Assembly (NCBI GenBank): GCA_027345185.1
Contig: DAHWIK010000044.1
Coordinates: 3,396 to 67,395, forward strand
Direction: 5' to 3'
DNA from: Candidatus Micrarchaeota archaeon
Lineage (GTDB): Archaea; Micrarchaeota; Micrarchaeia; Micrarchaeales; CABMGC01
DNA length: 64,000 nt
Shown: one piece after another, positions 1 to 64,000 of the stretch
Layout of the letters: the number at the start of each line of letters is the position of its first letter
Numbering within the stretch: the stretch's first letter is position 1
Position numbers and translations under genes: made by a program
The notes under the pieces: model-generated
What the model was told of the DNA's origin: nothing
What the model saw: only the letters and a program-made list of their open reading frames with translations
Databases searched by the model: none

Positions 1-365
1 ATGTTTGATATACCATGCAGGGCAACCATGTCGCCCCTGTGTAGCGCAGGTAGCATGCTGCAGCTTGCGACCACGTTGATGGGGGCGGTTGTACCAAGCA
101 CCACTATGAGTATCATCCATAAGATGGCTATGGCGACTATTGCAATAAGTATATCATATATGCTCTTCCGCATGCCTTCCTCCTTTACGCTGTACTTGAA
201 CTCTACGGCTATAGTGATTACCAGCAACACCAACGCAAGTGCGCCAAGTAGCACGTTGTTTAACATTATGTAGCCAACCACAGAGAGTATAAGGAATGCG
301 TAAAGTATGTAGAGTTCGTACTGCTTGGTCTTGGCTGGTTTGGTATCTTGTTTTTTCCTCAACAA
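1..365 (-). CDS. Signal peptidase I, archaeal/Sec11 type (S26B); N-terminal part only, gene runs off the left edge
   Basis: Absent from the ORF track because there is no stop inside the window. Manual minus-strand translation gives ...MRKSIYDILIAIVAIAILWMILIVVLGTTAPINVVASCSMLPALHRGDMVALHGISN. That is a TM helix followed by the S26 catalytic-Ser box (canonical SGSMxP...GD). The frame is open from 365; candidate starts are ATG 173, ATG 266 and TTG 365. Confidence 0.6.
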   Translation of the reverse strand, partial: MLRKKQDTKPAKTKQYELYILYAFLILSVVGYIMLNNVLLGALALVLLVITIAVEFKYSVKEEGMRKSIYDILIAIVAIAILWMILIVVLGTTAPINVVASCSMLPALHRGDMVALHGISN

Positions 366-366
366 A

Positions 367-3300
367 TCACTGCTGCTTGCCCTTTAGCATGCTGCTTATC
401 TCAAGGCCTATGGCCTTTGACTCCTTTGACTCGTCCTTGGCTACGCCTATTGCAGTATCCGCATTCACGATAAGTGAGTTGTTGTGGCTTATCACTATGA
501 ACTGGGCTGCATCGCTCATCTGCTTTATGAGCTTTGACAGGAGCTTGGCATTCTCAGAGTCAAGCGCTGCGTCAACCTCGTCGAATAGATACAGTGAGGA
601 TTTCTTGCATAGGTGTATAGAAAACAGCATCATCAGGGCCACCATGGATTTCTGCCCTCCTGACAGGGACTTCAGGGGTATGTCAGACTTTCCGTCGTTC
701 AGCTTCATGTATATGCCGCTGTTGAGCGGGTCTGTCTCGTCTTCGAGCATTATAGTAGCCTTTCCTGGGAAGACATAGTTGTAGAGCCTTGAGAAGTTCT
801 TGTTAACCTGGTTGAGCATGTCCATGAATGTCTGGAGCTTCTTGGAGTCTATTTCCTCTATCATATGGAGAACGGCATCCTTCTCTGACTGGAGAGTCTC
901 CACCTTTGATATGGCCTCCTCGGTCTGCTTCTTCATATCCTCGAAGACCTCTGGAGCCTTAAGGTTTACCGCACCCATGGCCTCAAGCTTGGCTTTCAGG
1001 GTGTTGGCCTCTATGTCCATCTCCTCCGGCTTGCCCTCCAGTAGCATCAGCTCTGGGGATTGGTACGCGGATGCGGAAAGCTCTGCGGTTATGTCATTAA
1101 GCCTTGTCTCTGCCGTGGCCTTCTTTAGCTGAAGCTCGTTAAGCTGCCTGTCTAAGTTCGCAATCTCGGCCTCAAGCTTGGCTATCTCTGATGCAACCTT
1201 TACCATTTCAGAATTGATCGCGCTCTGGCTTTCGATAAGCTTTCTGCTGGAGTCGCTCTTGCTGCTCATCTCCTTCTCTATATCTCCCTTAGACTTGGTG
1301 AGGACCTCCCTCCTTAGCTCTCTCTCGTCGAGCTGCAGCTGCAGCTCCTTAGTCTGCTTCTTCTTTTCTGATATTGAATATGATAGGTCTGAGGATTTAT
1401 GCTCGAATATGTCTGCTTCAGTCGCAAGTGATGATATGCTTTTCTCTAGAGCAACTATCTCCTGCCTCAGCTTCTCAGACTTCTCCCGCTCCGACTTAAG
1501 CTTTACTGACTTTGCAAGGCTCTTCGAAGCTGCGCTTATCTTTTCGAATATGGAGGCACGGGCCTGTTTGGCTGTGTTCAATGACGAGACAAGATCCAGC
1601 TTCTCCTTATCCTTTGCTTCGGTCTCCTTCCTTATCCTTGTCTCCGAATCGGACATCTCCTTGATCTGATTGGAGATCTCAGATTGCAGCTTTGCAGACT
1701 TTGCAAGCTCATCGACTGATGACTTGAGTCCGGCTGACAGGTTGTTGACATTGATTTCTAGGGAATACTTTGATTTTTCAGCGTCCTTAAGGCTCTCTGC
1801 AGCAATATCTGCGCTCTTCTGTGTACCTGCCCTTTCCTCCTCCAGCGACTTTATCTTGTTCTCTATTGATGATAGGGAAAGCCCCTTCTTCCTTGCACCT
1901 CCTGAGACTATTCCTGACTGCTCTGCAAGCTCGCCGTCAAGAGTGACATACCTGTGCCTTCCTATGCCGTATTTCTTTGCATCGTTCAGGCTTGGTATTA
2001 TGTAGGTGTCGCTGAATATGTACGAGAATACCGTTGAGAACCTGCTTTCGAACCTGACCACATCTATGACAGGTGTTATATCCCTCTCATTCTGGAGAGG
2101 CTTGAATTTCACCTCGTCAATTGGTATGAATGTTGCCCTTCCCAGATTGTTCTTCTTGAGGTAATCGATTATCTTTCCGGCTACTGCAATCGAATCCACT
2201 ACGAAATATTCCAGCCTGTTTCCTGCAGCTACTTCGACTGCATATGCATTCTCTCCGCTGTACTTGCACAGTGAGCCCGCCTTTCCGTAGAAGCCGTCCT
2301 TCTCGCCGAACTTCTCGGATACCTTTGCGGCGAGATTGCCCTCCCTCGGCTGCAGCATGGCTCTCTGCTCTGCAAGAACCATCCTCTCTCCGTCGATATC
2401 CAATATCCTCTTTGACAGAGCGGAATGCTCCTTTCTTATGCGCTCTGCTGCTGCTACAGCAACGACTATGTCCTGCTTTGCCTTGGCAAGCTCTGATTCA
2501 ATCGATTTTCTACTCTCTGCAATTGCCTGCGCCTCCTTCTCTGAAGCCTCAAGCCTGGCCTGGAGCTCATGCCTTTCCCTGGAGGCAAATGCGAGATCTG
2601 CTTGGAGCTGGAAGATGTAGTTTTCAGCGTCCCTTAGATTGCTCTCGCCTTCGGTTATTGCTGCTCCGATCTCTGCAAGCTCCTTCTCGTAGTCAACTCC
2701 CTCTTCCGGCATGTTGAACTTTCCAAGCTCCTTCTCCAGAGGCGCTATCTTCTTATTCAGCTCCTCTATAGACGCCTTGTTGAGCCTTACTTTTTCTACT
2801 GCAGCTGAGAGTTCGGCATCGTACTGACTTATCGCAAACTTGTTATCCTCGATTGACTTCTGCAGGCTTGGTATCTCAACTTCAAGCTTTGCAAGCTCAT
2901 TGCTAGTTACACTTAGCTTGGAATTGGTCTCTCCGGATGTCGCATTTATGCTGTTGAGCTCCTTGGCTAGCTTCTGACTGTCCTCATTAAGCTTGTCCCT
3001 GTAGCCCTTTTTATCTGACATCCTGCCTAATGCATCGCTCTTCTTTGAATTAAGAGCCGCAAACTCCTTAGAGTATGATTCGTTTGACAGCTTTAGGCTG
3101 CTCTGCCTTATGGTAAGCGCACTGAATCTAAGGTTCTTGATCCTTGTATTCATTTTCTTGTAGCTCTCTGCCGCCTCCTTTTCCTTCTCAAGGTTGTTTA
3201 GGTATCCCTGCCTCTCGTTCAGTATCCCATTCGCAGCAATGATGTTCTGGTCCATCTTCTCGAGCTCATTGAGCGCCTCTCTTTTCTTGTCGTCATATTC

Positions 3301-3792
3301 CTTTATGCCTGCGGCGTTGTCTATCAGCTCTCTCCTCTCCCTGTTGTTGAGGGTCGCTATGGTGTTTATCTCTCCCTGCGCTATTGTAGTTGTGTCGCCC
3401 ACTCTTATTCCCTCGCTTGCAAGGAACTCTATGACATCCTTCCTAGGCATGGTCTTGTCGTTGAGCTTGTAGGACGTCTTGCCGTCTGACCTTATAGCCT
3501 TTACAACTGTTACGTTCTTTCCATCCCCTGCCAACTCCATCTTGAGATGCGCGATGGTCGGCTCCCCGGTCTTTCTCTTCACGTTCCAGTTTATCAACTG
3601 ATCCAGAGTATCGACCCTGAGCATCTTTAGGGAAGGCTCACCAAGGCCGACCATCAAGGCATCGAATATGACACTCTTTCCGCTTCCGTTGGGGCCCACA
3701 ACGCAAGTGAATCCCTTGCTGAAAAGCAGCTCAGCGTGCCTGAATGACTTGAACTTGTCAAGCACAATTGACTTTAAGTATAACATCTGCAC
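367..3792 (-). CDS. smc: Chromosome segregation ATPase SMC
   Basis: 1141 aa. N-terminal Walker A is GPNGSGKS. Long coiled-coil arms rich in E/K/L surround a central hinge. C-terminal signature LSGGQKSMVALMMLF and Walker B LYLFDEVDAALD. Confidence 0.93.
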   Translation of the reverse strand: MQMLYLKSIVLDKFKSFRHAELLFSKGFTCVVGPNGSGKSVIFDALMVGLGEPSLKMLRVDTLDQLINWNVKRKTGEPTIAHLKMELAGDGKNVTVVKAIRSDGKTSYKLNDKTMPRKDVIEFLASEGIRVGDTTTIAQGEINTIATLNNRERRELIDNAAGIKEYDDKKREALNELEKMDQNIIAANGILNERQGYLNNLEKEKEAAESYKKMNTRIKNLRFSALTIRQSSLKLSNESYSKEFAALNSKKSDALGRMSDKKGYRDKLNEDSQKLAKELNSINATSGETNSKLSVTSNELAKLEVEIPSLQKSIEDNKFAISQYDAELSAAVEKVRLNKASIEELNKKIAPLEKELGKFNMPEEGVDYEKELAEIGAAITEGESNLRDAENYIFQLQADLAFASRERHELQARLEASEKEAQAIAESRKSIESELAKAKQDIVVAVAAAERIRKEHSALSKRILDIDGERMVLAEQRAMLQPREGNLAAKVSEKFGEKDGFYGKAGSLCKYSGENAYAVEVAAGNRLEYFVVDSIAVAGKIIDYLKKNNLGRATFIPIDEVKFKPLQNERDITPVIDVVRFESRFSTVFSYIFSDTYIIPSLNDAKKYGIGRHRYVTLDGELAEQSGIVSGGARKKGLSLSSIENKIKSLEEERAGTQKSADIAAESLKDAEKSKYSLEINVNNLSAGLKSSVDELAKSAKLQSEISNQIKEMSDSETRIRKETEAKDKEKLDLVSSLNTAKQARASIFEKISAASKSLAKSVKLKSEREKSEKLRQEIVALEKSISSLATEADIFEHKSSDLSYSISEKKKQTKELQLQLDERELRREVLTKSKGDIEKEMSSKSDSSRKLIESQSAINSEMVKVASEIAKLEAEIANLDRQLNELQLKKATAETRLNDITAELSASAYQSPELMLLEGKPEEMDIEANTLKAKLEAMGAVNLKAPEVFEDMKKQTEEAISKVETLQSEKDAVLHMIEEIDSKKLQTFMDMLNQVNKNFSRLYNYVFPGKATIMLEDETDPLNSGIYMKLNDGKSDIPLKSLSGGQKSMVALMMLFSIHLCKKSSLYLFDEVDAALDSENAKLLSKLIKQMSDAAQFIVISHNNSLIVNADTAIGVAKDESKESKAIGLEISSMLKGKQQ

Positions 3793-3821
3793 ACCGGTCG
3801 CACTATAAATTATCTGTTTAA

Positions 3822-4895
3822 TTATTTAAAACCTTTCCTCGAGGTTTTGCTCGCAATGTGGAGGGCAAGGAATGCTGAAATGTGCTGCCCTGTGGCTATC
3901 CCAATGAGCTTCTTGCCCCGGAGTATCGCACCTATTTTGAATGGTGTAGTCTCTATCTTTGAGACTGCGTCCGATATTGTTGACGAATACTGTAGGTTTG
4001 GTATCTCTGCTGCAAGGCTGCTTACAGAGCCTGACTTGTTTAAGGACGTCCTGTCGAACACGTTCACCACGCAGTATACCCCTGAAGGATTTTTGGTTAG
4101 TATTGTGTGTTCCTGGCTCTTTTTCATCAGATTGAACAGCTCACTGGGCTTTGCATCCCATTTTATTATGGCGTAGTTCTTGTTCATTGCATCCTTTATT
4201 GTGAGGCCCTTTGTCTCCCGCCTTATGAATACGTTATCCTCCTCAGCCTTCATTCCCTCGTAAAGGAAGAATACTATTATAATGTCCCATATGAATATTA
4301 TCTCTTTGTAAAATACAGAATACCCGGATGGAACGGCTACGAACACAAGTGTCCCTATTATTATGAGTGCCATGAAGTACCTGCTCACCTTGGCTGTTAC
4401 CATGGTAGCATCATAGAAGTTCTGCCTCTTTTGAAGGTAGCTTCTCAACACCCTGCCGCCGTCCATTGGAAATGCGGGCAGGAGATTGAATAGACCTAGC
4501 AATATGTTTATCAGGAAGAGGTACTGCACGATATATGTTATAATGCCTGCAGGAGTAAATATGACCAGTATGCCGAATAGGCCACCAAGAACGAGGCTCA
4601 TGATAGGGCCGGATATGGATATGTTGAACTCCACGTTTGGAGCTATCTCCGTCTGGTCTATGATTGATGCGCCGCCTATCGGGAGCAGTATTATCTTGCT
4701 TACCTTTATTCCGTTACGCATTGCGGTTATGGAGTGTGAAAGCTCATGGATCAGCACACATATGAACAGGAGTATCCATATCAGGCCAAGGAGCGGTGAA
4801 AGGTAGATGAAGAACAGTATAAGGAGTATGAAGAGCCAGTGGAGTTCTATATCTATTCCAGCTATCCTTCCTATACGGACAGATCCCTGCGACAT
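3822..4895 (-). CDS. Site-2 protease family (M50) membrane metalloprotease with C-terminal CBS pair
   Basis: HELSHS (HExxH) lies in a TM helix, NLLPAFPMDGGRV is the second M50 motif, and the protein is multi-TM. The C-terminal 130 aa look like tandem CBS domains. Confidence 0.8.
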   Translation of the reverse strand: MSQGSVRIGRIAGIDIELHWLFILLILFFIYLSPLLGLIWILLFICVLIHELSHSITAMRNGIKVSKIILLPIGGASIIDQTEIAPNVEFNISISGPIMSLVLGGLFGILVIFTPAGIITYIVQYLFLINILLGLFNLLPAFPMDGGRVLRSYLQKRQNFYDATMVTAKVSRYFMALIIIGTLVFVAVPSGYSVFYKEIIFIWDIIIVFFLYEGMKAEEDNVFIRRETKGLTIKDAMNKNYAIIKWDAKPSELFNLMKKSQEHTILTKNPSGVYCVVNVFDRTSLNKSGSVSSLAAEIPNLQYSSTISDAVSKIETTPFKIGAILRGKKLIGIATGQHISAFLALHIASKTSRKGFK

Positions 4896-4956
4896 CTATA
4901 CCGAGAATATATTCGACATACAAAGATTATTAATCTTCTTATGAAAGATTCCTGAC

Positions 4957-5670
4957 ATGGGCATCTCATTTTTGAAAGGGATACCTGCAATCATTATAGA
5001 GAATGAAAAACTGATTGCAGTTGGAGACCTTCACATAGGTCTTGAGGAGAAATTCTCCGGATCTGGAGTATCCTTCCCAAATGCCGCACGGGCAACTGGA
5101 AGGGAGATAAGGGGACTCTGCGAATCCAATAGAGCGAAGGGTGTGGTCTTCCTTGGTGATGTCAAGGACAGGCTTGCTAACATGACAAGGGAGGAACTGG
5201 AGTCGTTCAGAGGGTTCTTCAGGGAGCTTGATGGGATAAACGTGCTGATAGCTAAAGGCAACCATGACGCATACATAGAAGCGCTGACAACGGAGATGGG
5301 TGTCAAGGCAAAGATAGAGAAGGAGATAATACTTTCAGACTGTGCACTTATGCATGGAAACGCAATGCCTTCAGATGAAGCTGTTATGAAGAAATATATT
5401 ATATGCGGGCATGGACATATTGCTGCTCAGGTCAATGGAATCGACAGGAAGGCATGGCTTGTAGCACCGGTAGGTGATGGAATGATCCAGAATTACAAGA
5501 AGTATAATAAAGAGATAACGCTGATTTGCGCACCGGCGTTCAACAGGCTAATAATAGGAAGCAGGATAGGATATGAAACAGAAGAGCACCTGCCTCTGCT
5601 CAATAACAGACTTTTCGATTTCAACAGAATCAGAGCCTATGACCTGTACGGAAATCCACTGACGCGATAA
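4957..5670 (+). CDS. Calcineurin-like metallophosphoesterase
   Basis: Ordered metallophosphoesterase motifs: GDLHIG, GDVKD, GNHD, GHGH. Confidence 0.65.
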   Translation: MGISFLKGIPAIIIENEKLIAVGDLHIGLEEKFSGSGVSFPNAARATGREIRGLCESNRAKGVVFLGDVKDRLANMTREELESFRGFFRELDGINVLIAKGNHDAYIEALTTEMGVKAKIEKEIILSDCALMHGNAMPSDEAVMKKYIICGHGHIAAQVNGIDRKAWLVAPVGDGMIQNYKKYNKEITLICAPAFNRLIIGSRIGYETEEHLPLLNNRLFDFNRIRAYDLYGNPLTR

Positions 5671-5692
5671 GAGCGTACCCTCAAACTTAATT

Positions 5693-6181
5693 TTACCTTC
5701 TTGCATCTTTAAGCTCTTCTCCATATAGTGCAATAATTCCGCCGATGACTGCCCGTACTTTTTCTACATTTTTGGTGAAGCGATCAATGTCCACACCTTC
5801 TGACTGCGCCTTCTTTATTGCACTGTCCAACCAGTTTTTTACTTCCGTATCATCCTCAAAAAAGGAGAAGAGTCTTATTCCTTTTTCAGTGGGGAGTACG
5901 CCATCTCTGACTTCTGTTACGAGGCCATGCCGTGCAAGCTGTTCCACGCTCATTAAAACGTTGTATACAACGAGGTCTGCTATGGCCCACTCTGCGCCAG
6001 CAAGCTCCGCCAGCCTGCTGATGCTTATTCCTTGATTGGCAATTATCCTTGGAAAGGTTCTGAACTTCTCTATCTCCTTTAGGGATAGTCCATTATTATT
6101 TATCTTCAAATAAAATACATTCTTGAAAAATGAGTCTGCAGATTCCATTAATTCTGCACGGGCCTTGTTCTTTTCGCGCAT
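5693..6181 (-). CDS. Hypothetical protein, possible winged-HTH DNA-binding protein
   Basis: ISISRLAELAG...VEQLARHGLVTEVRDG resembles a MarR/wHTH recognition helix plus wing. The start lies 4 nt after the stop of the upstream flavoprotein gene. Confidence 0.3.
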   Translation of the reverse strand: MREKNKARAELMESADSFFKNVFYLKINNNGLSLKEIEKFRTFPRIIANQGISISRLAELAGAEWAIADLVVYNVLMSVEQLARHGLVTEVRDGVLPTEKGIRLFSFFEDDTEVKNWLDSAIKKAQSEGVDIDRFTKNVEKVRAVIGGIIALYGEELKDARR

Positions 6182-6185
6182 TTGA

Positions 6186-7625
6186 TCAGATTGGATTTGG
6201 CTTGAACTTCTCCTTCACTTCGTGCATGTTCTCATTAACTGTCTTCTTCCATGCATCGAAGCTTGCCGGGCTGCTTGGATAACGTGTGTACAACTCGTTC
6301 ATCTCCTTCATTCTCTTTACAGTAAACAAGAGGTTCTTGAATGCGTTTATGTTTGATATTCCGCTGAGCACCTTGTTGAAAGTGCTCGCTATTGTTATCT
6401 TTGGTATGTTCCCATAGCTTATCTCCACGGCCTCCTCCTCTGTGAGGAACTTTGTCATCCCGTAATTTATTAGGTCGTTGTTGAGAGACTGCAGATAGAT
6501 CCTGAACACCTCAAGCCCTGCAGTCTTGTTTCCATAGACCTCATTGTACCTGAAATTGTATTTCCATAGAAACTCCATGCTTGTGTCATTCGCCGATATC
6601 GCATCTGCCGCTATCTTTCCTGCTATTGCGCCAGAGGTCATTGCAGGTCCAATACCCCCTGCGCTTATCGGATTTGGCATCGCCATACTGTCTCCTGTGC
6701 CCATGTATCCGGGGAAGACCAGACTGTCGAACTGCCTTCTTACGGTAACCGACCAGTATCCCTTTCCGTTTGCATCCGTCTCGTCGATCCTGACATTTTT
6801 TATTAGAGGATTCCATTCAACATACTGGTCTATGAGCATGTGGAGCGTATCCTTCTTGTTGAGCTTTGCATTCCTTACCTCAAGGCTCTTCTTCTCTACG
6901 CCTATTCCTATGTTCACCCTTCCGCTTGACTTTGGAAACACCCATCCGTATCCGCCTGGAGCGAGCTGCTGGTTCAGGTGTATTAGTGCATTCTTTTTAT
7001 CGTAATATTTTACGTCCTCTCCTGCAGGGTCGAAGTTGTATATGTACCTGCCTGTTGATTCTATATCGTCGGTGCTTACCATGTTCTCTATGTACTTGTT
7101 ATGTGGAAGCTTCCGCCTTATCGTGCTTGCGACACCAAGACCGTCTATGACAAGCCTTGCCTTCACCTTGTACTGTGCGCCTTTTTCATCCCTTCCGTAT
7201 ACCCCCACAACTACCTCATTCTCCAGTATCGGACCCTCGACTTCATGGTGCGGCAGGTATTCTGCTCCGCTCTTGACTGCGAAGTCCACAAGAACCTTGG
7301 CTAGCTTTGGCCTGTCCAGACTGAATCCTGCTCCCTCGAATTGGAACTTTCTCGTGAGATCCGGACTTAGAACCTGTACCCCCTCTACCGCAACGTCAAG
7401 CACCGGCTCGGTAAGCTTAAGGCCTATCTCTTTGTTGATAAAATCAATGTGTGTCTTTGCCACTGCGTCTCCGCATACCCATCCCCAGTTTGTCTTTTTA
7501 CCCGCCTGTGAATAATCATTCCTGTCAAGAAGAAGTACTTTTGCGCCACCCATTGCGGCGCCTGCAGCGGCAAGGCACCCTGAAATTCCCGAACCTGCTA
7601 CAATAATGTCATATTGCTGATCCAT
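6186..7625 (-). CDS. Geranylgeranyl reductase family FAD-dependent oxidoreductase (long form, 479 aa)
   Basis: N-terminal dinucleotide fold YDIIVAGSGISGCLAAAGAA. Conserved late motif GTGDSMAMPNPISAGGIGPAMTSG (canonical GDAAG..P.tGEGI). Confidence 0.7.
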   Translation of the reverse strand: MDQQYDIIVAGSGISGCLAAAGAAMGGAKVLLLDRNDYSQAGKKTNWGWVCGDAVAKTHIDFINKEIGLKLTEPVLDVAVEGVQVLSPDLTRKFQFEGAGFSLDRPKLAKVLVDFAVKSGAEYLPHHEVEGPILENEVVVGVYGRDEKGAQYKVKARLVIDGLGVASTIRRKLPHNKYIENMVSTDDIESTGRYIYNFDPAGEDVKYYDKKNALIHLNQQLAPGGYGWVFPKSSGRVNIGIGVEKKSLEVRNAKLNKKDTLHMLIDQYVEWNPLIKNVRIDETDANGKGYWSVTVRRQFDSLVFPGYMGTGDSMAMPNPISAGGIGPAMTSGAIAGKIAADAISANDTSMEFLWKYNFRYNEVYGNKTAGLEVFRIYLQSLNNDLINYGMTKFLTEEEAVEISYGNIPKITIASTFNKVLSGISNINAFKNLLFTVKRMKEMNELYTRYPSSPASFDAWKKTVNENMHEVKEKFKPNPI

Positions 7626-7632
7626 CCAAATC

Positions 7633-7815
7633 TCACTGTGCTGCCGTTTTCCTTACTACAATAATTGGTATAACATCCTCGTCAAATTCGAGTTTTGCGA
7701 GTACAAGCGGCTCTACCACGTTGGCTGGCACCTTTATCAGAGGTGGAGCGCCGTATGCGAGCTGCAGTGCCCTGGCACCTATAATCGTTGCCTTTTCAAA
7801 CTTAGTGTAATCCAT
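7633..7815 (-). CDS. rpoK: DNA-directed RNA polymerase subunit K (Rpo6, omega-like)
   Basis: 60 aa. TKFEKATIIGARALQLAYGAPPLI matches the Rpo6/RpoK core. Confidence 0.85.
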   Translation of the reverse strand: MDYTKFEKATIIGARALQLAYGAPPLIKVPANVVEPLVLAKLEFDEDVIPIIVVRKTAAQ

Positions 7816-7899
7816 AAACTTACCTCACAGTGCAGAAGACAGAATAGACTATTGATATTTGTATAAAAAGACTTTTATATGTATCGAAAACTGCACTGC

Positions 7900-8613
7900 C
7901 TATCGTATAACCTTGTAGTTGTTCCTTGTCTTCCTTAGCACATGATACATTATGATATTTATGAGGTAGAATAGGAAATATCCCGAGATCCCCCATGCAA
8001 TTATCCTCCTTGCGCTGGTATATACTTTGGCATCATCCGAATACCGTATCTTGCCGTACTTCTTTATCCTGTCTGATAGATCCCAGTCCTCATAGGTCAT
8101 AAGCTTTTCGTTGAACCCTCCAGATTTCCTGAACTTGTCCGCTCTTATTGCGAAGTTTGAGCCTACTATTTTCGGTTTTCTCAGAATTATTGACAGTTTG
8201 ACAAACAGAATTGAGACAAAAGAGTATCCCATATTTATCCTTCTCTTTGTCTTCTCTAATGGGTATATAGGACCTGTTGCCGCGACTACTTCTTTATCTG
8301 AGAATACCTTGTGGTAGGCTTCAAGCAGCCCCTTGGATGGCTTTGTGTCAGCATCAAGAAACAAGAATATTCTGCCCTTTGCTATTTCTGCTCCCTTATT
8401 CCTTGCACCGCTGACTCCCCTCTTCCTGCTCTCTATCACCTTTGAGGATCTCCTTGCTACCTGAACAGTCCTGTCTTCGCTGCCGCCATCGACCACTATC
8501 GTCTCAAAATCAGTGAAGGTCTGGCTCTTCAGGCCCTCAATGGGATACCTTATGTACTTCTCCTCGTTGAACGCAGGTATTATTACGCTTATCTCAGGAG
8601 GCATGTTCAACAA
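7900..8613 (-). CDS. Family 2 glycosyltransferase (tandem paralogue B)
   Basis: SVIIPAFNEEKYI, VVDGGSEDRT and DXD-like LDADT, with a C-terminal hydrophobic helix. Clearly paralogous to the upstream gene. Confidence 0.8.
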   Translation of the reverse strand: MLNMPPEISVIIPAFNEEKYIRYPIEGLKSQTFTDFETIVVDGGSEDRTVQVARRSSKVIESRKRGVSGARNKGAEIAKGRIFLFLDADTKPSKGLLEAYHKVFSDKEVVAATGPIYPLEKTKRRINMGYSFVSILFVKLSIILRKPKIVGSNFAIRADKFRKSGGFNEKLMTYEDWDLSDRIKKYGKIRYSDDAKVYTSARRIIAWGISGYFLFYLINIIMYHVLRKTRNNYKVIR

Positions 8614-9321
8614 CTATCTTATTGGCTCGTAATTCTCCTTGGATTTATGGAAGAGATTGTATCTCAGGACATTGCCTGCATTGAACAGTATGTATCTGAC
8701 CACACCCCATTTCACTATCCTTCTTGTGCTCGTGGCTACAACTGCGCTCTTGACGTACTTTATCTTGCCTAGCTTGCTCAGCCTTAGCGTAAGGTCCAGA
8801 TCCTCATAGGTTACTAGGGATTCATCGAATCCTCCGCATTTCTTGAAAGCAGACTTCCTGACCATGAAGTTTGACCCGCTTATCGCAGGCTTGCCTATGG
8901 CAAATGAGATCCTTGCAAGATAAACCGAGGCAAATTTGTACCCGAATCTTATGAACCTAGTGGTTTTTTCCAATGGCACGAGGGGCCCTGATGCGGCCAC
9001 AATGTGCTTGTCCTTGAAAAGTTCAGAGTATATATTAAGCACGTCCTTTGATGCGCGCGTGTCGGCATTTGTGAACATTATTAGGTCGCCTTTAGCGAGC
9101 CTTGCTCCTGCATTCCTCGCAGCTCCGATATTGCTCTGTCTGTCAAGTATCACTTTGCCGCCGTTCTTCTTGACGATCTTGCTTGTCATGTCAGTGCTGC
9201 CTCCATCAACGACTATTATCTCGAAGTTGCGGAAGGTCTGCCTCTTAATGCCATCGAGAGGATACTTTATGTATTTCTCCTCGTTGAACGCCGGGATCAC
9301 TATGCTTATTTCTGGTCTCAT
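8614..9321 (-). CDS. Family 2 glycosyltransferase (tandem paralogue A)
   Basis: SIVIPAFNEEKYI, VVDGGSTDMT and TNADT. Abuts paralogue B with no gap. Confidence 0.8.
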   Translation of the reverse strand: MRPEISIVIPAFNEEKYIKYPLDGIKRQTFRNFEIIVVDGGSTDMTSKIVKKNGGKVILDRQSNIGAARNAGARLAKGDLIMFTNADTRASKDVLNIYSELFKDKHIVAASGPLVPLEKTTRFIRFGYKFASVYLARISFAIGKPAISGSNFMVRKSAFKKCGGFDESLVTYEDLDLTLRLSKLGKIKYVKSAVVATSTRRIVKWGVVRYILFNAGNVLRYNLFHKSKENYEPIR

Positions 9322-9325
9322 TAGT

Positions 9326-9796
9326 TCAGCCGTTTAACATTTTATTTTTGATAGCGTAGAACGAATATTTCAGAATCTTCCTTACGCTATAATAAGTATC
9401 TATGCCATCAAGCTCCTTTTCAGATATCCATCTAAGTTTTGGCGATTCACCTTTTGCCAGCCTGCCCTGCCTGCCCTTTGCAATGCCAAAGTACATGATG
9501 TCGAAGTGCATATGCCTCCCAGTCTTGTAGTGGACATCTTCGTATACGGTTGTGAATGGCGCCGGTAGCTCCCTGGCAGGCTTATATCCCTTCAAACCCA
9601 CCGGCATGGGCCCAACTATAGAGACGTTGTACCCTGTCTCCTCCTTCGTCTCCCTCTTCACTGCCTCTATCGGAGTCTCGTTCTCTTCGACGTGGCCTCC
9701 GGGATACATCCATTTCTTGAACTTCTTATGGTTTATAAGGAGTATCCTGCCGTTCCTGACCACTATGCAGCTGGTAACTATGCATCTCTTTAGCAT
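9326..9796 (-). CDS. NUDIX hydrolase
   Basis: Nudix box GGHVEENETPIEAVKRETKEETG. Start trimmed to the internal ATG (MLKRCIV...), 4 nt after the upstream stop, because the longer ORF overlaps the upstream gene. Confidence 0.8.
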   Translation of the reverse strand: MLKRCIVTSCIVVRNGRILLINHKKFKKWMYPGGHVEENETPIEAVKRETKEETGYNVSIVGPMPVGLKGYKPARELPAPFTTVYEDVHYKTGRHMHFDIMYFGIAKGRQGRLAKGESPKLRWISEKELDGIDTYYSVRKILKYSFYAIKNKMLNG

Positions 9797-9800
9797 CAAA

Positions 9801-10451
9801 TCACTGTGCGTATGCCTCGCAAAGCTCGGCTGCACCACGAAGGAGTATGTAAACCACCAGTATAGTAACAAGCACATATCCTATCCATGCAGGATATGCT
9901 GATATGTAAACAAGCGCGAGATATGAGAAAGTCAGGAACTTTACCACGTTTATTCCTCCGCGACCAATGTTTGATGAGTATACCATCCTTGCGAACTTGG
10001 TCTTCATCTTTGACGATGTCCCCTTTGCAGCCATGAAGGCGTCAACGAAGGAGTGCCTTATTATTACAATGAATACTACGAAGAGAGGCACCACCCCAGC
10101 AACGGTGTAAACTACCCACAGTATGTATTCAACTGCGCGGTCTCCTGCTACATCTATCCTCGGTCCGAATTTTGCAGTGTTTGAAAGCTTCTCCTTGAAT
10201 CTCTTCACAGTTTTCATGGATCTCCGGTTGCCCATTAGCGACCTAATGTATGTGGCGAATCCGACCACACCGTTGCTCGCCTCGTTTACCGCAAAAAACC
10301 CGTCAACAGCATCGAGCAGCAGTGCTATTGCTATCAGTATTATTATCGCGATAGGGTTGAACTTGGCCAGTACAAGATAGGCTACAAAAACTATCAACAG
10401 CACTCTGACTAAGGTTGTGGCGTCTGCAGATCTCATTCGGGTCACTGACAT
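9801..10451 (-). CDS. CDP-alcohol phosphatidyltransferase family membrane protein (atypical motif spacing)
   Basis: Multi-TM. DAVDGFFAV ... GPRIDVAGD corresponds to DGxxAR...GxxxDxxxD, but R is replaced by V and about 40 residues replace the usual 8-residue spacer. Confidence 0.55.
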   Translation of the reverse strand: MSVTRMRSADATTLVRVLLIVFVAYLVLAKFNPIAIIILIAIALLLDAVDGFFAVNEASNGVVGFATYIRSLMGNRRSMKTVKRFKEKLSNTAKFGPRIDVAGDRAVEYILWVVYTVAGVVPLFVVFIVIIRHSFVDAFMAAKGTSSKMKTKFARMVYSSNIGRGGINVVKFLTFSYLALVYISAYPAWIGYVLVTILVVYILLRGAAELCEAYAQ

Positions 10452-10524
10452 TAAGGTTTTACAGCAAAAGCATTTAATAATTGGTTTAATATACTATATC
10501 GAAATCCAATTTGTAGTGCCTTTT

Positions 10525-13500
10525 ATGTTCGATCTTAACAAGAATGAGGAGCAGATACTCGAATATTGGACTGATCACAAGATACTACAGGCGACTAGGG
10601 AGAAGAACAGGGGCAGGAAGCCCTTCTACTTCCTTGACGGCCCTCCTTTCGTGAGCGGAGACCTTCATCCTGGGCAGATGTGGGTCAAGTCGATGAAGGA
10701 CGTGATACTTAGGTACAAGAGGTTCAGAGGATATGACGTTTATGACAGAGCCGGATACGATGTCCATGGACTGCCGATAGAGAAGAGGGCTGAGGCGCAG
10801 CTCGGTATAAAATCGAAGAAGGAGATAGAGGACAGGATAGGAGTAGAGAACTTCATAAAGACATGCAGGGAGTACGTTGAGGCATACATAGGAAGGATGG
10901 ATAAGGACTATTACAGGTTCGGTATGTCACTTGATTTTGGGAACCCATACATACCGTCTAAGATGCCGTATATGGAGGTTGCGTGGAGCTACCTGAAGCA
11001 GATGGACGAGAAGGGCTTCCTTTACAAGGACAGGAGAGCCACAACCTATTGTACCAGCTGCGGGACATCAGTATCGCAGGGCAGCATGGAGGTGGAGTAC
11101 AGGAATGATACAGATCCGTCGATATTCGTGGCATTCAAGGTTGACGAAAAACTTTCAAAGGCGAAGATAGAGATTGGTAGGGATCTTCATCTTCTTATAT
11201 GGACCACAACGCCATGGACGCTTCCTGCCAATATTGCAGCTGCGGTAAACCCGGATGAGAGGTATGTTATAGCAAGAATAGGTGATAGACGGTATGTGCT
11301 TGTCAAGAGCAGGCTGGATGCCGTATCGCAACTGCTGAAGGAGAGCGTGGTTGTGGAGGGGGAGTTTTACGGAGTTGAAATGGAAGGAATACATTACATA
11401 AATCCTCTTGAGGTAAATGTGCCGATGCAGAAAGACTTCAGGAGGCACCATAGGATTATAATGGCAAAGGAACTCGTGTCGTCTTCCGAGGGAAGCGGCA
11501 TAGTGCATATTGCCCCGGGACACGGACTTGAGGACTACCTTATAGGAAAGAAGAACAAGCTTCCGATATTTTCGCCTGTTGATAAGCAGGGAAATTACAC
11601 TGACGAAGCTGGAAAGTATCATGGGCTGATGGTACCTGTAGACGCAAACAAGAGAGTGCTTGAAGACCTAAAGGAGCTTGGAGTGCTAATACACAATTCA
11701 ACTATGTTGCACAGTTATCCGCACTGCTGGAGATGCGACACCAAGCTGATATACATAGCAACGGAGCAGTGGTTCATAAACGTGCAGAAGATTAAGGGCA
11801 AGCTAATCTCTGAGAACAAGAAGGTTTCGTGGCACCCTAAAGACGCTGCAAAATGGCAGGAGGACGTTCTGCAGAGCTCCCCGGACTGGGCAATCTCCAG
11901 GCAGAGGTACTGGGGCATACCAATACCAGTGTGGGAGTGCACCGAATGCGAAAATAGGTTTGTTGCCGGATCCATAAATGACCTCAAGAAGGTTGCTGTC
12001 AACAAGGACTACGTTGATTCGCTCACAGACATACATAGGCCTTACATAGACGATGTGGTTGTGAAGTGCCCGAAGTGCACAGCACAGATGAAGCGCGTGA
12101 AGGATGTCCTTGACGTCTGGTTCGACTCAAGCATAGCTTACAGGGCAAGCCTTACGGATGAGCAGTTCAGGCTCCTCTTCCCTATCGACTTCATACTTGA
12201 AGCAATAGAGCAGCTAAGGGGATGGTTCTCCTACCAGCTCAAGTCTAGCGTGATAGTGCATGGAAAGAGGCCGTACAAGAATGTAGTCATGCACGGTATG
12301 ATGCTTGGAAGCGACGGAAGGGAGATGCATAAGAAGATAGGCAATTATGTACCCCTCAATGACATACTTAAAACTGTGACCGCAGACTCATTCAGGCTGT
12401 GGTGTACATCGCATACGCCACAGCTTGACCTTATCTTCAGCATGGAGAAGATAAACGAGGCCAACAGGACTGTGATACTTCTTTACAACATATCAAACCT
12501 CCTACAGGAGTATTCTGATGCTGTGTCATATGATCGGAAGAGGATAAGAATGACTTCGAAACTGGAGAGGCTAAGCCATGAGGACGCATGGATAGTGTCA
12601 AGGCTTAACTCGACCATTAAGACGGCCACGGAAAACCTTGATAATTACGATACCTACAGGGCCGTCAACGCGGTCCGCTCCTTCATAACCATGGACCTCA
12701 GCAGGTTCTACCTCAAGATAGCAAAGAAGAAGATACTCTATTCTTCTAAGAAGGAGTCAAAGGCCACCCTTGACGTGTTAAACTATGTGTTCTTCAATAC
12801 CCTGATAATGATCGCCCCCATGGCGCCATTCTCATCGGAAAAGATATACCTTGACAGATATGCGTTCGCTGAGAGCATCTTCCTGGAATCATGGCCCAAG
12901 TACAGCGATAGGCTGATAAGTGCGGATGCCGAGAAGTCATTCGAGATTGTGCTAGATTCAATAACCGCAATACTGAACAGCAGGGAGAAGGCTAACGTGA
13001 AGCTCAGGTGGCCACTTGCAAAGGCAACTATAGAGGCAAACAATGACCATACACTACAGACGCTTGAGAAGTTATCTTACATCATTGAGGATTACACTAA
13101 CATAAAGAAGCTTGACGCGAAGAGGGCTGGCAGATCAAATGTAGAGGTCAGGCCAAATTTCTCTAAGATAGGCCCTGACTTTAGGAAGGATGCCAAAGCT
13201 GTAGGCGATGGGATAATAGCAGCAGATCCTAAGGAACTTTCCGACACAGTAGCAAAGTCAGGCGAGTACCATATTCACACAGACAGTGGGACATTCACGA
13301 TAAACCAGAGTCACTTCACTACGATAGACAGAGTCGAGGGGGAAAATGCAATACCGTTCAGGTACGGGATAGCGTATGTTAATAAGGAGATAAGCAAGGA
13401 GCTGCAGGAGGAAGCGATGCTCAGAGAATTCGAGAGGAGGGTCCAGATTGCGAGGAAGGAGATGGGTCTGAAGAAGGGGGACAGAATAAAAATAGTGTAT

Positions 13501-13665
13501 AGGGTTTCATCTGATCTTCACGAAATGGTGCAGAGGAACCTGAAGCAGGTGAAAACAGACCTTAACGCCTCCGGGCTATCGAGGTTCGGCGAGGTAAAGT
13601 CCAGCTTCGTAAAGGAGTTTGACCTTGAGGGTGAGAAGATAGAAATAGGAATAGACAGGGATTGA
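10525..13665 (+). CDS. ileS: Isoleucyl-tRNA synthetase
   Basis: Class I aaRS of about 1046 aa from the ATG at 10525. HIGH-like LHPGQ, WAISRQRYWGIPIPVW, a CxxC zinc knuckle pair and KMSKS-like HKKIGN. The ORF-track N-terminal extension overlaps the divergent gene and was discarded. Confidence 0.9.
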   Translation: MFDLNKNEEQILEYWTDHKILQATREKNRGRKPFYFLDGPPFVSGDLHPGQMWVKSMKDVILRYKRFRGYDVYDRAGYDVHGLPIEKRAEAQLGIKSKKEIEDRIGVENFIKTCREYVEAYIGRMDKDYYRFGMSLDFGNPYIPSKMPYMEVAWSYLKQMDEKGFLYKDRRATTYCTSCGTSVSQGSMEVEYRNDTDPSIFVAFKVDEKLSKAKIEIGRDLHLLIWTTTPWTLPANIAAAVNPDERYVIARIGDRRYVLVKSRLDAVSQLLKESVVVEGEFYGVEMEGIHYINPLEVNVPMQKDFRRHHRIIMAKELVSSSEGSGIVHIAPGHGLEDYLIGKKNKLPIFSPVDKQGNYTDEAGKYHGLMVPVDANKRVLEDLKELGVLIHNSTMLHSYPHCWRCDTKLIYIATEQWFINVQKIKGKLISENKKVSWHPKDAAKWQEDVLQSSPDWAISRQRYWGIPIPVWECTECENRFVAGSINDLKKVAVNKDYVDSLTDIHRPYIDDVVVKCPKCTAQMKRVKDVLDVWFDSSIAYRASLTDEQFRLLFPIDFILEAIEQLRGWFSYQLKSSVIVHGKRPYKNVVMHGMMLGSDGREMHKKIGNYVPLNDILKTVTADSFRLWCTSHTPQLDLIFSMEKINEANRTVILLYNISNLLQEYSDAVSYDRKRIRMTSKLERLSHEDAWIVSRLNSTIKTATENLDNYDTYRAVNAVRSFITMDLSRFYLKIAKKKILYSSKKESKATLDVLNYVFFNTLIMIAPMAPFSSEKIYLDRYAFAESIFLESWPKYSDRLISADAEKSFEIVLDSITAILNSREKANVKLRWPLAKATIEANNDHTLQTLEKLSYIIEDYTNIKKLDAKRAGRSNVEVRPNFSKIGPDFRKDAKAVGDGIIAADPKELSDTVAKSGEYHIHTDSGTFTINQSHFTTIDRVEGENAIPFRYGIAYVNKEISKELQEEAMLREFERRVQIARKEMGLKKGDRIKIVYRVSSDLHEMVQRNLKQVKTDLNASGLSRFGEVKSSFVKEFDLEGEKIEIGIDRD

Positions 13666-13863
13666 CTACTCCTTTGCCGCACTCTTGAATGCCTTCCTTG
13701 AGGGCATCTTAGACCAATCGTCCTTGCATATGACCAGCCTTATCACCTTTGAGACCCTCCTTGAACTCTTAACACAGTTAATGCAAACCTTGCGCTTGCA
13801 GTAATTGCATGTATTGTACTTGTGTATGTTATTTCCGCATCTTTCGCACATCACGTGAACCAC
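13666..13863 (-). CDS. Small Cys-rich zinc-ribbon protein
   Basis: 65 aa with CERCG, CNYC and CINC motifs followed by a basic tail. Confidence 0.45.
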   Translation of the reverse strand: MVHVMCERCGNNIHKYNTCNYCKRKVCINCVKSSRRVSKVIRLVICKDDWSKMPSRKAFKSAAKE

Positions 13864-13916
13864 TTTAATATCTATGATAAGTAGTAGATTATAAAGCAGT
13901 AGTATTTTAATAGTTT

Positions 13917-15215
13917 ATGGTGCACATGCCACGCGCTATAATAGAGACGTACGGCTGCACGCTCAACAGGGCTGACAGCGACATAATGGAAGGAATCCTC
14001 AAGTCTAAGGGAATTGATGTTGAGAGGGGCAGGTACAGGCAGGGAAGCAGATATGACTATGTTATAATCAATACCTGCACTGTCAAGACGCCCACGGAGC
14101 AGAGGATACTTGACAGGATAAGGAAGATATCGGCAGGAAAGGGTAGATTGATAGCCACAGGATGCATGGCAGGAGCAAATCCTGACAGGATACTTGCAGC
14201 TGCGCCGAATGCAAGCATAGTCACCACAAGCAATGTGCATAGGATAGCAGACGCGATAGACGAAATCAACGATAACTGCAGAGCCGATTATTCAGGTTAT
14301 TCCAGGAATGACAAGCTCCAATACGCCAAGCATTATGGATCAGTAATAGCAAGGGTTCCGATAAGTGAAGGTTGCCTCAGCAGCTGCAATTTCTGCGAAA
14401 CGAAGTTCGCAAGGGGCCCTCTCAACAGCTTTTCAGAAAAATTGATACTTAAGGCGATAGAACTTAGTGTAAAGAGCGGATCGAAGGAGATAGAGCTAAC
14501 ATCCCAAGATGTGGGAGCTTATGGACTGGATCGCGGCACGAACATAGGCAGGCTTGTGCTTGGCATTGCAGACATAGAAGGTGATTTTAGAGTAAGGATA
14601 GGCATGCTTAATCCAGAGCACCTCAATAAGTACATAGATGAACTTATAGAAGGATACGGAGACCGGCGGATTTACAGGTTCATACACCTGCCGCTCCAGT
14701 CTGCAAGCAACAAGGTGCTAAGGGAGATGGACAGGAGATACACGATAGAGCAGTTCTGCGAGAGCGTCAGGGAGCTCAGGACAAAGGTTCCAGGAATAAG
14801 CATAGAGACCGACATGATAGTCGGCTACCCTTCTGAGAGCGCTCTCGATTTTGGCGAGTCTATGGATTTCATATGGAATGTCAGGCCGACATTCACCAAC
14901 GTCTCGAAGTTCGGGGCTCGGCCGCATGCGAAGGCCTCCAAGCTCAGGCAGCTAGGGAACCTTGTGATAAAGGAGAGGAGCTTGCAGATGTCTAGGCTTG
15001 CAAGGGAGGTGCAAAGAGAGGACTTCTCAAAGCTGGTCGGATCAAGGGAAAGCGTGCTTATAACAGAGGAGAACGGCAGGTCTCTCATAGGGAGGGATGA
15101 CTGTTACAGGATAATCGCTCTGGACAGATCTGAATGCGATGCAAAGATTGGGGAGAGGATTATGGCTAAGGCGTATGGAAATACCTCTGTCTGTCTTCTG
15201 GGAAAAGCATTATAG
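13917..15215 (+). CDS. MiaB-like radical SAM tRNA methylthiotransferase (archaeal/CDKAL1-type MtaB)
   Basis: N-terminal UPF0004 domain IETYGCTLNRADSD, radical SAM box CLSSCNFCETKFARG, and a C-terminal TRAM-like region. Confidence 0.8.
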   Translation: MVHMPRAIIETYGCTLNRADSDIMEGILKSKGIDVERGRYRQGSRYDYVIINTCTVKTPTEQRILDRIRKISAGKGRLIATGCMAGANPDRILAAAPNASIVTTSNVHRIADAIDEINDNCRADYSGYSRNDKLQYAKHYGSVIARVPISEGCLSSCNFCETKFARGPLNSFSEKLILKAIELSVKSGSKEIELTSQDVGAYGLDRGTNIGRLVLGIADIEGDFRVRIGMLNPEHLNKYIDELIEGYGDRRIYRFIHLPLQSASNKVLREMDRRYTIEQFCESVRELRTKVPGISIETDMIVGYPSESALDFGESMDFIWNVRPTFTNVSKFGARPHAKASKLRQLGNLVIKERSLQMSRLAREVQREDFSKLVGSRESVLITEENGRSLIGRDDCYRIIALDRSECDAKIGERIMAKAYGNTSVCLLGKAL

Positions 15216-17762
15216 TCATCTGTTAGCTTCCATGAACTGTATGTTGGCTTCTATCTCTTCCAGTGTGTTTGCCAGCGCGTGGGCGATGTCATCTCTCTTG
15301 TTCTCCTTCTTGCTGAAGAACGCCTTGACCTCGTCCAGATCCTCTTTGGTCTTCAGACATGAAAGGTTGTCTACATACCTGCTGAGCATGTGGGTGCCGC
15401 TTGCAAATCTCTTCTTGAGCTGCTTCCAGTTCTTCTTTGTCCATTCGAGTATCAGTTCGCTTCCGGCAGGGTTTGACGAGCCCATGGCGACTATCACGAA
15501 CGAGTCCTGAGGCCTGACCTCCTGCGACATCGAAAATTCGAAAGCATTGAGAAGTAGCCTCTTATCATTGAACATGGCCAGTGCCCTCAGGAACCTGGCC
15601 TTTTCCTCAGGAACCTTTTCTTTTATGTATCTCTGCCTGAACGTATTGAATACCTTTTCATCACCTACCCATGCGTTGAGATAAAATACCGCCGCGCGTA
15701 TATTTATTTCAATCTCCTTTCCATGCGTTATGTAATCATTGAATATCTCCTTTGCACTGTCTATCGTAGTTGGGTGTCCTGCCATTCCTGATTTCATTAT
15801 CGCTGCTGACCTCATCATTGTGTTGAATGTGCTCTCGCGCTCTCTCCTATCCCATCCCAGATTGTCGAGAATCTCATTGCTGTATCTTATTATGAGCTCC
15901 TTTGGCATGGTGTTTCCTTCTTTGTAAAGCATGTCGCTTATCCATCCGAGGTGGTCAAGCACATTTGCATTCATAGGATATTCGCCGCCAAAGCAGTACT
16001 TGTCAACAAACTCTAGATAGCTGCCTGCGGCTACCCTTCCAGATCTCGACATTGCATATATATCGTTTTCTATTCCCCAAGAATCGGCTCCGCTCAGTTT
16101 CTTGTCCCTTATGAGATGCCCCAATTTTTCTATATCAGTTTCATCGTATACAACCCTGTAAAGGCCGTTCTGGCCGGAATTCAGTTTTATCCACTGGTCT
16201 GCAACCAAAGGTATGTTTGCAGATTTTTTATCGAATAGCATATTATGCTCAGATCCTGAAACCGAGTAGTTTATTGGTATTGGCCATACGGTATTGTCAG
16301 ATATCTTGTTCAGCATGAAGTACCTCTTCTGTTCCAGCTCTATTCCTGAATCTGACCTCTTTGCACGTATGATCGGATATCCTGGCTTGTCCACCCAGAA
16401 GCTTGCTACGCTGTATACGTTCATCTTCTTGCTCCTGCGCTTTGCTTCGTCATCTATGGACCTCCACAGGTCAAATTTTGTGGCGTTTGAATATGAGTGA
16501 TCTTTTAGATAGTTGTGCAGGCCTTCTCTGAATATTTCGTATCCGGAGTAATGCTCTATCATGTTAAGTACTGTGCCGCCCTTCTCATAGCTTATCTCAT
16601 CGAAAAGCTGGTCTATCTCGCCCGGGGATTTCACGGATACGCTTATTGGGTGGGTCGACTTGAGCTGATCTGCACCAAAAGCCGTAGCTATGACTTCACG
16701 CTTGTATTCGATCTTCATCTTCCATTCGGGAAATAGTGCATCAAGCGCCTTGTAGCTCATGAACGTGGCGAAGCTCTCATTGAGCCAGAGATCGTTCCAC
16801 CACTTCATAGTAACAAGGTCGCCGAACCATTGGTGGACGAGCTCATGGGCTATGACCTCGGCTATCCTCTGCTTTGTGGCAACGGAGCTGTCGCTGGCAG
16901 CAAGAAGTGCGGTCTCCCTGAAGGTTATCGCACCCCAGTTCTCCATTGCCCCTGCTGCGAAGTCAGGTATGGCAATGAAGTCCACTTTTGGAAGAGGATA
17001 TTTGACACCGAAATAATCCTCGAAGAACTTTATAAACTTCTTTGCGTATTCAAGAGGTAACTGGGCCAGTTTCCTGTTTCCCGGCATCGTTATCACGCGG
17101 ATTTCTATCTTCCCAAGCTTGCCCTTGACGTAATCGTAATTGCCTACTCCAAGATAAAGAAGATAGGTTGACATCCTTGGAGTCTCCTTGAACCTAACCT
17201 CCTTTATGGACTTGCCTATTTTTTTAACTGATAGCACAGGCATGTTTGATATGCAGTCCATATCCTTATCTACAGTCATCGACACATCGAAAATCGCCTT
17301 GAAAGAGGGCTCATCAAAGCATGGGAATGCGTTCCTTGCATTCGCAGCCTCAAACTGCGAGGTAAGTATGTACTTTGTGGCCTTTCCGTGGAGATACCTG
17401 CTCCTGTAAAATCCGTACATGTTCTCGTTGTTCGTTCCGGTAAATTTGATTTTTATTGAGGCGCTGCCCTTGACGCTAGACTTCAGCTTAATGGTTATTC
17501 TCTGCTTCTCTCTGTCCTCCTTTACTGAGGCTTTGAGTTCGCCTGATTTAGACAGCACTGACGCACTCTTTATCTCAAGCTCGGCAGCATTGAGGGATAT
17601 CTCCTTTGTGCTCTTCTTTATCTGGACTGATATCAGCGCCATGCCTTCGTACTTGAAGGTTCTGAAGTTTGGCTTGAAGTTTAATGAGTATCTGGTCGGG
17701 ATTACATTGTCTCCCAAGGTCTGATAGTCCTCCGATTCCGATTTTTTGTGATTTGCTGCCAT
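15216..17762 (-). CDS. M1 family aminopeptidase (tricorn-interacting factor F2/F3-like)
   Basis: GAMENWG exopeptidase motif and HELVHQWFGDLVTMKWWNDLWLNESFA (HExxH-x18-E). The C-terminal part looks like an ERAP1-type helical domain. Confidence 0.88.
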   Translation of the reverse strand: MAANHKKSESEDYQTLGDNVIPTRYSLNFKPNFRTFKYEGMALISVQIKKSTKEISLNAAELEIKSASVLSKSGELKASVKEDREKQRITIKLKSSVKGSASIKIKFTGTNNENMYGFYRSRYLHGKATKYILTSQFEAANARNAFPCFDEPSFKAIFDVSMTVDKDMDCISNMPVLSVKKIGKSIKEVRFKETPRMSTYLLYLGVGNYDYVKGKLGKIEIRVITMPGNRKLAQLPLEYAKKFIKFFEDYFGVKYPLPKVDFIAIPDFAAGAMENWGAITFRETALLAASDSSVATKQRIAEVIAHELVHQWFGDLVTMKWWNDLWLNESFATFMSYKALDALFPEWKMKIEYKREVIATAFGADQLKSTHPISVSVKSPGEIDQLFDEISYEKGGTVLNMIEHYSGYEIFREGLHNYLKDHSYSNATKFDLWRSIDDEAKRRSKKMNVYSVASFWVDKPGYPIIRAKRSDSGIELEQKRYFMLNKISDNTVWPIPINYSVSGSEHNMLFDKKSANIPLVADQWIKLNSGQNGLYRVVYDETDIEKLGHLIRDKKLSGADSWGIENDIYAMSRSGRVAAGSYLEFVDKYCFGGEYPMNANVLDHLGWISDMLYKEGNTMPKELIIRYSNEILDNLGWDRRERESTFNTMMRSAAIMKSGMAGHPTTIDSAKEIFNDYITHGKEIEINIRAAVFYLNAWVGDEKVFNTFRQRYIKEKVPEEKARFLRALAMFNDKRLLLNAFEFSMSQEVRPQDSFVIVAMGSSNPAGSELILEWTKKNWKQLKKRFASGTHMLSRYVDNLSCLKTKEDLDEVKAFFSKKENKRDDIAHALANTLEEIEANIQFMEANR

Positions 17763-17771
17763 TTTTGCACC

Positions 17772-18260
17772 TTATTTTTCCAGCTCCATTATCGCCGCAA
17801 TTATCTCTTTTTCATGGCCCAGCGGGTTTACCTTATTGAATGCCTTTACTATATTTCCCTTCTTGCCTATTATGAATGTCTTCCTGAGCGTTCCGAACCC
17901 GAATATTCCCTTGTTTCCGTATGCATCGTAGCTCTTTATGACTTCATTTGAGGGATCCGATAGCAGGAGCACCCTCAGCCCGTATTTTGAGCAGAATTTG
18001 GTATGCGACGCTATATCGTCGTTGCTTATTCCGACTACATCCGCGCCGAGTTTGCGTATCTCGTCTATCTTTGAGGTGAATCCTTTTGCCTCGATTGTGC
18101 ACCCTGGTGTGTCGTCCCTCGGATAGAAATACATTACGAGATACCTTCCTGAAAAGTCCTTGAGGCTGTGCTTCTTTCCATCCGACCCTTCGAGATTGAA
18201 ATCCGGGGCCTTAGAATTAAGATCTAACAACAGAACACCTATAATCTGTAGTAACAACAA
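17772..18260 (-). CDS. bcp: Peroxiredoxin, Bcp type
   Basis: KAPDFNLEG ... YFYPRDDTPGCTIEA holds the peroxidatic Cys. The start is a non-ATG codon; an internal TTG near 18230 would give the usual length. Confidence 0.8.
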   Translation of the reverse strand: MLLLQIIGVLLLDLNSKAPDFNLEGSDGKKHSLKDFSGRYLVMYFYPRDDTPGCTIEAKGFTSKIDEIRKLGADVVGISNDDIASHTKFCSKYGLRVLLLSDPSNEVIKSYDAYGNKGIFGFGTLRKTFIIGKKGNIVKAFNKVNPLGHEKEIIAAIMELEK

Positions 18261-18311
18261 AGATATAAAGGTTCTAATCCATATAATTTAGCTGGACCTT
18301 GCCGTGATAAA

Positions 18312-19001
18312 TTGGTTTCAATTATTGATAGGCTATTTGGAAATAAGAAAGTGCAAACCTCTGTCAAAAAGGTCACGATAACTAGCATAAACCTGAAGTT
18401 TATGGGCAATTCACATGGACTTGCAGGGATGGAAGTCTCGGAACCGGTATTCGAATTGCGCATACCGTTCCAGAACAAGATGGGCAGTAATCTTCTTCCC
18501 GATAACCTGAAAGGACCAAAAATAGTATTGAGCAGCGTAACCGTTGGATCTCCGTTCAGGCTTGTTGACATCAGTCCAAAACTGCCTGTGGAGGTGCCTT
18601 ACATGTCAAAGACGATGTTCACTCTCAAGATAGCTGCACCTGACGTCACGTGGGAAGGGCCGCTGTCAATAAACTTCGGCAATGAGTCTGCAAACAATGT
18701 GACAATAAGCATAAAGAAGGTAACATTGCATCATGGCGACAAGTCAATAGAGCTTGAGGACTCCGGCGTAACAACATCCATGCAGAAATCACAGCTCTTC
18801 AAGCAGAACCTGCAGATCTACAAGGTGCTCTCCTTAGGAGACACGGTAAACAAGATAGAAGTCAGCGCGCCGTTTGAGATAGTGAGCACCGACCCAAAAC
18901 TGCCTATAAAGGCTGACAAGAAGGACAGCTACATAATAAGCCTGTACATGAAGTGCCCGGAATTCAGCTATGCCGGAGACCTTGATATTAGATTCTCATA
19001 G
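18312..19001 (+). CDS. Hypothetical protein with two internally repeated beta-sandwich-like modules
   Basis: Internal repeat: GSPFRLVDISPKLPVEV..FTLKIAAPDVTWEGPLSINF versus SAPFEIVSTDPKLPIKA..IISLYMKCPEFSYAGDLDIRF. No signal peptide or TM helix. Confidence 0.5.
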   Translation: MVSIIDRLFGNKKVQTSVKKVTITSINLKFMGNSHGLAGMEVSEPVFELRIPFQNKMGSNLLPDNLKGPKIVLSSVTVGSPFRLVDISPKLPVEVPYMSKTMFTLKIAAPDVTWEGPLSINFGNESANNVTISIKKVTLHHGDKSIELEDSGVTTSMQKSQLFKQNLQIYKVLSLGDTVNKIEVSAPFEIVSTDPKLPIKADKKDSYIISLYMKCPEFSYAGDLDIRFS

Positions 19002-19009
19002 ATGTTGAA

Positions 19010-19906
19010 ATGAATTATATAGTATCGGTACCAGTAAATGAGGATGTAGCCGCATTCATAGGCAAGAAGGGTTCGGAGGAGGGACTCATATTCTTCAACA
19101 GGAAGATCGACAACGACATCATAGTCGTCATGATGCCGCCAAACAAAGAGGACAAGATATATTACAACTTGGCGGAGACGATGCTGATATCCGGTCAGGT
19201 AGTGATAAGCACTGAGACTGTTGACAAGTTCCTTGGCGAAGTGATAGTGGCAGCGTCGCTGCTTGGCAAGCACGCCATTGTCCTGAACGAGAATGATATC
19301 TCAAAGATGATCAACGGACTGCTCAAAGATTTTGAGGTGTGCAGTAGGAACGAGCTGCTTGCGAGGATAGTGGCGCATAAGGAGCAGCATGATGGAGACC
19401 TGAGGATAGACATAGACAAGGCTTTTCCTGTAAAGGGAATAGGCACAGTTATACTCGGGGTGGTGACCAGAGGAAAAGTGATGGTGCATGATTCTGTATA
19501 CCATAGCTCCGGAAAACAGGTAAGCATAAAATCCATACAGAGCCAGGACGTAGATATTTCAGAGGCAGGGTACGGAACGCGCGTAGGGCTGGCTGTGAAG
19601 GGAATAGAATACGGCGAAGTTGACAAGGGAGACCTGTTCACGGCTAAGCCATTCCAGAAGGTAAAAGGGATGACTGCGTCAATCAATATCAGCTCTTTCG
19701 CAAATGAGAAGATGGAGCCTGGAAAAAGATACATGCTCGTGTCAAACTTCTCCCACGTAGTCTCCAAGATAGAGGAGGTGGATGGGCAGAACGCAAGGAT
19801 CAGCTTCGAGAAGCCCATATCTGTGCTTCAGGGAGACAGCTTCATGCTTATACGCGACCAAAGCCCCAGGATATTCGCATCAGGCAAGATAACAAGCTTG
19901 GCTTAG
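19010..19906 (+). CDS. EF-Tu/EF-1alpha-like protein with degenerate (non-GTPase) G domain
   Basis: Domain-2 barrel RIDIDKAFPVKGIGTVILGVVTRGKVMVHD...GLAVKGIEYGEVDKGD. The N-terminal 130 aa lack the GxxxxGK[ST] and DxxG motifs, and NKxD is degraded to NEND. Confidence 0.6.
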   Translation: MNYIVSVPVNEDVAAFIGKKGSEEGLIFFNRKIDNDIIVVMMPPNKEDKIYYNLAETMLISGQVVISTETVDKFLGEVIVAASLLGKHAIVLNENDISKMINGLLKDFEVCSRNELLARIVAHKEQHDGDLRIDIDKAFPVKGIGTVILGVVTRGKVMVHDSVYHSSGKQVSIKSIQSQDVDISEAGYGTRVGLAVKGIEYGEVDKGDLFTAKPFQKVKGMTASINISSFANEKMEPGKRYMLVSNFSHVVSKIEEVDGQNARISFEKPISVLQGDSFMLIRDQSPRIFASGKITSLA

Positions 19907-20460
19907 AGCCTGCCCCACATCCTCCAGAATTGGTTCTTGAGCCTCTCTATGTCAGGCCTGTTGTAGATTACGTTTATCTGCTCTACATTCTTGTGGGTTC
20001 CCTTGTATGTAAGATTTGCAGAACCTGTTATCGCCATTCCTTCAGAGATGTACATCTTGGCGTGAACGAACTGCTTTGGAACCTTTAGCCTCACTCCTGA
20101 TCCTTTCCCTGCATTCTTTATTATGCCTATTAATATGGGCGCAGTGGAAAGCATGAGGAGCATGCCCATGGCGCCGATAAACAGCAGCAACCCGAGAAGT
20201 ATTATTGAAAGGCCAAGGTATGCTGGAATCCACAGCCGCGAGCCGCCATTGAACATCCTCAGCACATCTCCCTCCATTGATGAGGAGATAAGATAGAACT
20301 TCCTTCCCCTTGATTTCTCTAGTATTAATTTTGCGTAGTATCGGTCAACATATGGTGAGACTATGAGTACCTCACCCCCCTTGCCTATGAGATCGTTTAT
20401 GTACCTGTAGGTATCGCTTCCGTAATAATAGGTGTTGCCAAGATCGGCTTTCCCGAACAT
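19903..20460 (-). CDS. Single-HKD phospholipase D/Nuc-like protein with inserted TM hairpin
   Basis: HAKMYISEGMAITGSANLT is an HxK..(E)..GSxN motif. The hydrophobic stretch WIPAYLGLSIILLGLLLFIGAMGMLLMLSTAPILIGII splits the PLD fold. Confidence 0.6.
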   Translation of the reverse strand: MFGKADLGNTYYYGSDTYRYINDLIGKGGEVLIVSPYVDRYYAKLILEKSRGRKFYLISSSMEGDVLRMFNGGSRLWIPAYLGLSIILLGLLLFIGAMGMLLMLSTAPILIGIIKNAGKGSGVRLKVPKQFVHAKMYISEGMAITGSANLTYKGTHKNVEQINVIYNRPDIERLKNQFWRMWGRL

Positions 20461-20579
20461 GATTATTGATTATGCTGAACTTGAATAAATAATATGCGGA
20501 TTGTAGCCTTTGCAGAGGCTAAGCTTAATTTATATTCTTTTCCGATAATAGTAGTATTGGTGTTTTTATCAAGACAGAA

Positions 20580-21278
20580 GTGCTATTGTTCATAATTGCA
20601 GTTGTTGCAATAGTAGCGATGGCAATAGTACTCGTGCTTTCTGTTCTATACCCTAACGGCGCGTTCCAGAACCAGGGACTTACATACATAACAGTTACGG
20701 CCTCTGGAACCAGCTATGCCTACCCTCAGTCGGCCACATTGTACGTATCTATGAATGGAACTGGGGCTACGTCTGAAATAGCGACGGCTAACCTTAGCCT
20801 TACGTTAAACGAATTCAACTACACTGTGCTAAAATACATAGATAGCAACACAAGCAGGATACGCACCCAATCCTATTCGCTCCAGAAGGTATGGAACAGC
20901 AGCAATTACGAGGCGACTGAGCTAGTATCAGTATCTGTTCCACAGGTTCAGAACGTTACCGCCCTGCTTGCCACCCTCTCGCTGATACAGGACGTATATA
21001 TAAACCAAGTCTCCGCACAGTTTACAAACTCACAGGTCGGCCAGCTTACCCAATCTGCCCTTGCTCTGGCGTTGCAGAATGCGACCTCGCAGGCAACCGT
21101 TCTATCGGGAAATAACACTGTCAAGATAAGGAATATAACAGTGTCAAGGAGCTATGTATATCCTTTCCCTCTATATTCTAACGCGGGATTAAGCTCGCCA
21201 AGGTCTCAGACTCCAATATTCTTCAACGGAAGGCAGGGAGTCGAGGAACAGGTAACCGTATTGTACAGCTATAGCTAA
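20580..21278 (+). CDS. Membrane-anchored SIMPL (DUF541)-like protein, many N-glycosylation sequons
   Basis: N-terminal TM helix. ITVTASGTSYAYPQSATLYVSMNGTG and the later ALALALQNATSQA pattern resemble SIMPL. At least 9 NxS/T sequons. Confidence 0.45.
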   Translation: MLLFIIAVVAIVAMAIVLVLSVLYPNGAFQNQGLTYITVTASGTSYAYPQSATLYVSMNGTGATSEIATANLSLTLNEFNYTVLKYIDSNTSRIRTQSYSLQKVWNSSNYEATELVSVSVPQVQNVTALLATLSLIQDVYINQVSAQFTNSQVGQLTQSALALALQNATSQATVLSGNNTVKIRNITVSRSYVYPFPLYSNAGLSSPRSQTPIFFNGRQGVEEQVTVLYSYS

Positions 21279-21290
21279 TTGTCCTGCAAT

Positions 21291-22115
21291 TTACAGTTTT
21301 GATACGTATTTCCTAAGAACTGACATCTTTCTCTCAAGCTTCTTCTGGTTCTTGCTTCGGGTAAGCTCTGACCACTCCAGCGACTTCTTCACAAATAGCT
21401 TCTCAACCGAATAAGCACCCGGAACTCCCACCTGAAGATATGAGTATAATTCAGGGCTTGAATCTACTACGCTCTCTACAAATGACTTCAGGAACCTGAA
21501 GCTTGTGCTGCTGGTGTTGATGAATTTGTGTATCCTCAACTCCTTCCACGTGTCTCCGGTCACGAACCCTACAAAATGCGTAAGTGAAAGGACAGCGCCT
21601 ATCATCTGGTCGTGCTTGCTTGGAGCCATCAATATGGCATTGAAGCCCTTTGACTTAAGGTATTTGGAGAATTGCAGGGCGAATGCCTTCTCCTTCCCAT
21701 TTACCGGTGTAAGTATGAAGTTCTGGCCTTTTGCCTCTGCAGAAGGTCCGAACATCGGATGCGTGCCGAGGACCAGATTTTCCTTTATGTACCTATGCAT
21801 TATCTTGACAGGAGCAACCTTCACAGATGTTACGTCGATCACTATCTGGCCGCGCTCCAGGTGCTTTGATATCTCCTCTACAGTATTCTCAAAGTTTTGC
21901 ATCATGACTGATATGATTACCAGATCTGCGCCCTTAATCGCATCGATATTGCTCTTTGCAGCTGAGACCCCAATCCGACTTGCCACTCTCGCGCATTTGG
22001 CGTACCCTCTACTTGATATCGTCACTTTGCATCCTTGCAGCATGAAGAACTTGGAAAACCACTGGCCCATCAATCCGGATCCGCCTATTATTGCAACACG
22101 TCTTGTCTTAAACAT
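21291..22115 (-). CDS. tyrA: Prephenate dehydrogenase
   Basis: Rossmann motif VAIIGGSGLMGQ followed by THPMFGP. Start set at the ATG at 22115, which overlaps the pheA stop as ATGTTTAA. Confidence 0.7.
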   Translation of the reverse strand: MFKTRRVAIIGGSGLMGQWFSKFFMLQGCKVTISSRGYAKCARVASRIGVSAAKSNIDAIKGADLVIISVMMQNFENTVEEISKHLERGQIVIDVTSVKVAPVKIMHRYIKENLVLGTHPMFGPSAEAKGQNFILTPVNGKEKAFALQFSKYLKSKGFNAILMAPSKHDQMIGAVLSLTHFVGFVTGDTWKELRIHKFINTSSTSFRFLKSFVESVVDSSPELYSYLQVGVPGAYSVEKLFVKKSLEWSELTRSKNQKKLERKMSVLRKYVSKL

Positions 22116-22950
22116 GTTTTCCGAACCTCGCGCGCTTGTAGGAGCCCAGCACCTTGACGAACTCTGAGGCATCGTACAGGTCTCTTATTGCTTTTTTCAC
22201 ATTATGGTCCTTTATGCTGCCATCACAATCTACATAGAAGTTGTATTCCCACGGAGTGCCTAATATCGGCCTTGATTGTATGTAAAGAAGGTTTACCTTA
22301 TTGTCTGCGAATGCGTTGAGCGACTTGAACAGCGATCCGGGAGTGTTCTTTGCGCTGAATACTATGGTGGTCTTGTCAGCAGAACTTGAAGCGATGTCCT
22401 TGGATATGATAAGAAATCGCGTGTAGTTGCGCTTGTTCGACTGTATGTTCCTTGCAAGTATTTTCATTCCGTAGACCTTGGCTGCTCTCTCGCTTGCTAT
22501 CGCCGCTGCGTTTTTGAGCTGCTTGGCCTTGAGCATCTTTGCGCTGCCGGCAGTGTCATAAAACGGTATGGAGTCGAACTTGTTCCTCTCCAGGAAAGTC
22601 CTGCACTGACCAAGCGCCTGCGGATGCGAATATACAAACCTAATCTGACTTAGCTTCACCCGTTTTGCCGCCATAAGGCAGTGTGATATCTTGACTATCT
22701 CCTCTCCGACTATCGAGAGCTTGGAATCTAGAAGCAGATCGTAGGTCTGCGTTACCGCGCCCTCTATCGAGTTTTCTATGGGGACAACACCGAATTCAGA
22801 GTCACTGTCCGCAGATTCAAGGACTTCTTGAAGGAACTTGCACGGCTTCAGCCTTGCTGAGTCTCCGAAATGCTGCACCGCGGCTTGCTCGCTGTATGCA
22901 CCAAGTTCGCCGAAATAAGCTGCTTTGAACATGCAATCATTTCTTATCAT
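22108..22950 (-). CDS. pheA: Prephenate dehydratase with ACT domain
   Basis: PDT domain (FGELGAYSEQAA, VPIENSIEG) and ACT region ESRPILGTPWEYNFYVD. Confidence 0.82.
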   Translation of the reverse strand: MIRNDCMFKAAYFGELGAYSEQAAVQHFGDSARLKPCKFLQEVLESADSDSEFGVVPIENSIEGAVTQTYDLLLDSKLSIVGEEIVKISHCLMAAKRVKLSQIRFVYSHPQALGQCRTFLERNKFDSIPFYDTAGSAKMLKAKQLKNAAAIASERAAKVYGMKILARNIQSNKRNYTRFLIISKDIASSSADKTTIVFSAKNTPGSLFKSLNAFADNKVNLLYIQSRPILGTPWEYNFYVDCDGSIKDHNVKKAIRDLYDASEFVKVLGSYKRARFGKHV

Positions 22951-23446
22951 TCATAACATCAGAGACCCTTATGAGAGAAACCAGCGCTACACCGTTATCG
23001 CTGAGCATCTCAGTTCCTCCCTCCTCCCTGTCAACAACTGTTATTGCCCTTGACACTACAGCCCCCCTGTCCCTCAGGAGATTTACGGCCATCAATATTG
23101 AATTGCCAGTGCTTACAACATCCTCTATTATGTCTATCTCTTCTCCCTTGTTTATATTGCCTATGAGCCTCTCCTTTGTGCCGTGTTCGTATTTCTTCCT
23201 GACTATCACATATGGCACGCCTGAACTAAGAGAAGTTGCAACGAGAAGAGGGACTGCACCTAGCTCGACTCCTGCAATCTTCCTGGCCTTGATCTCTTTT
23301 GACAGCTCTTTCGCTATCTGCTTAAGGAATACTGGGTTTGTCGATACCTCCTTAACATCAACGAAATAGTTTGTCTTGTTCCCGTATGGCAGAATGAAGT
23401 TTCCTGACTTTATCGCATGATTGTCAACAAGCATCTTGCTCAGCAT
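22937..23446 (-). CDS. pyrE: Orotate phosphoribosyltransferase (short archaeal type)
   Basis: PRPP-binding loop IDIIEDVVSTGNS and an N-terminal F.L..G....YFVD pattern. Confidence 0.65.
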   Translation of the reverse strand: MLSKMLVDNHAIKSGNFILPYGNKTNYFVDVKEVSTNPVFLKQIAKELSKEIKARKIAGVELGAVPLLVATSLSSGVPYVIVRKKYEHGTKERLIGNINKGEEIDIIEDVVSTGNSILMAVNLLRDRGAVVSRAITVVDREEGGTEMLSDNGVALVSLIRVSDVMNDKK

Positions 23447-23538
23447 CTTAGCACCATCAGATTATTAGACAAATATTAATATAAAACATCCATAAATAGT
23501 TAGAAACAGGGCAGGAATAGTTCGGATTAAGCCTTTCA

Positions 23539-24822
23539 ATGGTTTTTATGACTAATGGAGATGACATCCAAAAGAACAGCGTACTATGGATGATTGCATC
23601 CCTGCCAGCCAACATTGCGAGCAATCCGATGTCAACCCTTATCGCATTGTATATACTAAAAATAGGAGGAGGCATACTAAACGTTGCCTATGCAATAACT
23701 CTGGCTAGCGCAATAACAATACCATCAGTCTTCCTTTGGGGCTATGTGACCGACTTGCTTAACAAGAGGAAGGCGCTGATAGTTCTCTCCTATCTTTTCA
23801 CCTCTTTCCTCATGCTAAGCCTTTTTTTCATAAAAAACGTTTCTGGAGTTACCCTGGTTTATGCTGCAATAGCGTTCGTCAGTGCAGCCAACGGAGCCCC
23901 AATGAACCTGCTGGTCATGGAAACGGATGAGCAGAGCAGGTGGGCACATAATTTCTCTACTCTGCAGATGATATCCGGAGTCGGAGGTACAATAGGCCTT
24001 CTCGTCGCCTGGGCAGTCACGGGAGTCTCTACCCTAAGCGTGCTTCTACTTGTGCTTTCAGCATCGTCTTTCATTTCGGCGGCTATGGCAGCAATGTTGA
24101 TAACAGACCCAAAAAAGATAGTGCAAGGGCCTTCGCTATATGACAGCGCACATATGTTTATTTACAGACTCGTGGCAATACCTAACATAATAATCAGGAT
24201 ACCAAATCCACAGAACATAAAGAACTTTTTCAGGTTCCACGGATTTGCATCTGTTGAAAAGCGCTTCGTCCTTATGTTTTATCTGATATCTTTCGTCTTC
24301 TTCTTTGGCACTGCAATATTCAACACCGAATACCCTGTGGGATTGGAGTACAGGGGAATAAGCGAGTCGCTGGTCTTCTTCTTGATGTTGATTTCAATGG
24401 CAATACAGACGATAATATTCTATTACTATGACTACTTCACAAAACACCATAAAAATAAGGTTATTGCCGGCTTATCCCTGCTAGGCCGTGGTTCCGGATA
24501 TATTTTTGTAGGATTGTTCTTCGTATTCTTCAGGGGGATTGCACTTTATTCTGGCAATCTTGTATTCTACATAATTTCTTCTGGAATAGCATACGCAGTG
24601 TATTATCCGACTTCGTATGCCATGCTCTTCAATACCATAACAGGTAAAGGCAAGGGAAGCACTATGGGGATATACGGAGCTGTTATAGGTCTTGGCACTC
24701 TTTTGGGGGCTCTGGCTTCAGGATGGCTCACGGTGGCCTATGGATTCGGGCTTACGTTTATAACTGCCGGGGCACTGATGCTGGCCTGCAGTTACATGTT
24801 CAGGCTTCTGCCAAAGTCCTAG
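23539..24822 (+). CDS. MFS transporter
   Basis: 427 aa with about 12 predicted TM helices in a 6+6 organisation around a central loop. Confidence 0.6.
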   Translation: MVFMTNGDDIQKNSVLWMIASLPANIASNPMSTLIALYILKIGGGILNVAYAITLASAITIPSVFLWGYVTDLLNKRKALIVLSYLFTSFLMLSLFFIKNVSGVTLVYAAIAFVSAANGAPMNLLVMETDEQSRWAHNFSTLQMISGVGGTIGLLVAWAVTGVSTLSVLLLVLSASSFISAAMAAMLITDPKKIVQGPSLYDSAHMFIYRLVAIPNIIIRIPNPQNIKNFFRFHGFASVEKRFVLMFYLISFVFFFGTAIFNTEYPVGLEYRGISESLVFFLMLISMAIQTIIFYYYDYFTKHHKNKVIAGLSLLGRGSGYIFVGLFFVFFRGIALYSGNLVFYIISSGIAYAVYYPTSYAMLFNTITGKGKGSTMGIYGAVIGLGTLLGALASGWLTVAYGFGLTFITAGALMLACSYMFRLLPKS

Positions 24823-24829
24823 CTTTTCC

Positions 24830-25756
24830 CTATTTCCTGAAATAGCTGACATAGACGAAGATAGCCATTGCAATAATCAAGAACGATCCGCATACGGTTG
24901 TAAGCAGTGCAATGGCTGCCGTGCTTGCAGAATTAGTAATGTAGTTCGTGAACTGCAATTTACCGCCCATTAGATACGGATACTGCACGATTCCAAAGAA
25001 GTTTATTGAGACGAATATCCAAATTAGCGCAGAGTACCTGGCTATTTTACTTCCCCGCATCTTAAGGGCAATCGTAATTAACATGATGGATATCGAGATC
25101 AGAAGAAGATAGTAGTTGTTCAATACTGCTGAGAAGATTGACGGGAGATATAGGTAAACTGATAATAGTGCTATCAGAAACGCAGCGGGAAGCAGGGCAT
25201 AACTTAGCTTGTCCAGAAGGCCGGACTTGAAATGGCTTCCCACTATGGATAAAGCTATCAGAGTCAATGCAATGAATACAAGTATGTTGAAGGGGTTGAA
25301 GAAAAGCGAGAGCATGTTCAACGTAATCGTATTTTGCGAAACGGATATCCCTATGCCACTTAATCCGGACGTAAATACAGATATAACTATGAACGACATA
25401 ATTATCGTTGATACGCCATAAATTTTCATGCATACCGACTCGTATTTTATGTCTCCTATATATTCGCTGTAGGAAACGAAAACATTTCGTAGAAGAAAGA
25501 ACAATGAACCAAGCATTACTGGAACTATATAGGCATATACCACTCCGCCTAGAGTAGGGTACGTGGCAATAAGGTTCACAAAATAGAAAACGGCAAAGGT
25601 ACCGTCTACACCCCATATGGGGAGGAGATATCTCCTTATGGAACTTCTGTTGTTGTTATATGCGAAGAGGACTAATGCACCTATTCCTGTCTCTATAAGG
25701 AATAGGCATATGAACATTGCAAAGATTGCGTAGTTTAGAAGATATAGAACTTCCAT
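24830..25756 (-). CDS. cydB: Cytochrome bd oxidase subunit II (divergent)
   Basis: Polytopic membrane protein directly downstream of cydA. RRYLLPIWGVDGTFAVF and FFLLRNVF..YSEY resemble the CydB pattern ..PvWdgNevWL.. / LIlRgvafEfR. Confidence 0.6.
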   Translation of the reverse strand: MEVLYLLNYAIFAMFICLFLIETGIGALVLFAYNNNRSSIRRYLLPIWGVDGTFAVFYFVNLIATYPTLGGVVYAYIVPVMLGSLFFLLRNVFVSYSEYIGDIKYESVCMKIYGVSTIIMSFIVISVFTSGLSGIGISVSQNTITLNMLSLFFNPFNILVFIALTLIALSIVGSHFKSGLLDKLSYALLPAAFLIALLSVYLYLPSIFSAVLNNYYLLLISISIMLITIALKMRGSKIARYSALIWIFVSINFFGIVQYPYLMGGKLQFTNYITNSASTAAIALLTTVCGSFLIIAMAIFVYVSYFRK

Positions 25757-25767
25757 AGTATATCAGC

Positions 25768-27060
25768 TCATAGATTCTGATTCTTCAGTATCTTCTTGAT
25801 TATCATTAAGGAGAAGGGTATTATGAAGAGATAGAAAGCTAATATGGCTACTGCAGCAGGCAATATGTTCGGTGAATAGTTACCTGCCTGTTCCACAGTC
25901 ATTACACCATATACTATCCACGGCTGCCTTGCCAGCTCAGACATGATCCATCCAGTCTCAAGCACCAGCACTGCCGCTATGGCACACAGGAACAGGAGAT
26001 ACAGGCACAATTTCCTGGCGAGCGGTTCTTTTTTAAGAATCTGGGAGATGATTACGAGCACGAAGACCAGTCCAAGCCCGAATCCCAAGGAAACCATCAG
26101 AAGGAACATGACATGGACTATCAGCGGAGGCCATGTGTTTCTTGGATAGCTGTCCAGCCCAGGCACTATAGTATTCGCTGTGCCACCGAGCAGTATGCTC
26201 TGCATGTTTGGTATGTCTATGAAATCAACCATCGAGGTGGAGTTGTTGGAAGGTATGCCTCCTATCATTTCCGGAGCATACGGGCCTCCATGGATATTTC
26301 CCTCTATTGCAGCGTATTTCTCAGGCTGGAAGGTGGCAAGGCTCGATATCGATATTATTCCAGTTATTATCGTGAACACTACTGCTATGGCAGCAATTGC
26401 GAACGTAACTTTAAGGGCCTTGGCGTAGTAGCTTCTGGTCTTTTCGTCAGGTGCTTTGAGCAGTCGCAGAATGACGTATGCAAGGATTATCATGGCCCCT
26501 GCAAAATATGACGAGGAGACTACATGCGAGATTTCTATGAGCGCGGATTGGGACGTGAACACTGCAAAAGGATGGACGTTCGTTATCATAGTGTCATTGG
26601 TTGCAACATACTGGACTATGTTGAATCCGACAGGATTGTTCATGAATGCGTTTACTATGGTTATCAGAAGCGCAGAAAGCGCAGCGCCTATTGCGACAGG
26701 AACTGCAATCAGAACATGCGCGTATTTCCACTTGAACCTGTCCCAGGAATATAGGTAAGCCCCTATGAATATGGTTTCTGAAAAGAACGCAAAAACCTCG
26801 ACATACATAGGAGTTATGGCTACCTGCCCAAGCAAAACAGCAAACTTTGGCCAGAGCATGAAGAGCTCTATGGCGACAAGCACGCCAGACGCACTACCTA
26901 TGGCGAAAAGGACTAGGAATATGAGGGTCAGCTTCTTGGCGAAGTTTTTGTAGTCTTGGTCGTTCTTCCTTACGCCTAGGAACTCCATTATGATTATTAT
27001 AACTGGAAGTGCCATCCCAAGAGATGCAAATATTATGTGTATTGCTAGTGAAAATCCCAT
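25768..27060 (-). CDS. cydA: Cytochrome bd oxidase subunit I
   Basis: N-terminus SLAIHIIFASLGMALPV contains the heme-ligand His helix. The C-terminal GWIMSELARQPWIVYG is the conserved GWxxxExGRQPW motif. 430 aa, short Q-loop type. Confidence 0.82.
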   Translation of the reverse strand: MGFSLAIHIIFASLGMALPVIIIIMEFLGVRKNDQDYKNFAKKLTLIFLVLFAIGSASGVLVAIELFMLWPKFAVLLGQVAITPMYVEVFAFFSETIFIGAYLYSWDRFKWKYAHVLIAVPVAIGAALSALLITIVNAFMNNPVGFNIVQYVATNDTMITNVHPFAVFTSQSALIEISHVVSSSYFAGAMIILAYVILRLLKAPDEKTRSYYAKALKVTFAIAAIAVVFTIITGIISISSLATFQPEKYAAIEGNIHGGPYAPEMIGGIPSNNSTSMVDFIDIPNMQSILLGGTANTIVPGLDSYPRNTWPPLIVHVMFLLMVSLGFGLGLVFVLVIISQILKKEPLARKLCLYLLFLCAIAAVLVLETGWIMSELARQPWIVYGVMTVEQAGNYSPNILPAAVAILAFYLFIIPFSLMIIKKILKNQNL

Positions 27061-27183
27061 TACTGCACAGTCTATATCAACTGGAAGTAAATAAACACCA
27101 GACTTTTCCCATGCAAGACTATATAGATTGGGGTATTTTTATATCTTAATGTATTCAATTAGCCTGTATCGTGAGGTGCAAAT

Positions 27184-27786
27184 TTGGCGGATAGTAGTAC
27201 CGATTCAAAAATAGTAATTCTTGTAAGGCATGGCCAGAGCGAGGGGAACGTTAGTGGCATCATCTCAAGTGCCATAGATGGATATTCGCTCACAGAAAAG
27301 GGCATAGCGCAGGCAACAGAAGCGGCCGAGGAGATAGCTGCATTGCCGAAGATCGATGGTCTCTATTCTAGCCCAGTGAGAAGGGCCAGGCAGACTGCAG
27401 AGATAGTGGGAAAGAGGATCGGCATGAACCCGGTGTTTGACGAGAGACTGCAGGAAAGATGGTTTGGGCTTATGGAAGGGAAAAAGGAGCCCCATGACAA
27501 TAGCGAATGGAAGTTCAATCCTAAGAATCAGGTATTGCCTTGGGATGATCTTAGGAAGAAGATGGTCTCCTTCGTGCGTGAGGTTCCTGGAAAGGTTGTG
27601 GTCGCCGTATCACATGGTGACAACATGTCCTCAATCTGCGATTGGACAGACAACAAAGGCGAGCGGTTCCACGCGATAAGGTGTCCAAGAAACTGCCATT
27701 TCGTGATAGTTGATGTATATGGGGCAGAGCTCATTGCATATGATGTGAACGAAATACCCAAAAGCCTCATTGAAAGGCTGAAGTAA
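27184..27786 (+). CDS. Histidine phosphatase (phosphoglycerate mutase-like) family protein
   Basis: Catalytic RHG motif ILVRHGQSEGN with a second His in VSHGD. TTG start in the ORF track. Confidence 0.7.
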   Translation: MADSSTDSKIVILVRHGQSEGNVSGIISSAIDGYSLTEKGIAQATEAAEEIAALPKIDGLYSSPVRRARQTAEIVGKRIGMNPVFDERLQERWFGLMEGKKEPHDNSEWKFNPKNQVLPWDDLRKKMVSFVREVPGKVVVAVSHGDNMSSICDWTDNKGERFHAIRCPRNCHFVIVDVYGAELIAYDVNEIPKSLIERLK

Positions 27787-27950
27787 TCTATTGCAGCCAT
27801 CATTCCTCCCAGAGTTGTGTTGGAAAGGGCTATCCATTTGTAATGGATCCCAAATTTCTTCTCTGTTTTAGCGATATTTAAGTCGTATTTTGACGGTTTT
27901 TTCTGTTTTGCAGCCAATAAAGGACCTGAACTGGCCGTATGCGGCCAAAT
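27787..27950 (-). pseudogene. Possible N-terminal remnant of a DHA2-type MFS transporter (no ATG start, truncated)
   Basis: The minus-strand frame reads ..AAKQKKPSKYDLNIAKTEKKFGIHYKWIALSNTTLGGMMAAID, resembling MFS TM1 (W..L....lG.fm..lD). The frame then runs antisense into the phosphatase gene. Confidence 0.25.
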
Positions 27951-27987
27951 TTATAATCATTTTATGCTTGTTCTATGACCAAAGGAG

Positions 27988-28065
27988 AATTTATAGCAGA
28001 TCTAGAAAGCAATACAACACATTGTCGAGTAAGAAGTGTAGTATTATAATCCTGTCTTGCTATAG
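27988..28065. repeat. 78-nt intergenic element, copy 1 (partner at 59606-59683)
   Basis: Manual alignment gives 70/78 identical positions and no indels, in the same orientation. Contains the inverted repeat AATACAACAC (28011-28020) / GTGTAGTATT (28036-28045) and outer arms TATAGC/GCTATA. Confidence 0.8.
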
Positions 28066-28134
28066 AATGTATGCAGTTAGTTCAACAAAACTATTACGTA
28101 AAAACATATTAAGCTTTTTAGGTAAATTGTATTT

Positions 28135-28530
28135 ATGGCAGTCAAAATCTCAGATCCAAGCGAGGTACAGAAGTATTCAAAGCAGCTGAGATCCTGGTCT
28201 GATTACCTTTTGAATCAGGTTAAACCGGGCAGTTTTGTTTCCGCATCGTCAGTCTATGTCCCATATTCACCACACTGGATAAGTGATTCCTCCTTCATAT
28301 CAATTGAGCTTCTTGATTACTCTCTGTTCTTGAAGAACAATGGAGAAAATTATGATGAAGTGAAGGATGCCGCGCACAGTATAAATGCTTTCCACTGCGC
28401 TGTAACAGGCATCGAAAAGTTGCATCGAAGAACTGAGAACATACCCTGCAAATGCAGGGGAAGCCAACAACCTTCAGTCGTTGTAGGATATCACGATAAA
28501 GATGCTTTAAGGGAGTTGGTCAAGAGATGA
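28135..28530 (+). CDS. Hypothetical protein translationally coupled to rpe; weak resemblance to the start of a GH15 catalytic domain
   Basis: ATGA stop/start overlap with rpe. PGSFVSASSVYVPYSPHWISDSSFISIELLDYS loosely matches the GH15 pattern G.iiAS.t....Y.y.W.RDa.f...aL. At 131 aa it would be a fragment if so. Confidence 0.35.
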   Translation: MAVKISDPSEVQKYSKQLRSWSDYLLNQVKPGSFVSASSVYVPYSPHWISDSSFISIELLDYSLFLKNNGENYDEVKDAAHSINAFHCAVTGIEKLHRRTENIPCKCRGSQQPSVVVGYHDKDALRELVKR

Positions 28531-29189
28531 CAAGGAAAAGGGTATTTATCGCACCGTCGATACTCGCATCGGATTTTGGCGAGCTCAGAAATACTGTAAA
28601 AAAGATGAACGGCTGGGGCATAGACAGGATACATATAGATGTGATGGATGGTCATTTCGTACCTAACATAACCATAGGTCCGCAGGTGATATCATCGATC
28701 AGGAGCGCAACTGACATACCTTTTGAGACCCACCTCATGATAGAGGAGCCGCACAGATACGTGAAGGAATTCATTGACGCGGGATCTGACATAGTCATAG
28801 TCCACTGCGAAGCCGAAAGGAATGCAACAAAATCACTGAATCTCATAAAGAGATACGGAGCTTATGCTGGAATAGCAATAAACCCTGATACTGATTTTGA
28901 GTCGGTAAAGCACTATCTTCCAAAAGTAGATACATTCCTAGTTATGAGCGTTCACCCAGGATTCGGAGGCCAGAAGTTCATGAAAGAATCGTTGTCAAAG
29001 GTAAAACAGGCAAGAAATAGGATAGACCAGCTCGGATGCGAGACGCTGATATCAGTGGATGGGGGGATAGACGTTAAAACTGGAAGGATGGCAGTGGCAG
29101 CTGGAGCGGACGAGCTTGTAGCCGGAACTGCTATATTCAAATCAAGAAACGTCTTAGCTACTATCAAAAAATTGAGGGAGTCGAGATGA
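28527..29189 (+). CDS. rpe: Ribulose-phosphate 3-epimerase
   Basis: IAPSILASDF, HIDVMDGHFVPNITIGP, MSVHPGFGGQKF and VDGGI. Confidence 0.9.
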   Translation: MTRKRVFIAPSILASDFGELRNTVKKMNGWGIDRIHIDVMDGHFVPNITIGPQVISSIRSATDIPFETHLMIEEPHRYVKEFIDAGSDIVIVHCEAERNATKSLNLIKRYGAYAGIAINPDTDFESVKHYLPKVDTFLVMSVHPGFGGQKFMKESLSKVKQARNRIDQLGCETLISVDGGIDVKTGRMAVAAGADELVAGTAIFKSRNVLATIKKLRESR

Positions 29190-29259
29190 TATACTGCAAT
29201 CATCACTACATAATCAATATAAACGTTGAGAGGGTTAAATCTATTATTGAGATGTATTA

Positions 29260-29787
29260 ATGACTGTTAAGACCATTGCAGTGATTGGAAGCGATTCTGG
29301 GCTTGAAAATTCAAATGCCATTGCAGAAGAGCTTGGGACTGCTATTGCTAAAAAAGGCTTTCAGATAGTCACCGGTGCTGGACAGGGATTGCCGCTGAAA
29401 GCAGCAGCTGCTGCAAAACGTGCTGGAGCAAGAGTGTATGGTGTCTCTCCTTGGGAAGACGCCGCCGAACATAATAAAAAACAGTCTGGTCAGGATGGAA
29501 TATTTGATTTCATATCGTATACAGGATTCGGAATGAAGGGGAGGAACGTGATATTGATAAGGAGTGCTGATGCGGTGGCCATGGTAGGTGGAGCTATGGG
29601 TACCTTGAATGAATTCACAGTTGCATTCGATGAGGGTAAGATCATAGGGGTCCTGGAAGGGAGCGGTGGCAGCAGCGACATAGTTAGGACGATAGCCCCG
29701 TTGGGCAGGGACAAAGGAGCTAAAGTGGTATACACAAAAGATCCTGAAAAACTAGTCGAAATGATTGAAGAATTACTTAACAAATAG
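29260..29787 (+). CDS. LOG/TIGR00725-like Rossmann-fold nucleotide-binding protein
   Basis: IAVIGSDSG, VTGAGQG and VGGAMGTLNEF (LOG-type PGGxGTxxE-like motif). Confidence 0.5.
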   Translation: MTVKTIAVIGSDSGLENSNAIAEELGTAIAKKGFQIVTGAGQGLPLKAAAAAKRAGARVYGVSPWEDAAEHNKKQSGQDGIFDFISYTGFGMKGRNVILIRSADAVAMVGGAMGTLNEFTVAFDEGKIIGVLEGSGGSSDIVRTIAPLGRDKGAKVVYTKDPEKLVEMIEELLNK

Positions 29788-29830
29788 ATTAGCTTTAGGA
29801 GCTTGGGAGCAGATTTCTAGAAAGAATATG

Positions 29831-29902
29831 AGCCTTAGGAGGGGATCGAACCCCCGACTTCCGGTTTACAAAACCGGCGCTCTACCACTGAGCTACTAAG
29901 GC
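29831..29902 (-). tRNA. tRNA-Thr (anticodon UGU), no intron, no encoded CCA
   Basis: Manually folded cloverleaf: acceptor GCCTTAG/CTAAGGC, D arm GCTC-AGTGGTA-GAGC, anticodon arm CCGGT-TTTGTAA-ACCGG, T arm GGGGG-TTCGATC-CCCTC. Confidence 0.9.
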
Positions 29903-29927
29903 ACGAGACTAATTAGAACTACAAAGC

Positions 29928-29935
29928 TTAAAAAA
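29928..29935 (-). promoter_or_regulatory. Putative TATA box for tRNA-Thr
   Basis: The minus strand reads TTTTTTAA, centred about 29 nt upstream of the tRNA 5' end. Confidence 0.35.
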
Positions 29936-30003
29936 GTGACTTGGAAAGCTTGATGCGAATTTATGTTGCAATCCCTGAATTGGCTTTCGCTAGCGGTTGC
30001 ATC

Positions 30004-30040
30004 AAAATAAGGAAAGGGGAGCAGCTTCAATCGCTGCTCC
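30004..30040 (-). terminator. Hairpin plus T-rich tract at the end of the AdoMet decarboxylase gene
   Basis: 8-bp stem GGAGCAGC/GCTGCTCC (30018-30025 / 30033-30040) spans the stop codon. On the minus strand it is followed by CCTTTCCTTATTTT. Confidence 0.4.
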
Positions 30041-30461
30041 TATTCGCGTAAAATATCTGGTGCCTCTTTGGCTTGAGCTCCGATACCACATAGTTGAATG
30101 CAGCATGGGGATCAGAATGCTCTCCACAGGTGTATATGTCAAGGGTAGCGTATTTATACTCGTTCCATGTGTGCAGAACCATGTGGCTCTCTGTGACGAG
30201 TGCAATCACTGAAACGCCCCCCTTCTTGCCTCCGAATGCCTTTGCGTCTATATTGACAAGGGTCATCTTCGCCCTGCTTACCGCGTTGAGTATCAATCCC
30301 TTCAGGAATACCGGGTCTGAGGCCAGCTTCGGGTCAAGTCCATAAAGATTTCCAAAAACATGTAGACCCACAATCCTATCTTCCTTTTCTTTAGGAATAG
30401 TTATCTGCACTTCCCTGCTCTTTGCCTTTGGTTTCGCGTGTTGTGTCAAGAGTGTTGTCAT
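30027..30461 (-). CDS. speH: S-adenosylmethionine decarboxylase proenzyme (pyruvoyl, class 1)
   Basis: Self-cleavage and active-site region [25 protein letters not shown] (canonical ESH..HTWPE...D.FTCG). Confidence 0.85.
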
Positions 30462-30591
30462 TTCATCTAGAACCTGGTTGTTGAACCAAACCCGTAGCTT
30501 TTTAATTTCCTTTCAGTAATTTGTAATTATGCAAGGAATACTAATTTAAATATATTCCCCAAGATTCGCATACATCAATACGCAGATTTTT

Positions 30592-32733
30592 ATGAACATA
30601 AAGGATTTGGTAGGCAAAGTGCCGGTCGAGTTAGTCGAATCCCTAGACAAAAGAGGGATATCAGAGCTCACCCCTCCGCAGAAGCTTGCAGTCGAATATG
30701 GACTGACTAGCGGGAAAAATTTCGTGGTAGCCGCGCCAACTGCAAGCGGAAAGACATTGATAGCAGAAATTGCGATGCTGAAATCTGTAATGTGGGACAG
30801 AAAAAAGGCAGTTTACATAGCTCCTATGAGAGCGCTTGTACGGGAAAAGTACAACGACTTCAAGAAGGATTATCCATACCTCAAGATAGCGATGTCGATA
30901 GGAGACCTTGATTCGCTTGATAGGTGGCTAGAGGACTACGACATAATACTTGCATCGACAGAAAAGCTCGACAGCCTGATAAGGCACGGAGTTAACTGGC
31001 TGGAGAGCATAGGCTGCATAGTAGTGGACGAGGTGCACATGCTGGATGAGCAGGGACGGGGGCCTACCCTAGAAATACTCATCTCAAAGCTGAAGAGAAT
31101 GTGTCCGAATGCGCAGATCCTCGCACTAAGCGCGACTGTAGGAAACTCGAAGGAGCTTGCCGAATGGCTCTCTGCAGAACTTATAGAGAGCAATTACCGG
31201 CCCGTACTTCTTGAGAAGGGAATAGAACTTGACGGAAAGGCAGTATACGATACTGGAAGGGAAGAGCAACTCGAAAGCAAGAACAAGATACCGGAAATCA
31301 GAGTAACAGAGGACACGATAAAGAAAAACAAGCAGATAATCGTCTTCTATAGCACTAAAAGGAATGCCGAAGCTGGATCTGAACGGCTTGCTGGGGTTGT
31401 ATCAAAATATCTCTCGCTGGAGGATAAGGAGTATCTCAGCGGGCTTAGCGAGAAGATCCTGAAGGTCCTTGGCAGGCCGACGCTTCAATGCGAGAAGCTT
31501 GCAAAGTCGATACTGAGTGGCACTGCGTTCCACCACGGAGGCCTGGTTAATGAACAGAGGGAGCTTGTGGAGGACGCATTCAGGGAGAATAGGATAAAGG
31601 CAGTCTGCTCCACAAGCACGCTTGGGTTGGGTGTCAATCTCCCCGCGCACACCGTTCTGATAAGGGACCTGACAAGGTATGGCGAGAGGTTCGGGCAGGA
31701 GTACATAGGAATAAACGAGGTTACCCAGCTCTTCGGAAGGGCCGGAAGGCCGAAGTATGACAAAACAGGAAGGGCCTTGATAATCGCAAAATCGAAGGCA
31801 GAGGAACAGGATCTTTACAACAGGTACATACTATCAGATCTTGAGCCGGTGACATCGAAGCTTGGGATACTTCCGGTGCTGAGAACGCACGTGCTGGCAT
31901 TCGTAGCCACAAAATTCCTTACAAGCGAGGGATCAATACTCGACTTTATGGGAAGCACATTCTACGGCTACCAGTACTCTGACAACCGTGAGCTTAAGAA
32001 CATGATAAATGAGGTGCTGGCAGAGCTTGAGGAGTGGAGGTTCCTCGAAAGGAGAGGAAGCATATACAACGCAACAAGAATAGGGCACAGAGTTAGCGAG
32101 CTGTACATAGATCCGCTTTCAGCAAAGTGGATGATCGACTCTATACCGAAGATAACTGACGACATATCCATACTGTTCATGATATCAAACACTGCGGAGA
32201 TGAGGCCGTATGTCAAAGCCACCCCTGAGGCTGAGGATAGGTACTTAGAGTACCAGTCCATGGTGGACAACAGCATAGCTAGATATGAGGAGGGAGAATC
32301 AATGTTCTATGACCCGGTGAAGCCGTTCAGCACTGCACTTATGCTTAATGACTGGATAGCGGAGAAGGTAGAGCGCGAGATAATGAAGGATTACAGGACA
32401 ACGCCAGGCGCGCTCTTCGCAAAGGTCACGAATGCGGATTGGCTGCTCTACGCCGGTATGGAGCTTGCAAAGCTTTCAAGGATGAATACCGTGAAGCTCC
32501 TTGAGATGAGGGTGAGGGTCAAGTATGGGGTGAGAAAGGAGCTTATGGACCTGATAAGGCTTGAGCAGGTAGGTCGGGTCAGGGCGAGGATGATGTTCGA
32601 CAACGGCATAAAGAAGGCATACGACATAAGGAAGCCTGAGTCTCAGGAGGCCATAAGGGCAATGTTCGGCAAGGATATAGCGAACAGGATAATAACGCAG
32701 GTGGTAGAGGTCAAGGAAGGCGAAGTCACCTGA
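30592..32733 (+). CDS. hel308: Ski2-like DNA helicase Hel308/Hjm
   Basis: Motif I AAPTASGKT, motif II DEVH, SAT, and motif VI QLFGRAGRP. 713 aa with a C-terminal winged-helix/ratchet-length region. Confidence 0.88.
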   Translation: MNIKDLVGKVPVELVESLDKRGISELTPPQKLAVEYGLTSGKNFVVAAPTASGKTLIAEIAMLKSVMWDRKKAVYIAPMRALVREKYNDFKKDYPYLKIAMSIGDLDSLDRWLEDYDIILASTEKLDSLIRHGVNWLESIGCIVVDEVHMLDEQGRGPTLEILISKLKRMCPNAQILALSATVGNSKELAEWLSAELIESNYRPVLLEKGIELDGKAVYDTGREEQLESKNKIPEIRVTEDTIKKNKQIIVFYSTKRNAEAGSERLAGVVSKYLSLEDKEYLSGLSEKILKVLGRPTLQCEKLAKSILSGTAFHHGGLVNEQRELVEDAFRENRIKAVCSTSTLGLGVNLPAHTVLIRDLTRYGERFGQEYIGINEVTQLFGRAGRPKYDKTGRALIIAKSKAEEQDLYNRYILSDLEPVTSKLGILPVLRTHVLAFVATKFLTSEGSILDFMGSTFYGYQYSDNRELKNMINEVLAELEEWRFLERRGSIYNATRIGHRVSELYIDPLSAKWMIDSIPKITDDISILFMISNTAEMRPYVKATPEAEDRYLEYQSMVDNSIARYEEGESMFYDPVKPFSTALMLNDWIAEKVEREIMKDYRTTPGALFAKVTNADWLLYAGMELAKLSRMNTVKLLEMRVRVKYGVRKELMDLIRLEQVGRVRARMMFDNGIKKAYDIRKPESQEAIRAMFGKDIANRIITQVVEVKEGEVT

Positions 32734-32911
32734 ATTAGGCCCCTGCGCCACCCAAGTTCTCGCCATGTAGGCGACAAAATCCTGTTTTTGGCCTAAAAAT
32801 CGCGATTTGTATACGGAAAATCCGCTTCCTTGATAAAAAGAACCAAGGGAAAGCCTTATAAAAATGATTTGCACATGAATATGTAGTCGTTAAAGGCGAC
32901 TAGTGATATAA

Positions 32912-33277
32912 ATGGGAGTTTTCGACAAGCTTGGACAAGCATTTGGATCCAGCAAAGAGATGAATATAGAAGAATACATGAATTCCGTAGAGATGGAGAA
33001 CGTAGACCTGTTGCACGAGCCTGCAGATATGTATGTGAAGCCAGTATCGATATCTAGCGAGGACGAGGTAAAGGCAATACAGGACGAGGTGTCAAAGAAG
33101 AACATAATACTTCTTGACATAACCGAACTGAGCAAGAGGCCGACGACATTGAAGAATGTCATAGCAGCGCTCAAGGCGTACGTTCAGAAGCTCAATGGGG
33201 ACATCGGACAGATAGATGCCACAAGGATACTGATAACGCCTTCAAAGGTAAAGATAATAAAAAGGAGAAAGCAGTAA
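32912..33277 (+). CDS. sepF: Cell division protein SepF (archaeal DUF552)
   Basis: 121 aa. NIILLDITELSKR...LNGDIGQIDATRILITPSKVKI matches the SepF core. Confidence 0.75.
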   Translation: MGVFDKLGQAFGSSKEMNIEEYMNSVEMENVDLLHEPADMYVKPVSISSEDEVKAIQDEVSKKNIILLDITELSKRPTTLKNVIAALKAYVQKLNGDIGQIDATRILITPSKVKIIKRRKQ

Positions 33278-33280
33278 ACC

Positions 33281-33964
33281 TTACTTTAGAGCAGTGATCA
33301 ACGCGTGTATCTCCTGCCTATTCGGCTGGGAGATGTACACTAGACGCCTGAAGATGCTCCTTACTGCTTTTTTGTTCCTTATCCTTTTCTTTTCTATTAG
33401 CATGTCAAACAGCCTGAATAGATAGTCCGTCTCCTTCTTGTCCAGCTTCCTGTTTGAGATGTCATCGTATACAGGCTTGAATCCGCTTGAATTGAGCAGG
33501 TACAGGATTATCCCGAGCGCGTGCGATATGTTGAGAACTGGATATTCGGGGTTTGTGCCTATGTATGCTACCATATCACACCTCTCTATCTCATACTTTG
33601 TAAGGCCTATGTCATCCCTTCCTATCAGTATCCCTACGGTCTTGTTCCCTTTGAGCTTGGAGATCTTCTTTATTGTCTCGTCTATCAGATAGATTCTCTT
33701 GAAGTTTACCTTTGCCTTTCTCCATATGCCTGTAGTGCCAACAACCACATCGCAGTCGGATATTGCAGACTCAAGGTCAGGATATATCTTCGCTCCGGCG
33801 AGGAGGTCCCTGGCATGCTTGGCGAACATTATCGCCCTCTCTCCTATCTTAGTCCTGGGTTTTACAAGAAAGAGCCTTGACACGCCGAAGTTTTTTGATA
33901 TCCTTGCTATGTATCCGATGTTTATCTGGTATCTGGGCTGGACTATTATTATCTTGAACCTCAA
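33281..33964 (-). CDS. SpoU/TrmH-family RNA 2'-O-methyltransferase (TrmJ-like)
   Basis: IIVQPRYQINIGYIARISKNFG, LIGRDDIGLT and NISHALGIILY (SPOUT knot motifs). Confidence 0.7.
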   Translation of the reverse strand: MRFKIIIVQPRYQINIGYIARISKNFGVSRLFLVKPRTKIGERAIMFAKHARDLLAGAKIYPDLESAISDCDVVVGTTGIWRKAKVNFKRIYLIDETIKKISKLKGNKTVGILIGRDDIGLTKYEIERCDMVAYIGTNPEYPVLNISHALGIILYLLNSSGFKPVYDDISNRKLDKKETDYLFRLFDMLIEKKRIRNKKAVRSIFRRLVYISQPNRQEIHALITALK

Positions 33965-33973
33965 CGGATCACC

Positions 33974-34660
33974 TCAGCTCAGGGCTATTAGCCCTATCAC
34001 TGCGATGGTGTTTACAAGTATGTGCGCCACTATGCCAGGGTATATGGATTTCGTCTTCTTGAAGACATATCCGGTGATGAGGCCGAATATCAGCGCGCCT
34101 ATCATCTCGACTCCAAACGTCGACATGTAGCTGTAGTGGGCCAGCCCGAATATGACGGCACTTGGTATTATGCCTATCCTTGGCACAAGGAATCCCCTGA
34201 ACATTATCTCCTCGTTTATTGGCTCTATTACCGCGATGAAGACAAAGAACCACATCGGCGCACCTGCGTAGACTATGCTTGTGTTGGTGTTTATCGGGAC
34301 GTTGGTAGCCGCGCTTATCAACCCTATAAGTATCTCGAAGATGATTATTATCAGGAAGATGAAGATCCCGAGCAGCACCTTTCCGGACACCCCATCCGAT
34401 ATGAAGCCCAGGCTCCTGCCAATCTTCGACGGAGTCATCCTCTTGTAGAAAAGAAGGTATAGTCCTATGGCTATCGAGAGAGGCAGCAGTGAGGCTACAT
34501 CGGTAAGGAAGTTGAAGTTATTCTGGCCTATGTATCCCTGCTGGTACAATAGGTATACCAGTGCGGTGAGAAATGTCGCTATGACTAAGTATATGAATAC
34601 GAATATTGCTGTAGCAAGCAGGCCCTGGAATAGGGTCGGCCTCTTCGCTCTCCTAGGCAT
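33974..34660 (-). CDS. CPBP (CAAX) family intramembrane glutamic endopeptidase
   Basis: EPINEEIMFRGFL (EExxxR), FGLAHY and HILVN motifs in a polytopic protein. Confidence 0.8.
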   Translation of the reverse strand: MPRRAKRPTLFQGLLATAIFVFIYLVIATFLTALVYLLYQQGYIGQNNFNFLTDVASLLPLSIAIGLYLLFYKRMTPSKIGRSLGFISDGVSGKVLLGIFIFLIIIIFEILIGLISAATNVPINTNTSIVYAGAPMWFFVFIAVIEPINEEIMFRGFLVPRIGIIPSAVIFGLAHYSYMSTFGVEMIGALIFGLITGYVFKKTKSIYPGIVAHILVNTIAVIGLIALS

Positions 34661-34834
34661 TCATTGACCTTTTGGGCTCTTGAACTCGGTATAAGCGCAT
34701 CTGCCGCATGCTAACCTGTCCGCATGGTCAGCCATCCTTGCTCCGCACTTGGGACAGAACTTGGCCGCCGGCGTGTACTTGAATGCCGGACCCTTCTTCT
34801 CCTTTTTAGCTGGTGCATCTACCATATATGTCAT
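34661..34834 (-). CDS. rps27ae: Ribosomal protein S27ae (eS31), zinc-ribbon type
   Basis: Below the ORF-track size cut-off. Manual translation: [57 protein letters not shown]. It sits directly downstream of S24e, as is conserved in archaea, and its stop abuts the next gene's start. Confidence 0.75.
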
Positions 34835-34835
34835 C

Positions 34836-35147
34836 TTATTTTGCAGTCGCGCTGCTCTTCTCCTGCGGCTTCTTGCCCTTCTCTCCCCTCTTCTTCACGA
34901 GCTTCTCCATTACTTCCTTACTCGCGTACGTGTATGCAGTTATGTCGCTAAGCCTGAGCCCGTACTGCTGCTTTATCTCCCTTATCTCGACAAGCGCAGG
35001 GTCAAGGCTAAGCCTCTTGCAGAGCTCCTCCTTTACCTCGTCCTTAGTAGGCGTCTTGTCTGTATAAGTCGCAGATGCGGATATCTCCCTCCTGCCAAGA
35101 AGCCTGTTGTCGTAGTCGTTAGTTATCTTAAGTTCCATTTCATCCAC
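34836..35147 (-). CDS. rps24e: Ribosomal protein S24e
   Basis: [24 protein letters not shown]...[11 protein letters not shown]. The start may instead be the second ATG at 35138. Confidence 0.85.
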
Positions 35148-35544
35148 CCCCCATCACCCTTGATATCGCCTTCTTGTTCATGCTCTCCATTACCTCCACC
35201 TCCGCTCCTGGCTTCAATGAGCCTTTCAGGTCCTCAGGTATTGGAACTTCATAAGTTTCATAGCTTTCAAGGTCCATGAGTTGAACGAGATTTTCAGTTA
35301 TTGAAACCACCTGCGCCTTCTTCTTGTTTATTACCGGTACTTCTATGTCTGCAGAGCTTGGCTTTAGGAGGGTCTTCTTTGATCCGTCGAATATGCCCAC
35401 TGCTGTGATCCTCATCTTGGCAGCACCGTGCTTCCCTGGGGAGGAGACATCAATCTCAACAACCCTGCATGGAACGCCGTCTATGAGCAGGAATCTTCCT
35501 GGCTTTAGATCCTTCATAGAGCCGTAAGTTATCTCCTCTGACAA
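35140..35544 (-). CDS. eif5a: Translation initiation factor 5A
   Basis: Hypusine loop SSPGKHGAAK and the KPGRFLLIDGVPCRVVE SH3-like N domain. Confidence 0.9.
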   Translation of the reverse strand: MSEEITYGSMKDLKPGRFLLIDGVPCRVVEIDVSSPGKHGAAKMRITAVGIFDGSKKTLLKPSSADIEVPVINKKKAQVVSITENLVQLMDLESYETYEVPIPEDLKGSLKPGAEVEVMESMNKKAISRVMGGG

Positions 35545-35583
35545 TGAATCACGCTAACTTGATGCAAATTCAAATTTAAATAC

Positions 35584-36105
35584 TTAACGACTCTTTCCTT
35601 GCCCTGGTGTCTTGCGCGGTTTAGACCCGATGAAGCTGATTGCAGCCCCAGTAGACCATGCCTGGGGACTGCATGGTGGTATTTTCATCCGCCAGTCAGG
35701 TATAAGCTCGTTCTTCCTGCTGACCCCGTAGAACTCAGGGATAGCTCCCTTGGCTTCAAAGGCACTGATTATTGCGTCCCTGATCTGGAGGTACCTGCTG
35801 CTGTTCCTGCTGCTGCGCAGGCCTTTTGCTATAATCCAGTTGTCGTGCGGCCAAATCGATCCGCGCTGGTATGAGAGCTCATCGAACTCTCCGCTATTGG
35901 ACGACTCTGTCCTTATCCCATAACTTGTGAACATTCCGCCTCCGAAAATTGATTCTATCACGCGCTCCTCCTGGTCTCTGTCAAGAATTCCTGTGAATAG
36001 GAGATGGCCCACGTTGCTTGACACCTGCCTTATCGCCCTGCCGTTTGCAACTGCGACTACTGGAGATTTGATGCTCGCAGAGCGTACTTTTGATATTGCC
36101 GTGCA
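35584..36105 (-). pseudogene. C-terminal remnant of an amylo-alpha-1,6-glucosidase / glycogen debranching enzyme (GDE_C-like)
   Basis: YGIRTESSN...YQRGSIWPHDNWIIAKGL...IPEFYG...CSPQAWSTGA matches the C-terminal third of the (alpha/alpha)6 enzymes. Only about 170 codons are open, there is no ATG, and an in-frame stop lies at 36106-36108. About 450 N-terminal residues are missing. Confidence 0.6.
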
Positions 36106-36210
36106 TTACCGCCTTGGTGAAGAAAGTGAGGCGCGGGCCAGAAGGATGATTGGCTTGGTCTCATTCTCGAATGCTATGAGGCTAGAAGCTGAAGGGAACT
36201 GACTCTGATT

Positions 36211-36867
36211 TTATCGCCCTATGCTTACAGTCTTTATGTCATCCATTGAATTGACAATGAAGTCCTCGTGCTCTACCACAACATACCCCAATGACCGCCT
36301 TCCAAAGAATTCTGCTGTCCTATTCAGCGTTCCGCAGAACGTGGTCCTGCTTGTAATCGATTTCCCGAGGAAATGGAGATGACCAAGGAAAAGATAGTCG
36401 CTTGGCCTGGCCTTTAGCAAGGTCCTTGCCAGTATGCCTACAAGAAAAGGTACCGGACCATATGCGCCCCTAGAAACGGATAGTAGCACCATTCCCTTGC
36501 CTATCTTCTCCAGGTGCCTTGAGCGCTCTATGTTTCCATGGGAGAAGAGCATGTTGCCCTTTCGGTATACGAGATGGTTTCTGTTCATCGTCTTTAGGGA
36601 GTTTGCATACTGAAGCACCTTCCTGCGCTTGTCCTGGAACAGGTAGTCTCCATCCCCTAGCATTAGTATGGTCCTGCTCATTGGAAAGATCCCGGATACC
36701 TGTGCCACAAACTTTCTGTAGAGCACAACTGCGTCGTCCCCGTTTCTAGTGTCTATATTGTCCCCTAGAAATGCTAGGTTGTCCGGTTTTACCTTCTTGA
36801 TCATCTGCCTTACCTCTGCAATGCTGCCTACAGGATAATGCACGTCGGATATTATTAGGAGTCTCAT
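36211..36867 (-). CDS. Calcineurin-like metallophosphoesterase
   Basis: LIISDVHYP, FLGDNID, GDGD, HGN and GHLH motifs. Confidence 0.65.
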   Translation of the reverse strand: MRLLIISDVHYPVGSIAEVRQMIKKVKPDNLAFLGDNIDTRNGDDAVVLYRKFVAQVSGIFPMSRTILMLGDGDYLFQDKRRKVLQYANSLKTMNRNHLVYRKGNMLFSHGNIERSRHLEKIGKGMVLLSVSRGAYGPVPFLVGILARTLLKARPSDYLFLGHLHFLGKSITSRTTFCGTLNRTAEFFGRRSLGYVVVEHEDFIVNSMDDIKTVSIGR

Positions 36868-36909
36868 CTCACTTGACCTGCTACAAGTAGCTTGTGTTCA
36901 ATAAAACAT

Positions 36910-36936
36910 AAAAAAAGAGAGGGCTTTTGCCCTCTC
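36910..36936 (-). terminator. Stem-loop plus T-run downstream of ftsZ
   Basis: Perfect 8-bp stem GAGAGGGC/GCCCTCTC (36917-36924 / 36929-36936) with a 4-nt loop. On the minus strand it is followed by TTTTTTT. Confidence 0.55.
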
Positions 36937-36946
36937 CCAATCAAAA

Positions 36947-37966
36947 TCAGTAGAGCGTGCCTATGCTTTCTATATTCAGGGCAGCGACCTTCTCCTCGCT
37001 TCTCGCCCTCTCCCCGAACTTTGCCTTGACCCCTGTTACTACGGACATTACGCGTATCTCGTCCCTTAGCTCAGGGACCATCCTTGCTCCGAATATCACG
37101 TTCGCGTTTCCTGCAACGCCCTCGGTCACTCCTTCACCTATCTGCGTTGCCTCGCTTATGGTAAGGCTCGTTCCTCCGACTACCTGTATCAGGCCGCCCT
37201 TTGCGCCATCATAGTCGACTGAAAGCAATGGATGCGCCCTTGTTGACTTTACCGCCTGTTCCACTCTGTCAGAGCCTCTCCCGTATCCTAGGCTTATCAC
37301 TGCGGTTCCGGTATTCCTGACCACATTCTTCAAGTCTGCAAAATCAAGGTTTATCAGGCTCGGAAGTGTTATGCAGTCTGCTATGCCCTTTACGGCATTC
37401 CCTGTGACGTTGTCAACTACCTCGAATGCCCTCTCTATGGGCAGGTTGGGCACGTATGACAAGAGCTTGTCGTTCTCTATCACTATCGTGCAGTCAGCTT
37501 CCTTGTTAAGCTGCTCCAGGCCCCAATCGGCCTTGAACCTTCTGCTCCTCTCAAGAGAGAACGGATATGTGACTGTGGCAACAACCACTGCCCCCAGCTC
37601 CCTTGCAACTCTTGCAACTGTAGGTGCAGCTCCTGTACCAGTTCCTCCTCCCATGCCTGCGGCAACAAACACCAGATTGTACCCTTCGAGCATCTTTTCT
37701 ATCTCTCCGCGGCTTACGTCTGCGCACTTCGCTGCCACCTCTGGGAACCCTCCTGCACCCAAGCCGTTTGTTATGTTCTTTCCTATAAGAAGCTTCTTGT
37801 TGGCCTTTATCATGTTGAGGTGCCCTATATCAGTGTTTACTGCTATAGTGTCAGCACTCTTCATTCCGTAATTGAACAGCCTGTTCACCAGGTTGCTTCC
37901 CTGTCCGCCTACCCCTACCACAGCTATTTTTGGGCTGAAGGAGTCATAGTCAAATTGGTCTACCAT
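36947..37966 (-). CDS. ftsZ: Cell division GTPase FtsZ (paralogue, downstream copy)
   Basis: GVGGQGSNLVNRL and tubulin signature GMGGGTGTGAAP. Confidence 0.9.
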   Translation of the reverse strand: MVDQFDYDSFSPKIAVVGVGGQGSNLVNRLFNYGMKSADTIAVNTDIGHLNMIKANKKLLIGKNITNGLGAGGFPEVAAKCADVSRGEIEKMLEGYNLVFVAAGMGGGTGTGAAPTVARVARELGAVVVATVTYPFSLERSRRFKADWGLEQLNKEADCTIVIENDKLLSYVPNLPIERAFEVVDNVTGNAVKGIADCITLPSLINLDFADLKNVVRNTGTAVISLGYGRGSDRVEQAVKSTRAHPLLSVDYDGAKGGLIQVVGGTSLTISEATQIGEGVTEGVAGNANVIFGARMVPELRDEIRVMSVVTGVKAKFGERARSEEKVAALNIESIGTLY

Positions 37967-38004
37967 ATTGGATCACCAAATACCAAGATATGAAGGCATA
38001 GCCC

Positions 38005-39048
38005 TCATATCATGTCCAAGCCACCATACTTGACCTGCTGTGGTTCGTCGGCGAATTTCCCTACGATGCTTGATCCCTTCACTCCTGTAACTATGGCAAC
38101 TATCTCTAGCTGGCCCTCGTATCCAGGTATGATCCTTGCACCCCACTTTACGTTTGCCTTTGGATCCATCCTCTCGGTTATGATCTCTCCGGCTTTTATC
38201 GCATCTCCAAGGCTCAAGTCAGATGCACCAGATATGTGAATTAGTGCTCCCTTTGCATTCTCGAAGTCAACATCCAGAAGCTTATTCTTTAGGACAGCCT
38301 CAGCTGCAGAACCAACCTTGTCGTTTCCCTTTCCAGTTCCCACAGATATGAAGCCAACGTCTCCGCTTCCCATTATGGACCTTACGTCTGCAAAATCAAT
38401 GTTTATCAGGCTCGGCTGGGTTATTGTCCATACCAATCCTCCTATTGCCTTAGCTAGGATGTCGTCCGCTACAGCGAATGCCTCATTCATAGGCAGGTTG
38501 GGTACAAGCTTTACCAGCCTGTTGTTGTCCAGAAGTATTACACTGTCGCTGAACTTCCTTAGCCTCTGGATTCCGTCCTCTGCCTTTACCTTTCTCACCC
38601 TTTCCAGGTCGAATGGATATGTGACCATTGCAACCACTATCGCGCCCTGCTCCTTTGCAATCTGGGCAATTACCGGTATTGCTCCGGTTCCTGTTCCTCC
38701 TCCCATGCCTGCGCAAAGGAATACAAGCTGTGCTCCGGACAGAACCTCCTCGAGCTGCTGTCTGTCAGCCTCCGCGGCCTTGGCCCCGACTTCAGGATCT
38801 CCTCCTGCTCCGAGCCCCCGGGTCATGCTCTTTCCTATGAGGATCTTCTTTATTCTGTCATCGACTATCTTAAAGTGTGTAACATCAGTGTTGACAGCAA
38901 TGAGTTCCGTGCCCTTTACGCCAACCTTCAGTAATCGGTTTACGGTATTGTTACCTCCGCCTCCTACTCCTATTGTTACTATCTTTATCTGTGGAGCGCC
39001 GCTCGCGCTCTCCTCGCTTCTACTCAAGTCATTTCCGAATTCTACCAT
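38005..39048 (-). CDS. ftsZ: Cell division GTPase FtsZ (paralogue, upstream copy)
   Basis: GVGGGGNNTVNRL, GMGGGTGTGAIP and NIDFADV. Confidence 0.92.
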   Translation of the reverse strand: MVEFGNDLSRSEESASGAPQIKIVTIGVGGGGNNTVNRLLKVGVKGTELIAVNTDVTHFKIVDDRIKKILIGKSMTRGLGAGGDPEVGAKAAEADRQQLEEVLSGAQLVFLCAGMGGGTGTGAIPVIAQIAKEQGAIVVAMVTYPFDLERVRKVKAEDGIQRLRKFSDSVILLDNNRLVKLVPNLPMNEAFAVADDILAKAIGGLVWTITQPSLINIDFADVRSIMGSGDVGFISVGTGKGNDKVGSAAEAVLKNKLLDVDFENAKGALIHISGASDLSLGDAIKAGEIITERMDPKANVKWGARIIPGYEGQLEIVAIVTGVKGSSIVGKFADEPQQVKYGGLDMI

Positions 39049-39232
39049 GTTATCGCCTAATAAAACTTCGCATGAATATATTTAAATATCTTTACTCAAA
39101 TTTTTGGAAGGTAAAAGTTGAAACGGTATGTATTATTATATATACTGCAGTATAAGCAACGCTTGATGATTACATGAAATGGTATCAAAAGATAATGGAA
39201 AGGTATAGAAATATGGACAGGGCATTGTAATT

Positions 39233-39544
39233 ATGGACAGCTCGGATAAGGCCGTATTGCTCAAGCAATTCAAGAAGTATAGAATGACAGAGTTCCAGAC
39301 TGCAGTTCTTAGTGCAACGCTTGATATACCAAAGGGTGAAACGAGATCCTACAAGCAGATTGCAGTCATGATCGGAAACCCAAAAGCTTGCCGGGCAGTA
39401 GGCAATGCACTTAGGAAGAATCCTATGGCACCGATGATCCCTTGTCACAGGGTGATAAAAAGCAGCGGCGAGCCTGGAGGCTATGACGGAATCCCGAATT
39501 CAAGGAAAAAGGCGCATCTGCTAAAAGCCGAGAATGCAATATGA
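39233..39544 (+). CDS. ogt: Methylated-DNA-protein-cysteine methyltransferase, C-terminal DNA-binding/active-site domain only
   Basis: IPKGETRSYKQIA...NPMAPMIPCHRVI with the PCHR acceptor Cys intact. At 103 aa it lacks the N-terminal domain. Confidence 0.8.
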   Translation: MDSSDKAVLLKQFKKYRMTEFQTAVLSATLDIPKGETRSYKQIAVMIGNPKACRAVGNALRKNPMAPMIPCHRVIKSSGEPGGYDGIPNSRKKAHLLKAENAI

Positions 39545-39556
39545 TAATGCAGTGAC

Positions 39557-40105
39557 TTGATTGAATTGCGCGACAGAGGCGATACTTATATTAATCAGGG
39601 GAGTGCAGTAAAAACCGGTGTGATTATTAGCGTCTTCAGGTATAACGGCGTGCCGCTTAGCAGTGAATTTGAGCGGGTACATACGGATCCGTCAATAGTT
39701 GCCTATGCAAGGGGGAAATTGTTACAGCCAACAGGTCAAGAACTAGTTTATTTCGCTCACCCCCAGCCACTGTATGGCACGGAAGAGGAACGTGGCTATA
39801 TAAGGGCTATAGAAAACTATTTCAATGGAGCAAAGGTAGTCAATCCGGGTGAATTGACTGACGTAAAAATACGTGACATGGGTTTCTACCTAGACATAGT
39901 GCAGGAATGCAATGCTCTGGTTTATGTAAGGCTGTTAGATAGAATACTTGGTGGAGTTGGATTGGAAACCGAATTTGCATTCAATTCAGGCAAAGGCGTT
40001 TATGAATTGGCAGGAAGCGAGCTGACCAGAATTCACAGAGTTCCAGAATACCTTGACCGTGAAGGCACTGTCGAAGTCCTTAAGGCAGTGGGATTCAGAA
40101 AATAA
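39557..40105 (+). CDS. Hypothetical protein, possibly nucleoside 2-deoxyribosyltransferase-like fold
   Basis: VYFAHPQPLYGTEEE..., VVNPGE and ECNALVYVRLLD...GVGLETEFAFNSGKGVYEL resemble the iYlAGP.../cD.vv...S.G...E pattern. Non-ATG start, so N-terminus uncertain. Confidence 0.3.
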   Translation: MIELRDRGDTYINQGSAVKTGVIISVFRYNGVPLSSEFERVHTDPSIVAYARGKLLQPTGQELVYFAHPQPLYGTEEERGYIRAIENYFNGAKVVNPGELTDVKIRDMGFYLDIVQECNALVYVRLLDRILGGVGLETEFAFNSGKGVYELAGSELTRIHRVPEYLDREGTVEVLKAVGFRK

Positions 40106-40129
40106 AGAGAGCTTCCAACCATCAAAAAA

Positions 40130-40732
40130 GTGTTAATAAGCTTTATTCAGATAATTATGCGTGAATGCATGGTTTCATTGTTGCTAGCTGGAATAGCATT
40201 CATTGTCGCAATTATATTCGCCTTTTTCATAATAATTTACAACACACTGATCGCATTGAGGAACAGCATTGGCAGGGCCTCAGCCGATATAGATGTACTG
40301 CTCGAGAAAAGACATGACCTGATCGGAAGACTGGAAGACGTTGTAAAGGGCTATTCTAATTATGAGAGAACAGTACTTGTTCAAGTCACCGGATTGAGGA
40401 CCAAATGGATGGCAGTACAGAATGGGAGCATAAATGAGAAGATGGAGCAATCCAACCAGATATCGCAGATGATTAAGACAATATTTGCTGATGTAGAGAA
40501 CTATCCGGACCTGAAAGCCGATAAGAATTTCCTTGATCTCCAGTCAGCCATATACGAGATTGAAAGCCAGATAGCAGACAGGAGGGAATTCTATAATGAC
40601 TCCGTTTACGAATTAAACACGAAGATACAGCAAGTACCGTATAACCTTGTGGCCGGTAAGCTCGGATTTTACGTGTTCCAGTTCCTGCAGGTTCCTGATG
40701 ACGCCAAGACTCCAGTAAACGTGGATGCATAA
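40130..40732 (+). CDS. lemA: LemA family protein
   Basis: N-terminal TM helix then YNTLIALRNSIGRASADIDVLLEKRHDLIGRLEDVVKGY. The true start is probably the ATG near 40157-40169. Confidence 0.8.
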   Translation: MLISFIQIIMRECMVSLLLAGIAFIVAIIFAFFIIIYNTLIALRNSIGRASADIDVLLEKRHDLIGRLEDVVKGYSNYERTVLVQVTGLRTKWMAVQNGSINEKMEQSNQISQMIKTIFADVENYPDLKADKNFLDLQSAIYEIESQIADRREFYNDSVYELNTKIQQVPYNLVAGKLGFYVFQFLQVPDDAKTPVNVDA

Positions 40733-40742
40733 TGGTTGTTGA

Positions 40743-41708
40743 ATGGATGTCTCATTACTGAATAGCGAATTTGCAAACGGCGGCGGAGGTGGGGCAAAGG
40801 GCAGGCACGTAAAAAGGATGGAGGGAAGATTGCTGTATCCATTTTTTGTATTTGTTATTGGAGTGTTCTTGTTTGTCTTTCTGCTGTCCGTTACTGCATT
40901 TGCAATCTTCCTATTGGTCGTGATTGCGGCTTCGGTATATTTTGGGCTTCAAGGATACGGCGAATACCAGCTTTTTGCCAATACGCCGATAGCGAAGATC
41001 GACGGCGCAGCAGACGGGCTCAACGAGATACAGGCAAACGTTTATCCGTACAAGAATCCGGGAATCAATCTTCCCATAGGAGAAGGGAAGTGTGCACTTT
41101 ACGGTCTTGAGCTGCACTACAGGACTGGCGGGAAGAATAGCCAGGATTACCTACTCTCTTCGCATTATTTCAGTTCTGCTTCGCTTCTATTTGACGGAAC
41201 CGGATACCTGTACGGCGACTACAACAGCGCGGAGTTTGAGATGCCTTTCAGAATTTATAAGCTTCAGAAGAAGAAATTTGAGTGGGTGACCAACAGGGAC
41301 AAGATTATCCAGGCTTTTGATGATACAACAGGCATTGACAGGCAGTTGGACATAGGGAAATACGACCAGAATCTGACTCTGGCACCTATGGGCGGTGAGA
41401 AGATCCTCAGGACAAGCGGACAGTATGGCGTGGGAGCAGGACCGGTCGGCTATTACGTAAAGCTGTATTATGTGCCGATAGATAGGCCTTATTTTATAAT
41501 AGGCAACATATCTGACAGTGGAAAGTTGTATAATGAAAAACCACTGAAGATGTTCTCTATTGACCAGGCAACAGGCATATTGGCGATTACTGCAAGGTCA
41601 AAGAAGCAGTTGATATCAAGGCTGAGAAACTACGCCTTCCTGGACATAGCTCTCGCACTCGCATGTTTTATTGCCTTGGTCTGGGTATTCAATCTTGGAC
41701 TGATATAG
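40743..41708 (+). CDS. Membrane protein, GIDE-domain-like (LemA-associated)
   Basis: N-terminal TM helices, then TPIAKIDGAADGLNEIQANV...LPIGEGKCALYGLEL (the GIDE-like pattern pi..i..a.dG.vei.G.v..l.sPlsg..Cv.y), and a C-terminal TM helix. Confidence 0.4.
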   Translation: MDVSLLNSEFANGGGGGAKGRHVKRMEGRLLYPFFVFVIGVFLFVFLLSVTAFAIFLLVVIAASVYFGLQGYGEYQLFANTPIAKIDGAADGLNEIQANVYPYKNPGINLPIGEGKCALYGLELHYRTGGKNSQDYLLSSHYFSSASLLFDGTGYLYGDYNSAEFEMPFRIYKLQKKKFEWVTNRDKIIQAFDDTTGIDRQLDIGKYDQNLTLAPMGGEKILRTSGQYGVGAGPVGYYVKLYYVPIDRPYFIIGNISDSGKLYNEKPLKMFSIDQATGILAITARSKKQLISRLRNYAFLDIALALACFIALVWVFNLGLI

Positions 41709-41709
41709 G

Positions 41710-43518
41710 TTAGCTTTCGACCTTTACCTTCTTCTGCAGCTTGTACATCTCTATTATCTCCTTTGTAGTTGTCGCATCTTCTGGGCTCTTGTCTTCCCTC
41801 ACTCCGTCGCTAACCAGCCTGGGGAACCTGAGTGCATAACCTGTCGCGTCTGGAGAAGGACCCTCCCTGCCGCATGTATGCATGGGTGATTTTGTTATCT
41901 CGTCGGCGCGGACTGTTACGACATATTTTGGCTCCACCCAGAAGTTGGGCTCTATTATAGCGTCCACCCTGGCAGGCTTTCTTTCCTTGCTTATCTTTTT
42001 TAAAAGGGACTTGAACATCTGCATGTTCTTCTCTGTGAATCCGGTGCCTATCCTTGTTATCGTCTCGAAGACGTCCTTCTTATCGTTATACACAGCGGCG
42101 AGAAGGCCACCGAACCCGAATTCTGCACGCTGGCCCCTCCCAAGATAGTATCCTATGATTACAAGGTCTATTGTATCTGAGAGCTCCCCTTTGTAGCTCC
42201 TCTTCAGCTTTATCCAACTGAACTTCCGTGCGCCGGCTATGTACGGCGCGCTGAGGTCCTTTGCGACTATTCCCTCAAGCCCGGACTCTATCTCCTGCTC
42301 AAAATATTTGTCTATCTGCTTAGGCGTGGTTGCAATTATTCTATTTGAAAATCTTATCGTGCCTTCACCGCTGACCAGTTTCTCGAGCTTGCTCCTCCTT
42401 TCCTCGTAGGGCTTGCTCAGATAGTCTTCTCCGTCAAGATACATCAGGTCGAATGCAAACAGATGGAGAGGAAATTCAAGGCTCTTCTCCTCGATTCCGT
42501 GTTTTCTCTTTCTCTGTATGGTTTCCTGGAATGGGCGGAACTCCCCGGTCACATCATCGTATGCAAGGGCCTCTCCCTCAAGTATAGCTTCTTTGGCTGC
42601 AACTTCGATGAGTGCGGCCTTGGCTATATCAGGAAACATGTCTGTAGTGTTCTCAAGATTCCTTGAGAAAAGCTGCACCTTCCTGTTCTTCTTGTCAATA
42701 TGGATCTGCACTCTGAATCCGTCGTACTTGCTCTCTACCGCGCACTTTCCATTCATCCTCTTCAGTATCTCTTCTGCAGTTGGGAGCCGCTCGGCAAGAG
42801 CTGGCCTTATCGGGCTGAATAGGGTCACCTTAAGGTGCTCTATTCCGGACATTCCATTGTCAACGAGTATGTAAGCGATCCTTCCTAGATCGCTGCATAT
42901 GTTATAGGCGTTCTCCAGCTTCTTCTTCGACTCCCTGTCCCCTGTCGACATCTTTGACAGCGCCTCGAGTATGGTGGCATCGCCTGCACCCAATCTAAGC
43001 GTGCCTAGTGCAAATCTTGTCACGTATCGCGCTTCAAGGTGCGAGGAGGCAGCTAAAAGCTCTACAAGCATCTTTATCTTTGCATCTTGGCTGCCTAAGC
43101 CGCTTGTCCCGGCAATCTTTAGCATCGCGTTGAATACGTAGTTAACATCAAGCCTTCTTTTTGACATGATCCTGAGCTTCGATTTTTTAGAGAATTCCTC
43201 AGCAGTCAGGCCCATATCCCCGGTCTTCCGGTATACAGCCACAACCTCCTCGTTAGAGAATCCGCTTGCCATTGCTATCGAGCGCTCTGCGAACTTCTCA
43301 GCCATGCCCATCTGAACGCCCTCGAAGGGTGGCGCAAGGACTCCTTGCGTCATATAAACAAGGTTCCTTATCTCTTCCTTCTTGGCTTTGGAGAGCATCT
43401 CTGACAGTATGTCCACCATGCCCAGCCTGGAGGATGTATTCTCCAGTTTTTCATAATAAGTTGATACTTCATCGAAGAGCATGATTCTCACAGGGCGTGC
43501 GATTTTATTCTCTCTCAT
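41710..43518 (-). CDS. lig: ATP-dependent DNA ligase
   Basis: Adenylation motif I AVESKYDGFRVQIH, EGIVAK, and an OB-domain C-terminus. 602 aa. Confidence 0.92.
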   Translation of the reverse strand: MRENKIARPVRIMLFDEVSTYYEKLENTSSRLGMVDILSEMLSKAKKEEIRNLVYMTQGVLAPPFEGVQMGMAEKFAERSIAMASGFSNEEVVAVYRKTGDMGLTAEEFSKKSKLRIMSKRRLDVNYVFNAMLKIAGTSGLGSQDAKIKMLVELLAASSHLEARYVTRFALGTLRLGAGDATILEALSKMSTGDRESKKKLENAYNICSDLGRIAYILVDNGMSGIEHLKVTLFSPIRPALAERLPTAEEILKRMNGKCAVESKYDGFRVQIHIDKKNRKVQLFSRNLENTTDMFPDIAKAALIEVAAKEAILEGEALAYDDVTGEFRPFQETIQRKRKHGIEEKSLEFPLHLFAFDLMYLDGEDYLSKPYEERRSKLEKLVSGEGTIRFSNRIIATTPKQIDKYFEQEIESGLEGIVAKDLSAPYIAGARKFSWIKLKRSYKGELSDTIDLVIIGYYLGRGQRAEFGFGGLLAAVYNDKKDVFETITRIGTGFTEKNMQMFKSLLKKISKERKPARVDAIIEPNFWVEPKYVVTVRADEITKSPMHTCGREGPSPDATGYALRFPRLVSDGVREDKSPEDATTTKEIIEMYKLQKKVKVES

Positions 43519-43592
43519 GAAAGGTATATATTTATACTTAATGAAAAGGGCGAAAGGGAATCGGATTTATATTTTAGGGTCAAAATCAATCC

Positions 43593-44213
43593 ATGGAGTA
43601 TGCGGGTTTGGACATAACCACAAACGAGGAGGTCTATGAGCCTGCGGAGGATTCTCTGCTTGCTGCCGACGTGATTTCAGAAGAGCTTGACAAGCTTGAA
43701 GGTACCTTAAGCGTGTTGGACATCGGCTGCGGCACCGGAATACTGGGCCTAGTGGCAGCGACAAATCCAAATGTTGAAAGAGTGATTTTTGCTGACATAA
43801 ATGAGAAGGCGCTTGATCTGTGCAGGTTGAACATAGGCAGAAACATGGGAATAGTGAGAGCGAACTGCGACGTCATAAAGAGCGACCTTTTTTCCGAAAT
43901 AAAGGAGAATTTTAACATGATAATATTTAATTCGCCTTATCTTCCTGAAGGCGGCAAGGACAAGCTATCCAGTGCGTGGTATGGGGGAGAGACTGGGATA
44001 GAGGTTTCAACGAGATTCCTGCATCAGGCAGTTGACCACATGTCCGATAATGCAGAGATAATTCTTGTCGTTAGCTCTCTTGGCGACCTTGAGACGCTGA
44101 GGAAGGAGATAAACTCGCTTGGACTTTACATTAAGAGAGAGAATAAGGAGCACATTCATTTTGAAGACATAATAGTGATGGTTCTGGTCAAGACAATCAG
44201 TATAGGTTCCTGA
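43593..44213 (+). CDS. HemK-related archaeal methyltransferase (Mtq2/PrmC-like N5-glutamine MTase)
   Basis: SAM motif VLDIGCGTGILG and IIFNSPYLP (NPPY-type motif IV). Confidence 0.7.
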   Translation: MEYAGLDITTNEEVYEPAEDSLLAADVISEELDKLEGTLSVLDIGCGTGILGLVAATNPNVERVIFADINEKALDLCRLNIGRNMGIVRANCDVIKSDLFSEIKENFNMIIFNSPYLPEGGKDKLSSAWYGGETGIEVSTRFLHQAVDHMSDNAEIILVVSSLGDLETLRKEINSLGLYIKRENKEHIHFEDIIVMVLVKTISIGS

Positions 44214-44239
44214 AGCCTAACATTGCTGACTGGGCATCA

Positions 44240-45493
44240 TTATCTTTTATCCAGCTTCAGAACTCTTCTTACCTTGTCTATAGCATCTATTGCCTTGTCA
44301 ATTTCGTCCTGCTTGTTGTATAAATAAAAGCTTATCCTTGATACTGCAGCCTCATCGAGCACACCCACGACAAGTGGCATGGCGCAGTGATGGCCGGCCC
44401 TTATTGCTATTCCTTCGGTATCAAATATTGTAGAGACATCATGGGGATGGGCTCCGCTTATGTTGAATGATATTACTCCGCCGCGGCGGTCCACGCTCTT
44501 TATTCCGGGACCGTAGAGCTTCATGACTTTCACTTCCTCGAACCTCTTTAATGCGTATTTTAGCATCTCAACTTCGTGTGACCGCACCTTTTCAATGCCT
44601 ATCTTGTTAAGATAGCTTATGGCCGCGCCGAACCCTATCGCTCCCTCTATGTTTGGGGTCCCCGATTCGAACTTCCATGGAAGTTCATTCCATTCTGCCG
44701 ATTCGAAGGTTACTGAACGGATCATATCGCTGCCCACTATTGCTGGTGTGGTCTCTTCGAGGATATCTTCCTTGCCGTAGAGCACACCTATTCCGGAAGG
44801 ACCAAGCATCTTGTGGCTCGAGAACGCCATGAAGTCGCAGCCGATGTCCTTTACATCCACCTTCATGTGCGGGACTGTTTGTGCGGCATCCACAAGAACC
44901 GTGGCGCCTGCGTCATGTGCAAGCTTTGTCATAAGCTTTACGTCGTTTATTGTGCCTAGCACGTTTGATGCGTGCGTGAATGCTACGACCTTCGGCTTCT
45001 TCTCCAGCTTCTTCTTGAAATCATCCATGTCAACGAATGACTTTTCTACCAGTGCAGTGTGATCCAAGAACGCCTTCTTCCTCTTTGCAAGCATAAGCCA
45101 TGGGACTATGTTGCTGTGATGCTCCATGTCCGTTATAAGTATGTGATCTCCGGATTTTATTTTAGGCTCAGCGTATGAAAGGGCGGCTATATTTATAGCG
45201 TCTGTGGTATTTCTGCAGTAGATTATGTTCCTGTATGATTCTGCATTTATGAATTTGGCTGCAAGCTCCTTTGAATTCACATAGGCATCGGTGGACTTCA
45301 TTGATATCTGATACAGTCCTCTGTGTATGTTTGAATTGTACGTCTCGTAGTAGTCTTTTACCGCATCTATTACCTGCCTTGGCTTCTGTGAAGTTGAGGC
45401 GCTGTCAAGAAAGACAAGAGGCTTGCCGTTTATCTTAGTGCTGAGTATCGGGAAGTCCTCCCTTATCTGGTCTACATCTAACACTGCCATCAT
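44240..45493 (-). CDS. sufS: Cysteine desulfurase, SufS type
   Basis: PLP lysine region AFSSHKMLGPSGIGVLYG and active-site loop RAGHHCAMP. Confidence 0.9.
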   Translation of the reverse strand: MMAVLDVDQIREDFPILSTKINGKPLVFLDSASTSQKPRQVIDAVKDYYETYNSNIHRGLYQISMKSTDAYVNSKELAAKFINAESYRNIIYCRNTTDAINIAALSYAEPKIKSGDHILITDMEHHSNIVPWLMLAKRKKAFLDHTALVEKSFVDMDDFKKKLEKKPKVVAFTHASNVLGTINDVKLMTKLAHDAGATVLVDAAQTVPHMKVDVKDIGCDFMAFSSHKMLGPSGIGVLYGKEDILEETTPAIVGSDMIRSVTFESAEWNELPWKFESGTPNIEGAIGFGAAISYLNKIGIEKVRSHEVEMLKYALKRFEEVKVMKLYGPGIKSVDRRGGVISFNISGAHPHDVSTIFDTEGIAIRAGHHCAMPLVVGVLDEAAVSRISFYLYNKQDEIDKAIDAIDKVRRVLKLDKR

Positions 45494-46224
45494 TTCTCAT
45501 CCGGCGTATACCCTTCATTCTCAACCTGTGCGATAAGCTCCTTTCCGCCTTCCCTCACCACTTTCCCGTCTGCCATTATGTGTATGAACTGGGGCTCCAT
45601 GTAGTTCAGTATCCTGCTGTAGTGCGTTATAAGGAGTACGCTGGCATTTGCCTTCCTCCTTATTTCGTTTATGTTCTCCGCAACCACTCTTACAGCGTCT
45701 ATGTCCAGGCCTGAGTCTGGCTCGTCGAGTATGGCCAGCTTCGGTTTGAAAATGGCCATCTGGAGTACTTCCATCTTCTTCTTCTCTCCTCCGGAAAACC
45801 CGTAGTTTAGCGACCTTCCAATAAGGTCCTCCCTAAGCTTCAGGCTTTCGACGTTATTCTTTATCTCGCCCATGAACTCCTTGTAGCTTATCTTCTCCTT
45901 GTTCAGTGCGCCCCTTGCAGAGTTCAGGAAATTCACTATCCCCATTCCTTCTATCTCAATAGGATTCTGGAACTGAAGGAATAAGCCGAGTTTTGCGCGT
46001 TCGTTTACGGGAAGATCGTTTATCACTTTTCCGTCTGCGGTTATTTCGCCGTTTGTTATCTTCACTGCAGGATGGCCCATTATCGATTTTGCAAGGGTTG
46101 TCTTTCCACTGCCGTTCGGGCCCATGAGCACATGGAGCTCGCCTTCGCCAATCTTGAGATTGACCCCCTTAAGCACGTTCCTCTGCTCCAGATCTGCATG
46201 CAGATCTCTTATATCTAGTATCAC
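45490..46224 (-). CDS. sufC: Fe-S cluster assembly ATPase SufC
   Basis: Walker A GPNGSGKTT, ABC signature FSGGEKKK, Walker B AILDEPDSGLD. Confidence 0.92.
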   Translation of the reverse strand: MILDIRDLHADLEQRNVLKGVNLKIGEGELHVLMGPNGSGKTTLAKSIMGHPAVKITNGEITADGKVINDLPVNERAKLGLFLQFQNPIEIEGMGIVNFLNSARGALNKEKISYKEFMGEIKNNVESLKLREDLIGRSLNYGFSGGEKKKMEVLQMAIFKPKLAILDEPDSGLDIDAVRVVAENINEIRRKANASVLLITHYSRILNYMEPQFIHIMADGKVVREGGKELIAQVENEGYTPDEK

Positions 46225-46232
46225 ATATTCAC

Positions 46233-47456
46233 CTATTTGCTTATCCAGACTCCCTTTGCAGTCAGGTCAGAGAGCACTCCAAAGGTTCCTCTTTCAAGCT
46301 TTTCAAGCATGACAGACATTGCGATTTCACTTGCAGCACCGTTAGTTATATTCGACATGTATTTTGATATAAATGCTGTTATGAACATCTTCTTTGCCTG
46401 CTTCTCTTCTAGGCCGCGTGACTCCAGATAGAATAGCGCCTCCTGGTCTATTGGTGATGTTGCGGCTGAGTGGGTTGCCTTTACCTCGTTGCTGTAGTCT
46501 ATGGCCATGTCTGGAAGGGCGTCTATGTGTGCATCGCCGCTCAGAAGTATCCCTCTTTCGGTTATCCTTGAAAAGCATCCCTTGGTTCCCTTCTCTACCT
46601 TTGCGAATCCCTTCAGCATGCAACGCGACTTGCCATCCAGCACAGCGCCTGAATTTAGCTGCGCGTGGCTCCTTGGCCTAGTATTTGATATCGAATTTGC
46701 AAGGTCAAACTTCTGCTCCTTTACTCCAAACGCTATCTCGTTTATCTCGACCCTGCTCTCTGTTCCGGAAGAATCTACTACGCACCTTGATTTTGTCATG
46801 GATCCCCCGTTGTATACGAAATTTCCACGAAACTTTGTATTGTCAGCTATGTTGGCCTTGCACAGATTCACAACATTAGAATTTACATTTTCATTGTGCA
46901 GGACGTTAAGCTCTACTTCTGAATCATGTGCAGCTGAAATTTCATGGAGTATGACGACAGAACCCTGGCTCTCCGGCTCCGAAGCGCAGATCTCAAATAT
47001 GCCTAGTTTGGATTTGCTTTCCACATTTACGATTACCTGCACAGGAAGAAGGCCGTCATTCAAGAATAGCAGGTTTACTGATTGTGACTTCTTGCCGTTT
47101 GAATCTATCATTATGAAATATTTTGAGTGCGCATTGGAATAAGCTGCAAACTTATCATCCCCGCTCTTGAAGATCTTGCCATCAAGGAACCTTGCATCAA
47201 CCTCGTTTGCTTTAACTATCTTTATTGAATCGTTAACGCTCTTTGCGTAGCTTACGGATATTATCGCATCAAATTTTATCTTTGTTCTTTCGGATATCTG
47301 TTGCGCCACTGATTCTGACTGCGGAGTCTCTTGGGGTAAATCTTGGTCTGGAAGAGGTATGTCCAGCGAGAATTTCTTGTAGAGATAGTTTGTCTCCAGG
47401 GGAAGGATCTCATAGTTCGCTATAGCATCATCAATAAACTCTTTGTGCGTCAACAC
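46233..47456 (-). CDS. sufD: Fe-S cluster assembly protein SufD
   Basis: The C-terminal beta-helix region is paralogous to SufB (ATHSAATSPIDQEALFYLESRGLEE versus SufB ISHEAKVGKISDDEIFYLMSRGISE). Confidence 0.8.
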   Translation of the reverse strand: MLTHKEFIDDAIANYEILPLETNYLYKKFSLDIPLPDQDLPQETPQSESVAQQISERTKIKFDAIISVSYAKSVNDSIKIVKANEVDARFLDGKIFKSGDDKFAAYSNAHSKYFIMIDSNGKKSQSVNLLFLNDGLLPVQVIVNVESKSKLGIFEICASEPESQGSVVILHEISAAHDSEVELNVLHNENVNSNVVNLCKANIADNTKFRGNFVYNGGSMTKSRCVVDSSGTESRVEINEIAFGVKEQKFDLANSISNTRPRSHAQLNSGAVLDGKSRCMLKGFAKVEKGTKGCFSRITERGILLSGDAHIDALPDMAIDYSNEVKATHSAATSPIDQEALFYLESRGLEEKQAKKMFITAFISKYMSNITNGAASEIAMSVMLEKLERGTFGVLSDLTAKGVWISK

Positions 47457-47474
47457 GGCTACACCTTTTTGTAA

Positions 47475-48890
47475 TTAACCTACTCCTTTGCTTGTATCAA
47501 GTTTTATGAGCCTCTTAAGCTCCAGAGAATACTCTACAGGGAGAACTTTGGTGAGATCATCTATGAACCCTAAGACTATCATTGCAGTTGCATCATCTTC
47601 GGATATTCCTCTTGACATTAAGTAGAATATTTCGTCGTCGCTTATCTTTCCAACCTTGGCTTCGTGGCTTATCATTGCATCGCTTCTGTTTATCTCGTTG
47701 TAGGGGAAGGTGTTTGTCTTCGCATTCTCATCAAGCAGGAGTGCATCGCATGAGACGTGTGACTTTACGTTTGCAGCATTCTTTGCAACATGGAGAAGCC
47801 CCCTGAAGCTTGTGACTCCAGATCCCTTTGAAACGCTCTTCGATATTATCTTTGAGGTTGTGTTTGGAGCGAGATGGTATATCTTGCCTCCTGACTCCTG
47901 TGTTTGGCCGTCTCCGGCAAGTGCGATTGAAAGCACCTCTCCGCTTGCTCCGTCTCCTTGAAGGAATATGCTTGGGTACTTCATATTCACAAAACTGCCT
48001 ATATTCGCGTCGATCCATTCGACCCTTCCTTTCTTCGCAACATGCGCACGTTGCGTCACAAGGTTGTAGACATTTTTTGACCAGTTCTGTATTGTCACAT
48101 ATCTTATGTGAGCTCCTTCAAGTGCAACGAGTTCTACAACTGCAGAGTGCAGTGCATTGCTAGTATACACCGGGCTCGTACAACCCTCCAGATACACGAC
48201 GTCTGCACCCTCATCTGCGATGATTAGAGTCCTTTCGAATTGGCCGGAGTTCTTTGCATTGATTCTGAAGTATGCGTTGAGCGGCATCGGGACCTTTACG
48301 CCTTTTGGAACGTATATGAAACTGCCTCCGCTCCATGTCGCAGTGTTGAGGGCTGCGAACTTATTGTCCGTTGGCGGGATTATCTTCCCCCAGTATTTCT
48401 TCATCAGCTCAGGGTAATTCTTCACTGCCGTATCAGTATCTGTGAATATTACACCAAGCTTTTCGAGCTCCTTGTTTATGTGAGAATATACTACTGAGCT
48501 GTCGAACTGGGCCTCTGCGCCTGCGAAGAACCTTCTCTCCGCTTCTGGAACCCCAAGCTTGTCGAACGTCTGCTTTATGTCATCTGGCACATTCTCCCAC
48601 TTGTTTGATTCCTCGTTTGCCTTAGGGCTCATGTAGTAATAGTAATCCTCGAACTTTATGGCGCTGAGGTTTGCTCCCCATTGCGGTACTGACTTGCTCT
48701 GGAAGACCTTATATGCAGTGAGCCTCTTCTCCAGCATCCATTCGGGCTCCCCCTTCAGCTTTGATATTCTTCTTACAACATCCTCTGACAATCCTCGCGG
48801 AAATTCGTCGTAGGAGACATCCTGATAGAACCCATACTTCTCCTTGTACTCTCTCTTCTCAACTACCTCTTCTAGGCCTTCGTTCACCAT
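47475..48890 (-). CDS. sufB: Fe-S cluster assembly scaffold SufB
   Basis: 471 aa. WSGGSFIYVPKGVKV, ISHEAKVGKI and FYLMSRGI are conserved SufB blocks. Confidence 0.92.
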   Translation of the reverse strand: MVNEGLEEVVEKREYKEKYGFYQDVSYDEFPRGLSEDVVRRISKLKGEPEWMLEKRLTAYKVFQSKSVPQWGANLSAIKFEDYYYYMSPKANEESNKWENVPDDIKQTFDKLGVPEAERRFFAGAEAQFDSSVVYSHINKELEKLGVIFTDTDTAVKNYPELMKKYWGKIIPPTDNKFAALNTATWSGGSFIYVPKGVKVPMPLNAYFRINAKNSGQFERTLIIADEGADVVYLEGCTSPVYTSNALHSAVVELVALEGAHIRYVTIQNWSKNVYNLVTQRAHVAKKGRVEWIDANIGSFVNMKYPSIFLQGDGASGEVLSIALAGDGQTQESGGKIYHLAPNTTSKIISKSVSKGSGVTSFRGLLHVAKNAANVKSHVSCDALLLDENAKTNTFPYNEINRSDAMISHEAKVGKISDDEIFYLMSRGISEDDATAMIVLGFIDDLTKVLPVEYSLELKRLIKLDTSKGVG

Positions 48891-48901
48891 AAGGATAACC
48901 T

Positions 48902-49240
48902 TCAGTTTGCACCGCTGCTTTGTGGAGCTGAAAACTTGCAGTCAAACTTGTTTAGCGTGCCGCATATCGAGCAGATGCACTGCTTGAGCTTCAGCTCGTC
49001 TCCCTTTGCGATCTTTTCTATATACGCATCTATCTTTGACCTGTCTATCTTCTTGTACATCTCTTCAACAGAAAGCGAATATTTGTCGTTGAGATACTTG
49101 CTCACTGCGGCCTGTGCGACCCCGAGTATGCTAGCTATGTTGCTCTCGGTGAGATTGTATCTCTCCCTGAGTGCCTTTGCTATAGCTAACCTTGCTGCAG
49201 GAACAACCTCATTAGATGCAAGCTCATATCCATTAACCAT
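48902..49240 (-). CDS. HTH DNA-binding protein with C-terminal four-Cys motif, first gene of the suf operon
   Basis: The HTH is LTESNIASILGVAQAAVSKYL and the C-terminus is KQCICSICGTLNKFDCKF. It ends 11 nt before the sufB start on the same strand. Confidence 0.5.
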   Translation of the reverse strand: MVNGYELASNEVVPAARLAIAKALRERYNLTESNIASILGVAQAAVSKYLNDKYSLSVEEMYKKIDRSKIDAYIEKIAKGDELKLKQCICSICGTLNKFDCKFSAPQSSGAN

Positions 49241-49315
49241 AAAAATCGCCGTTTATAACAGAGTTATAAGATGGCTGCACCTATTTAAATTTATCTGTGG
49301 AGAACCAGGTTTGCA

Positions 49316-50632
49316 CTACCTGTAATCGGTGAGTATGCCCTTGGTCACCTTGCTTATTGCAGATATAGATATGTAGGATAAAAGGAATACAGTGGTCATC
49401 ACGACCAATATCCCGAATAGCTCTATTCCAAGCTGTGCAAGCGCTGCGGCGCCACCGCCGAAAAGAAGGCCGTTGGGCAGGACCAGGTTACCTGAAGCTG
49501 CTGCAAATGCGCTTTGGGTGAAGAATGCAATCATTATGACTCCGAAAAGGCCACCTACCAGATGGCCTGGAAACAGCCCCACAGGATCTGTGAACCACCT
49601 TGCCTTCCCCAGCACCTTTTCTGCGTATACGTAGATTGGGCCTCCAAGCAATCCGAGAATTATCGCACTTAACGGACTTACGAATCCTGCAAGCGGAGTT
49701 ATTATTATCAGGCCCATGAGTATTCCGTTTGCAGCCCAGAGTATTTCTGGGTCCCTTTTTATCTGGAGATACTTAAAGAATATTGTTGACAGTGCAGCAG
49801 CCGAGGCTGCTAGGAAGGTAGTAAGAACTACCACCGTAGCCTCGCTGTTGAAGGCCAGCACGCTTCCTGGATTGAATCCGAACCAGCCGACCCATAATAG
49901 AAGTATGGAGAGTGTCAACCATCCCTTGCTTACATTTATCGAAACTGTCGGACTTTTCTTCAGACCTCTTTTCCTCTCTTCAACCCATATCCTGTACACC
50001 AATGCAAGACCTGCAGCTCCGGCAGCGCCGTGGACTATGAGACCTCCTGCAAAATCACTCATTCCCATCTTAAATAGCCACCCGGTGGGATTCCATATCC
50101 AAGCCGCAGGAAGGTTCCATATCAGGATGAAATATATTATGGCGAATGCTATGAACGCAGAGAACTTCATCTTCTTCAGCACTATCACGCCAACAAGAGC
50201 AAGAGTGACAGATGCGAATGCAGCTTCGAACAAAAAGTATGTGCCTGTGGTCAGGCCTGTGCCGAAGTATGTTGAGGTCATCGACCACCAGACATTTCCA
50301 AGCAGCGAGGTTGGATTTGAAGAGAAACTACCGAGAGCCAGCCCTGGCAGATATAACGGATTGCCTATTATTCCGTTTATTGTTGGTGCAAATGCAGTGT
50401 TGAAGCCCACCAAGGCCATGACGACTATTGCTATTACTGTTATAACCACCGTCTTGGCTAGGCTGTTTGAGAATTTCTCTCCAAGCTCGCCGATCTCCAG
50501 AAGCCCTACGGATATGGTCATGGTGAATACAAGAAGCGCTGCCACAATCACCCAGAGATTGTTAGTGGCTGCAGAAACAGGTATTGCTGAGGGTATAGAA
50601 GAAACTATGCTCAATGCCAACATGCCTAACAT
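49316..50632 (-). CDS. amt: Ammonium transporter Amt
   Basis: About 11 TM helices, with DFAGGLIVHGAAGAAGLA and VGWFGFNPGS signature blocks. Confidence 0.9.
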   Translation of the reverse strand: MLGMLALSIVSSIPSAIPVSAATNNLWVIVAALLVFTMTISVGLLEIGELGEKFSNSLAKTVVITVIAIVVMALVGFNTAFAPTINGIIGNPLYLPGLALGSFSSNPTSLLGNVWWSMTSTYFGTGLTTGTYFLFEAAFASVTLALVGVIVLKKMKFSAFIAFAIIYFILIWNLPAAWIWNPTGWLFKMGMSDFAGGLIVHGAAGAAGLALVYRIWVEERKRGLKKSPTVSINVSKGWLTLSILLLWVGWFGFNPGSVLAFNSEATVVVLTTFLAASAAALSTIFFKYLQIKRDPEILWAANGILMGLIIITPLAGFVSPLSAIILGLLGGPIYVYAEKVLGKARWFTDPVGLFPGHLVGGLFGVIMIAFFTQSAFAAASGNLVLPNGLLFGGGAAALAQLGIELFGILVVMTTVFLLSYISISAISKVTKGILTDYR

Positions 50633-50700
50633 TCAAACGCTAGAATAGTTTTGTTAAAGCTTAATAATCTAATTGAACAAATCAGTATGCTAGTGTTCCA

Positions 50701-51171
50701 ATGGCCAAGGACTCCTTTTCAGAAGGCTACCAGACCATGAAGTTTAAGTCTTTGCTGCCAGTGTACAGGAGGCTCCTTCTCGAAGCGAAGAAGGCCATGA
50801 AGACAGGACATAACCCCTATACAAAGACGCAGGTAGGTGCTGCAGTACTCACAACAAATGGAAGTATAATATCTGCATCGAATGTAGTTATAAGTGCAAA
50901 ATGGAACAGCATCTGCGCGGAAAGATCTGCAATAGTCAAGGCCAATTCGGTTGGAAAACCGATTTTTACTGCAATAGCAATAATAGGAAGGAAGGGCAAG
51001 AGGACAACGGAAGCCAAGAAATACATATTCACACCGTGCGGCGTGTGCAGGCAGTTCATATACGAATTCAGGCCGCCTGGGAAGGATATAGACGTAATAA
51101 TGTCTGATTTGGAGATGGACAGGATAATAGTGATGAAGATATCCGAGCTGCTCCCCCTTGCTTATGAGTAG
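50701..51171 (+). CDS. cdd: Cytidine deaminase
   Basis: Zinc motifs CAERSAI and TPCGVCRQFI. Confidence 0.8.
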   Translation: MAKDSFSEGYQTMKFKSLLPVYRRLLLEAKKAMKTGHNPYTKTQVGAAVLTTNGSIISASNVVISAKWNSICAERSAIVKANSVGKPIFTAIAIIGRKGKRTTEAKKYIFTPCGVCRQFIYEFRPPGKDIDVIMSDLEMDRIIVMKISELLPLAYE

Positions 51172-51190
51172 AGTCTATAGGACTTCTTGG

Positions 51191-51709
51191 CTATTTGTCT
51201 TTTCCGTTTCCGTTCTTGCTAATCAGCTTGTCTAGCGGAACCTTCTTGCTGTTTCCGCCGAAGTACTGTGTGTTCATGTACGTAATGGCTTTTGGTGTTA
51301 TCTTTATGAAAACTCCGCCATGCTCCTTGACAAAGTGCCCCTCACCGGCTTCTGGCAACCAATTGGAATCTACATTCAGTCTCTTTGTGCGTATAGAGTA
51401 GACGGATTCTATATCTTCGTCTGGAACAAGGCTCGCCTTTCCCTCAATTTGAACGCCTATCTGATGTATGCCCGCTATGGATTGCGGAGTGAATACCGAA
51501 AGCACGACCCTTGGATCTGACTTTATGTTTCTCATGTGTCTAGTGTCTGAAGAAGATACGAAATAAAAGTTAAATTTACTGTCATACGAAAAGTATACTG
51601 GATTTGCCCATACGCCATTTTCATCTACGGTAGCAAGGGTTGAAACTGTAGTCGAGTCCAGGCATTCGGTGAGGTTCTTTTTCCATTCAAAATCTTTGTC
51701 AGCTTTCAT
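51191..51709 (-). CDS. Pyridoxamine 5'-phosphate oxidase-like FMN-binding split-barrel protein
   Basis: LATVDENGVWANPVYFSYD...FYFVSS..TRHMRNI is the typical PNPOx-family N-terminal pattern. Confidence 0.5.
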   Translation of the reverse strand: MKADKDFEWKKNLTECLDSTTVSTLATVDENGVWANPVYFSYDSKFNFYFVSSSDTRHMRNIKSDPRVVLSVFTPQSIAGIHQIGVQIEGKASLVPDEDIESVYSIRTKRLNVDSNWLPEAGEGHFVKEHGGVFIKITPKAITYMNTQYFGGNSKKVPLDKLISKNGNGKDK

Positions 51710-51724
51710 GGCGAATCGCCTTAA

Positions 51725-52504
51725 TCATTTCTTGCTGGATATATTATTATCCTTATCCTTTATTGCACCCATAAGCCCACCCTTTAGTATAAAGGTTTTT
51801 ACATTATATTCGTCCTTCAGCAGCTTTGCGATCTGCGCAGAAACATTTCCGCTATAGCAGGATAGTACCTTCCCCTGAAAATCCTTGAGGCCTTCTGGGC
51901 TCATGTTAGTTATGTCTATTGGATTGACCCTTGTTATCTTTTTTACATCTATTCCGAGCAGGTATGACACGTAATCCGTAGGCTCTACGCCGAGCCATAT
52001 TATACTCGTCTTGTCTTCGGCTATCAGGGACTTTGCAAAGGCGAGGTCTATTTCAGGTGTCTTCTCCTTGTCTAATTCAAGGTATTCCTCAAGAAGGTTG
52101 GAGAACTTCTGAGCATTTTCTATCTTTATCCCCTCGATGTGCCATCCGCCTTCTAGAGACTCTGATTCTCCGCCAGAACCCCTTATCCTTATCTGAATGG
52201 AGGCAAGAATCTTGCCGTTTGAATTTGTAGTGCCCATTATATTGTCGAGCATTACTGTGCTTATTCTGGTTGGGGAGATGATATTGTGGCCGGTATACAG
52301 CCCCCAAAATGAATTGTGTATTATTATAACTCTCTTGTCTGTAAGGACTATGGTGTCTGGAGATATCGATGAGAGGTAGCTCTGCCTAAGCTTCATCAGT
52401 GCGGTCTCGTTTTTGTGCAGGAACCTCTCTACATCTTGCAAGGCATCACTAATGATAATTGCGTGTGAAACTATTAATATATTCCCCGCACTGTAGTTGG
52501 ACAT
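51725..52504 (-). CDS. Bacterial-PH (YdbT-like) domain fused to a rhodanese-like domain
   Basis: DTIVLTDKRVIIIHNSFWGLY is the bPH part. The C-terminal KVLSCYSGNVSAQIAKLL is a rhodanese active-site loop with the Cys retained and the Arg replaced by Val. Confidence 0.45.
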   Translation of the reverse strand: MSNYSAGNILIVSHAIIISDALQDVERFLHKNETALMKLRQSYLSSISPDTIVLTDKRVIIIHNSFWGLYTGHNIISPTRISTVMLDNIMGTTNSNGKILASIQIRIRGSGGESESLEGGWHIEGIKIENAQKFSNLLEEYLELDKEKTPEIDLAFAKSLIAEDKTSIIWLGVEPTDYVSYLLGIDVKKITRVNPIDITNMSPEGLKDFQGKVLSCYSGNVSAQIAKLLKDEYNVKTFILKGGLMGAIKDKDNNISSKK

Positions 52505-52513
52505 ATACAGAAG

Positions 52514-53056
52514 TCAATTTAGATCGCGCTTGAAGTCCTTCTCAATCCTGCTTACCTTAGGCTTTATTACAAATGTGCAGTATCCTTGGTATGGATTCTT
52601 CTCGAAATATTTTTGGTGGTACTCTTCCGCAGGATAGAACTTGTCCAGCTTCACCAATTCGGTCACTATAGGTTGACCGTACTCCGGCTGCTCCTTCTTT
52701 ATGAACTCCTTTGCGATCTCCTTTTGGCTTTCCGTTGTGTATAGTATTATTGATCTGTACTGCGTCCCAAAGTCAGCACCCTGCCTGTTGAGTGAGGTAG
52801 GGTCGTGCATCTTGAAGAATATTTCTAATATCTTTTCTAGAGAAACTGATTTTGGGTCGTATTCCACCAGAGTTACCTCGGCGTGGCCCGTATCCCCGCT
52901 GCATACCTGCTCATATGTCGGATTCTTGGTATGCCCTCCAGCGTATCCTGGTGTTGTCTTGACAACGCCCTTAAGCATATCAAATATCGCCTGAGTGCAC
53001 CAGAAGCATCCTCCGCCCAGAAGTATCCTCTCATTTTTGCTTTGCATCCTAGTCAC
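52514..53056 (-). CDS. msrA: Peptide methionine (S)-sulfoxide reductase MsrA
   Basis: Active-site GGGCFWC, GYAGG, and HDPTSLNRQG. Confidence 0.9.
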   Translation of the reverse strand: MTRMQSKNERILLGGGCFWCTQAIFDMLKGVVKTTPGYAGGHTKNPTYEQVCSGDTGHAEVTLVEYDPKSVSLEKILEIFFKMHDPTSLNRQGADFGTQYRSIILYTTESQKEIAKEFIKKEQPEYGQPIVTELVKLDKFYPAEEYHQKYFEKNPYQGYCTFVIKPKVSRIEKDFKRDLN

Positions 53057-53417
53057 CCTTGTCTGGTATGAATTTTAAGGATATTGAATTTACGCAATGC
53101 CTCGTGTTCTTAGGCGTGAATCCCTCTCCTAGGAAGACATGCCCAAGGTGGGCGCCGCATCTTGCGCACTCTATCTCGGTGCGCATGCCGTCGATGTCTG
53201 GAACCCTCTTCACCGCACCATGAATCTCCTGGTCGAAGCTTGGCCATCCGCATCTTGCATCGAACTTGTCCCTTGATCTATATAATGGAGTCTCGCATCT
53301 CCTGCACACATATATGCCTGGCTTGAAGAAGTTGTCGTACTCCCCTGTGAAAGGCATCTCCGTGCCCCTGTGGACAATCACGCGCTCCTCTTCTGGAGTT
53401 AGCTTGTTCAGCTTCAT
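53049..53417 (-). CDS. msrB: Peptide methionine (R)-sulfoxide reductase MsrB
   Basis: Zinc CxxC pairs (CRRCETPL, CARCGAHLGHVF), CGWPSF, and a catalytic region ending RHCVNS. Start trimmed to MKLNKLTPEE because the longer ORF overlaps the upstream gene. Confidence 0.88.
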   Translation of the reverse strand: MKLNKLTPEEERVIVHRGTEMPFTGEYDNFFKPGIYVCRRCETPLYRSRDKFDARCGWPSFDQEIHGAVKRVPDIDGMRTEIECARCGAHLGHVFLGEGFTPKNTRHCVNSISLKFIPDKGD

Positions 53418-53434
53418 GGATTCAACATCTTGAT

Positions 53435-54154
53435 TTATGTCGGAACTGCGCCGAATACGCGGCCTATCAGGTATCCGGCAAACCCTGCAGTAAGGCCAAT
53501 CAGAAGCATCTCCATCCCGCTGCGCCACAGCGAACCGAGGGTAACTTTTGCCTCGTAATATCCCACTATGAAAAGCACAATTGCGCTGAGTATAACAGAT
53601 GCGATTGCAGCAGTTGCTATGTTACCTGAAAAGAATATGAACGGTATGAGTGGTATTACTGAACCAAGTGCGGTTGCAATAAGAACTGTCACAAAGCTTT
53701 TCGCTGGTGCTGACTTCTCGACAGGTGCAAGCTTCAGTTCGAATGACATCATGAACTCGAGCCATGCCTTCTCGTTGGAGCAGATCAAATCTGTCATTGA
53801 CTTTAGCTTCTTGCCCTTGTATCCCCACTCTACTAGAACATCGACGACCTCCTGCCTTTCCACTTTTGGCACTTCCCTCATCTCCCTTTTCTCAGTCTCT
53901 ACCTCCTTTAGATAGTGCTTAAACCTAGATTTAGTTGAGGTGTATGCTACTGCGGCCATAGAGATTGTTTCTGCGCCGAGGGCCGCAAGAGCCGCAACAA
54001 AGATAAGTCGTACGTCAGAAGTAGCGGCGGAAACTCCCAGAATGATTCCAAGCACATTCACCAGACCATCCTGCCCGCCAAGTATTACGTCAGAAAGCAT
54101 AGTGGGTCTGGAGTGCTGCTCGCTGTGCTCATTTCTAATATTCAGGGCAGTCAT
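53435..54154 (-). CDS. VIT1/CCC1 family iron/manganese transporter
   Basis: LSDVILGGQDGLVNVLGIILGVSAA, a central cytoplasmic helical E-rich domain, and five TM helices. Confidence 0.75.
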   Translation of the reverse strand: MTALNIRNEHSEQHSRPTMLSDVILGGQDGLVNVLGIILGVSAATSDVRLIFVAALAALGAETISMAAVAYTSTKSRFKHYLKEVETEKREMREVPKVERQEVVDVLVEWGYKGKKLKSMTDLICSNEKAWLEFMMSFELKLAPVEKSAPAKSFVTVLIATALGSVIPLIPFIFFSGNIATAAIASVILSAIVLFIVGYYEAKVTLGSLWRSGMEMLLIGLTAGFAGYLIGRVFGAVPT

Positions 54155-54238
54155 GCCATACGCCAGTAGCAGTCGCTACAACTAGATATGGAAGCAATAA
54201 TATTATATACTGGTTTTCTTGAAACTGTGGCTGTGCGG

Positions 54239-54958
54239 CTACGTTTCGTTTGCAGCTATTCCGGCAAGAACAGTATAATTTACTGGGAATCCTGGATTTG
54301 AGAATGCCTGCACAAAGACTGCATCCCTGCCCTTCCAGCCAGTTATTGACTGGAAGTTTCCTGTGCTATTTTCATAGAGCTGATAGGTATAGCTTAAACC
54401 GTTGACCGTACCGTACAGCGTCTGCGGTGGGGAGCTGTAAAACTGGGATACGGATGAAACGATTGACGAAGACAGACTTGACGCGTTATACGCATACATT
54501 ACCAAAAAATATATTGATTGGTTTTTGGTCAGGTTTTGGCCCTGCACCATTGTGACCCAACCCTCGGTGACATTGCCTGCGGCGTAAGGAGTGACATTAT
54601 ACATATATGTTATGTTTATTGGCGATGAGGCATTGAATAGGTCAGATGTAGAATAAATTGAAACCTGACCCAACAGGATTTGTGACTGTGAAGCGCTCAG
54701 ATAGATAGGCGTGCCTCCTGTTGAGCCTAGGCTGGGCACCACTGCAGTTGTCGTTCCCAATACGGATGGCCCTGTTCCGGCGCTTGGCTGTAAGACAAAT
54801 ATTAACACTAGAGCTATTGCAATAAGAAGCACAACTACAATGACTAATAGCGTCTTTGTATTGCTTTGCTTGCTTCCTGCGGCATTGGACGAGGTGTCCT
54901 GATTTGCAGGGTTGACTGGGCTCTGGCTGGTTGCTGAACTGTTATTATTTGCTGGCAT
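54239..54958 (-). CDS. Membrane-anchored extracellular protein, S/T/N-rich with many N-glycosylation sequons
   Basis: Low-complexity N-terminus, a single TM helix (LLVIVVVLLIAIALVLIFVL), then a domain with about 10 NxS/T sequons. Confidence 0.4.
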   Translation of the reverse strand: MPANNNSSATSQSPVNPANQDTSSNAAGSKQSNTKTLLVIVVVLLIAIALVLIFVLQPSAGTGPSVLGTTTAVVPSLGSTGGTPIYLSASQSQILLGQVSIYSTSDLFNASSPINITYMYNVTPYAAGNVTEGWVTMVQGQNLTKNQSIYFLVMYAYNASSLSSSIVSSVSQFYSSPPQTLYGTVNGLSYTYQLYENSTGNFQSITGWKGRDAVFVQAFSNPGFPVNYTVLAGIAANET

Positions 54959-55105
54959 GACTACCTCCGCGTTCTATTGCATGTATGGCATGCGACTTTT
55001 TAAAGTTTGCTGTGCATTTCGTTTTTTTATCTCTTGTTATGCCCGAAATGGATTGAAGAGAAAGTAGTATATAGTAGAAAATACCTAATATGTATTAGTG
55101 GAAGC

Positions 55106-55684
55106 ATGGCTGAAACAGAGATTGATGGTGTTCAAGCAAAGGTAAACAAGCTCCTGGAGCTTGCAAAGTATGCTGCGTCAGTCAGTCCTGCGGATACGGA
55201 TCTGTATTCAAAGTCGCTTATTATTGATTTCAGGTATTATGATGGCTCGCCGCATTCCGGTCCTGTTAAATTATACCCAAAGGACATTTTGAAGATGACA
55301 GATTCTGAACTTAGGGAGGTGATTACGTCCCAGGGCAAGCCGGCTGCAATAAAATACCTGCAGAGCCTTAACCTGCCATTGGTCAACCCTGCATGGCCAT
55401 TGACCAAATCAAAAGAGAAGGGACACGTGATTAATACTTTCAAAAAAATATACAAGTATTTGGAACCTGACCCTAAAATTGAAAAAAAAGATGAAAAACC
55501 ACAAGAACCTAGTTCAAATTATGCCTACAGGTGTTCAAGGTGCGGAAAAGCGCCCCTTACAGGACCGGTGCTCTACTGCGACGGATGCAGCCAGTACATG
55601 TGCTATGAGTGCGGCATTCCGAGCGGATACATGGTCTGGAACTGCCCAAACTGCGCAATAGAGACCCAGCGTGTGGTGCTGTAG
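55106..55684 (+). CDS. Hypothetical protein with C-terminal double zinc-ribbon (4 x CxxC)
   Basis: CSRCGKAPLTGPVLYCDGCSQYMCYECGIPSGYMVWNCPNC. Start moved to the ATG at 55106; the ORF-track TTG extension is hydrophobic junk. Confidence 0.45.
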   Translation: MAETEIDGVQAKVNKLLELAKYAASVSPADTDLYSKSLIIDFRYYDGSPHSGPVKLYPKDILKMTDSELREVITSQGKPAAIKYLQSLNLPLVNPAWPLTKSKEKGHVINTFKKIYKYLEPDPKIEKKDEKPQEPSSNYAYRCSRCGKAPLTGPVLYCDGCSQYMCYECGIPSGYMVWNCPNCAIETQRVVL

Positions 55685-55750
55685 CAAGTATGTCTCTTCC
55701 TTTTAGCAGCGGTTTAAATAAACAAATGCATTAACAGTCTTATTGATTGC

Positions 55751-55951
55751 ATGTGCCAGGCTCCAGTAGGCAAGGTAATAGGACTTGATAGTGACAGCAT
55801 AACCGTAGAGTACAATGGGAAAGATAGGGTGCTAAAGAAGTCAAAGTTCCTTGACGCTAAGATAGGCGAGTACGTGCTGTTTTCGCTGGACATAGCGATA
55901 GACAAGGTGGACAAGGAAGAAGCTGAAATGATATTGAAGGGCATGAAATGA
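55751..55951 (+). CDS. hypC: Hydrogenase maturation chaperone HypC
   Basis: 66 aa. N-terminal MCQAPVGKVI (canonical MC[LI]xxPG[KQ]V), and GEYVLFSLDIAIDKVDKEEAE. Confidence 0.8.
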   Translation: MCQAPVGKVIGLDSDSITVEYNGKDRVLKKSKFLDAKIGEYVLFSLDIAIDKVDKEEAEMILKGMK

Positions 55952-56460
55952 ACGCTGAAGACAGGCTGCTATTTCTAAGATATGCGCTCCCGTGCGCTGG
56001 CACTCTTGTAAGAAGAGGCAAGGTCTCGCAAGACTATGTAAACAGTCTGATAAGGCTGGTCTCTGAAGACAAGTTGCCCCCTGAAGGAACGGAAAAGATG
56101 TTTATAGTGGCTAGCACCATGTGCAGCAAGATAGCCAATAGGCTGGGAAAGGCTGAGATAGATCAAGACGTAATAAGGACTTATTTCCTTTTTGAGCACG
56201 GTGAAGTTGTGGATGATAGGTTTGCACTCATGAAGGACTTTAATCCTGTTGACTGCAAGACATATCCGGGCAAAGTGATAGACGTGGAGGCCACTTCCGC
56301 AGTTGTAGAAACAAATCTGGGAAGCAAGGCATACAGTATAATTTTTGCAAAAGGAGTGAAGCCTGGAAACAGTGTCGTTGTGCATTATGATTACATAATA
56401 GAAAAGATAAGCGAGGATGCAGTCAAAAGGATGAACGTACTAGGGCAGGGTAAGCAATGA
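55948..56460 (+). CDS. HypC-like domain protein with about 100-aa N-terminal extension
   Basis: Residues about 102-165, DCKTYPGKVIDVEATSAVVETNLGSKAY...GNSVVVHYDYIIEKISEDA, reproduce the HypC pattern including the Cys-x3-PGKV box. That Cys is residue 103 rather than residue 2. ATGA overlap with hypC. Confidence 0.6.
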   Translation: MNAEDRLLFLRYALPCAGTLVRRGKVSQDYVNSLIRLVSEDKLPPEGTEKMFIVASTMCSKIANRLGKAEIDQDVIRTYFLFEHGEVVDDRFALMKDFNPVDCKTYPGKVIDVEATSAVVETNLGSKAYSIIFAKGVKPGNSVVVHYDYIIEKISEDAVKRMNVLGQGKQ

Positions 56461-57368
56461 ATAGGGAGAAAAAGGGGATAATCCTTGCTATACTGGCTGC
56501 AATTGTCAGTGGTATCTCGATTCCTGCAAACAAGTTCTTCATTGTAAACTTGGACCCGTCAGTCTTTACCGCTGTCCGATCAGTAATAATAGGGATTGGC
56601 TTCCTGGCCATATCCGCATATCCTGCAGTTAAGGAGCATAAGCCGTTCAGTAAGGCGCCTTGGAAGTACCTTATAGCCATAGCCGTGATTGGAGGTGCAG
56701 CTGCATTCTGGCTATACTTCACAGGCCTGCAGTTGACAACTGCCGGAAGGGCTGCAGTCCTCTACCACACCCTTCTTTCTGGATTCACTGTTATTCTCGC
56801 CTTCGTGTTTTTGCGCGAAAAGATATCAAGGAAGATGGTTTACGCTATCATCGCTATGCTTGTTGGAACCCTGATCCTATACATTTCACAGGTCCCGCAG
56901 TCACAGCTGTGGGCCAACCCTAACCTAGGAGATTTGATGATAATATCCGCATCGATCCTCTGGTCGATTGAATACGTGATTTCCAGGAAGGTGATGAAGA
57001 TGGGTGAGACGAATTTCGTCGTTTCATTCGCCAGGATGTTCTTCGGAGGACTTATACTGTTTGGCATTGTGATATTGTCGGGTGATTTGGGAGCGCTGTT
57101 CGTCCTGACAATACAGCAATGGATAAACATATTGATATCCACGGTATTGCTGTTTGCAGACGTCCTGTTCACGTACTGGAGCATACGGTACATAAACGTC
57201 TCAAAAGTCGCCACGCTGCTGCTTCTGGCTCCGATTATATCGCTGGTCGGAGGAGCATTGCTACTCGGTGAACCGACTCCGCTGCTGCAGTTGGTAGGGT
57301 CGGCTATAATGCTTGCCAGTGCATATTTTGTCATAGGTGTTAGGAGTGAATCGCAGAAAAAGACATAG
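56457..57368 (+). CDS. EamA/DMT-superfamily permease
   Basis: 303 aa with 10 TM helices arranged as two EamA repeats. ATGA overlap with the upstream gene, and an overlapping or abutting start of the downstream protease gene. Confidence 0.75.
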   Translation: MNREKKGIILAILAAIVSGISIPANKFFIVNLDPSVFTAVRSVIIGIGFLAISAYPAVKEHKPFSKAPWKYLIAIAVIGGAAAFWLYFTGLQLTTAGRAAVLYHTLLSGFTVILAFVFLREKISRKMVYAIIAMLVGTLILYISQVPQSQLWANPNLGDLMIISASILWSIEYVISRKVMKMGETNFVVSFARMFFGGLILFGIVILSGDLGALFVLTIQQWINILISTVLLFADVLFTYWSIRYINVSKVATLLLLAPIISLVGGALLLGEPTPLLQLVGSAIMLASAYFVIGVRSESQKKT

Positions 57369-57744
57369 GATATTGGTGTTTGGCAACCCGATGGTCAGTA
57401 GAGACAGCCTGCCTCTAAGGATAATTACCAGACTTGCCGAGAGACTGCCTGATTTCGATTTCATAGAGTTCGATCCTAATGAGAATCTGGAGAAGGAGGG
57501 CAGGGAACTTAACATAATAGATACTGTTGAAGGTGCAAAAGAGGTAGTGCTAATAACTGACATTGACAGAATACAGACGCAAAAGGTATACTCTATGCAC
57601 GATTTCGATCTTGGCCACAGTCTGAAGATCCTGGATAAGCTTGGCTATATAGACAGTGTCAGGATATTCGGTGTCCCGATGAAGATCAGTCAAAAAGATG
57701 CACTTGACCAGCTTGTTGCACTGATCAGCGCCACTTTACCTTGA
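57337..57744 (+). CDS. Hydrogenase maturation endopeptidase (HycI/HybD family)
   Basis: ILVFGNPMVSRDSLPLRI (canonical vlGiGN....DDg.G), a later D and a H (SMHDFDLGH). Start uncertain: GTG 57337/57346 or TTG 57373. Confidence 0.65.
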   Translation: MLGVNRRKRHRILVFGNPMVSRDSLPLRIITRLAERLPDFDFIEFDPNENLEKEGRELNIIDTVEGAKEVVLITDIDRIQTQKVYSMHDFDLGHSLKILDKLGYIDSVRIFGVPMKISQKDALDQLVALISATLP

Positions 57745-59041
57745 GGAAATGGCTTGCGCAGCTCATGCACGGGTCATAAGCCCTTATTAGTTTCTCTATC
57801 TCGAACTCTATCTGGCTCTTTGGTTTATCCATATTGGCATTTACAAGCTCCAGAACACTCTTCTCCATGCATACCTGATTCTGCTGCGTAGGCACTATTA
57901 TGTTGCCGTATTTTACCTTGCCGTCATTGCCTATAGAAAGCATGTAGTATAGCGTGCCGCGCGGTGCCTCAATCATTCCTATTCCCTGACCTTCCTTTAT
58001 GACCACCGAATCGGAATGCTCTTCCTTGAAGTCGTTGGATTCGAGCAGCTCTATGGATGCATCTATGCAATGCAGGACCTCTATTGCCTGTGCAAGATTA
58101 TTATGGAATATGTTCTTTGATGGAAATGCCGATGTGTATTTTGACGCATCCGCTTTTGTCTCACCATGCAGATTGTCCTTGTTCAGGTTCATTCTTGAAA
58201 TTGCACCGACCATGAATTCCTGGCCTTCAAACTTGTAGCCCACAGCCTGCGAGTAGGGCATTATCACAGCATTGAGATAGTCCCAGTATCTGTCCTCAAG
58301 GATGCATGACCCGCGCGAGTCGATGATCTTGCCTTTCGAGAATGAATAGTCATCTGTAACCAGCGAAACGAAGTTTGTATCCCTTTCCAGGTTCAAACCG
58401 CACGAATAGAATATCTCCATGAACTCTATTGCATATCCCCTTACTGATTTCAATTCCTTGACCAGCTTGTCTACTTCGGCCTTGTCAGGAATATGAGAAA
58501 ATTTTCCTACCTCTGCAAACGTTGCGTGCACTGCCCTTCCCGCTATCACTTTTGACAGGTTATTTCCTGTGCTTTTTATTGCAAACGCCTTCCTTATCAT
58601 ATCGTCCTGGGATTTATCAAAGTCCAGTATTGAATCTTTCCCGAAAAGGTCTGGGAGGCAGAACAGGTACAGGTGCAGCGCGTGGTCCCTTATCATCATG
58701 CCATACAATGATAGCTTCCTGAGCATAAGGGTCTGGTCGGTCGGCTCGAAGCCTATTGCATTTTCAACAGCTTCTGAACAGCAGGTCAGGTGGGCTATGC
58801 TGCAAGTCCCGCAAATTCTTGAGGTCATCAGAGGCAGGGAGATTGCAGGTTTTCCGCGTATCGCCTGCGTATAAAACCTCTTGCTTTCTGTTATCTTCAG
58901 CTTTACATAGTCCACTTTTCCATTCTTGATTCGGATGTCAAGATTGCTATGTCCTTCAGTCTTGCTGATATTGTTTATACGGATATGGCCTCCGCCACCG
59001 GGTTCATATGCTGAATCTTCAAACCTATGCACTTGATACAC
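57725..59041 (-). CDS. [NiFe]-hydrogenase large subunit (group 3-like motifs)
   Basis: L1 box RICGTCSIAH and L2 box DPCMSCASH, followed by the short cleavable tail FLKVKWR. 438 aa. Confidence 0.88.
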   Translation of the reverse strand: MYQVHRFEDSAYEPGGGGHIRINNISKTEGHSNLDIRIKNGKVDYVKLKITESKRFYTQAIRGKPAISLPLMTSRICGTCSIAHLTCCSEAVENAIGFEPTDQTLMLRKLSLYGMMIRDHALHLYLFCLPDLFGKDSILDFDKSQDDMIRKAFAIKSTGNNLSKVIAGRAVHATFAEVGKFSHIPDKAEVDKLVKELKSVRGYAIEFMEIFYSCGLNLERDTNFVSLVTDDYSFSKGKIIDSRGSCILEDRYWDYLNAVIMPYSQAVGYKFEGQEFMVGAISRMNLNKDNLHGETKADASKYTSAFPSKNIFHNNLAQAIEVLHCIDASIELLESNDFKEEHSDSVVIKEGQGIGMIEAPRGTLYYMLSIGNDGKVKYGNIIVPTQQNQVCMEKSVLELVNANMDKPKSQIEFEIEKLIRAYDPCMSCASHFLKVKWR

Positions 59042-59525
59042 CGAATTCTTTAATATATTTGTTCAGGACAGCAAGGAATGCAGACTCGTCCATAGGGCAT
59101 CCCTGCACCTCGTCGTCCACTGGCACTATGTCCTTGACCGATCTTACGTTTGGAGTCTGCTTGAATCGTATTATAAGGAACTCTATCTCCTTCTTTAGTT
59201 CGTCGTTAAAGGTATTTCTTTGGGCTGCGGGCATGCCATTTATTGCACATGAACCTATCATGACCAGCTTCTTGGAGTTTTTCCTTATAGTGCGCAGCTT
59301 TTTGGCGTCCTGCTCCGTAGTTATGGCGCCCTCAACGAAGGCGACATCTATTCCGCTGAGCTTGTTTCTTTTCTTGAGCACCCGTGCATGCCTGATATCA
59401 ATCATGTCCTTCCACTTAAAGAAGTTCTCGTTCATCAGCTCTATCCAGACCATCGTGCTGTCCTCACAGCAGGTAAAGGAGAACCATCCGATCTTCAGCT
59501 TTTTGGATTTCATGGTGATACCCAT
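59025..59525 (-). CDS. [NiFe]-hydrogenase small subunit, minimal single-cluster form
   Basis: 166 aa of the NuoB/Oxidored_q6 type. It has exactly four Cys: FTCCEDS, GSCAINGMP and QGCPMDE. It overlaps the large-subunit start by 17 nt. Confidence 0.75.
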   Translation of the reverse strand: MGITMKSKKLKIGWFSFTCCEDSTMVWIELMNENFFKWKDMIDIRHARVLKKRNKLSGIDVAFVEGAITTEQDAKKLRTIRKNSKKLVMIGSCAINGMPAAQRNTFNDELKKEIEFLIIRFKQTPNVRSVKDIVPVDDEVQGCPMDESAFLAVLNKYIKEFGVSSA

Positions 59526-59605
59526 ACGGTCTTGCTACATCCTCCCGCCCGCAAGCGGCGCGGGCGTCCAATGCCGCTTTTTTGATTGATCATCTTGAAA
59601 CGCCA

Positions 59606-59683
59606 AATTTATAGCATACCTAGAAAGTAATACAACACCTTGTCGGGCAAGAAGTGTAGTATTATAATCCCGTCTAGCTATAG
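59606..59683. repeat. 78-nt intergenic element, copy 2 (partner at 27988-28065)
   Basis: Same orientation and 70/78 identity by manual alignment. Inverted repeat AATACAACAC (59629-59638) / GTGTAGTATT (59654-59663). In this copy the stem extends with CTTG/CAAG. Confidence 0.8.
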
Positions 59684-59914
59684 TTACTGATTCATAGTCA
59701 ACTGCCTTCATGTGCAAAGGTCTTGCACCATCTTCGGAGTCGTTGGCTTCCTGCACGTCCTGCAGTAGTTGGACTTTTTCAAGTCGACCATTTTTATTAC
59801 GGCTTTGGGATTAATATACGTTGCAGTGGTCTTGTATGCCTGGCCTGAAAGAGATGGTTTTTACTTCCACATCAAGAAACCCGGAAATTTTTGATCAGCG
59901 TTTATTTAGCAACA

Positions 59915-59924
59915 TTTTAAATTT
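59915..59924 (+). promoter_or_regulatory. Putative TATA box for a leaderless ChdC/heme operon transcript
   Basis: TTTTAAATTT is centred about 25 nt upstream of the ATG at 59944. Confidence 0.35.
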
Positions 59925-59943
59925 AGCGTTTGCTAATATTATC

Positions 59944-60585
59944 ATGGGATTTTTCATATCTAACGTCTTAGCATACAAGTTCAGACCCAGTTGGTGGGAA
60001 CTTGAAAAGGATAGAAGGAAAATGATACTGGATGAGCTTAGGGAGACGCTTAAAGGAGTGGGAGGGGGCGGCGGGAAGGTGCTTAAAGCCGAGATCTACT
60101 CGTCATTGAGGTACGACTGCAGCATAATCTTCTGGCTGCTCTTGAATAAACCGGAAGAGCTTCCGGTTGCAAGGGCGAAACTAGAGAAGATCCTTGGCAG
60201 GCACGCTTCGATAAAGCACGGCTTCCTCTCTGTATACGAGCAGAAGAAGGAGAAAGGCGACGAAAAACGCGAGTATTTCGTAGCGTACCCGATAAGCAAG
60301 GATCCGGAGTGGTACCTTCTTGATAAAGTCGAGCGCTCCGAGATAATGGCGGAGCACATAAAAATTGCGACAGAGAACCCGAATAACAAAGGGATAAATT
60401 CTTATACAACGATGTCATTTGGTATAGACGATAATGAATTCGTCGTCCTGTACGAGCTGAACTCGATTGAAGAGTGGGTGCTTGTCACGCAGAGCTTGAG
60501 GGAGGCAAAGGCAAGGAAGTGGATGACTAACGAGAAGCCCATACTGGTCGGGAGAAAGGACAATGTTGAGGCTTTTTTGGCATGA
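59944..60585 (+). CDS. Chlorite dismutase family protein, coproheme decarboxylase (ChdC/HemQ)-like
   Basis: ERSEIMAEHIKIA (proximal His region), TTMSFGIDDNEFVVLYELNSIEEW and LREAKARKW match the Cld/HemQ C-terminal domain. The start was chosen at MGFFISNVLAYKF by analogy with HemQ N-termini. Confidence 0.7.
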   Translation: MGFFISNVLAYKFRPSWWELEKDRRKMILDELRETLKGVGGGGGKVLKAEIYSSLRYDCSIIFWLLLNKPEELPVARAKLEKILGRHASIKHGFLSVYEQKKEKGDEKREYFVAYPISKDPEWYLLDKVERSEIMAEHIKIATENPNNKGINSYTTMSFGIDDNEFVVLYELNSIEEWVLVTQSLREAKARKWMTNEKPILVGRKDNVEAFLA

Positions 60586-60598
60586 TCATGGTGGTAAA

Positions 60599-60889
60599 AT
60601 GATAAACGTAGGGATGTATTACAATGTAAAGCAGGGGCATGAAGCCGAGTTTGAGGGGACATTCGCCGGAGTGGTGGAGAAACTGAAAGGCGCTGGAGTA
60701 GGAATAAAGGACGCTAAGCTGTACAGGGAGATAGGAAAGAGCGAGTACATGATATACACAGAATGGGAGAGCCTTGAAGCCTTCAAGGGATTCATACAGA
60801 GCAGGGCATTCGGTGAGACCGTTGCCAATGGAAAGTCCATTATAGAGGGCAGGCCGAGGCACAAGGTATTCGCAGAGATGGATGAGTAG
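60599..60889 (+). CDS. Antibiotic-biosynthesis-monooxygenase (ABM/Dabb) domain protein
   Basis: 96 aa. INVGMYYNVKQGHEAEFE...YMIYTEWESLEAFKGF is the typical ABM ferredoxin-like pattern. A GGTGG sequence lies upstream of the ATG at 60599. Confidence 0.65.
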   Translation: MINVGMYYNVKQGHEAEFEGTFAGVVEKLKGAGVGIKDAKLYREIGKSEYMIYTEWESLEAFKGFIQSRAFGETVANGKSIIEGRPRHKVFAEMDE

Positions 60890-60903
60890 TTTAGGCTGGT
60901 GCA

Positions 60904-61785
60904 ATGAAGGGAGTGTTGCTGATGGCATATGGAGCTCCGAATTCCATAGAAGGGATAAAGGACTATTATACGGATATAAGGGGAGGAGTAGCGCCATCAG
61001 TCGAACACATTGGTGATCTTGTCAAGAGGTACGAGGCCATAGGAGGTGTGTCGCCATTATACAAGATAACTGTAGACCAGGCAGAAGGCCTGCAGAAGGC
61101 CCTTGGTTCGCGTTCGGTGGTCTATTTTGGCATGAAGCATTCACGGCCTTTTATAAAGGATGCTGTTGGAAAAAGCGCGGATGAAGGCGTAGATGAGCTT
61201 CTTTGCATAGCAATAGCTCCGCATTACTCCATAACAGGAACAGGATCTTACATAAGCAGGGTAAAGGATGCAAACACGGCGTTGGGCAACAGAATCCGCA
61301 CAGTGTTTGTAAATTCATGGCACCTTAACAGAAACCTGATAGAATTCTGGAGCAGAAGCATACTCAAGGCTTCTGTAGGGATGAAGAAGCCGTTCATCGT
61401 ATTTTCAGCGCACAGCCTGCCTGAGAAAGCTGAAAGCACAGGCCCCTATAAGGGCCAGCTTCTGGAAACTTCTGCAGCGGTTGCAGAAAAAGCAGGGATA
61501 ACGGACTGGGGGCTTGCATTCCAGAGCCAGAGCAGCAGGGGAGAAAAATGGTACGGACCCACCATACCTGAACTTATAGAGGCCAATATGGAGGAAGACA
61601 GATCGTTTGTCATCGCACCGATAGGATTCGTTTCTGACAACCTTGAGATACTTTATGACATAGACATTGTCTGCAGAAGATGGGCAGAGGATAAAAAGAT
61701 AGTGATGAATCGTGCGGATATGCCGAATAACTCTGCGCTGCTCATAGCGGCGCTTGACGATATTGCAAAGGATAATGGATTATGA
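60904..61785 (+). CDS. hemH: Ferrochelatase (short soluble type; HemH/CpfC)
   Basis: GVLLMAYGAPNS, SPLYKIT and FSAHSLPEK, with the C-terminal E/H acidic region absent or short. 293 aa. Confidence 0.85.
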   Translation: MKGVLLMAYGAPNSIEGIKDYYTDIRGGVAPSVEHIGDLVKRYEAIGGVSPLYKITVDQAEGLQKALGSRSVVYFGMKHSRPFIKDAVGKSADEGVDELLCIAIAPHYSITGTGSYISRVKDANTALGNRIRTVFVNSWHLNRNLIEFWSRSILKASVGMKKPFIVFSAHSLPEKAESTGPYKGQLLETSAAVAEKAGITDWGLAFQSQSSRGEKWYGPTIPELIEANMEEDRSFVIAPIGFVSDNLEILYDIDIVCRRWAEDKKIVMNRADMPNNSALLIAALDDIAKDNGL

Positions 61786-61819
61786 GCTGGCTTGCACAAG
61801 ACGTATTAAGTTGGCATTT

Positions 61820-63493
61820 ATGGAAAAAGTAGTGATTGGAGCAAGGGGAAGCAGGCTGAGCATTGCGCAGACGCAGATAGTCGTTGACAGGATAAAGAGG
61901 TCCTTTCCCAAACTTGCAGTGGAAATCCGAGTCATAAAGACTTACGGAGACATGAAGAAGGGGATGAAGCTTGACAGCATGGAGCAGAAGGGTGTTTTCG
62001 TAAAGGACATAGACAGGCAGCTTGCCGATGGGCAGATAGACCTTGCAGTGCACAGCCTGAAGGACATACCCACAAAACTGCCCGATTCACTGAAGATAGG
62101 CGCAATAGTGGAGAGGTCTGATCCGAGGGACGTACTGATATCAAGGGATAACAGCAAGCTAAGGGACCTCAAGAGGAATGCCAAGATAGGGACGAGCAGC
62201 CTGAGGAGGATGGGGCAGCTGCTTGCGTTTAGAAAAGACCTGAAGGTTGTGGAGATGAGGGGCAATGTTGACAAAAGGGTAGCAAAGCTTGACAGCGGAG
62301 ATTACGACGCGATAGTGCTTGCCGCTGCAGGAATAAAAAGGCTAGGATTGGAGAAGAGAATATCCGAATATCTGCCATTTGGCGTGATGCTTCCTGCGCC
62401 GGGGCAGGGAGCCCTTGCAGTAGAGATCAGAAGCGGTGACAGGCGTGCCGAGGAGATAGCGCGCAGAATAGACGATGCAAAAGTAAGGGCTTCTGTTGAA
62501 GCCGAGAGGATAGCGCTTTCGCGGATTGGAGGTGGCTGCAACGCCCTTCTTGGGGTATTGGCTGGGGTCAGGGGCGACAAGCTGAATATGTCCGCTGCGA
62601 TAACCAGCAGGGACGGGAAAAGAAAACGCAGATACACTCAAAGGGGACTTCTCGGTTTTCCAGAGGAGGCGGGGTTGATGCTGGCCGAGAAGATACTGAT
62701 GAGCGATGTTGCTGATATTATAGGAGACAAAAGACCATATTCTCCGCTCAGTGGGAAGGTCGTACTGGTGACCAGGGAGGAGGCAGAGGGAGAAGGCATA
62801 TGCCAGATGCTTCTTGAACGAGGGGCCGTACCTGTATATTTTCCTACAATAAAGACCGTGGATATCGACAGCCGGGATTCCGGGAAGAAATTAGATAGGC
62901 TGAACAAGTATGACGTTGTGGTAATTACGAGCAGGCGCGGAGCGTCCAGGCTTCTTGGCCTGCTAAAATATAAAGGCATGAGGATGGGTCTGGCAGGCGC
63001 AAGGGTGGTTGCAATAGGAACTGAAACGAAAAGGTATCTCGAGGGCAGCGGAGTGCCGGTGGATTATGTGCCGGATGACTCATATTCCAGGGAGATAGTC
63101 TGCGGCCTGAAAGGGATAAAGGGAAGGAGGATCCTTGTAATAAATTCTGCAAGGGCAGGAAACGGACTGGTTGAGGGATTGGCCAGCAAGGGCGGAAAGG
63201 TAGACAGGATGACCCCGTACACGGTGACGAAGCCGGATACAAGCGGGCTCAGAAGGAAGGCGATATTGGGATATAAGTTCGACTTCGTGACCTTCGCAAG
63301 CCCGTCTGCAGTTGAAGGGTTGATTGCAATCCTTGGGGAGCGCAATGCAAAAAAGGTTCTCTCAAAGAGCAAGGTCGTATGCATAGGAGATACAACGTCA
63401 AAAAAATGCTCCGAAGAAGGAATAAGGGTTCATGCCGTATCGGAAGTGCATTCCCTTTCCGGGATTGTAGACTGCATGGAAAGATCAGGATGA
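61820..63493 (+). CDS. hemC: Fusion protein: hydroxymethylbilane synthase (HemC) + uroporphyrinogen-III synthase (HemD)
   Basis: The N-terminal ~300 aa carry IGARGSRLSIAQT, DLAVHSLKD, RGNVDKRV and the cofactor Cys in GGCNALLG. The C-terminal ~250 aa (GKVVLVTREEAEG...VVITSRRGA...FASPSAVEG) are HemD-like. Start set at the ATG at 61820. Confidence 0.8.
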   Translation: MEKVVIGARGSRLSIAQTQIVVDRIKRSFPKLAVEIRVIKTYGDMKKGMKLDSMEQKGVFVKDIDRQLADGQIDLAVHSLKDIPTKLPDSLKIGAIVERSDPRDVLISRDNSKLRDLKRNAKIGTSSLRRMGQLLAFRKDLKVVEMRGNVDKRVAKLDSGDYDAIVLAAAGIKRLGLEKRISEYLPFGVMLPAPGQGALAVEIRSGDRRAEEIARRIDDAKVRASVEAERIALSRIGGGCNALLGVLAGVRGDKLNMSAAITSRDGKRKRRYTQRGLLGFPEEAGLMLAEKILMSDVADIIGDKRPYSPLSGKVVLVTREEAEGEGICQMLLERGAVPVYFPTIKTVDIDSRDSGKKLDRLNKYDVVVITSRRGASRLLGLLKYKGMRMGLAGARVVAIGTETKRYLEGSGVPVDYVPDDSYSREIVCGLKGIKGRRILVINSARAGNGLVEGLASKGGKVDRMTPYTVTKPDTSGLRRKAILGYKFDFVTFASPSAVEGLIAILGERNAKKVLSKSKVVCIGDTTSKKCSEEGIRVHAVSEVHSLSGIVDCMERSG

Positions 63494-64000
63494 TTTCAAT
63501 GAGGAACGACCTGTTTTTGCGTGCCTGTAGAAAAAAGGATGTTGAGCATACGCCCATATGGCTCATGAGGCAGGCAGGAAGGTATATTCCAGAATATAGG
63601 AGGATAAGAGAGACTTACAGCGTGATGGAGATATGCAGGGATCCGGAGGTCTCATCCAACGTGTCTGCAATGCCGATAGAGATGTTCGGTATGGACGCTG
63701 CGATAATATTCGAGGATTTGATGTTGCCGCTTGAGCCTGCTGGAATAAAGTTCGATCTCGTTGACAAGATTGGGCCGGTGGTCAAGGATCCGATAAGGAA
63801 TGCCTCTGATGTGGACAGGATAAGGGAATATGATGTGAGTGAAGTTGGTTTTGTGGCTGACACAATAAAACTGCTGAAGGGCAAGGTGAATGTTCCGGTT
63901 ATAGGATTTGCAGGAGGACCGTTCACTATTTCATGCTACCTGATTGACGGTATGCGCTCAAAGGGATTTGAAAAAACGAGGCAGATGATAAAATCAGAGC
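63490..64000 (+). CDS. hemE: Uroporphyrinogen decarboxylase (HemE/UroD), N-terminal 170 codons; runs off the right edge
   Basis: Not in the ORF track because it has no stop. Manual translation: MISMRNDLFLRACRKKDVEHTPIWLMRQAGRYIPEYRR..., containing the signature PxWxMRQAGRYxPEY. ATGA overlap with the hemC-D stop. Confidence 0.88.
   Translation, partial: MISMRNDLFLRACRKKDVEHTPIWLMRQAGRYIPEYRRIRETYSVMEICRDPEVSSNVSAMPIEMFGMDAAIIFEDLMLPLEPAGIKFDLVDKIGPVVKDPIRNASDVDRIREYDVSEVGFVADTIKLLKGKVNVPVIGFAGGPFTISCYLIDGMRSKGFEKTRQMIKSE

Follow-up and report, generated by a model that had tools for sequence, protein, structure and literature searches.

The closest described relatives of the hydrogenase reported here are the group 3b sulfhydrogenases SH-I and SH-II of P. 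furiosus, composed of alpha, beta, gamma and delta subunits, which give the best match for both of its subunits (NCBIfam; PDB 9nez, 9e15 and 5yxy). A 3b-related clade, 'hyd2', has been reported for CPR bacteria only (Jaffe et al. 2020, BMC Biol, PMC7304191): its small subunit is truncated to a mean of 164 aa, hypC is found nearby, beta and gamma subunits are missing, PF07992 flavoproteins are sometimes near, and its function was left as 'uncertain'. Copies from Micrarchaeota are routinely published as 'group 3b' (PMC8561730). An engineered alpha-delta form of SH-I (Hopkins et al. 2011, PMC3200332; PDB 9e1j) is a two-subunit group-3 enzyme active without diaphorase, which does not use NADPH and is fed with electrons directly by a separate redox protein, pyruvate:ferredoxin oxidoreductase (POR); it is however man-made, and its delta subunit still has three clusters. 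Small subunits with a single proximal cluster, 178-189 aa long, are known from HoxY (group 3d, 5xf9_C) and from HydS of HydABCSL (7t2r_E), and pass electrons to the FeS-rich HoxU/HoxF or HydABC encoded in the same operon. In the hybrid [FeFe]/[NiFe] hydrogenases (groups F/G with 3f/3g; Greening et al. 2024, PMC11216029), found in archaeal classes and including HydB, HydC and HydD subunits, a single-cluster group-3 small subunit is likewise wired to another redox enzyme.

The locus was analysed within a stretch of archaeal, Micrarchaeota-like DNA of 64 kb, referred to as the window. The six open reading frames that a sequence-only reading had described, with their overlapping stop and start codons, are all present and are reported in Table 1. 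The small subunit (SSU) gene overlaps the start of the large subunit (LSU) gene by 17 nt. The LSU gene converges on the protease-like gene with a 20-nt overlap, while, in the accessory operon, ATGA overlaps join hypC to HypC2 and HypC2 to EamA, and the EamA and protease-like genes share 32 nt; the permease gene is translationally coupled within the operon.

Table 1. Genes of the hydrogenase locus, with positions numbered along the window.
Feature	Position	Strand	Size and start	Remarks
HypC chaperone	55751..55951	+	66 aa	N-terminal Met-Cys (MCQ)
HypC-domain paralogue 'HypC2'	55948..56460	+	170 aa	100-aa N-terminal helical extension
EamA/DMT-family permease	56457..57368	+	303 aa	
Putative C-terminal maturation endopeptidase	57337..57744	+	135 aa, GTG start	HybD/HycI-like
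Large subunit (LSU)	57725..59041	-	438 aa, GTG start	[NiFe]-hydrogenase, catalytic
Small subunit (SSU)	59025..59525	-	ORF of 166 aa	single proximal [4Fe-4S] site

A motif scan of the LSU, to which public gene calls assign 435 aa, confirmed the two Ni-binding boxes in group-3 style, RICGTCSIAH (residues 75-84) and DPCMSCASH (residues 423-431), the latter followed by the 7-residue tail FLKVKWR; EGH is found at 29-31 and PRG at 360-362. All metal ligands and catalytic Glu/Arg motifs are kept, and the protein carries all four Ni/Fe-ligating cysteines and a cleavable tail. It matches Pfam NiFeSe_Hases with 93.5 bits. The best NCBIfam models are those of the sulfhydrogenase subunits ShyA (266 bits) and HydA (248 bits), both scores falling far below the respective cut-offs of 700 and 880, at about one third of these equivalog thresholds. 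The nearest solved structure is SH-I alpha (223 bits; 34% identity over the trimmed alignment). The enzyme is like group 3b in being cytosolic, with L1/L2 boxes of group-3 style and a short C-terminal tail.

The SSU matches Pfam Oxidored_q6 (65.4 bits), HydD/ShyD being its best NCBIfam models. Judging from the N-termini of its homologues, which are 160-165 aa long, translation probably starts at M5 (59513), giving a product of 162 aa, compared to the 261 aa of the P. furiosus delta subunit. Only residues 3-150 of the latter can be aligned, and the SSU ends about 23 residues past the proximal-cluster fold. It contains four cysteines in total (19, 20, 93 and 143), within TCCED, GSCAING and GCP; where group 3b has CxxC as its first cluster-ligand motif, the SSU has a tandem CC. 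An AF2 model (pLDDT 93, pTM 0.88) was compared to known structures by Foldseek: the top matches were the N-terminal domain of SH-I delta (TMq 0.81, TMt 0.53), HoxY and HydS (TMq 0.81, TMt 0.74 for the latter two). With its length of about 162 aa, the SSU has room for the proximal [4Fe-4S] cluster alone, and the four cysteines and truncated fold bear out the earlier proposal that the sole structural partner is a short, single-cluster small subunit.

Relatives are encoded by at least 545 species-level genomes from Micrarchaeota, Aenigmatarchaeota, Woesearchaeota, Iainarchaeia, Nitrososphaerales and CPR bacteria, homologue identity being 58-75% in Micrarchaeota and Aenigmatarchaeota. The SSU and LSU pair is kept in all of the 147 loci examined, 81 from genomes and 66 from metagenomes. 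None of them has a neighboring beta or gamma subunit of sulfhydrogenase type, and a beta-type poly-ferredoxin gene is missing from all 81 genome loci. The recurrence of the arrangement excludes an assembly or annotation gap: the two-subunit architecture is a conserved trait of the family, and motifs, Pfam/NCBIfam matches and the 147 loci together sustain the assignment as a two-subunit, group-3-like [NiFe]-hydrogenase.

The clade, with members from DPANN archaea, Nitrososphaerales and CPR bacteria, has the group 3b sulfhydrogenases as its closest relatives. Falkowbacteria, Moraniibacteriota and Saccharibacteria sit inside the LSU clade of the window, including the CPR genomes Falkowbacteria RIFOXYD12_FULL_34_57 and CG02_land, of the kind analysed by Jaffe et al. 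On the basis of such genomes and of the architecture (truncated small subunit, here of 154-165 aa, hypC nearby, beta/gamma absent, PF07992 flavoproteins in some neighborhoods), the clade most probably corresponds to CPR 'hyd2'. The suggestion of an undescribed minimal hydrogenase type is hence not upheld: the LSU falls within a known subgroup which routinely has this two-gene architecture, although the literature establishes no partner for it. SSU-flavoprotein fusions, the protease and the EamA/DUF6390 module, described below, were not found mentioned in Jaffe et al. (PMC7304191).

The 3b label used for Micrarchaeota copies, and the fact that sulfhydrogenase alpha subunits are the closest to the LSU, would fit an H2:NAD(P)+ oxidoreductase whose diaphorase, either beta/gamma or a FNR-like FAD/NAD-binding protein, is encoded elsewhere. 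Genes for FNR-like proteins (FAD_binding_6 plus NAD_binding_1, about 230 aa) are located within 6 kb in 10 of the 147 loci, in two of them (L138, L141) directly upstream of the SSU. These proteins, however, have no FeS domain, and neither the window nor any of its 24 closest relatives has FNR-like, beta or gamma genes; moreover, the SSU lacks the medial/distal-cluster domain of about 100 residues needed to wire delta to the beta subunit, itself without a gene in any genome locus. NAD(P)H coupling of this kind is thus quite unlikely.

The claim that the hydrogenase has its own accessory operon was upheld. The hypC product scores 41.4 bits against HupF_HypC (cut-off 28.5), while HypC2 matches the same model (33.6 bits) only over residues 103-162. 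A profile of the HypC2 family aligned to T. kodakarensis HypC, 2z1c (E 2.6e-12), with Cys103 on HypC Cys2, and to DUF6390 by hhalign (probability 98%, E 2.9e-13), and HypC2 is accordingly classed, by profile similarity, as a short relative of DUF6390. Its invariant residues are C16, Y79, H84, C103, H146 and E152. The permease (Pfam EamA, 135.2 bits, two repeats) has counterparts in 20 of the 66 metagenome loci and 35 of the 81 genome loci, lying in 33 of the latter no more than 3 kb from the hydrogenase. Nearly all of these loci have it next to HypC2 or DUF6390. The assignment of the endopeptidase is the least secure: its Pfam HycI score (16.2 bits, E 0.0095) is below the gathering score of 23, and the family profile finds E. 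coli HybD, 1cfz, as best PDB match with an E value of only 0.35. In its favor, residues G16, N17, D23, D62, H88, D89 and D91 do not vary among 32 homologues, the gene is adjacent to and convergent with the hydrogenase in 66/81 genome and 45/66 metagenome loci, and the LSU has a 7-aa tail behind its C-terminal His. This four-gene operon is lineage-specific.

The remaining maturation genes, hypA, B, D, E and F, are absent from the window, and HypA- or HypB-like genes from the 81 genome loci. This, and a HxlR-type regulator adjoining the hydrogenase in some relatives, could indicate a non-catalytic remnant in an organism devoid of these genes, or a regulatory, H2-sensing hydrogenase; the absence of hypA, B, D, E and F from the window also counts against the favored explanation given below. 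Against a remnant or sensor, hypC, D, E and F lie beside the same enzyme in Nitrososphaera and CPR relatives, all metal ligands and catalytic motifs are retained, and the degree of identity across phyla implies strong purifying selection. Known sensor hydrogenases have neither a C-terminal tail nor a protease, whereas here tail, dedicated protease and two HypC-type proteins are all present. A remnant or sensor is very improbable, and the locus encodes a complete, probably active two-subunit cytosolic [NiFe]-hydrogenase.

No FeS/flavin electron-transfer partner adjoins the hydrogenase genes in the window. Searches of its 64 kb by tblastn, with every partner family observed in relatives, gave no match, and partner motif scans gave none in real genes: TrxR-like (and TRi homologue), ferredoxin, FNR-like, [FeFe] hydrogenase and NuoF-like genes are missing. 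The first, second, third and fourth of these types are also missing within 10 kb on either side in the 24 closest relatives (14 loci from genomes and 10 from metagenomes, at least 67% identity). Thioredoxin-dependent enzymes are encoded in the vicinity, and were counted for the thiol/disulfide reading given below. In the window, MsrB and MsrA genes are located some 2-3 kb away from the accessory operon; among the close relatives, 5 of the 14 genome loci and 2 of the 10 metagenome loci have HxlR-NrdD-NrdG genes immediately upstream of the SSU.

The absence of a recognizable partner in cis, already claimed for this locus, was thus borne out in the window and across the 147 related loci, only about a quarter of which have a candidate (19 TrxR-like, 11 ferredoxin, 10 FNR-like, 2 [FeFe]-HydA). 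In the two CPR-type loci with [FeFe]-HydA (L051, L063), the gene is directly upstream of SSU-LSU. Loci with TrxR-like linkage are found at three distinct positions of the LSU tree, which flank the subclade of the window on either side. In seven loci (L030, L031, L039, L040, L054, L056, L068) the gene in SSU position encodes 483-513 aa; the L030 product combines Pyr_redox_2 (3-280) with Oxidored_q6 (350-486). About 29 clusters of such fusions, at 90% identity, are found in a public protein collection, and the SSU of the window shares 56% identity with the SSU portion of one of them. Other arrangements are TrxR-SSU-LSU on one strand (L057), TrxR-Fd-protease (L050, L137), TrxR-hypC (L077, L085) and HypC2-EamA-TrxR::SSU-LSU (L031). 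No published account of this partner evidence was found. In the AF2 model of a fusion (pTM 0.56) the linker, some 40 residues long, is disordered, and the model thus defines no flavin-to-cluster geometry.

CxxCDG is retained in 112 of 117 flavoprotein homologues, while the HRR NADPH motif is replaced by (I/V)(S/A)N(A/S)xxFxFS; use of NADH may still be possible. The nearest solved structure, 5nii_A (162 bits), is annotated only as 'thioredoxin reductase'; the code 5nii does not appear in the text of Valette et al. (PMC5627308), but the structure was taken as D. vulgaris TRi because of its TQGK motif, the TRi signature in that paper. TRi, a NAD(P)H-independent thioredoxin reductase, acts on Trx1 as its reductant and gives protection from disulfide stress; its own physiological reductant was left open (PMC5627308). 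It similarly keeps the CxxC disulfide and lacks HRR(D), but has TQ/NGK where the hydrogenase-linked flavoproteins have SNAxxF; it was described as confined to anaerobic bacteria, with no hydrogenase link proposed. A canonical thioredoxin gene is almost never adjacent to the hydrogenase (1 locus).

The ferredoxins, single-cluster proteins of about 75-83 aa (Fer4_13/Fer4_15), are co-transcribed with the protease gene in their 11 loci. They raise the possibility, doubtful on balance, of a direct electron exchange between the heterodimer and a small ferredoxin or 2-oxoacid:ferredoxin oxidoreductases. The enzyme would then mainly dispose of excess reductant as H2 in hypoxic or fermentative metabolism, while the reverse reaction could reduce ferredoxin. 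The engineered alpha-delta enzyme, fed by POR, provides a precedent, and most DPANN and CPR organisms are fermenters that possess POR/OFOR enzymes (PMC8561730). On the other hand, the family is present in aerobic Nitrososphaera too, the window has no ferredoxin gene, and, for the lineages that have them, direct SSU-flavoprotein fusions speak for a flavin as acceptor. A TrxR-like gene accompanies the ferredoxin gene in about half of its loci (L031, L050, L085, L134, L137), where ferredoxin may be only an intermediate.

The best explanation, tentatively held and built on gene fusions and neighborhoods, is that a TrxR-like flavoprotein is the partner. Since the enzyme has neither medial/distal clusters nor a diaphorase, the proximal cluster would have to exchange electrons directly with a soluble, separately encoded protein docking on the small subunit. 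The recurrent partner in the family would be the flavoprotein of NAD(P)H-independent type, with CxxCDG and without HRRxxxR, fused to the SSU or sharing its operons, frequently along with a small [4Fe-4S] ferredoxin. Because this partner recurs, the most likely function would be a supply of reductant from H2 oxidation, independent of NAD(P)H, to thiol/disulfide chemistry, namely repair and reduction that depend on thioredoxin. As no partner gene is near the locus or its 24 closest relatives, the acceptor in this genome, presumably encoded outside the window, is inferred from relatives.

The family is thus widespread, and has been noticed before but never characterized. None of its candidate partners is found in the window, and it is at the level of the family that fusions and operons supply them: they suggest that electrons from H2 may be delivered to a TrxR-like protein or a small ferredoxin.

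All six genes that the sequence-only reading had assigned to a [NiFe]-hydrogenase locus were recovered, with overlapping junctions, at the positions listed in the table. The hypC gene and the gene for a HypC-domain paralogue (HypC2) are joined by an ATGA overlap, as are HypC2 and EamA, and the EamA and protease-like genes overlap by 32 nt, the latter beginning with GTG. The gene for the large, catalytic subunit (LSU) and the protease-like gene are convergent, with 20 nt in common, and 17 nt at the LSU start are shared with the gene for the small subunit (SSU). Pfam backs every assignment except that of the protease, whose match to HycI is below threshold (16.2 bits, cut-off 23; E 0.0095). In the public gene calls for the same sequence, the SSU and protease genes start too late, so that the former loses the TCCED cluster-ligand motif and the latter an invariant GN motif; the longer forms are favoured by homologue alignments.

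Genes of the hydrogenase locus and related features, with the occurrence of the locus genes among related loci
Feature	Coordinates	Strand	Product or content	Genome loci	Metagenome loci
MsrA (PMSR), MsrB (SelR), VIT1 iron-transporter homologue	52514-54154	-	1.6-3.2 kb from accessory operon
Zn-ribbon protein ORF	55007-55684	+	225 aa (192 aa in public calls)
hypC	55751-55951	+	66 aa
HypC2	55948-56460	+	170 aa	27/81	28/66
EamA permease	56457-57368	+	303 aa; Pfam support	35/81	20/66
Protease-like gene	57337-57744	+	135 aa, GTG start	66/81	45/66
LSU	57725-59041	-	438 aa	81/81	66/66
SSU	59025-59525	-	166 aa	nearly all of 81 (short SSU)	59/66 (short SSU)
Haem-biosynthesis cluster	59821-63493		chlorite-dismutase-like, ABM, ferrochelatase, HemC-HemD
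DUF6390				10/81	not found in 66
SSU, public call	L001 6184-6612		142 aa
Protease-like gene, public call	L001 7893-8246		117 aa
[FeFe]-HydA with SSU-LSU	L051 1303-6475	same strand	HydA directly upstream of SSU; NuoF-like gene precedes HydA
[FeFe]-HydA with SSU-LSU	L063 6754-11275	same strand	HydA directly upstream of SSU

The large subunit carries both expected Ni-binding boxes, RICGTCSIAH at residues 75-84 and DPCMSCASH at 423-431, the latter followed by the seven-residue tail FLKVKWR, in addition to EGH and PRG motifs. All four Ni/Fe-ligating cysteines are present, and the match to Pfam NiFeSe_Hases is clear (93.5 bits, cut-off 25.8). The best-scoring curated families are the sulfhydrogenase alpha models ShyA (265.7 bits, cut-off 700) and HydA (248.3 bits, cut-off 880), yet both scores are about a third of the cut-offs. 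The closest solved chain is the alpha subunit of Pyrococcus furiosus sulfhydrogenase I (SH-I), a group 3b enzyme of composition alpha-beta-gamma-delta, at 223 bits and 34% identity in the trimmed alignment.

The small subunit has the NuoB/Oxidored_q6 fold (Pfam Oxidored_q6, 65.4 bits) and contains only four cysteines, C19 and C20 (TCCED), C93 (GSCAING) and C143 (GCP), which from sequence and model are predicted to provide the four ligands of a proximal [4Fe-4S] cluster. Its AF2 model (pLDDT 93, pTM 0.88) matches hydrogenase small subunits, superposing on the N-terminal domain of SH-I delta and also on the single-cluster HoxY and HydS. The match to the delta subunit (261 aa) ends near residue ~150, spanning positions 1-153 of the 261 in the profile and residues 3-150 in the solved chain. 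The SSU therefore lacks the domain in which delta holds its medial and distal clusters. Where P. furiosus delta has CxxC as the first ligand motif, the SSU has a tandem CC, as does NuoB. The window protein has 162-166 aa, and its homologues are of uniform size, 160-165 aa, or 154-165 aa over all the sequences compared. In relatives (L008-L087), SSU residues 18-24, the first half of the motif for the proximal cluster, read either F[TS]CCED (sometimes CSED) or FT[C/G/A/S]DEGC. Several members have three available cysteines, which suggests a non-Cys fourth ligand or another cluster type.

LSU homologues number in the thousands. The closest 120 share 58-75% identity, the named ones being from Micrarchaeota and Aenigmatarchaeota, and a scan of one genome per species revealed at least 545 genomes with relatives. 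Hosts include Micrarchaeota, Aenigmatarchaeota, Woesearchaeota, Iainarchaeum, Nanoarchaeia, Nitrososphaera and Nitrososphaeraceae, and CPR bacteria. For neighbourhood analysis, the best 80 genome loci were combined with the window (81 loci), and their ORFs were called and clustered; 66 further loci from a metagenome scan were annotated by BLAST against the resulting gene families. The occurrence of the locus genes in the two sets is reported in the table; the protease-like gene usually lies beside the LSU gene, in convergent orientation. No beta-type poly-ferredoxin was found in the 81 genome loci, and no gamma subunit with a FeS domain in any of the 147 related loci: the two-subunit architecture is a family trait. 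In a neighbour-joining tree, the 81 loci and two representative sequences form one block, with a short stem (0.026), apart from SH-I and the other ~100 representatives. The CGTC of the L1 box is present in all 83 members of the block and is rare outside it.

The LSU falls short of the group 3b equivalog scores of ShyA and HydA. A group 3b delta subunit has ~240-260 aa and proximal, medial and distal clusters, whereas the window SSU has neither this size nor the additional clusters; the window has no counterpart of the beta subunit (FeS) or of the gamma subunit (FAD/NAD(P), 2Fe-2S) of group 3b. In group 3d (HoxEFUYH), the single-cluster HoxY is accompanied by the HoxF/HoxU diaphorase, whereas the window is devoid of NuoF- or NuoG-like genes; HoxH is also a weaker PDB match to the LSU than SH-I alpha (126 versus 223 bits). 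The same architecture is on record for hyd2, a 3b-related clade of CPR bacteria on a long branch, with a mean SSU length of 164 aa, hypC nearby, no beta or gamma subunit, PF07992 flavoproteins near some members, and a function called 'uncertain' (Jaffe et al. 2020, PMC7304191). The window shares with hyd2 the truncated SSU (162-166 aa) adjoining the LSU, the presence of two HupF_HypC proteins (55751-56460) and the lack of beta and gamma subunits. CPR LSUs accompanied by SSUs of 154-160 aa (L051, L055, L058, L070, L073, L080) fall within the neighbour-joining clade of the window, at 52-55% identity, and CPR genomes of the kind analysed by Jaffe et al. are likewise placed there, a comparison by kind of genome. 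Micrarchaeota copies have been labelled group 3b on the basis of HydDB and read as NADPH-coupled (PMC8561730). Since hyd2 is published for CPR bacteria and the Micrarchaeota copies as group 3b, the type is already noticed, though uncharacterised, and the window contributes a Micrarchaeota member. Thus, of the original interpretation, the minimal two-subunit enzyme lacking a partner in cis stands, while the suggestion of an 'undescribed' hydrogenase type does not, the same architecture having been described as hyd2 (PMC7304191).

Of the accessory proteins, HypC (HupF_HypC, 41.4 bits) starts with MCQ and so carries the N-terminal Cys2. In HypC2 the HupF_HypC domain (33.6 bits) has an internal cysteine, C103, in place of an N-terminal one, and this residue aligns with Cys2 of HypC. 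The domain is preceded by an N-terminal one of 100 aa with invariant C16, Y79 and H84, and hhalign identifies DUF6390 as a homologue of HypC2 (probability 98%). Beside the hydrogenase, either of these two proteins nearly always comes together with an EamA/DMT permease (55948-57368 in the window; 55 of the 147 related loci), and in L031 the HypC2-EamA pair sits within the structural operon. A role of EamA as a membrane redox anchor was discarded, this being a DMT permease devoid of cofactor motifs, and one as a simple nickel importer is doubtful, as L059 and L087 also carry genes for NiCoT-like nickel permeases. The protease family is marked by invariant G16, N17, D23, D62, H88, D89 and D91. 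In a comparison of its profile with PDB, HybD (1cfz) ranks first, yet weakly (E 0.35), and in this weak match D23, D62 and H88 align with the ligand regions of HybD. Its position and the LSU tail fit a putative maturation endopeptidase with a HybD/HycI role.

The claim that no recognisable electron-transfer partner adjoins the hydrogenase was upheld by tblastn and motif scans of the 64-kb window. When all members of 18 neighbour families, including TrxR-like flavoproteins, ferredoxin, FNR-like proteins, HypD/E/F, DUF6390, DsbA-like proteins and NiCoT, were compared with the window by tblastn, only the genes of the locus itself were matched. In particular, no homologue of the TrxR-like flavoprotein was found in the 64 kb, nor any match to [FeFe]-HydA and NuoF-like queries. 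Regular-expression scans of the window for ferredoxin, thioredoxin, glutaredoxin, rubredoxin and Hyp motifs yielded no genuine partner, the matches being spurious frames, the SufC P-loop and a non-conserved Zn-ribbon protein. The latter, a 225-aa ORF, precedes hypC by 67 nt in the same orientation and contains four CxxC pairs in its C-terminus (CSRC, CDGC, CYEC, CPNC), with the look of two zinc ribbons and no Pfam hit; it was rejected as a partner, being conserved in no related locus. A scan for sigma-70 promoters and terminators gave counts near the shuffled expectation; its model does not suit an archaeon. Among the 14 genome loci of the window's subclade and the 10 closest metagenome loci, no candidate partner occurs within ±10 kb; the conserved set of the subclade is SSU, LSU, protease, EamA, HypC2 and HypC. 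In the locus, the active-site scaffold is intact, a single cluster site is present, the accessory operon is conserved and a diaphorase is missing; a non-catalytic role is the least likely of the readings considered. As no partner is found in the 64 kb or within ±10 kb in the closest relatives, one for the window genome can be proposed only by analogy.

Such partners are found in cis in other members of the family. In seven genome loci (L030, L031, L039, L040, L054, L056, L068), the SSU position is filled by a gene of 483-513 aa, which in L030 encodes Pyr_redox_2 (3-280) fused to Oxidored_q6 (350-486). The first part is a thioredoxin-reductase-like (TrxR-like) flavoprotein. Full-length fusions of this protein to SSU form ~29 clusters in the public protein collection, where stand-alone homologues of 300-308 aa are also numerous. 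The flavoprotein gene occurs in TrxR-SSU-LSU (L057), TrxR-ferredoxin-protease (L050, L137) and TrxR-hypC (L077, L085) operons, and the fusion in a HypC2-EamA-TrxR::SSU-LSU operon (L031). Overall, a TrxR-like protein is fused or in the same operon set in 19 of the 147 loci. In the LSU tree such linkages fall at three separate places, which flank the subclade of the window on both sides. Literature searches on hydrogenase-thioredoxin reductase fusions and on the partners of Aenigmarchaeota hydrogenases returned nothing relevant.

The CxxCDG motif is kept in 112 of 117 flavoproteins, and (I/V)(S/A)N(A/S)xxFxFS replaces the NADPH 2'-phosphate motif HRRxxxR. The closest solved homologue, 5nii_A, is annotated only as 'thioredoxin reductase' and is taken, from its TQGK motif, to be TRi of Desulfovibrio vulgaris. 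This thioredoxin reductase works independently of NAD(P)H; it reduces Trx1, affords protection from disulfide stress and has no known physiological reductant (PMC5627308). The AF2 model of the fusion (pTM 0.56) has a disordered linker at 296-336, with no fixed interface visible.

Other partners are also linked to the family. An FNR-like FAD/NAD protein is encoded in cis in 10 of the 147 loci; NAD(P)H coupling through such a protein is a less likely reading. A small ferredoxin is present in 11 loci, and the main rival explanation is a direct exchange of electrons with ferredoxin or 2-oxoacid oxidoreductases. Besides these ferredoxin-linked loci, it is favoured by an engineered alpha-delta heterodimer of SH-I, which can be supplied with electrons by POR and no longer works with NADPH (PMC3200332). 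In two CPR-type loci an [FeFe]-HydA gene directly precedes SSU-LSU, an arrangement recalling the [FeFe]/[NiFe] hybrid complexes reported from archaeal classes only (Greening et al. 2024, PMC11216029). Since TrxR-like, ferredoxin, FNR-like and [FeFe] partners all occur in cis, the family has the appearance of a minimal H2 module to which various redox partners have been coupled.

In the mechanism proposed here, H2 would be oxidised at the Ni-Fe site and the proximal cluster would hand the electrons to a soluble protein docked on the enzyme; the most likely such protein is a flavoprotein of the TRi type, reducing thioredoxin-type disulfides. The potential of thioredoxin is about -270 mV and that of H+/H2 -414 mV, so the direction from H2 to thioredoxin is thermodynamically favoured. 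The reading in which these enzymes are free-standing 'H2 plugs', passing electrons from their single cluster straight to a thioredoxin reductase independent of NAD(P)H, and in which the window copy acts likewise with a partner whose gene lies in another part of the genome, is offered tentatively, as a possible but rather unlikely account.

Directly upstream of SSU, 5 of the 14 genome relatives and, in the metagenome set, 2 of the 10 closest loci have genes for HxlR, NrdD and NrdG, all of them close Micrarchaeota relatives (L009, L012-L015, L088, L095); in the window, this position is taken by the haem-biosynthesis cluster. Msr, Nrd and HxlR are thioredoxin-dependent or redox-sensing, and these neighbours fit, weakly, the thiol-reduction model. 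The msrB and msrA genes of the window, 2-3 kb from the accessory operon, are grouped with a VIT1 homologue, and VIT1 is also beside SSU in a Falkowbacteria locus (L070).

MAGs of Nitrososphaera and Nitrososphaeraceae, soil ammonia oxidisers, carry the two-subunit hydrogenase flanked by hypE, hypD, hypC and hypF, and also by class II aldolase-like genes (L023-L025, L032-L034, L038, L044, L045, L047; L102, L127-L133, L143, L153). It is unmentioned for Nitrososphaera in a recent review of ammonia-oxidising archaea, which reports only the four-subunit 3b enzyme of Nitrosocaldus and Ehr complexes.

Surveys of DPANN, CPR and some Nitrososphaerales routinely file this hydrogenase as NADP-coupled group 3b. 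Since none of the parts by which group 3b is coupled to NAD(P) is present in the two-subunit enzyme, reconstructions of metabolism in which it produces H2 linked to NADPH are probably wrong. The gain from the window itself is smaller, a single, well-preserved member from Micrarchaeota along with the accessory operon, while the SSU/flavoprotein fusions provide a concrete, testable and possibly important hypothesis on the redox partner. If correct, the family would be an H2:thioredoxin oxidoreductase system, and orphan TRi-type thioredoxin reductases would be given a physiological electron donor. With trace H2 as the source, the repair and reduction of thiols (through Msr, peroxiredoxin and class III ribonucleotide reductase) could then be sustained in ultra-small archaea, in CPR bacteria and in soil ammonia oxidisers, and NAD(P)H-independent thiol reduction would be a new physiological role for H2.

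Follow-up and report, generated by a model that had tools for sequence, protein, structure and literature searches.

A HypC-family protein of 170 amino acids, hereafter long HypC, carries the cysteine of this chaperone family at residue 103, behind a folded and conserved helical domain, instead of at residue 2. Sequence profile, profile-profile comparison and fold all identify residues 103-162 as a true HypC domain, and the two-domain conservation goes far beyond chance, with 51 close homologues and 255 representative clusters. Long HypC is a family observed only in DPANN archaea, in Micrarchaeota, Aenigmatarchaeota, Iainarchaeota and Nanoarchaeota, and its architecture challenges the rule of an N-terminal Cys in hydrogenase assembly. 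In the current models of maturation the HypC Cys, placed at the very N-terminus, ligates Fe(CN)2CO together with Cys41 of HypD, and the unit is then inserted into the large subunit. Thus, either the N-terminal position of this Cys is not a chemical requirement, or long HypC implies another scaffold or a step of processing that has not been seen before, and both outcomes are testable with a soluble protein of 19 kDa. Our preferred reading, to which we give even chances as a whole, is that long HypC is an unprocessed two-domain chaperone of the HypC superfamily, working together with a neighbouring short HypC and serving specifically the [NiFe] hydrogenase of group-3b type in DPANN archaea.

A HypC domain with an internal cysteine

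The gene was identified in a stretch of 64,000 nucleotides (the window), and its features are collected in Table 1. The first-pass annotation, made from the letters of the window, had delimited this open reading frame correctly and had rightly placed the Cys at residue 103, with the nearest upstream Met (M95) 8 residues away. The ATG of long hypC overlaps the TGA of the preceding short hypC gene as ATGA, and its stop codon overlaps the ATG of the following EamA gene likewise.

Table 1. Position of the long hypC locus features in the window, and occurrence of the conserved residues of long HypC among 184 sequences of the family
Feature	Position	Strand	Description
short hypC	55751..55951	+	66 aa; PF01455 at 41.4 bits
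long hypC	55948..56460	+	170 aa; helical cap domain and HypC OB-fold
N-terminal helical domain of long HypC	55948..56253	+	residues 1-102; holds Cys16 and His84
HypC domain of long HypC	56254..56457	+	residues 103-170
Cys16	55993..55995	+	present in 176/184
Cys59			present in 121/184; conserved in the Micrarchaeota-type clade only
Tyr79			present in 181/184
His84	56197..56199	+	present in 184/184
Cys103	56254..56256	+	codon TGC; present in 181/184, the other 3 having Ser
His146	56383..56385	+	present in 182/184
EamA/DMT-family permease	56457..57368	+	303 aa; PF00892 at E 2.3e-39
divergent HycI/HybD-like maturation endopeptidase	57337..57744	+	135 aa; weak PF01750 match, 16.2 bits
[NiFe]-hydrogenase large subunit	57725..59041	-	438 aa; PF00374 at E 1.9e-26; convergent
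minimal hydrogenase small subunit	59025..59525	-	166 aa; PF01058 at E 5.3e-18

The HypC fold pattern that had been recognised from the sequence alone was confirmed by profile and by structure. The PF01455 profile (HupF_HypC) aligns its positions 2-61 of 65 with residues 103-162 of long HypC at 33.6 bits (E 4.5e-8), above the gathering cut-off of 28.5 bits, and is matched by all 25 relatives of long HypC that were scanned; with the stricter model TIGR00074 the score, 22.8 bits, stays below the cut-off of 48. Searching with a family profile retrieves the HypC of T. kodakarensis (2z1c) with an E-value of 9.5e-11, and in this alignment Cys103 stands opposite Cys2 and His146 opposite the His of the VH motif, being equivalent to His51 of the E. 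coli protein and His45 of the T. kodakarensis one. The motif at residues 102-113 reads DCKTYPGKVIDV. An AlphaFold2 model of the full protein, built with 25 homologues, reached a pLDDT of 95.6 and a pTM of 0.90, and a Foldseek comparison of its C-terminal half with the HypC structures 2z1c and 3vyt gave TM scores (target) of 0.78-0.90 with an rmsd of 1.3-1.4 Å.

An internal translation start was considered and ruled out, because no Met is conserved before Cys103 and the domain upstream of it shows conservation of its amino-acid sequence. According to the wider form of this idea long HypC would be an artefact of annotation, that is, a normal short HypC made from a start just before Cys103, with the upstream 100 codons untranslated; such a start, at a non-canonical codon, had been named in the first-pass annotation as an outcome that would undo its proposal. 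The only argument for it is the expectation that a HypC begins with Met-Cys. The residue preceding Cys103 varies among the 184 sequences of the family (D 43, L 31, A 19, E 19, R 14, Y 8 and others) and no Met is conserved there, which counts against an internal start, and no conserved start codon was found at this place. Furthermore, the protein sequence encoded by the 102 codons ahead of Cys103 is conserved in four DPANN phyla and includes invariant residues, and translation from the annotated ATG is coupled to that of the short hypC gene before it, in the window as well as in the relatives. We give this explanation a negligible probability.

The family is large and uniform in its build. A word-indexed search retrieved the 51 homologues, nearly all of 162-194 aa (the length outliers having 131, 187 and 259 aa), most with alignments spanning over 88% of the query. 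Scanning one genome per species yielded 26 loci, nearly all of them labelled as DPANN archaea: mostly Micrarchaeota, several Aenigmatarchaeota and one Iainarchaeum; for the remainder the label is just "uncultured archaeon" (three) or "Archaeon isolate SAG" (one). Micrarchaeota supply the closest relatives of the window protein, at 60-68% identity, so that the window probably comes from this phylum too, and a distant member in a Nanoarchaeota MAG bears the NCBI label "HypC/HybG/HupF family hydrogenase formation chaperone". When a profile of the N-terminal domain was run against 1.84 billion representative proteins, 255 clusters were found at E<=1e-3, of which 122 at E<=1e-10, and nearly all of them have 150-210 aa, which corresponds to the same two-domain build. 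This number is a lower bound to the size of the family, which thus comprises at least 255 clusters at 50% identity, and the existence of homologues with the same extension, a point the first-pass annotation had left to a search, is settled. A full-text search of the literature turned up no HypC described as having an N-terminal domain or an internal Cys.

The N-terminal helical domain

The first 102 residues are predicted to form helices at positions 3-16, 18-22, 28-39, 48-51, 53-65 and 73-95. No Pfam or NCBIfam entry matches this region in the window protein or in the 25 relatives scanned, and a Foldseek search with the domain retrieved no similar solved structure (best E 2.3, probability 0.11), in agreement with the earlier remark that it resembles nothing recognised. 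Modelled alone, the domain yields a six-helix bundle with a pLDDT of 90 and a pTM of 0.80, which provides the structure prediction that had been suggested for it. Across the 255 clusters of the profile search it was never found alone as a full-length protein nor joined to an unrelated domain.

Conservation is somewhat higher in this domain than in the HypC half, with mean identities to the window protein of 42% and 36%, respectively, over 183 relatives. In the model of the full protein the blocks of the junction (residues 91-110) have pLDDT values of 91-96, whereas in the model of the isolated domain these fall to 81 for residues 91-100 and to 69 for residues 101-102, a difference which suggests that the linker is ordered by packing on the barrel. 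Thus, the helical domain is predicted by modelling to pack rigidly onto the HypC barrel. In a mean-field DCA of the 184 family sequences, aimed at contacts of Cys16 and His84 with Cys103 and His146, the signal was dominated by gap artefacts and was discarded.

The position of Cys103 invites a second explanation, in which long HypC is a pro-protein and its 102-residue helical domain a pro-domain or intramolecular chaperone. The domain would be removed before Cys103, either autocatalytically, through an N-to-S acyl shift at this residue, or by a protease such as the HycI-like enzyme encoded in the cluster, and the product would be a HypC of 68 aa which has the canonical His and starts with a free Cys. 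Cys103 is almost invariant and aligns exactly with Cys2 of HypC, in all HypC chemistry known so far the Cys is at the N-terminus (PMC8692609; PMC12134894), and the protease gene belongs to the cluster in 30 of 36 loci and is fused to long hypC in one case (P0113). Moreover, since the short HypC has no His at the corresponding position, a processed long HypC would be the only fully canonical HypC of the cluster. Nevertheless, a disposable pro-peptide would not usually surpass the HypC part in conservation, as this domain does, or contain an invariant His and a near-invariant Cys of its own, and the models predict an ordered, packed junction rather than an exposed linker. The variable residue before Cys103 leaves no conserved P1 for a site-specific protease. 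HycI-type proteases cut after the His or Arg of a nickel-loaded DPCxxCxxH motif, which the DFNPVD/C junction (the slash marking the bond before Cys103) does not resemble. No similarity of long HypC to Ntn or HINT proteins was detected with Pfam or Foldseek, and to our knowledge the OB-fold is not a self-cleaving fold. We therefore consider processing unlikely. The first-pass annotation had proposed that the protein is either proteolytically processed to expose the Cys or a new kind of HypC-domain adaptor; a conserved, self-folding and packed N-terminal domain, together with the variable P1, favours the adaptor.

Among known systems in which a conserved Cys likewise follows directly on an N-terminal segment that looks removable, Cys-Ntn hydrolases and inteins come closest to this arrangement. 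Long HypC differs from them in fold and in sequence, and what stands upstream of its Cys is a conserved folded domain, the junction being predicted as ordered.

The short HypC and the hydrogenase gene cluster

The gene upstream of long hypC had been described as a canonical 66-aa hypC with an ATGA overlap. The overlap and the Met-Cys start are indeed present, but Ser44 replaces the conserved HypC His in alignments with the proteins of E. coli, T. kodakarensis and Shewanella, the last of which also has His in this column, so that the label canonical needs correcting. The replacement is general: in 25 distinct short HypCs encoded beside a long HypC the column contains S (15), A (5), Q (2), N (2) or G (1), and His in none of them, whereas the long HypCs keep this His. 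In T. kodakarensis His45 is one of the conserved residues that line the cavity of the HypC-HypD complex in which Fe(CN)2CO is held (PMC11565642). Hence the two hallmarks of HypC are split over two co-translated proteins, with the free N-terminal Cys in the short HypC and the His in the long one. At 5 of 36 loci no short HypC was found nearby, and pairing in cis is thus not obligatory.

The cluster around long hypC recurs in the 36 loci examined, which come from the four DPANN phyla. Of these loci, 31 have short hypC as a neighbour, 30 the protease gene, 29 that of the large subunit and 28 EamA, several of the absences being on short contigs. The large subunit contains RICGTC near its N-terminus and ends with DPCMSCASH followed by FLKVKWR, and the small subunit contains four Cys only. 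The Nanoarchaeota orthologue of the HycI-like protease shows the same weak match to PF01750 as the window protein. HypA is part of the cluster in Nanoarchaeota and Iainarchaeota; in the former a VIT1 transporter is also present, together with two additional subunits of diaphorase type, as is typical of group 3b enzymes with four subunits. MAG studies have classed the enzymes of Micrarchaeota and Aenigmarchaeota as group 3b (PMC8561730; PMC8407114). The finding also defines a complete and compact set of maturation and structural genes for a minimal two-subunit [NiFe] hydrogenase, which is attractive for heterologous expression and bears on how ultra-small symbiotic archaea can afford a [NiFe] enzyme. 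In the window, a VIT1 iron transporter gene lies 1.6 kb from the short hypC.

Several members of the family are fused to the product of a neighbouring gene. Short and long HypC are joined in P0062 and P0155, the former being located in an otherwise normal cluster (GCA_053537215.1), long HypC is followed by a low-complexity linker of ~90 residues and EamA in P0077, and P0113 combines long HypC with the HycI-like protease.

The proximity of the permease could indicate that long HypC is a chaperone for nickel or iron, which would take the metal from EamA at the membrane and hand it on to HypA or the large subunit, standing in for HypB or SlyD instead of carrying Fe(CN)2CO. The EamA gene is next to long hypC in most loci and covalently fused to it in P0077, Ni(II) would fit a pocket with two Cys and two His, HypA occurs in the Nanoarchaeota and Iainarchaeota clusters with no HypB found in the flanks searched, and VIT1 is located inside the Nanoarchaeota cluster and close to the short hypC of the window. 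The domain is nevertheless of the HypC family and not CooT- or HypA-like, with no CooT match at E<=1, and we know of no EamA protein that transports nickel. The conserved His146 is moreover the HypC residue that has been tied to the Fe(CN)2CO cavity (PMC11565642), and a metal chaperone of this kind seems to us improbable, to the same degree as the pro-protein.

HypD, HypE and HypB were searched for in ~520 kb around the 36 clusters and in the 64-kb window by motif scan, by a HypD HMM and by phmmer with E. coli HypB and HypE, and none was found in these flanks, which cover only 1-2% of each genome. Two HypE-like motifs, "PRIC*" in the locus L025 and "PRVC*" in the window, were discarded as chance matches in short or antisense ORFs. 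A search for HypD homologues gave, among the 120 best matches listed, mostly Thermococcales and other non-DPANN lineages. The studies of DPANN genomes that were consulted, PMC8561730 and PMC8407114 among them, do not report hyp gene content.

This absence makes attractive a further explanation, in which long HypC, alone or with the short HypC, would be a surrogate of HypD that holds Fe(CN)2CO between two Cys as a minimal scaffold and replaces the HypC-HypD complex. In that complex the iron is held by Cys2 of HypC and Cys41 of HypD, with His residues nearby (PMC12134894; PMC8692609; PMC11565642). In long HypC a comparable additional Cys and His are provided by the second domain, and the fusions of short and long HypC carry both kinds of Cys on a single polypeptide. 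The helical domain shows no similarity to HypD, however, and lacks the [4Fe-4S] cysteine set; that it might be a HypD fragment was ruled out, because an hhalign comparison with the HypD profile returned a probability of 0.6% (E 0.1) and the domain shows no homology to HypD, its CGxH, GPGCPVC and GFETT motifs included. Synthesis of cyanide and CO would still require HypE and HypF, or substitutes for them. Since hyp genes are often scattered in genomes, their absence from such flanks says little. We regard a HypD surrogate as very unlikely. A bolder version deserves equally little credence: long HypC and the His-less short HypC could form a self-contained iron scaffold which has replaced HypC-HypD in genome-reduced DPANN archaea, its pocket being built from the helical domain and the barrel, and which might represent a HypD-independent route to the [NiFe] site, possibly fed by EamA.

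Proposed mechanism and relation to known chaperones

For the unprocessed two-domain chaperone we propose the following mechanism. The helical domain may cap the face of the barrel where the N-terminus emerges, which would be the face that in ordinary HypC docks on HypD or on the large subunit. Cys16 and His84 from the cap, together with Cys103 and His146 from the barrel, may then form an internal Cys/His pocket, and this putative pocket could hold Fe or Fe(CN)2CO, or the precursor of the large subunit, with no need of a free N-terminus. The two proteins would divide the labour of a normal HypC, in such a way that the short HypC shuttles and the long HypC holds and delivers to the large subunit, or keeps this subunit open, before the protease trims it. 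In the HypC-family proteins studied so far the Cys is N-terminal and has been called essential there, and a +26 Da modification maps to it (PMC8692609; PMC12134894), which counts against this mechanism since an internal Cys might not support the same chemistry. The replacement of Cys103 by Ser in 3 of the 184 sequences and the loci that lack the short HypC also weigh against it.

The HypC-HypD complex serves as the working analogy for the pocket. In both cases the Cys and His of HypC would combine with a Cys and a His of a second unit at the presumed iron site; in long HypC, however, the second unit is a small helical domain of the same polypeptide, with neither HypD homology nor a [4Fe-4S] motif.

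Compared with the HypC/HybG/HupF family (2Z1C and 3VYR of T. kodakarensis, HypC of E. coli), long HypC shares the OB-fold and the C-terminal helix, has the conserved Cys and His at equivalent positions and is likewise encoded with [NiFe]-hydrogenase genes. It is also a second paralogue beside another HypC, as are HybG, HupF and HoxL. In contrast, the Cys is residue 2 in those proteins and residue 103 in long HypC, behind the 100-residue helical domain; they consist of a single domain of 70-100 aa, whereas long HypC has two domains and 170 aa (150-210 aa in the family); and the extension of the HupF paralogue is C-terminal while that of long HypC is N-terminal. As neither the Cys at position 2 nor the single small domain is found in it, long HypC is not an ordinary member of this family.

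A last relationship concerns the uncharacterised family DUF6390 (PF19927), which is not mentioned in the literature consulted. It was matched weakly by 22 of 25 family members, around profile positions ~186-236 of 244 and with a best E-value of 3.1e-5. The window protein gave 13.6 bits, residues 133-163 aligning with positions 197-227 of 244, and the best family member 22.6 bits, all of the scores being below the gathering score of 25 bits. A search started from that best-scoring member found only itself. Within the HypC domain only the final strands are covered by these matches, and the N-terminal domains do not align. The comparison of profiles suggests that DUF6390, too, may have a large N-terminal region followed by a terminal HypC-like segment.

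Short HypC and the EamA permease

The short HypC encoded directly upstream of the long one had been described as canonical in the first-pass annotation, a status that it loses on inspection of a single position: the conserved HypC histidine (His51 in E. coli, His45 in T. kodakarensis) is replaced by Ser44. This histidine is absent from all 25 distinct short HypCs adjoining a long HypC (the same gene in the related loci L001-L035), its place being taken by S, A, Q, N or G. The EamA/DMT permease is a conserved component of the hydrogenase maturation operon. In one lineage it forms a fusion with the long HypC, the two parts being separated by about 90 residues of low-complexity linker (P0077). 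That its substrate is a metal or a metal chelate is a guess on our part.

Features discussed, with positions in the window unless a related locus is named
Feature	Position	Strand	Size
FtsZ/tubulin paralogue pair	36947-39048	-	339 and 347 aa
SUF set with MsrA/MsrB	44240-48890 and 52514-53528	-
VIT1-family transporter	53435-54154	-
Membrane-anchored protein (predicted)	54239-54958	-	239 aa
Zinc-ribbon protein	55007-55684	+	225 aa
Short HypC	55751-55951	+
EamA/DMT permease	56457-57368	+
Minimal two-subunit hydrogenase	57725-59525	-	large 438 aa, small 166 aa
Haem-synthesis-type run	59821-63493	+
Chlorite-dismutase/HemQ-like protein	59821-60585	+
Ferrochelatase	60904-61785	+
Porphobilinogen deaminase + uroporphyrinogen-III synthase fusion	61754-63493	+	579 aa
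Long HypC + EamA fusion (P0077)	L038 4811-6448
Second VIT1-family transporter	L034 9036-9512
Unmatched protein	L034 9545-9949	+	134 aa
Fragmented large subunit	L012 4359-5549	-

Hydrogenase subunits

The small subunit of the window hydrogenase holds four cysteines only, that is, the proximal cluster alone, and no diaphorase genes lie near the enzyme. Among the Aenigmatarchaeota relatives a Pyr_redox_2 flavoprotein precedes the small subunit or is fused to it (L005, L024 and L028, and L037), and the Nanoarchaeota locus L034 carries the classical four-subunit 3b-type set. The large subunit of one Micrarchaeota MAG (L012) is split into five ORF fragments next to intact hyp genes, which reflects pseudogenisation or else a fault in the assembly.

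Genes around the hyp operon

A VIT1-family iron/manganese transporter is located 1.6 kb from the short hypC gene, and a second one stands between short and long hypC inside the Nanoarchaeota cluster; the transporter is not conserved among the other Micrarchaeota loci examined. The 134-aa protein flanked there by VIT1 and long hypC has no Pfam match and may be an additional unrecognised maturation factor. The SUF iron-sulfur assembly set comprises a class-V aminotransferase and an ABC ATPase, likely SufS and SufC, and two SufB/D proteins, with the MsrA and MsrB methionine sulfoxide reductase genes neighbouring and overlapping each other. Immediately 5' of the hyp operon, the zinc-ribbon protein (C-terminal, double CxxC) is without significant Pfam match and without counterpart in 35 related loci. 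The predicted membrane-anchored protein, also without Pfam match, shows a Ser/Thr/Asn-rich N-terminus and many N-x-S/T sequons; it is probably located at the surface in glycosylated form. Further away, the two FtsZ/tubulin paralogues lie side by side. For a small archaeon of DPANN type, the HemQ and ferrochelatase set encoded in the haem-synthesis-type run is an unexpected find.

Follow-up and report, generated by a model that had tools for sequence, protein, structure and literature searches.

A probable coproporphyrin-dependent heme operon with an ABM-domain gene in an uncultured archaeon

Results

The 3′ end of the window, by which we mean the whole 64,000-nt stretch of DNA analyzed here, carries genes for a ChdC-like protein, an ABM-domain protein, a ferrochelatase, a HemC-HemD fusion and HemE (Table 1). 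The gaps from chdC to hemCD are 13, 14 and 34 nt and hemCD overlaps hemE by 4 nt (ATGA); therefore chdC-abm-cpfC-hemCD-hemE constitutes a single operon. An earlier note on this DNA had placed the ChdC-like, ferrochelatase, HemCD and HemE genes in one plus-strand operon, and profile matches located all four where it had put them, but its gene list had overlooked abm. A TATA-like box (ATTTTAAATTTA) lies about 25 nt 5′ of the ChdC ATG, a start codon that agrees with the conserved N-termini of ChdC homologues. Because archaeal TATA boxes usually lie at −26/−27, this box is a putative archaeal promoter, from which the operon would be transcribed as a leaderless transcript.

Table 1 Features of the heme operon and the cytochrome bd genes in the window
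Feature	Position	Strand	Length	Evidence
Cytochrome bd subunit II	24830-25756	−		PF02322, E 5e-15
Cytochrome bd subunit I	25768-27060	−		PF01654, E 4e-101
TATA-like box, A/T-rich	59914-59925	+		read directly from sequence
chdC-like	59944-60585	+	213 aa	PF06778, E 1.3e-36
ABM-domain gene	60599-60889	+	96 aa	PF03992, E 9e-11
Ferrochelatase (CpfC-like)	60904-61785	+	293 aa	PF00762, E 1.8e-67; TIGR00109, 192 bits (cut-off 125)
hemC-hemD fusion	61820-63493	+	557 aa	PF01379 + PF03900 + PF02602; TIGR00212, 323 bits (cut-off 164)
hemE, first 170 codons	63490-64000	+	cut by window end	PF01208, E 2e-56

Two independent public assemblies agree with the window at 0 mismatches, L001 over 4362 nt and L094 over 4057 nt; they complete HemE (346 aa) and add a HemA/GluTR gene (314 aa) immediately 3′. 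Extension past position 64000, which had been suggested earlier, brought in hemA and the rest of hemE, but the assemblies stop just past hemA and no cgoX came into view. HemA/GluTR scored 217 bits against TIGR01035 (cut-off 210). The full-length HemE (from L001) scored 371.6 bits against the hemE equivalog TIGR01464 (cut-off 303) and is assigned by this match as uroporphyrinogen decarboxylase; as MtaA/CmuA it failed the cut-off (91 versus 235). The hemC-hemD product is, as judged from its domains, a fused hydroxymethylbilane synthase and uroporphyrinogen-III synthase, and the fusion is retained in related operons.

Against Firmicute CpfC structures the ferrochelatase scored 200 bits, compared with 73 bits for human PpfC, and it was 40.5% identical to Listeria monocytogenes CpfC (LmCpfC), the residue roles of which have been described (PMC9794026). 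Eight of the nine mapped LmCpfC residues are kept (Y12, R29, R45, Y46, S53, Y124, H182 and E263), while the ninth, the propionate 4 contact T14, is Ala. The contacts with propionates 2, 4, 6 and 7 are largely kept: Y116 aligns with the propionate 2 contact Y124, and two of the three propionate 4 contacts have their counterparts in Y43 and S50. The protein is short and has only two Cys, and therefore no [2Fe-2S] site. It is a putative coproporphyrin-type (CpfC-like) ferrochelatase.

For the ChdC-like protein, the best solved structure was 3DTZ (E 4e-40), followed by actinobacterial ChdCs, and the family profile scored 96 bits against actinobacterial ChdC and 68 bits against chlorite dismutases. 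Y115, K119, W123-Y124 and H138 are invariant in an alignment of 26 archaeal homologues; Y115 and H138, the catalytic Tyr and His singled out beforehand for such a check, align with Tyr135 and His158 of CdChdC. Reading the segment expected to hold the distal Arg of Cld, we found no Arg there. The distal His118 of actinobacterial ChdC is also absent, the loop being deleted in the subclade of the window protein, and the protein falls below both NCBIfam ChdC equivalog cut-offs (75 bits versus 235, and 31 bits versus 253). We regard it as a putative coproheme decarboxylase of an archaeal clade that includes T. acidophilum TA0507. The structure 3DTZ of the T. acidophilum Cld-like protein is handled as "TaChdC" in a review, which shows it as an apo-structure only and restricts the well-described ChdC role to clades 1, 2 and 4 (PMC7611857).

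What distinguishes the operon most is the abm gene. In NF007124 ("heme-binding protein"), its product matches positions 549-636 (E 6e-11); this is a Cld+ABM fusion family, against which P0251, a Cld+ABM fusion of haloarchaeal type, reaches 760 bits. Relatives number 104 among 1.84 billion representatives, Cld+ABM fusions included, and H88 is invariant. An AF2 model shows a ferredoxin-like fold (pLDDT 81), and the fold search was non-specific, with LsrG, SnoaB, TT1380 and MhuD about equal in score. The ABM fold is common to the IsdG/MhuD/HmoB monooxygenases, to which the sequence matches are weak (E 0.1-0.5); the Asn/Trp/His triad of IsdG is replaced, by positional correspondence, by invariant Tyr7, Phe65 and Thr74. 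This sets the ABM protein apart from standard heme degraders and makes it unlikely to degrade heme.

As the earlier note had stated, CgoX/HemY is not visible in the window: none emerged from Pfam scans of 50 non-operon ORFs, a set that contains all those of 300 aa or more, and tblastn of the window with 30 HemY-family queries gave no match at E≤1e-3. The same five-gene operon was found in archaeal contexts at 65% and 55% ChdC identity, and three related operons (L082-84, L175/176 and the Nitrososphaerota operon L088) have no CgoX homologue within the cluster. There are 30 loci, mostly bacterial-type, that carry cgoX/hemY, usually directly 3′ of cpfC. As neither the window nor the three related operons has a gene for coproporphyrinogen III oxidation, the proposed route is incomplete at this step.

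The segment had been taken as archaeal; this view stands, and the contig is non-chimeric: the window carries genes for Hel308 with the archaeal domain 4, an ATP-dependent DNA ligase and a geranylgeranyl-reductase-like protein as well as two FtsZ genes, and three assemblies agree exactly at the junction of the operon with archaeal hydrogenase genes. The 64 ChdC homologues that we found carry an archaeal label or no label, and archaea supply the nearest relatives of ChdC, CpfC and ABM alike. The best 120 ferrochelatase homologues are archaeal-labelled or unlabelled and separate from bacterial-type hemE-cpfC-hemY loci in an NJ tree, a phylogeny having been proposed earlier as a test of bacterial origin. 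In GC, GC3, purine content and codon usage, the operon genes mostly deviate by no more than about 1.5 sd from the 55 other genes of the window, and 2 sd is exceeded only by abm (96 aa) in purine content and by HemCD in GC; the tetranucleotide correlation of the operon with the rest of the window is 0.88 (three bacterial loci: −0.07, 0.11 and 0.40). The native codon usage thus gives no hint of recent bacterial acquisition, and the combination of an actinobacterial-type ChdC with a Firmicute-type CpfC fits poorly with block transfer from a single donor. Against this evidence, a recent bacterial insertion or a chimeric or bacterial contig is hardly credible, although this kind of pathway is familiar above all from Firmicutes and Actinobacteria, HemE is equally similar (44%) to a Chloroflexi and a Nitrososphaerota protein, and the purine skew of the last 4 kb is stronger than the window average. 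Horizontal acquisition, one of the explanations offered before, finds no support as a recent event, given the archaeal relatives, the native composition and the conservation of the operon down to 55% ChdC identity; an ancient inter-domain transfer of the pathway is possible.

Discussion

We consider it likely, at roughly three chances in four, that chdC-abm-cpfC-hemCD-hemE(-hemA) is a native heme b cluster with coproporphyrin-dependent logic in an aerobic or microaerobic uncultured archaeon. The earlier note had recognized a coproporphyrin-dependent type of gene set, and the CpfC-type ferrochelatase, the ChdC-like protein and a HemE above the TIGR01464 cut-off bear this out. In the pathway that we infer, including every enzymatic activity, the ABM role and the way of coproporphyrinogen III oxidation, HemA would begin the C5 route, with HemL and HemB encoded elsewhere, the HemC-HemD fusion would produce uroporphyrinogen III, and HemE would decarboxylate it to coproporphyrinogen III. 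Oxidation to coproporphyrin III has no assigned gene and could be served by an unlinked CgoX, an unknown oxidase or autoxidation. The CpfC-type ferrochelatase would then insert Fe2+ to give coproheme, of which the ChdC-like protein would decarboxylate propionates 2 and 4 with H2O2 to yield heme b; Tyr115 would serve as radical site and His138 as proximal ligand. The ABM protein, as an unfused counterpart of the haloarchaeal PitA ABM domain, may receive or shield the ChdC product and hand it over to apocytochromes such as cytochrome bd. Both cytochrome bd subunits were found where they had been reported (24.8-27.1 kb); this heme b/d consumer lies on the same contig and is context outside the operon.

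In the coproporphyrin-dependent (CPD) pathway of Firmicutes and Actinobacteria (HemE-CgoX-CpfC-ChdC), HemE, CpfC and ChdC are clustered with early hem genes, as in the window, but the window cluster has no CgoX, carries abm between chdC and cpfC, and resides in an archaeal host, and its ChdC, from an archaeal clade of its own, stays below the curated bacterial cut-offs, with no distal His/Gln base identified. That HemE and the late enzymes are missing from archaea is an overstatement, since exceptions have been published: for Thermoplasma acidophilum, T. volcanium and Picrophilus torridus, Storbeck et al. (2010) reported the presence of hemE and hemH but not of hemF/N, hemG/Y or ahb genes (PMC3004389). 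HemC, HemE and HemH are also listed among the heme enzymes of DPANN groups including Micrarchaeota (PMC8407392). The Thermoplasmatales set (hemE, hemH and the Cld-like TA0507/3DTZ) shares with the window the late genes, the ChdC clade and the missing oxidase. However, the window genes are in one operon with hemCD, hemA and abm, whereas the Cld-like gene of T. volcanium lies beside ftsZ and thiI, and the window ChdC-like protein is about 40% identical to the Thermoplasma proteins with an 11-residue loop deletion. The gene set being known from Thermoplasma-type archaea, the operon is a clean new example of a known, unsolved puzzle.

The missing step could be filled simply by an ordinary HemY-type CgoX (or CgoN) encoded elsewhere in the genome, about 66 kb of which is covered. 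In L097, an Amino_oxidase/HemY-family gene lies two genes 3′ of cpfC, and the CpfC there falls among Nitrososphaerota-labelled proteins (68% to P0146); CgoX can therefore occur in archaea that have this CpfC clade. We nevertheless hold an unlinked CgoX to be possible rather than probable, as the cluster is without the gene in all four archaeal operon types (the window and the three related operons) and the three Thermoplasmatales genomes, which are complete, have no recognisable hemY/hemG (PMC3004389). The ChdC-like protein might also be a Cld-like heme protein with another role, the coproheme from HemE and CpfC being finished by a radical-SAM AhbD encoded elsewhere. It misses the curated cut-offs and has no distal base, and its clade occurs also in solitary form away from hem genes (T. 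volcanium and L085) and in Sulfolobales, most of which have Ahb genes (PMC3004389). A radical-SAM gene even adjoins cpfC in L101 and L105. However, the sole radical-SAM protein of the window has a UPF0004 + Radical_SAM architecture, not that of AhbC/AhbD, and we take it to be MiaB-like. Moreover, the catalytic Tyr, Lys and proximal His are invariant, chdC leads the hem operon in three lineages, and Haloferax is a precedent for ChdC beside Ahb genes (PMC5746218, PMC8305020), all of which makes such another role unlikely.

A further idea is that the ABM protein itself is the missing enzyme, a cofactor-independent, O2-dependent oxidase converting coproporphyrinogen III to coproporphyrin III and releasing H2O2 for ChdC. 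The position of abm between chdC and cpfC in three operon lineages without cgoX, the loss of the IsdG triad and the structural matches to ABM-fold proteins, which include the cofactor-free oxygenase SnoaB, would suit this idea. We judge it very unlikely, however: the same subfamily is fused to ChdC in haloarchaea, where siroheme is converted to coproheme with no coproporphyrinogen step (PMC5746218), the Ahb-pathway lineage Saccharolobus (PMC3004389) has an ABM homologue in a cytochrome b operon, the Nitrososphaerota hem operon lacks abm as well as cgoX, and the named families nearest to the ABM protein bind or degrade heme.

The most likely role of the ABM protein (OdsN/PitA-ABM subfamily) is instead that of a ChdC partner that binds heme or coproheme, the ABM-ChdC linkage being seen both as gene fusion and as gene neighbourhood. 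Haloferax, which has no uroD, cgoX or cpfC, depends on PitA for its supply of heme under aerobic conditions (PMC5746218). Haloferax volcanii PitA (a ChdC domain, a His-rich linker and an ABM domain) shows the same pairing as the window, whose ABM protein matches the ABM region of the PitA-type NF007124 and shares the C-terminal G-x-P-R-H motif with PitA. Unlike in PitA, the two are separate genes in the window; the PitA ChdC domain is Firmicute-like (above the NF008913 cut-off) whereas the window ChdC belongs to the archaeal clade, and Haloferax makes coproheme via AhbABC, not via HemE, CgoX and CpfC. On a Saccharolobus contig, a 53%-identical ABM homologue follows cbsA-cbsB-x-cytochrome b at the position of odsN in the Sulfolobus cbsAB-soxLN-odsN cluster (order per PMC6335949), its identity as OdsN resting on gene order only, which links the ABM subfamily to b-type cytochromes, although the neighbours of the window abm are heme synthesis genes, not cytochromes. 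The homology to the PitA ABM domain and this odsN-position gene thus favour a heme-handling ChdC partner over a replacement oxidase. The ABM homologues in Acidiplasma and L092 are not adjacent to heme genes. In the JGI annotation, relatives of the ABM protein are named "heme-degrading monooxygenase HmoA".

A five-gene heme operon followed by hemA

Five plus-strand genes, encoding a ChdC-like protein, an ABM-domain protein, a ferrochelatase, a HemC-HemD fusion and HemE, follow each other with gaps of 13, 14 and 34 nt and then a 4-nt overlap, and on the basis of this spacing we regard them as one operon. The genes listed in the earlier note are all present, but the ABM gene was not on its list. 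A TATA-like A/T-rich box lies ~25 nt 5' of the first ATG of the operon, which suggests that the archaeal transcript has no leader. In the ENA assembly, automatic gene calls start earlier for the ChdC-like protein (249 aa, 59821/59836 vs 59944) and for the ABM protein (108 aa, 60563 vs 60599); alignments of homologues favour the shorter starts, which are used here.

Heme-related and hydrogenase genes in the window
Feature	Position	Strand	Remarks
Cytochrome bd subunits I and II	24830-27060		
[NiFe]-hydrogenase large subunit	57725-59041	-	
[NiFe]-hydrogenase small subunit	59025-59525	-	
ChdC-like chlorite-dismutase-family protein	59944-60585	+	213 aa; PF06778, E 1.3e-36
ABM-domain protein	60599-60889	+	96 aa; PF03992, E 9e-11
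Ferrochelatase	60904-61785	+	293 aa; TIGR00109 over cut-off
HemC-HemD fusion	61820-63493	+	557 aa; TIGR00212 over cut-off, and PF02602
HemE	from 63490, truncated at window end	+	first 170 codons; start overlaps HemCD stop

The operon sequence of the window is found with 0 mismatches in two independent public assemblies, represented by a Logan contig (L001) and an ENA contig (L094), and the extension beyond 64000 that the earlier note had recommended could be made from these identical contigs: both complete HemE to 346 aa and both carry hemA, encoding a 314-aa glutamyl-tRNA reductase, immediately 3' of hemE. Searching past 64000 by exact protein gave the Logan contig (5.9 kb) and the ENA contig (19.7 kb) only, and these end 47-157 nt beyond hemA. 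The two break independently after hemA (at the end of L001 and at L094 14559-14715), where a repeat or strain variation may sit; no obvious repeat was seen in the last 200 nt. HemA of L001 (4897-5841) covers model positions 3-325 of 416 and is without the C-terminal dimerisation domain, which is present in the 435-aa protein of L088, a hem operon of a Nitrososphaerota metagenome-assembled genome.

The gene set is of the coproporphyrin type

The full-length HemE scored 371.6 bits with the hemE equivalog model TIGR01464 (cut-off 303) and 91 bits with the MtaA/CmuA methyltransferase model (cut-off 235), and on these scores a methyltransferase of the URO-D fold was rejected. By pairwise identity it is equally distant, at 44%, from one Nitrososphaerota and one Chloroflexi protein, and a contig scan with HemE as the query returned bacterial loci only, at 44% identity or less. 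HemC and HemD are fused (525-557 aa) in all three related operons, namely those of the window, of L082 (11863-13536) and of L175 (9921-11498); they are separate genes in the Nitrososphaerota operon L088.

By sequence, the ferrochelatase is of the coproporphyrin type. It gave 200 bits against the solved Firmicute CpfCs (Lm, Bs) vs 73 bits against the human protoporphyrin ferrochelatase, and it shares 40.5% identity with CpfC of L. monocytogenes (LmCpfC), whose Y12, R29, R45, Y46, S53, Y124, H182 and E263 are all kept, with T14 as the only changed residue (to Ala). Its Y9, H170 and E248 align with the proximal Y12, the distal H182 and E263 of LmCpfC. In LmCpfC, Y124 touches propionate 2, and T14, Y46 and S53 touch propionate 4, these two propionates being the pair that separates coproporphyrin from protoporphyrin (PMC9794026); three of these four coproporphyrin-specific contacts are kept in the window enzyme (Y116, Y43 and S50), with A11 in place of T14. 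The protein has two cysteines, so that a [2Fe-2S] cluster is not possible.

The closest match of the ChdC-like protein in the structural database is 3DTZ (T. acidophilum TA0507; E 4e-40), followed by actinobacterial ChdCs and then by chlorite dismutases. The earlier note had named the catalytic Tyr and His as positions to verify, and both are present: the catalytic residue Tyr135 and the proximal ligand His158 of ChdC from C. diphtheriae (CdChdC) have their counterparts in Y115 and H138, which are invariant in an alignment of 26 archaeal homologues, as are W123-Y124 and K119, a basic residue four positions past Y115. The protein scored below the curated equivalog cut-offs for both the actinobacterial (NF042928, 74.8 vs 235 bits) and the Firmicute family (NF008913, 31.4 vs 253 bits), and with 3DTZ it falls in an archaeal clade of its own, separate from these two curated families of bacterial ChdCs. 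CdChdC has its distal His (His118) on a loop that is deleted in the subclade of the window protein, and no equivalent of the distal residue for H2O2 activation (His118 in the actinobacterial, Gln187 in the Firmicute enzyme) was identified in it.

A functional chlorite dismutase was considered for the same gene and rejected, because the family profile scored lower against chlorite dismutases than against ChdCs and because the distal Arg, expected ~13 residues past the proximal His, is missing: residues 145-159 (NPNNKGINSYTTMSF) contain no Arg. The spacing is one that we take from the H160/R173 pair of NdCld and the H170/R183 pair of DaCld. All recovered ChdC homologues are archaeal or unlabelled; a close uncultured group shows 52-66% identity, and Sulfolobales and Thermoplasmatales follow at 37-45%. 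In a review, 3DTZ is treated as 'TaChdC' and shown only as an apo-structure, and the physiological role of ChdC is well described only for clades 1, 2 and 4 (PMC7611857).

With a HemE, a CpfC-type ferrochelatase and a ChdC-like protein encoded in one operon, assignment of the operon to the coproporphyrin-dependent route (HemE-CgoX-CpfC-ChdC), which the earlier note had put forward, is well supported at the level of sequence.

CgoX is absent from the window and the related operons

The earlier note saw no CgoX in the window, and for the window and the operons our searches agree. Pfam scans of 50 window ORFs outside the operon, including all ORFs of at least 300 aa, found neither a HemY-type CgoX (PF01593) nor AhbA/B (AsnC-like decarboxylase) or AhbC/D (radical SAM) proteins, and scans of the window ORFs found no DUF1444 domain that would indicate CgoN. 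The sole radical-SAM protein among the scanned window ORFs has UPF0004 and Radical_SAM domains and is presumably MiaB-like. Thirty tblastn queries of the HemY family gave no match at E<=1e-3 in the window and 20 other archaeal or archaeal-like loci, among them loci with related five-gene operons, and cgoX is absent from all the related five-gene operons examined (L082-84, L175/176).

To look for a possible substitute, we grouped 881 ORFs into clusters, taking them from 85 loci that surround CpfC genes. Thirty of these loci, mostly bacterial-type, have a HemY-family gene, usually right after cpfC, and this family is the only recurrent partner other than hem genes; the clustering contained no conserved unknown gene able to fill the CgoX gap. 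ORFs flanking the L175 operon have no homologue in the window or the other archaeal loci. A radical-SAM gene adjoins cpfC in L101 (2149-2649) and lies between a HemY-type gene and hemE in L105 (4954-6078), and it may be an AhbD/HemN-like anaerobic alternative.

The Nitrososphaerota operon L088 also lacks cgoX and has the order hemA-hemC-hemD-hemB-chdC-hemL-hemE-cpfC. Two bacterial loci, L111 and L154, have essentially the same order plus a terminal cgoX (compared over L088 998-8906, L111 3392-12162 and L154 245-8979), and this common order hints that the operon may have been transferred between domains. The first ORF of L111 and L154, ~670 aa, seems to be a fusion of two early hem genes, and L111 has a SprA-like gene. 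On L097, a 7.2-kb metagenome contig, a CpfC with 68% identity to a Nitrososphaerota-labelled protein groups with proteins so labelled and is accompanied by an Amino_oxidase/HemY-family gene two genes 3' of cpfC (3418-7100). The archaea of this CpfC clade are thus not uniformly without CgoX, and some of them probably have it.

The ABM protein is more likely linked to ChdC and its product than to the missing oxidation

The ABM protein belongs to a small and well conserved subfamily, with only 104 relatives at E<=1e-3 among 1.84 billion representatives, a mean column identity of 63% and an invariant His88 in a G-x-P-R-H motif. Those relatives that are named carry the labels Ca. Marsarchaeota, Ca. 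Micrarchaeaceae, Ca. Parvarchaeota, Acidiplasma and Saccharolobus. The predicted structure has the generic ABM ferredoxin-like fold, and a fold search gave generic ABM matches only. An IsdG-type heme-degrading monooxygenase is unlikely because the Asn/Trp/His triad is replaced by Tyr, Phe and Thr: by positional correspondence in an alignment with MhuD, the triad positions are occupied by Y7, F65 and T74/V75, of which Y7, F65 and T74 are invariant in the subfamily.

Among the relatives are fusions of a Cld domain and an ABM domain, which correspond to Haloferax PitA. One of them, the haloarchaeal-type P0251, gave 760 bits on NF007124, a model whose identity as the Cld+ABM fusion family we checked with this protein, and also passed the Firmicute ChdC model; the window ABM protein matches NF007124 at positions 549-636, its ABM end (E 6e-11). 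PitA is required for the aerobic heme supply in Haloferax, which is without uroD, cgoX and cpfC, and its ABM domain has been proposed to hold the heme product (PMC5746218). While the haloarchaea have ABM fused to ChdC, the window encodes an unfused pair, two separate genes 13 nt apart rather than a single polypeptide of the PitA type. In a Saccharolobus metagenome-assembled genome (L091 1999-7291), an ABM homologue of 53% identity comes right after the genes for CbsA (EB_dh) and CbsB, an unassigned ORF and a gene for cytochrome b. The published order of the Sulfolobus respiratory cluster is cbsAB-soxLN-odsN (PMC6335949), so that the homologue would stand at the odsN position, an identification made from gene order only.

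Since cgoX is consistently absent from the five-gene operon and the ABM gene consistently present, the ABM protein could be thought to carry out the missing oxidation step. This is disfavoured by the fusion to ChdC in organisms without the porphyrinogen step, by the linkage to b-type cytochromes in Sulfolobales and by the lack of ABM in the Nitrososphaerota operon that also lacks cgoX. The fusion, the cytochrome linkage and the absence from the L088 operon instead tie the ABM protein to ChdC and its product. A wider proposal is that archaea with hemE, cpfC and chdC use a distinct, CgoX-independent version of the coproporphyrin-dependent route, in which an OdsN/PitA-type ABM protein is a new and obligatory component. 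It would be either a cofactor-free coproporphyrinogen oxidase that also feeds ChdC with H2O2 or a chaperone dedicated to heme b, linking ChdC with the assembly of cytochromes; we consider this proposal unlikely. The operon gives a first functional lead on the OdsN/PitA-ABM family.

The operon is at home in an archaeal genome

The contig comes from an archaeon, as seen from its genes for Hel308 (with archaeal domain 4), a geranylgeranyl-reductase-like protein and an ATP-dependent DNA ligase; it also encodes SMC, two FtsZ paralogues, SUF proteins and a [NiFe]-hydrogenase. The earlier note had raised horizontal acquisition of the bacterial pathway. GC, GC3, purine content, codon usage and tetranucleotides gave no sign of a foreign insert in the operon. 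Compared with 55 other window genes, the operon genes are mostly within ~1.5 sd, and the sole values beyond 2 sd are the purine content of the 96-aa ABM gene and the GC content of HemCD; the tetranucleotide correlation between the operon and the remaining window is 0.88, vs -0.07 to 0.40 for three bacterial loci. The tetranucleotide signature is nearest to that of L092, a 'Marsarchaeota'-labelled locus (r 0.90), and then to L082/83 (r 0.86). The marker genes agree with the archaeal setting claimed before.

Other archaeal contexts keep the five-gene operon, with both its ABM gene and its HemCD fusion, at 65% (L082-84) and 55% (L175/176) ChdC identity. Among the best 120 ferrochelatase homologues, those with a label are given as Nitrososphaerota or Thermoproteota and the others have none. 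When 86 CpfC sequences were placed in a neighbour-joining tree, the window clade stood with a Nitrososphaerota-labelled clade, apart from loci that have the bacterial hemE-cpfC-hemY order. The window ChdC resembles the actinobacterial type and the window CpfC the Firmicute type, which does not agree with transfer of the operon as a block from one bacterial donor.

The case for novelty is weaker than the earlier note supposed. The gene set with its missing oxidase has been known in Thermoplasmatales since 2010: the complete Thermoplasma and Picrophilus genomes have hemE and hemH without hemY, hemG and ahb, and the route was called unclear (PMC3004389), a description repeated in 2017 for Cuniculiplasma with its ARMAN partner (PMC5498576). 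HemC, HemE and HemH are among the heme enzymes listed for DPANN groups including Micrarchaeota (PMC8407392). New here are a further archaeal lineage with the hemE-cpfC-chdC set, the compact operon form and the unfused ChdC-ABM pairing. The current picture is not overturned; the statement that archaea use the Ahb route is refined by one more exceptional lineage. The window shows the whole presumed route brought together in a single operon, compact and conserved, with five genes, or six if hemA is counted, and this small clonable unit makes it practical to ask whether the archaeal ChdC clade is a true coproheme decarboxylase and what replaces CgoX.

Other genes around the operon

The heme operon is immediately preceded by the compact, divergently transcribed [NiFe]-hydrogenase cluster (55948-59525). 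Next to the hydrogenase are HypC-like genes and, from the annotation of L094, an EamA-type transporter. Redox and iron genes near the operon (51191-54154) encode a PNPOx-like FMN protein, MsrA, MsrB and a VIT1 iron transporter, and a peroxiredoxin is encoded farther off (17772-18260); this cluster fits an O2-exposed lifestyle. Five ORFs of 225-321 aa (18312-19001, 40743-41708, 51725-52504, 54239-54958 and 55007-55684) gave no Pfam hit at E<=1e-3 or 1e-4, and among the other archaeal loci compared they have a homologue only in L094, which overlaps the window. The two FtsZ paralogues are in tandem on the minus strand (36947-39048). In the related contigs L175 (13261-13506) and L092 (1981-2679, 10393-11342), fragments of TnpB/Cas12f-like and OrfB_IS605 type are found near the operon or the ABM gene, indicating that mobile elements are active in these lineages.
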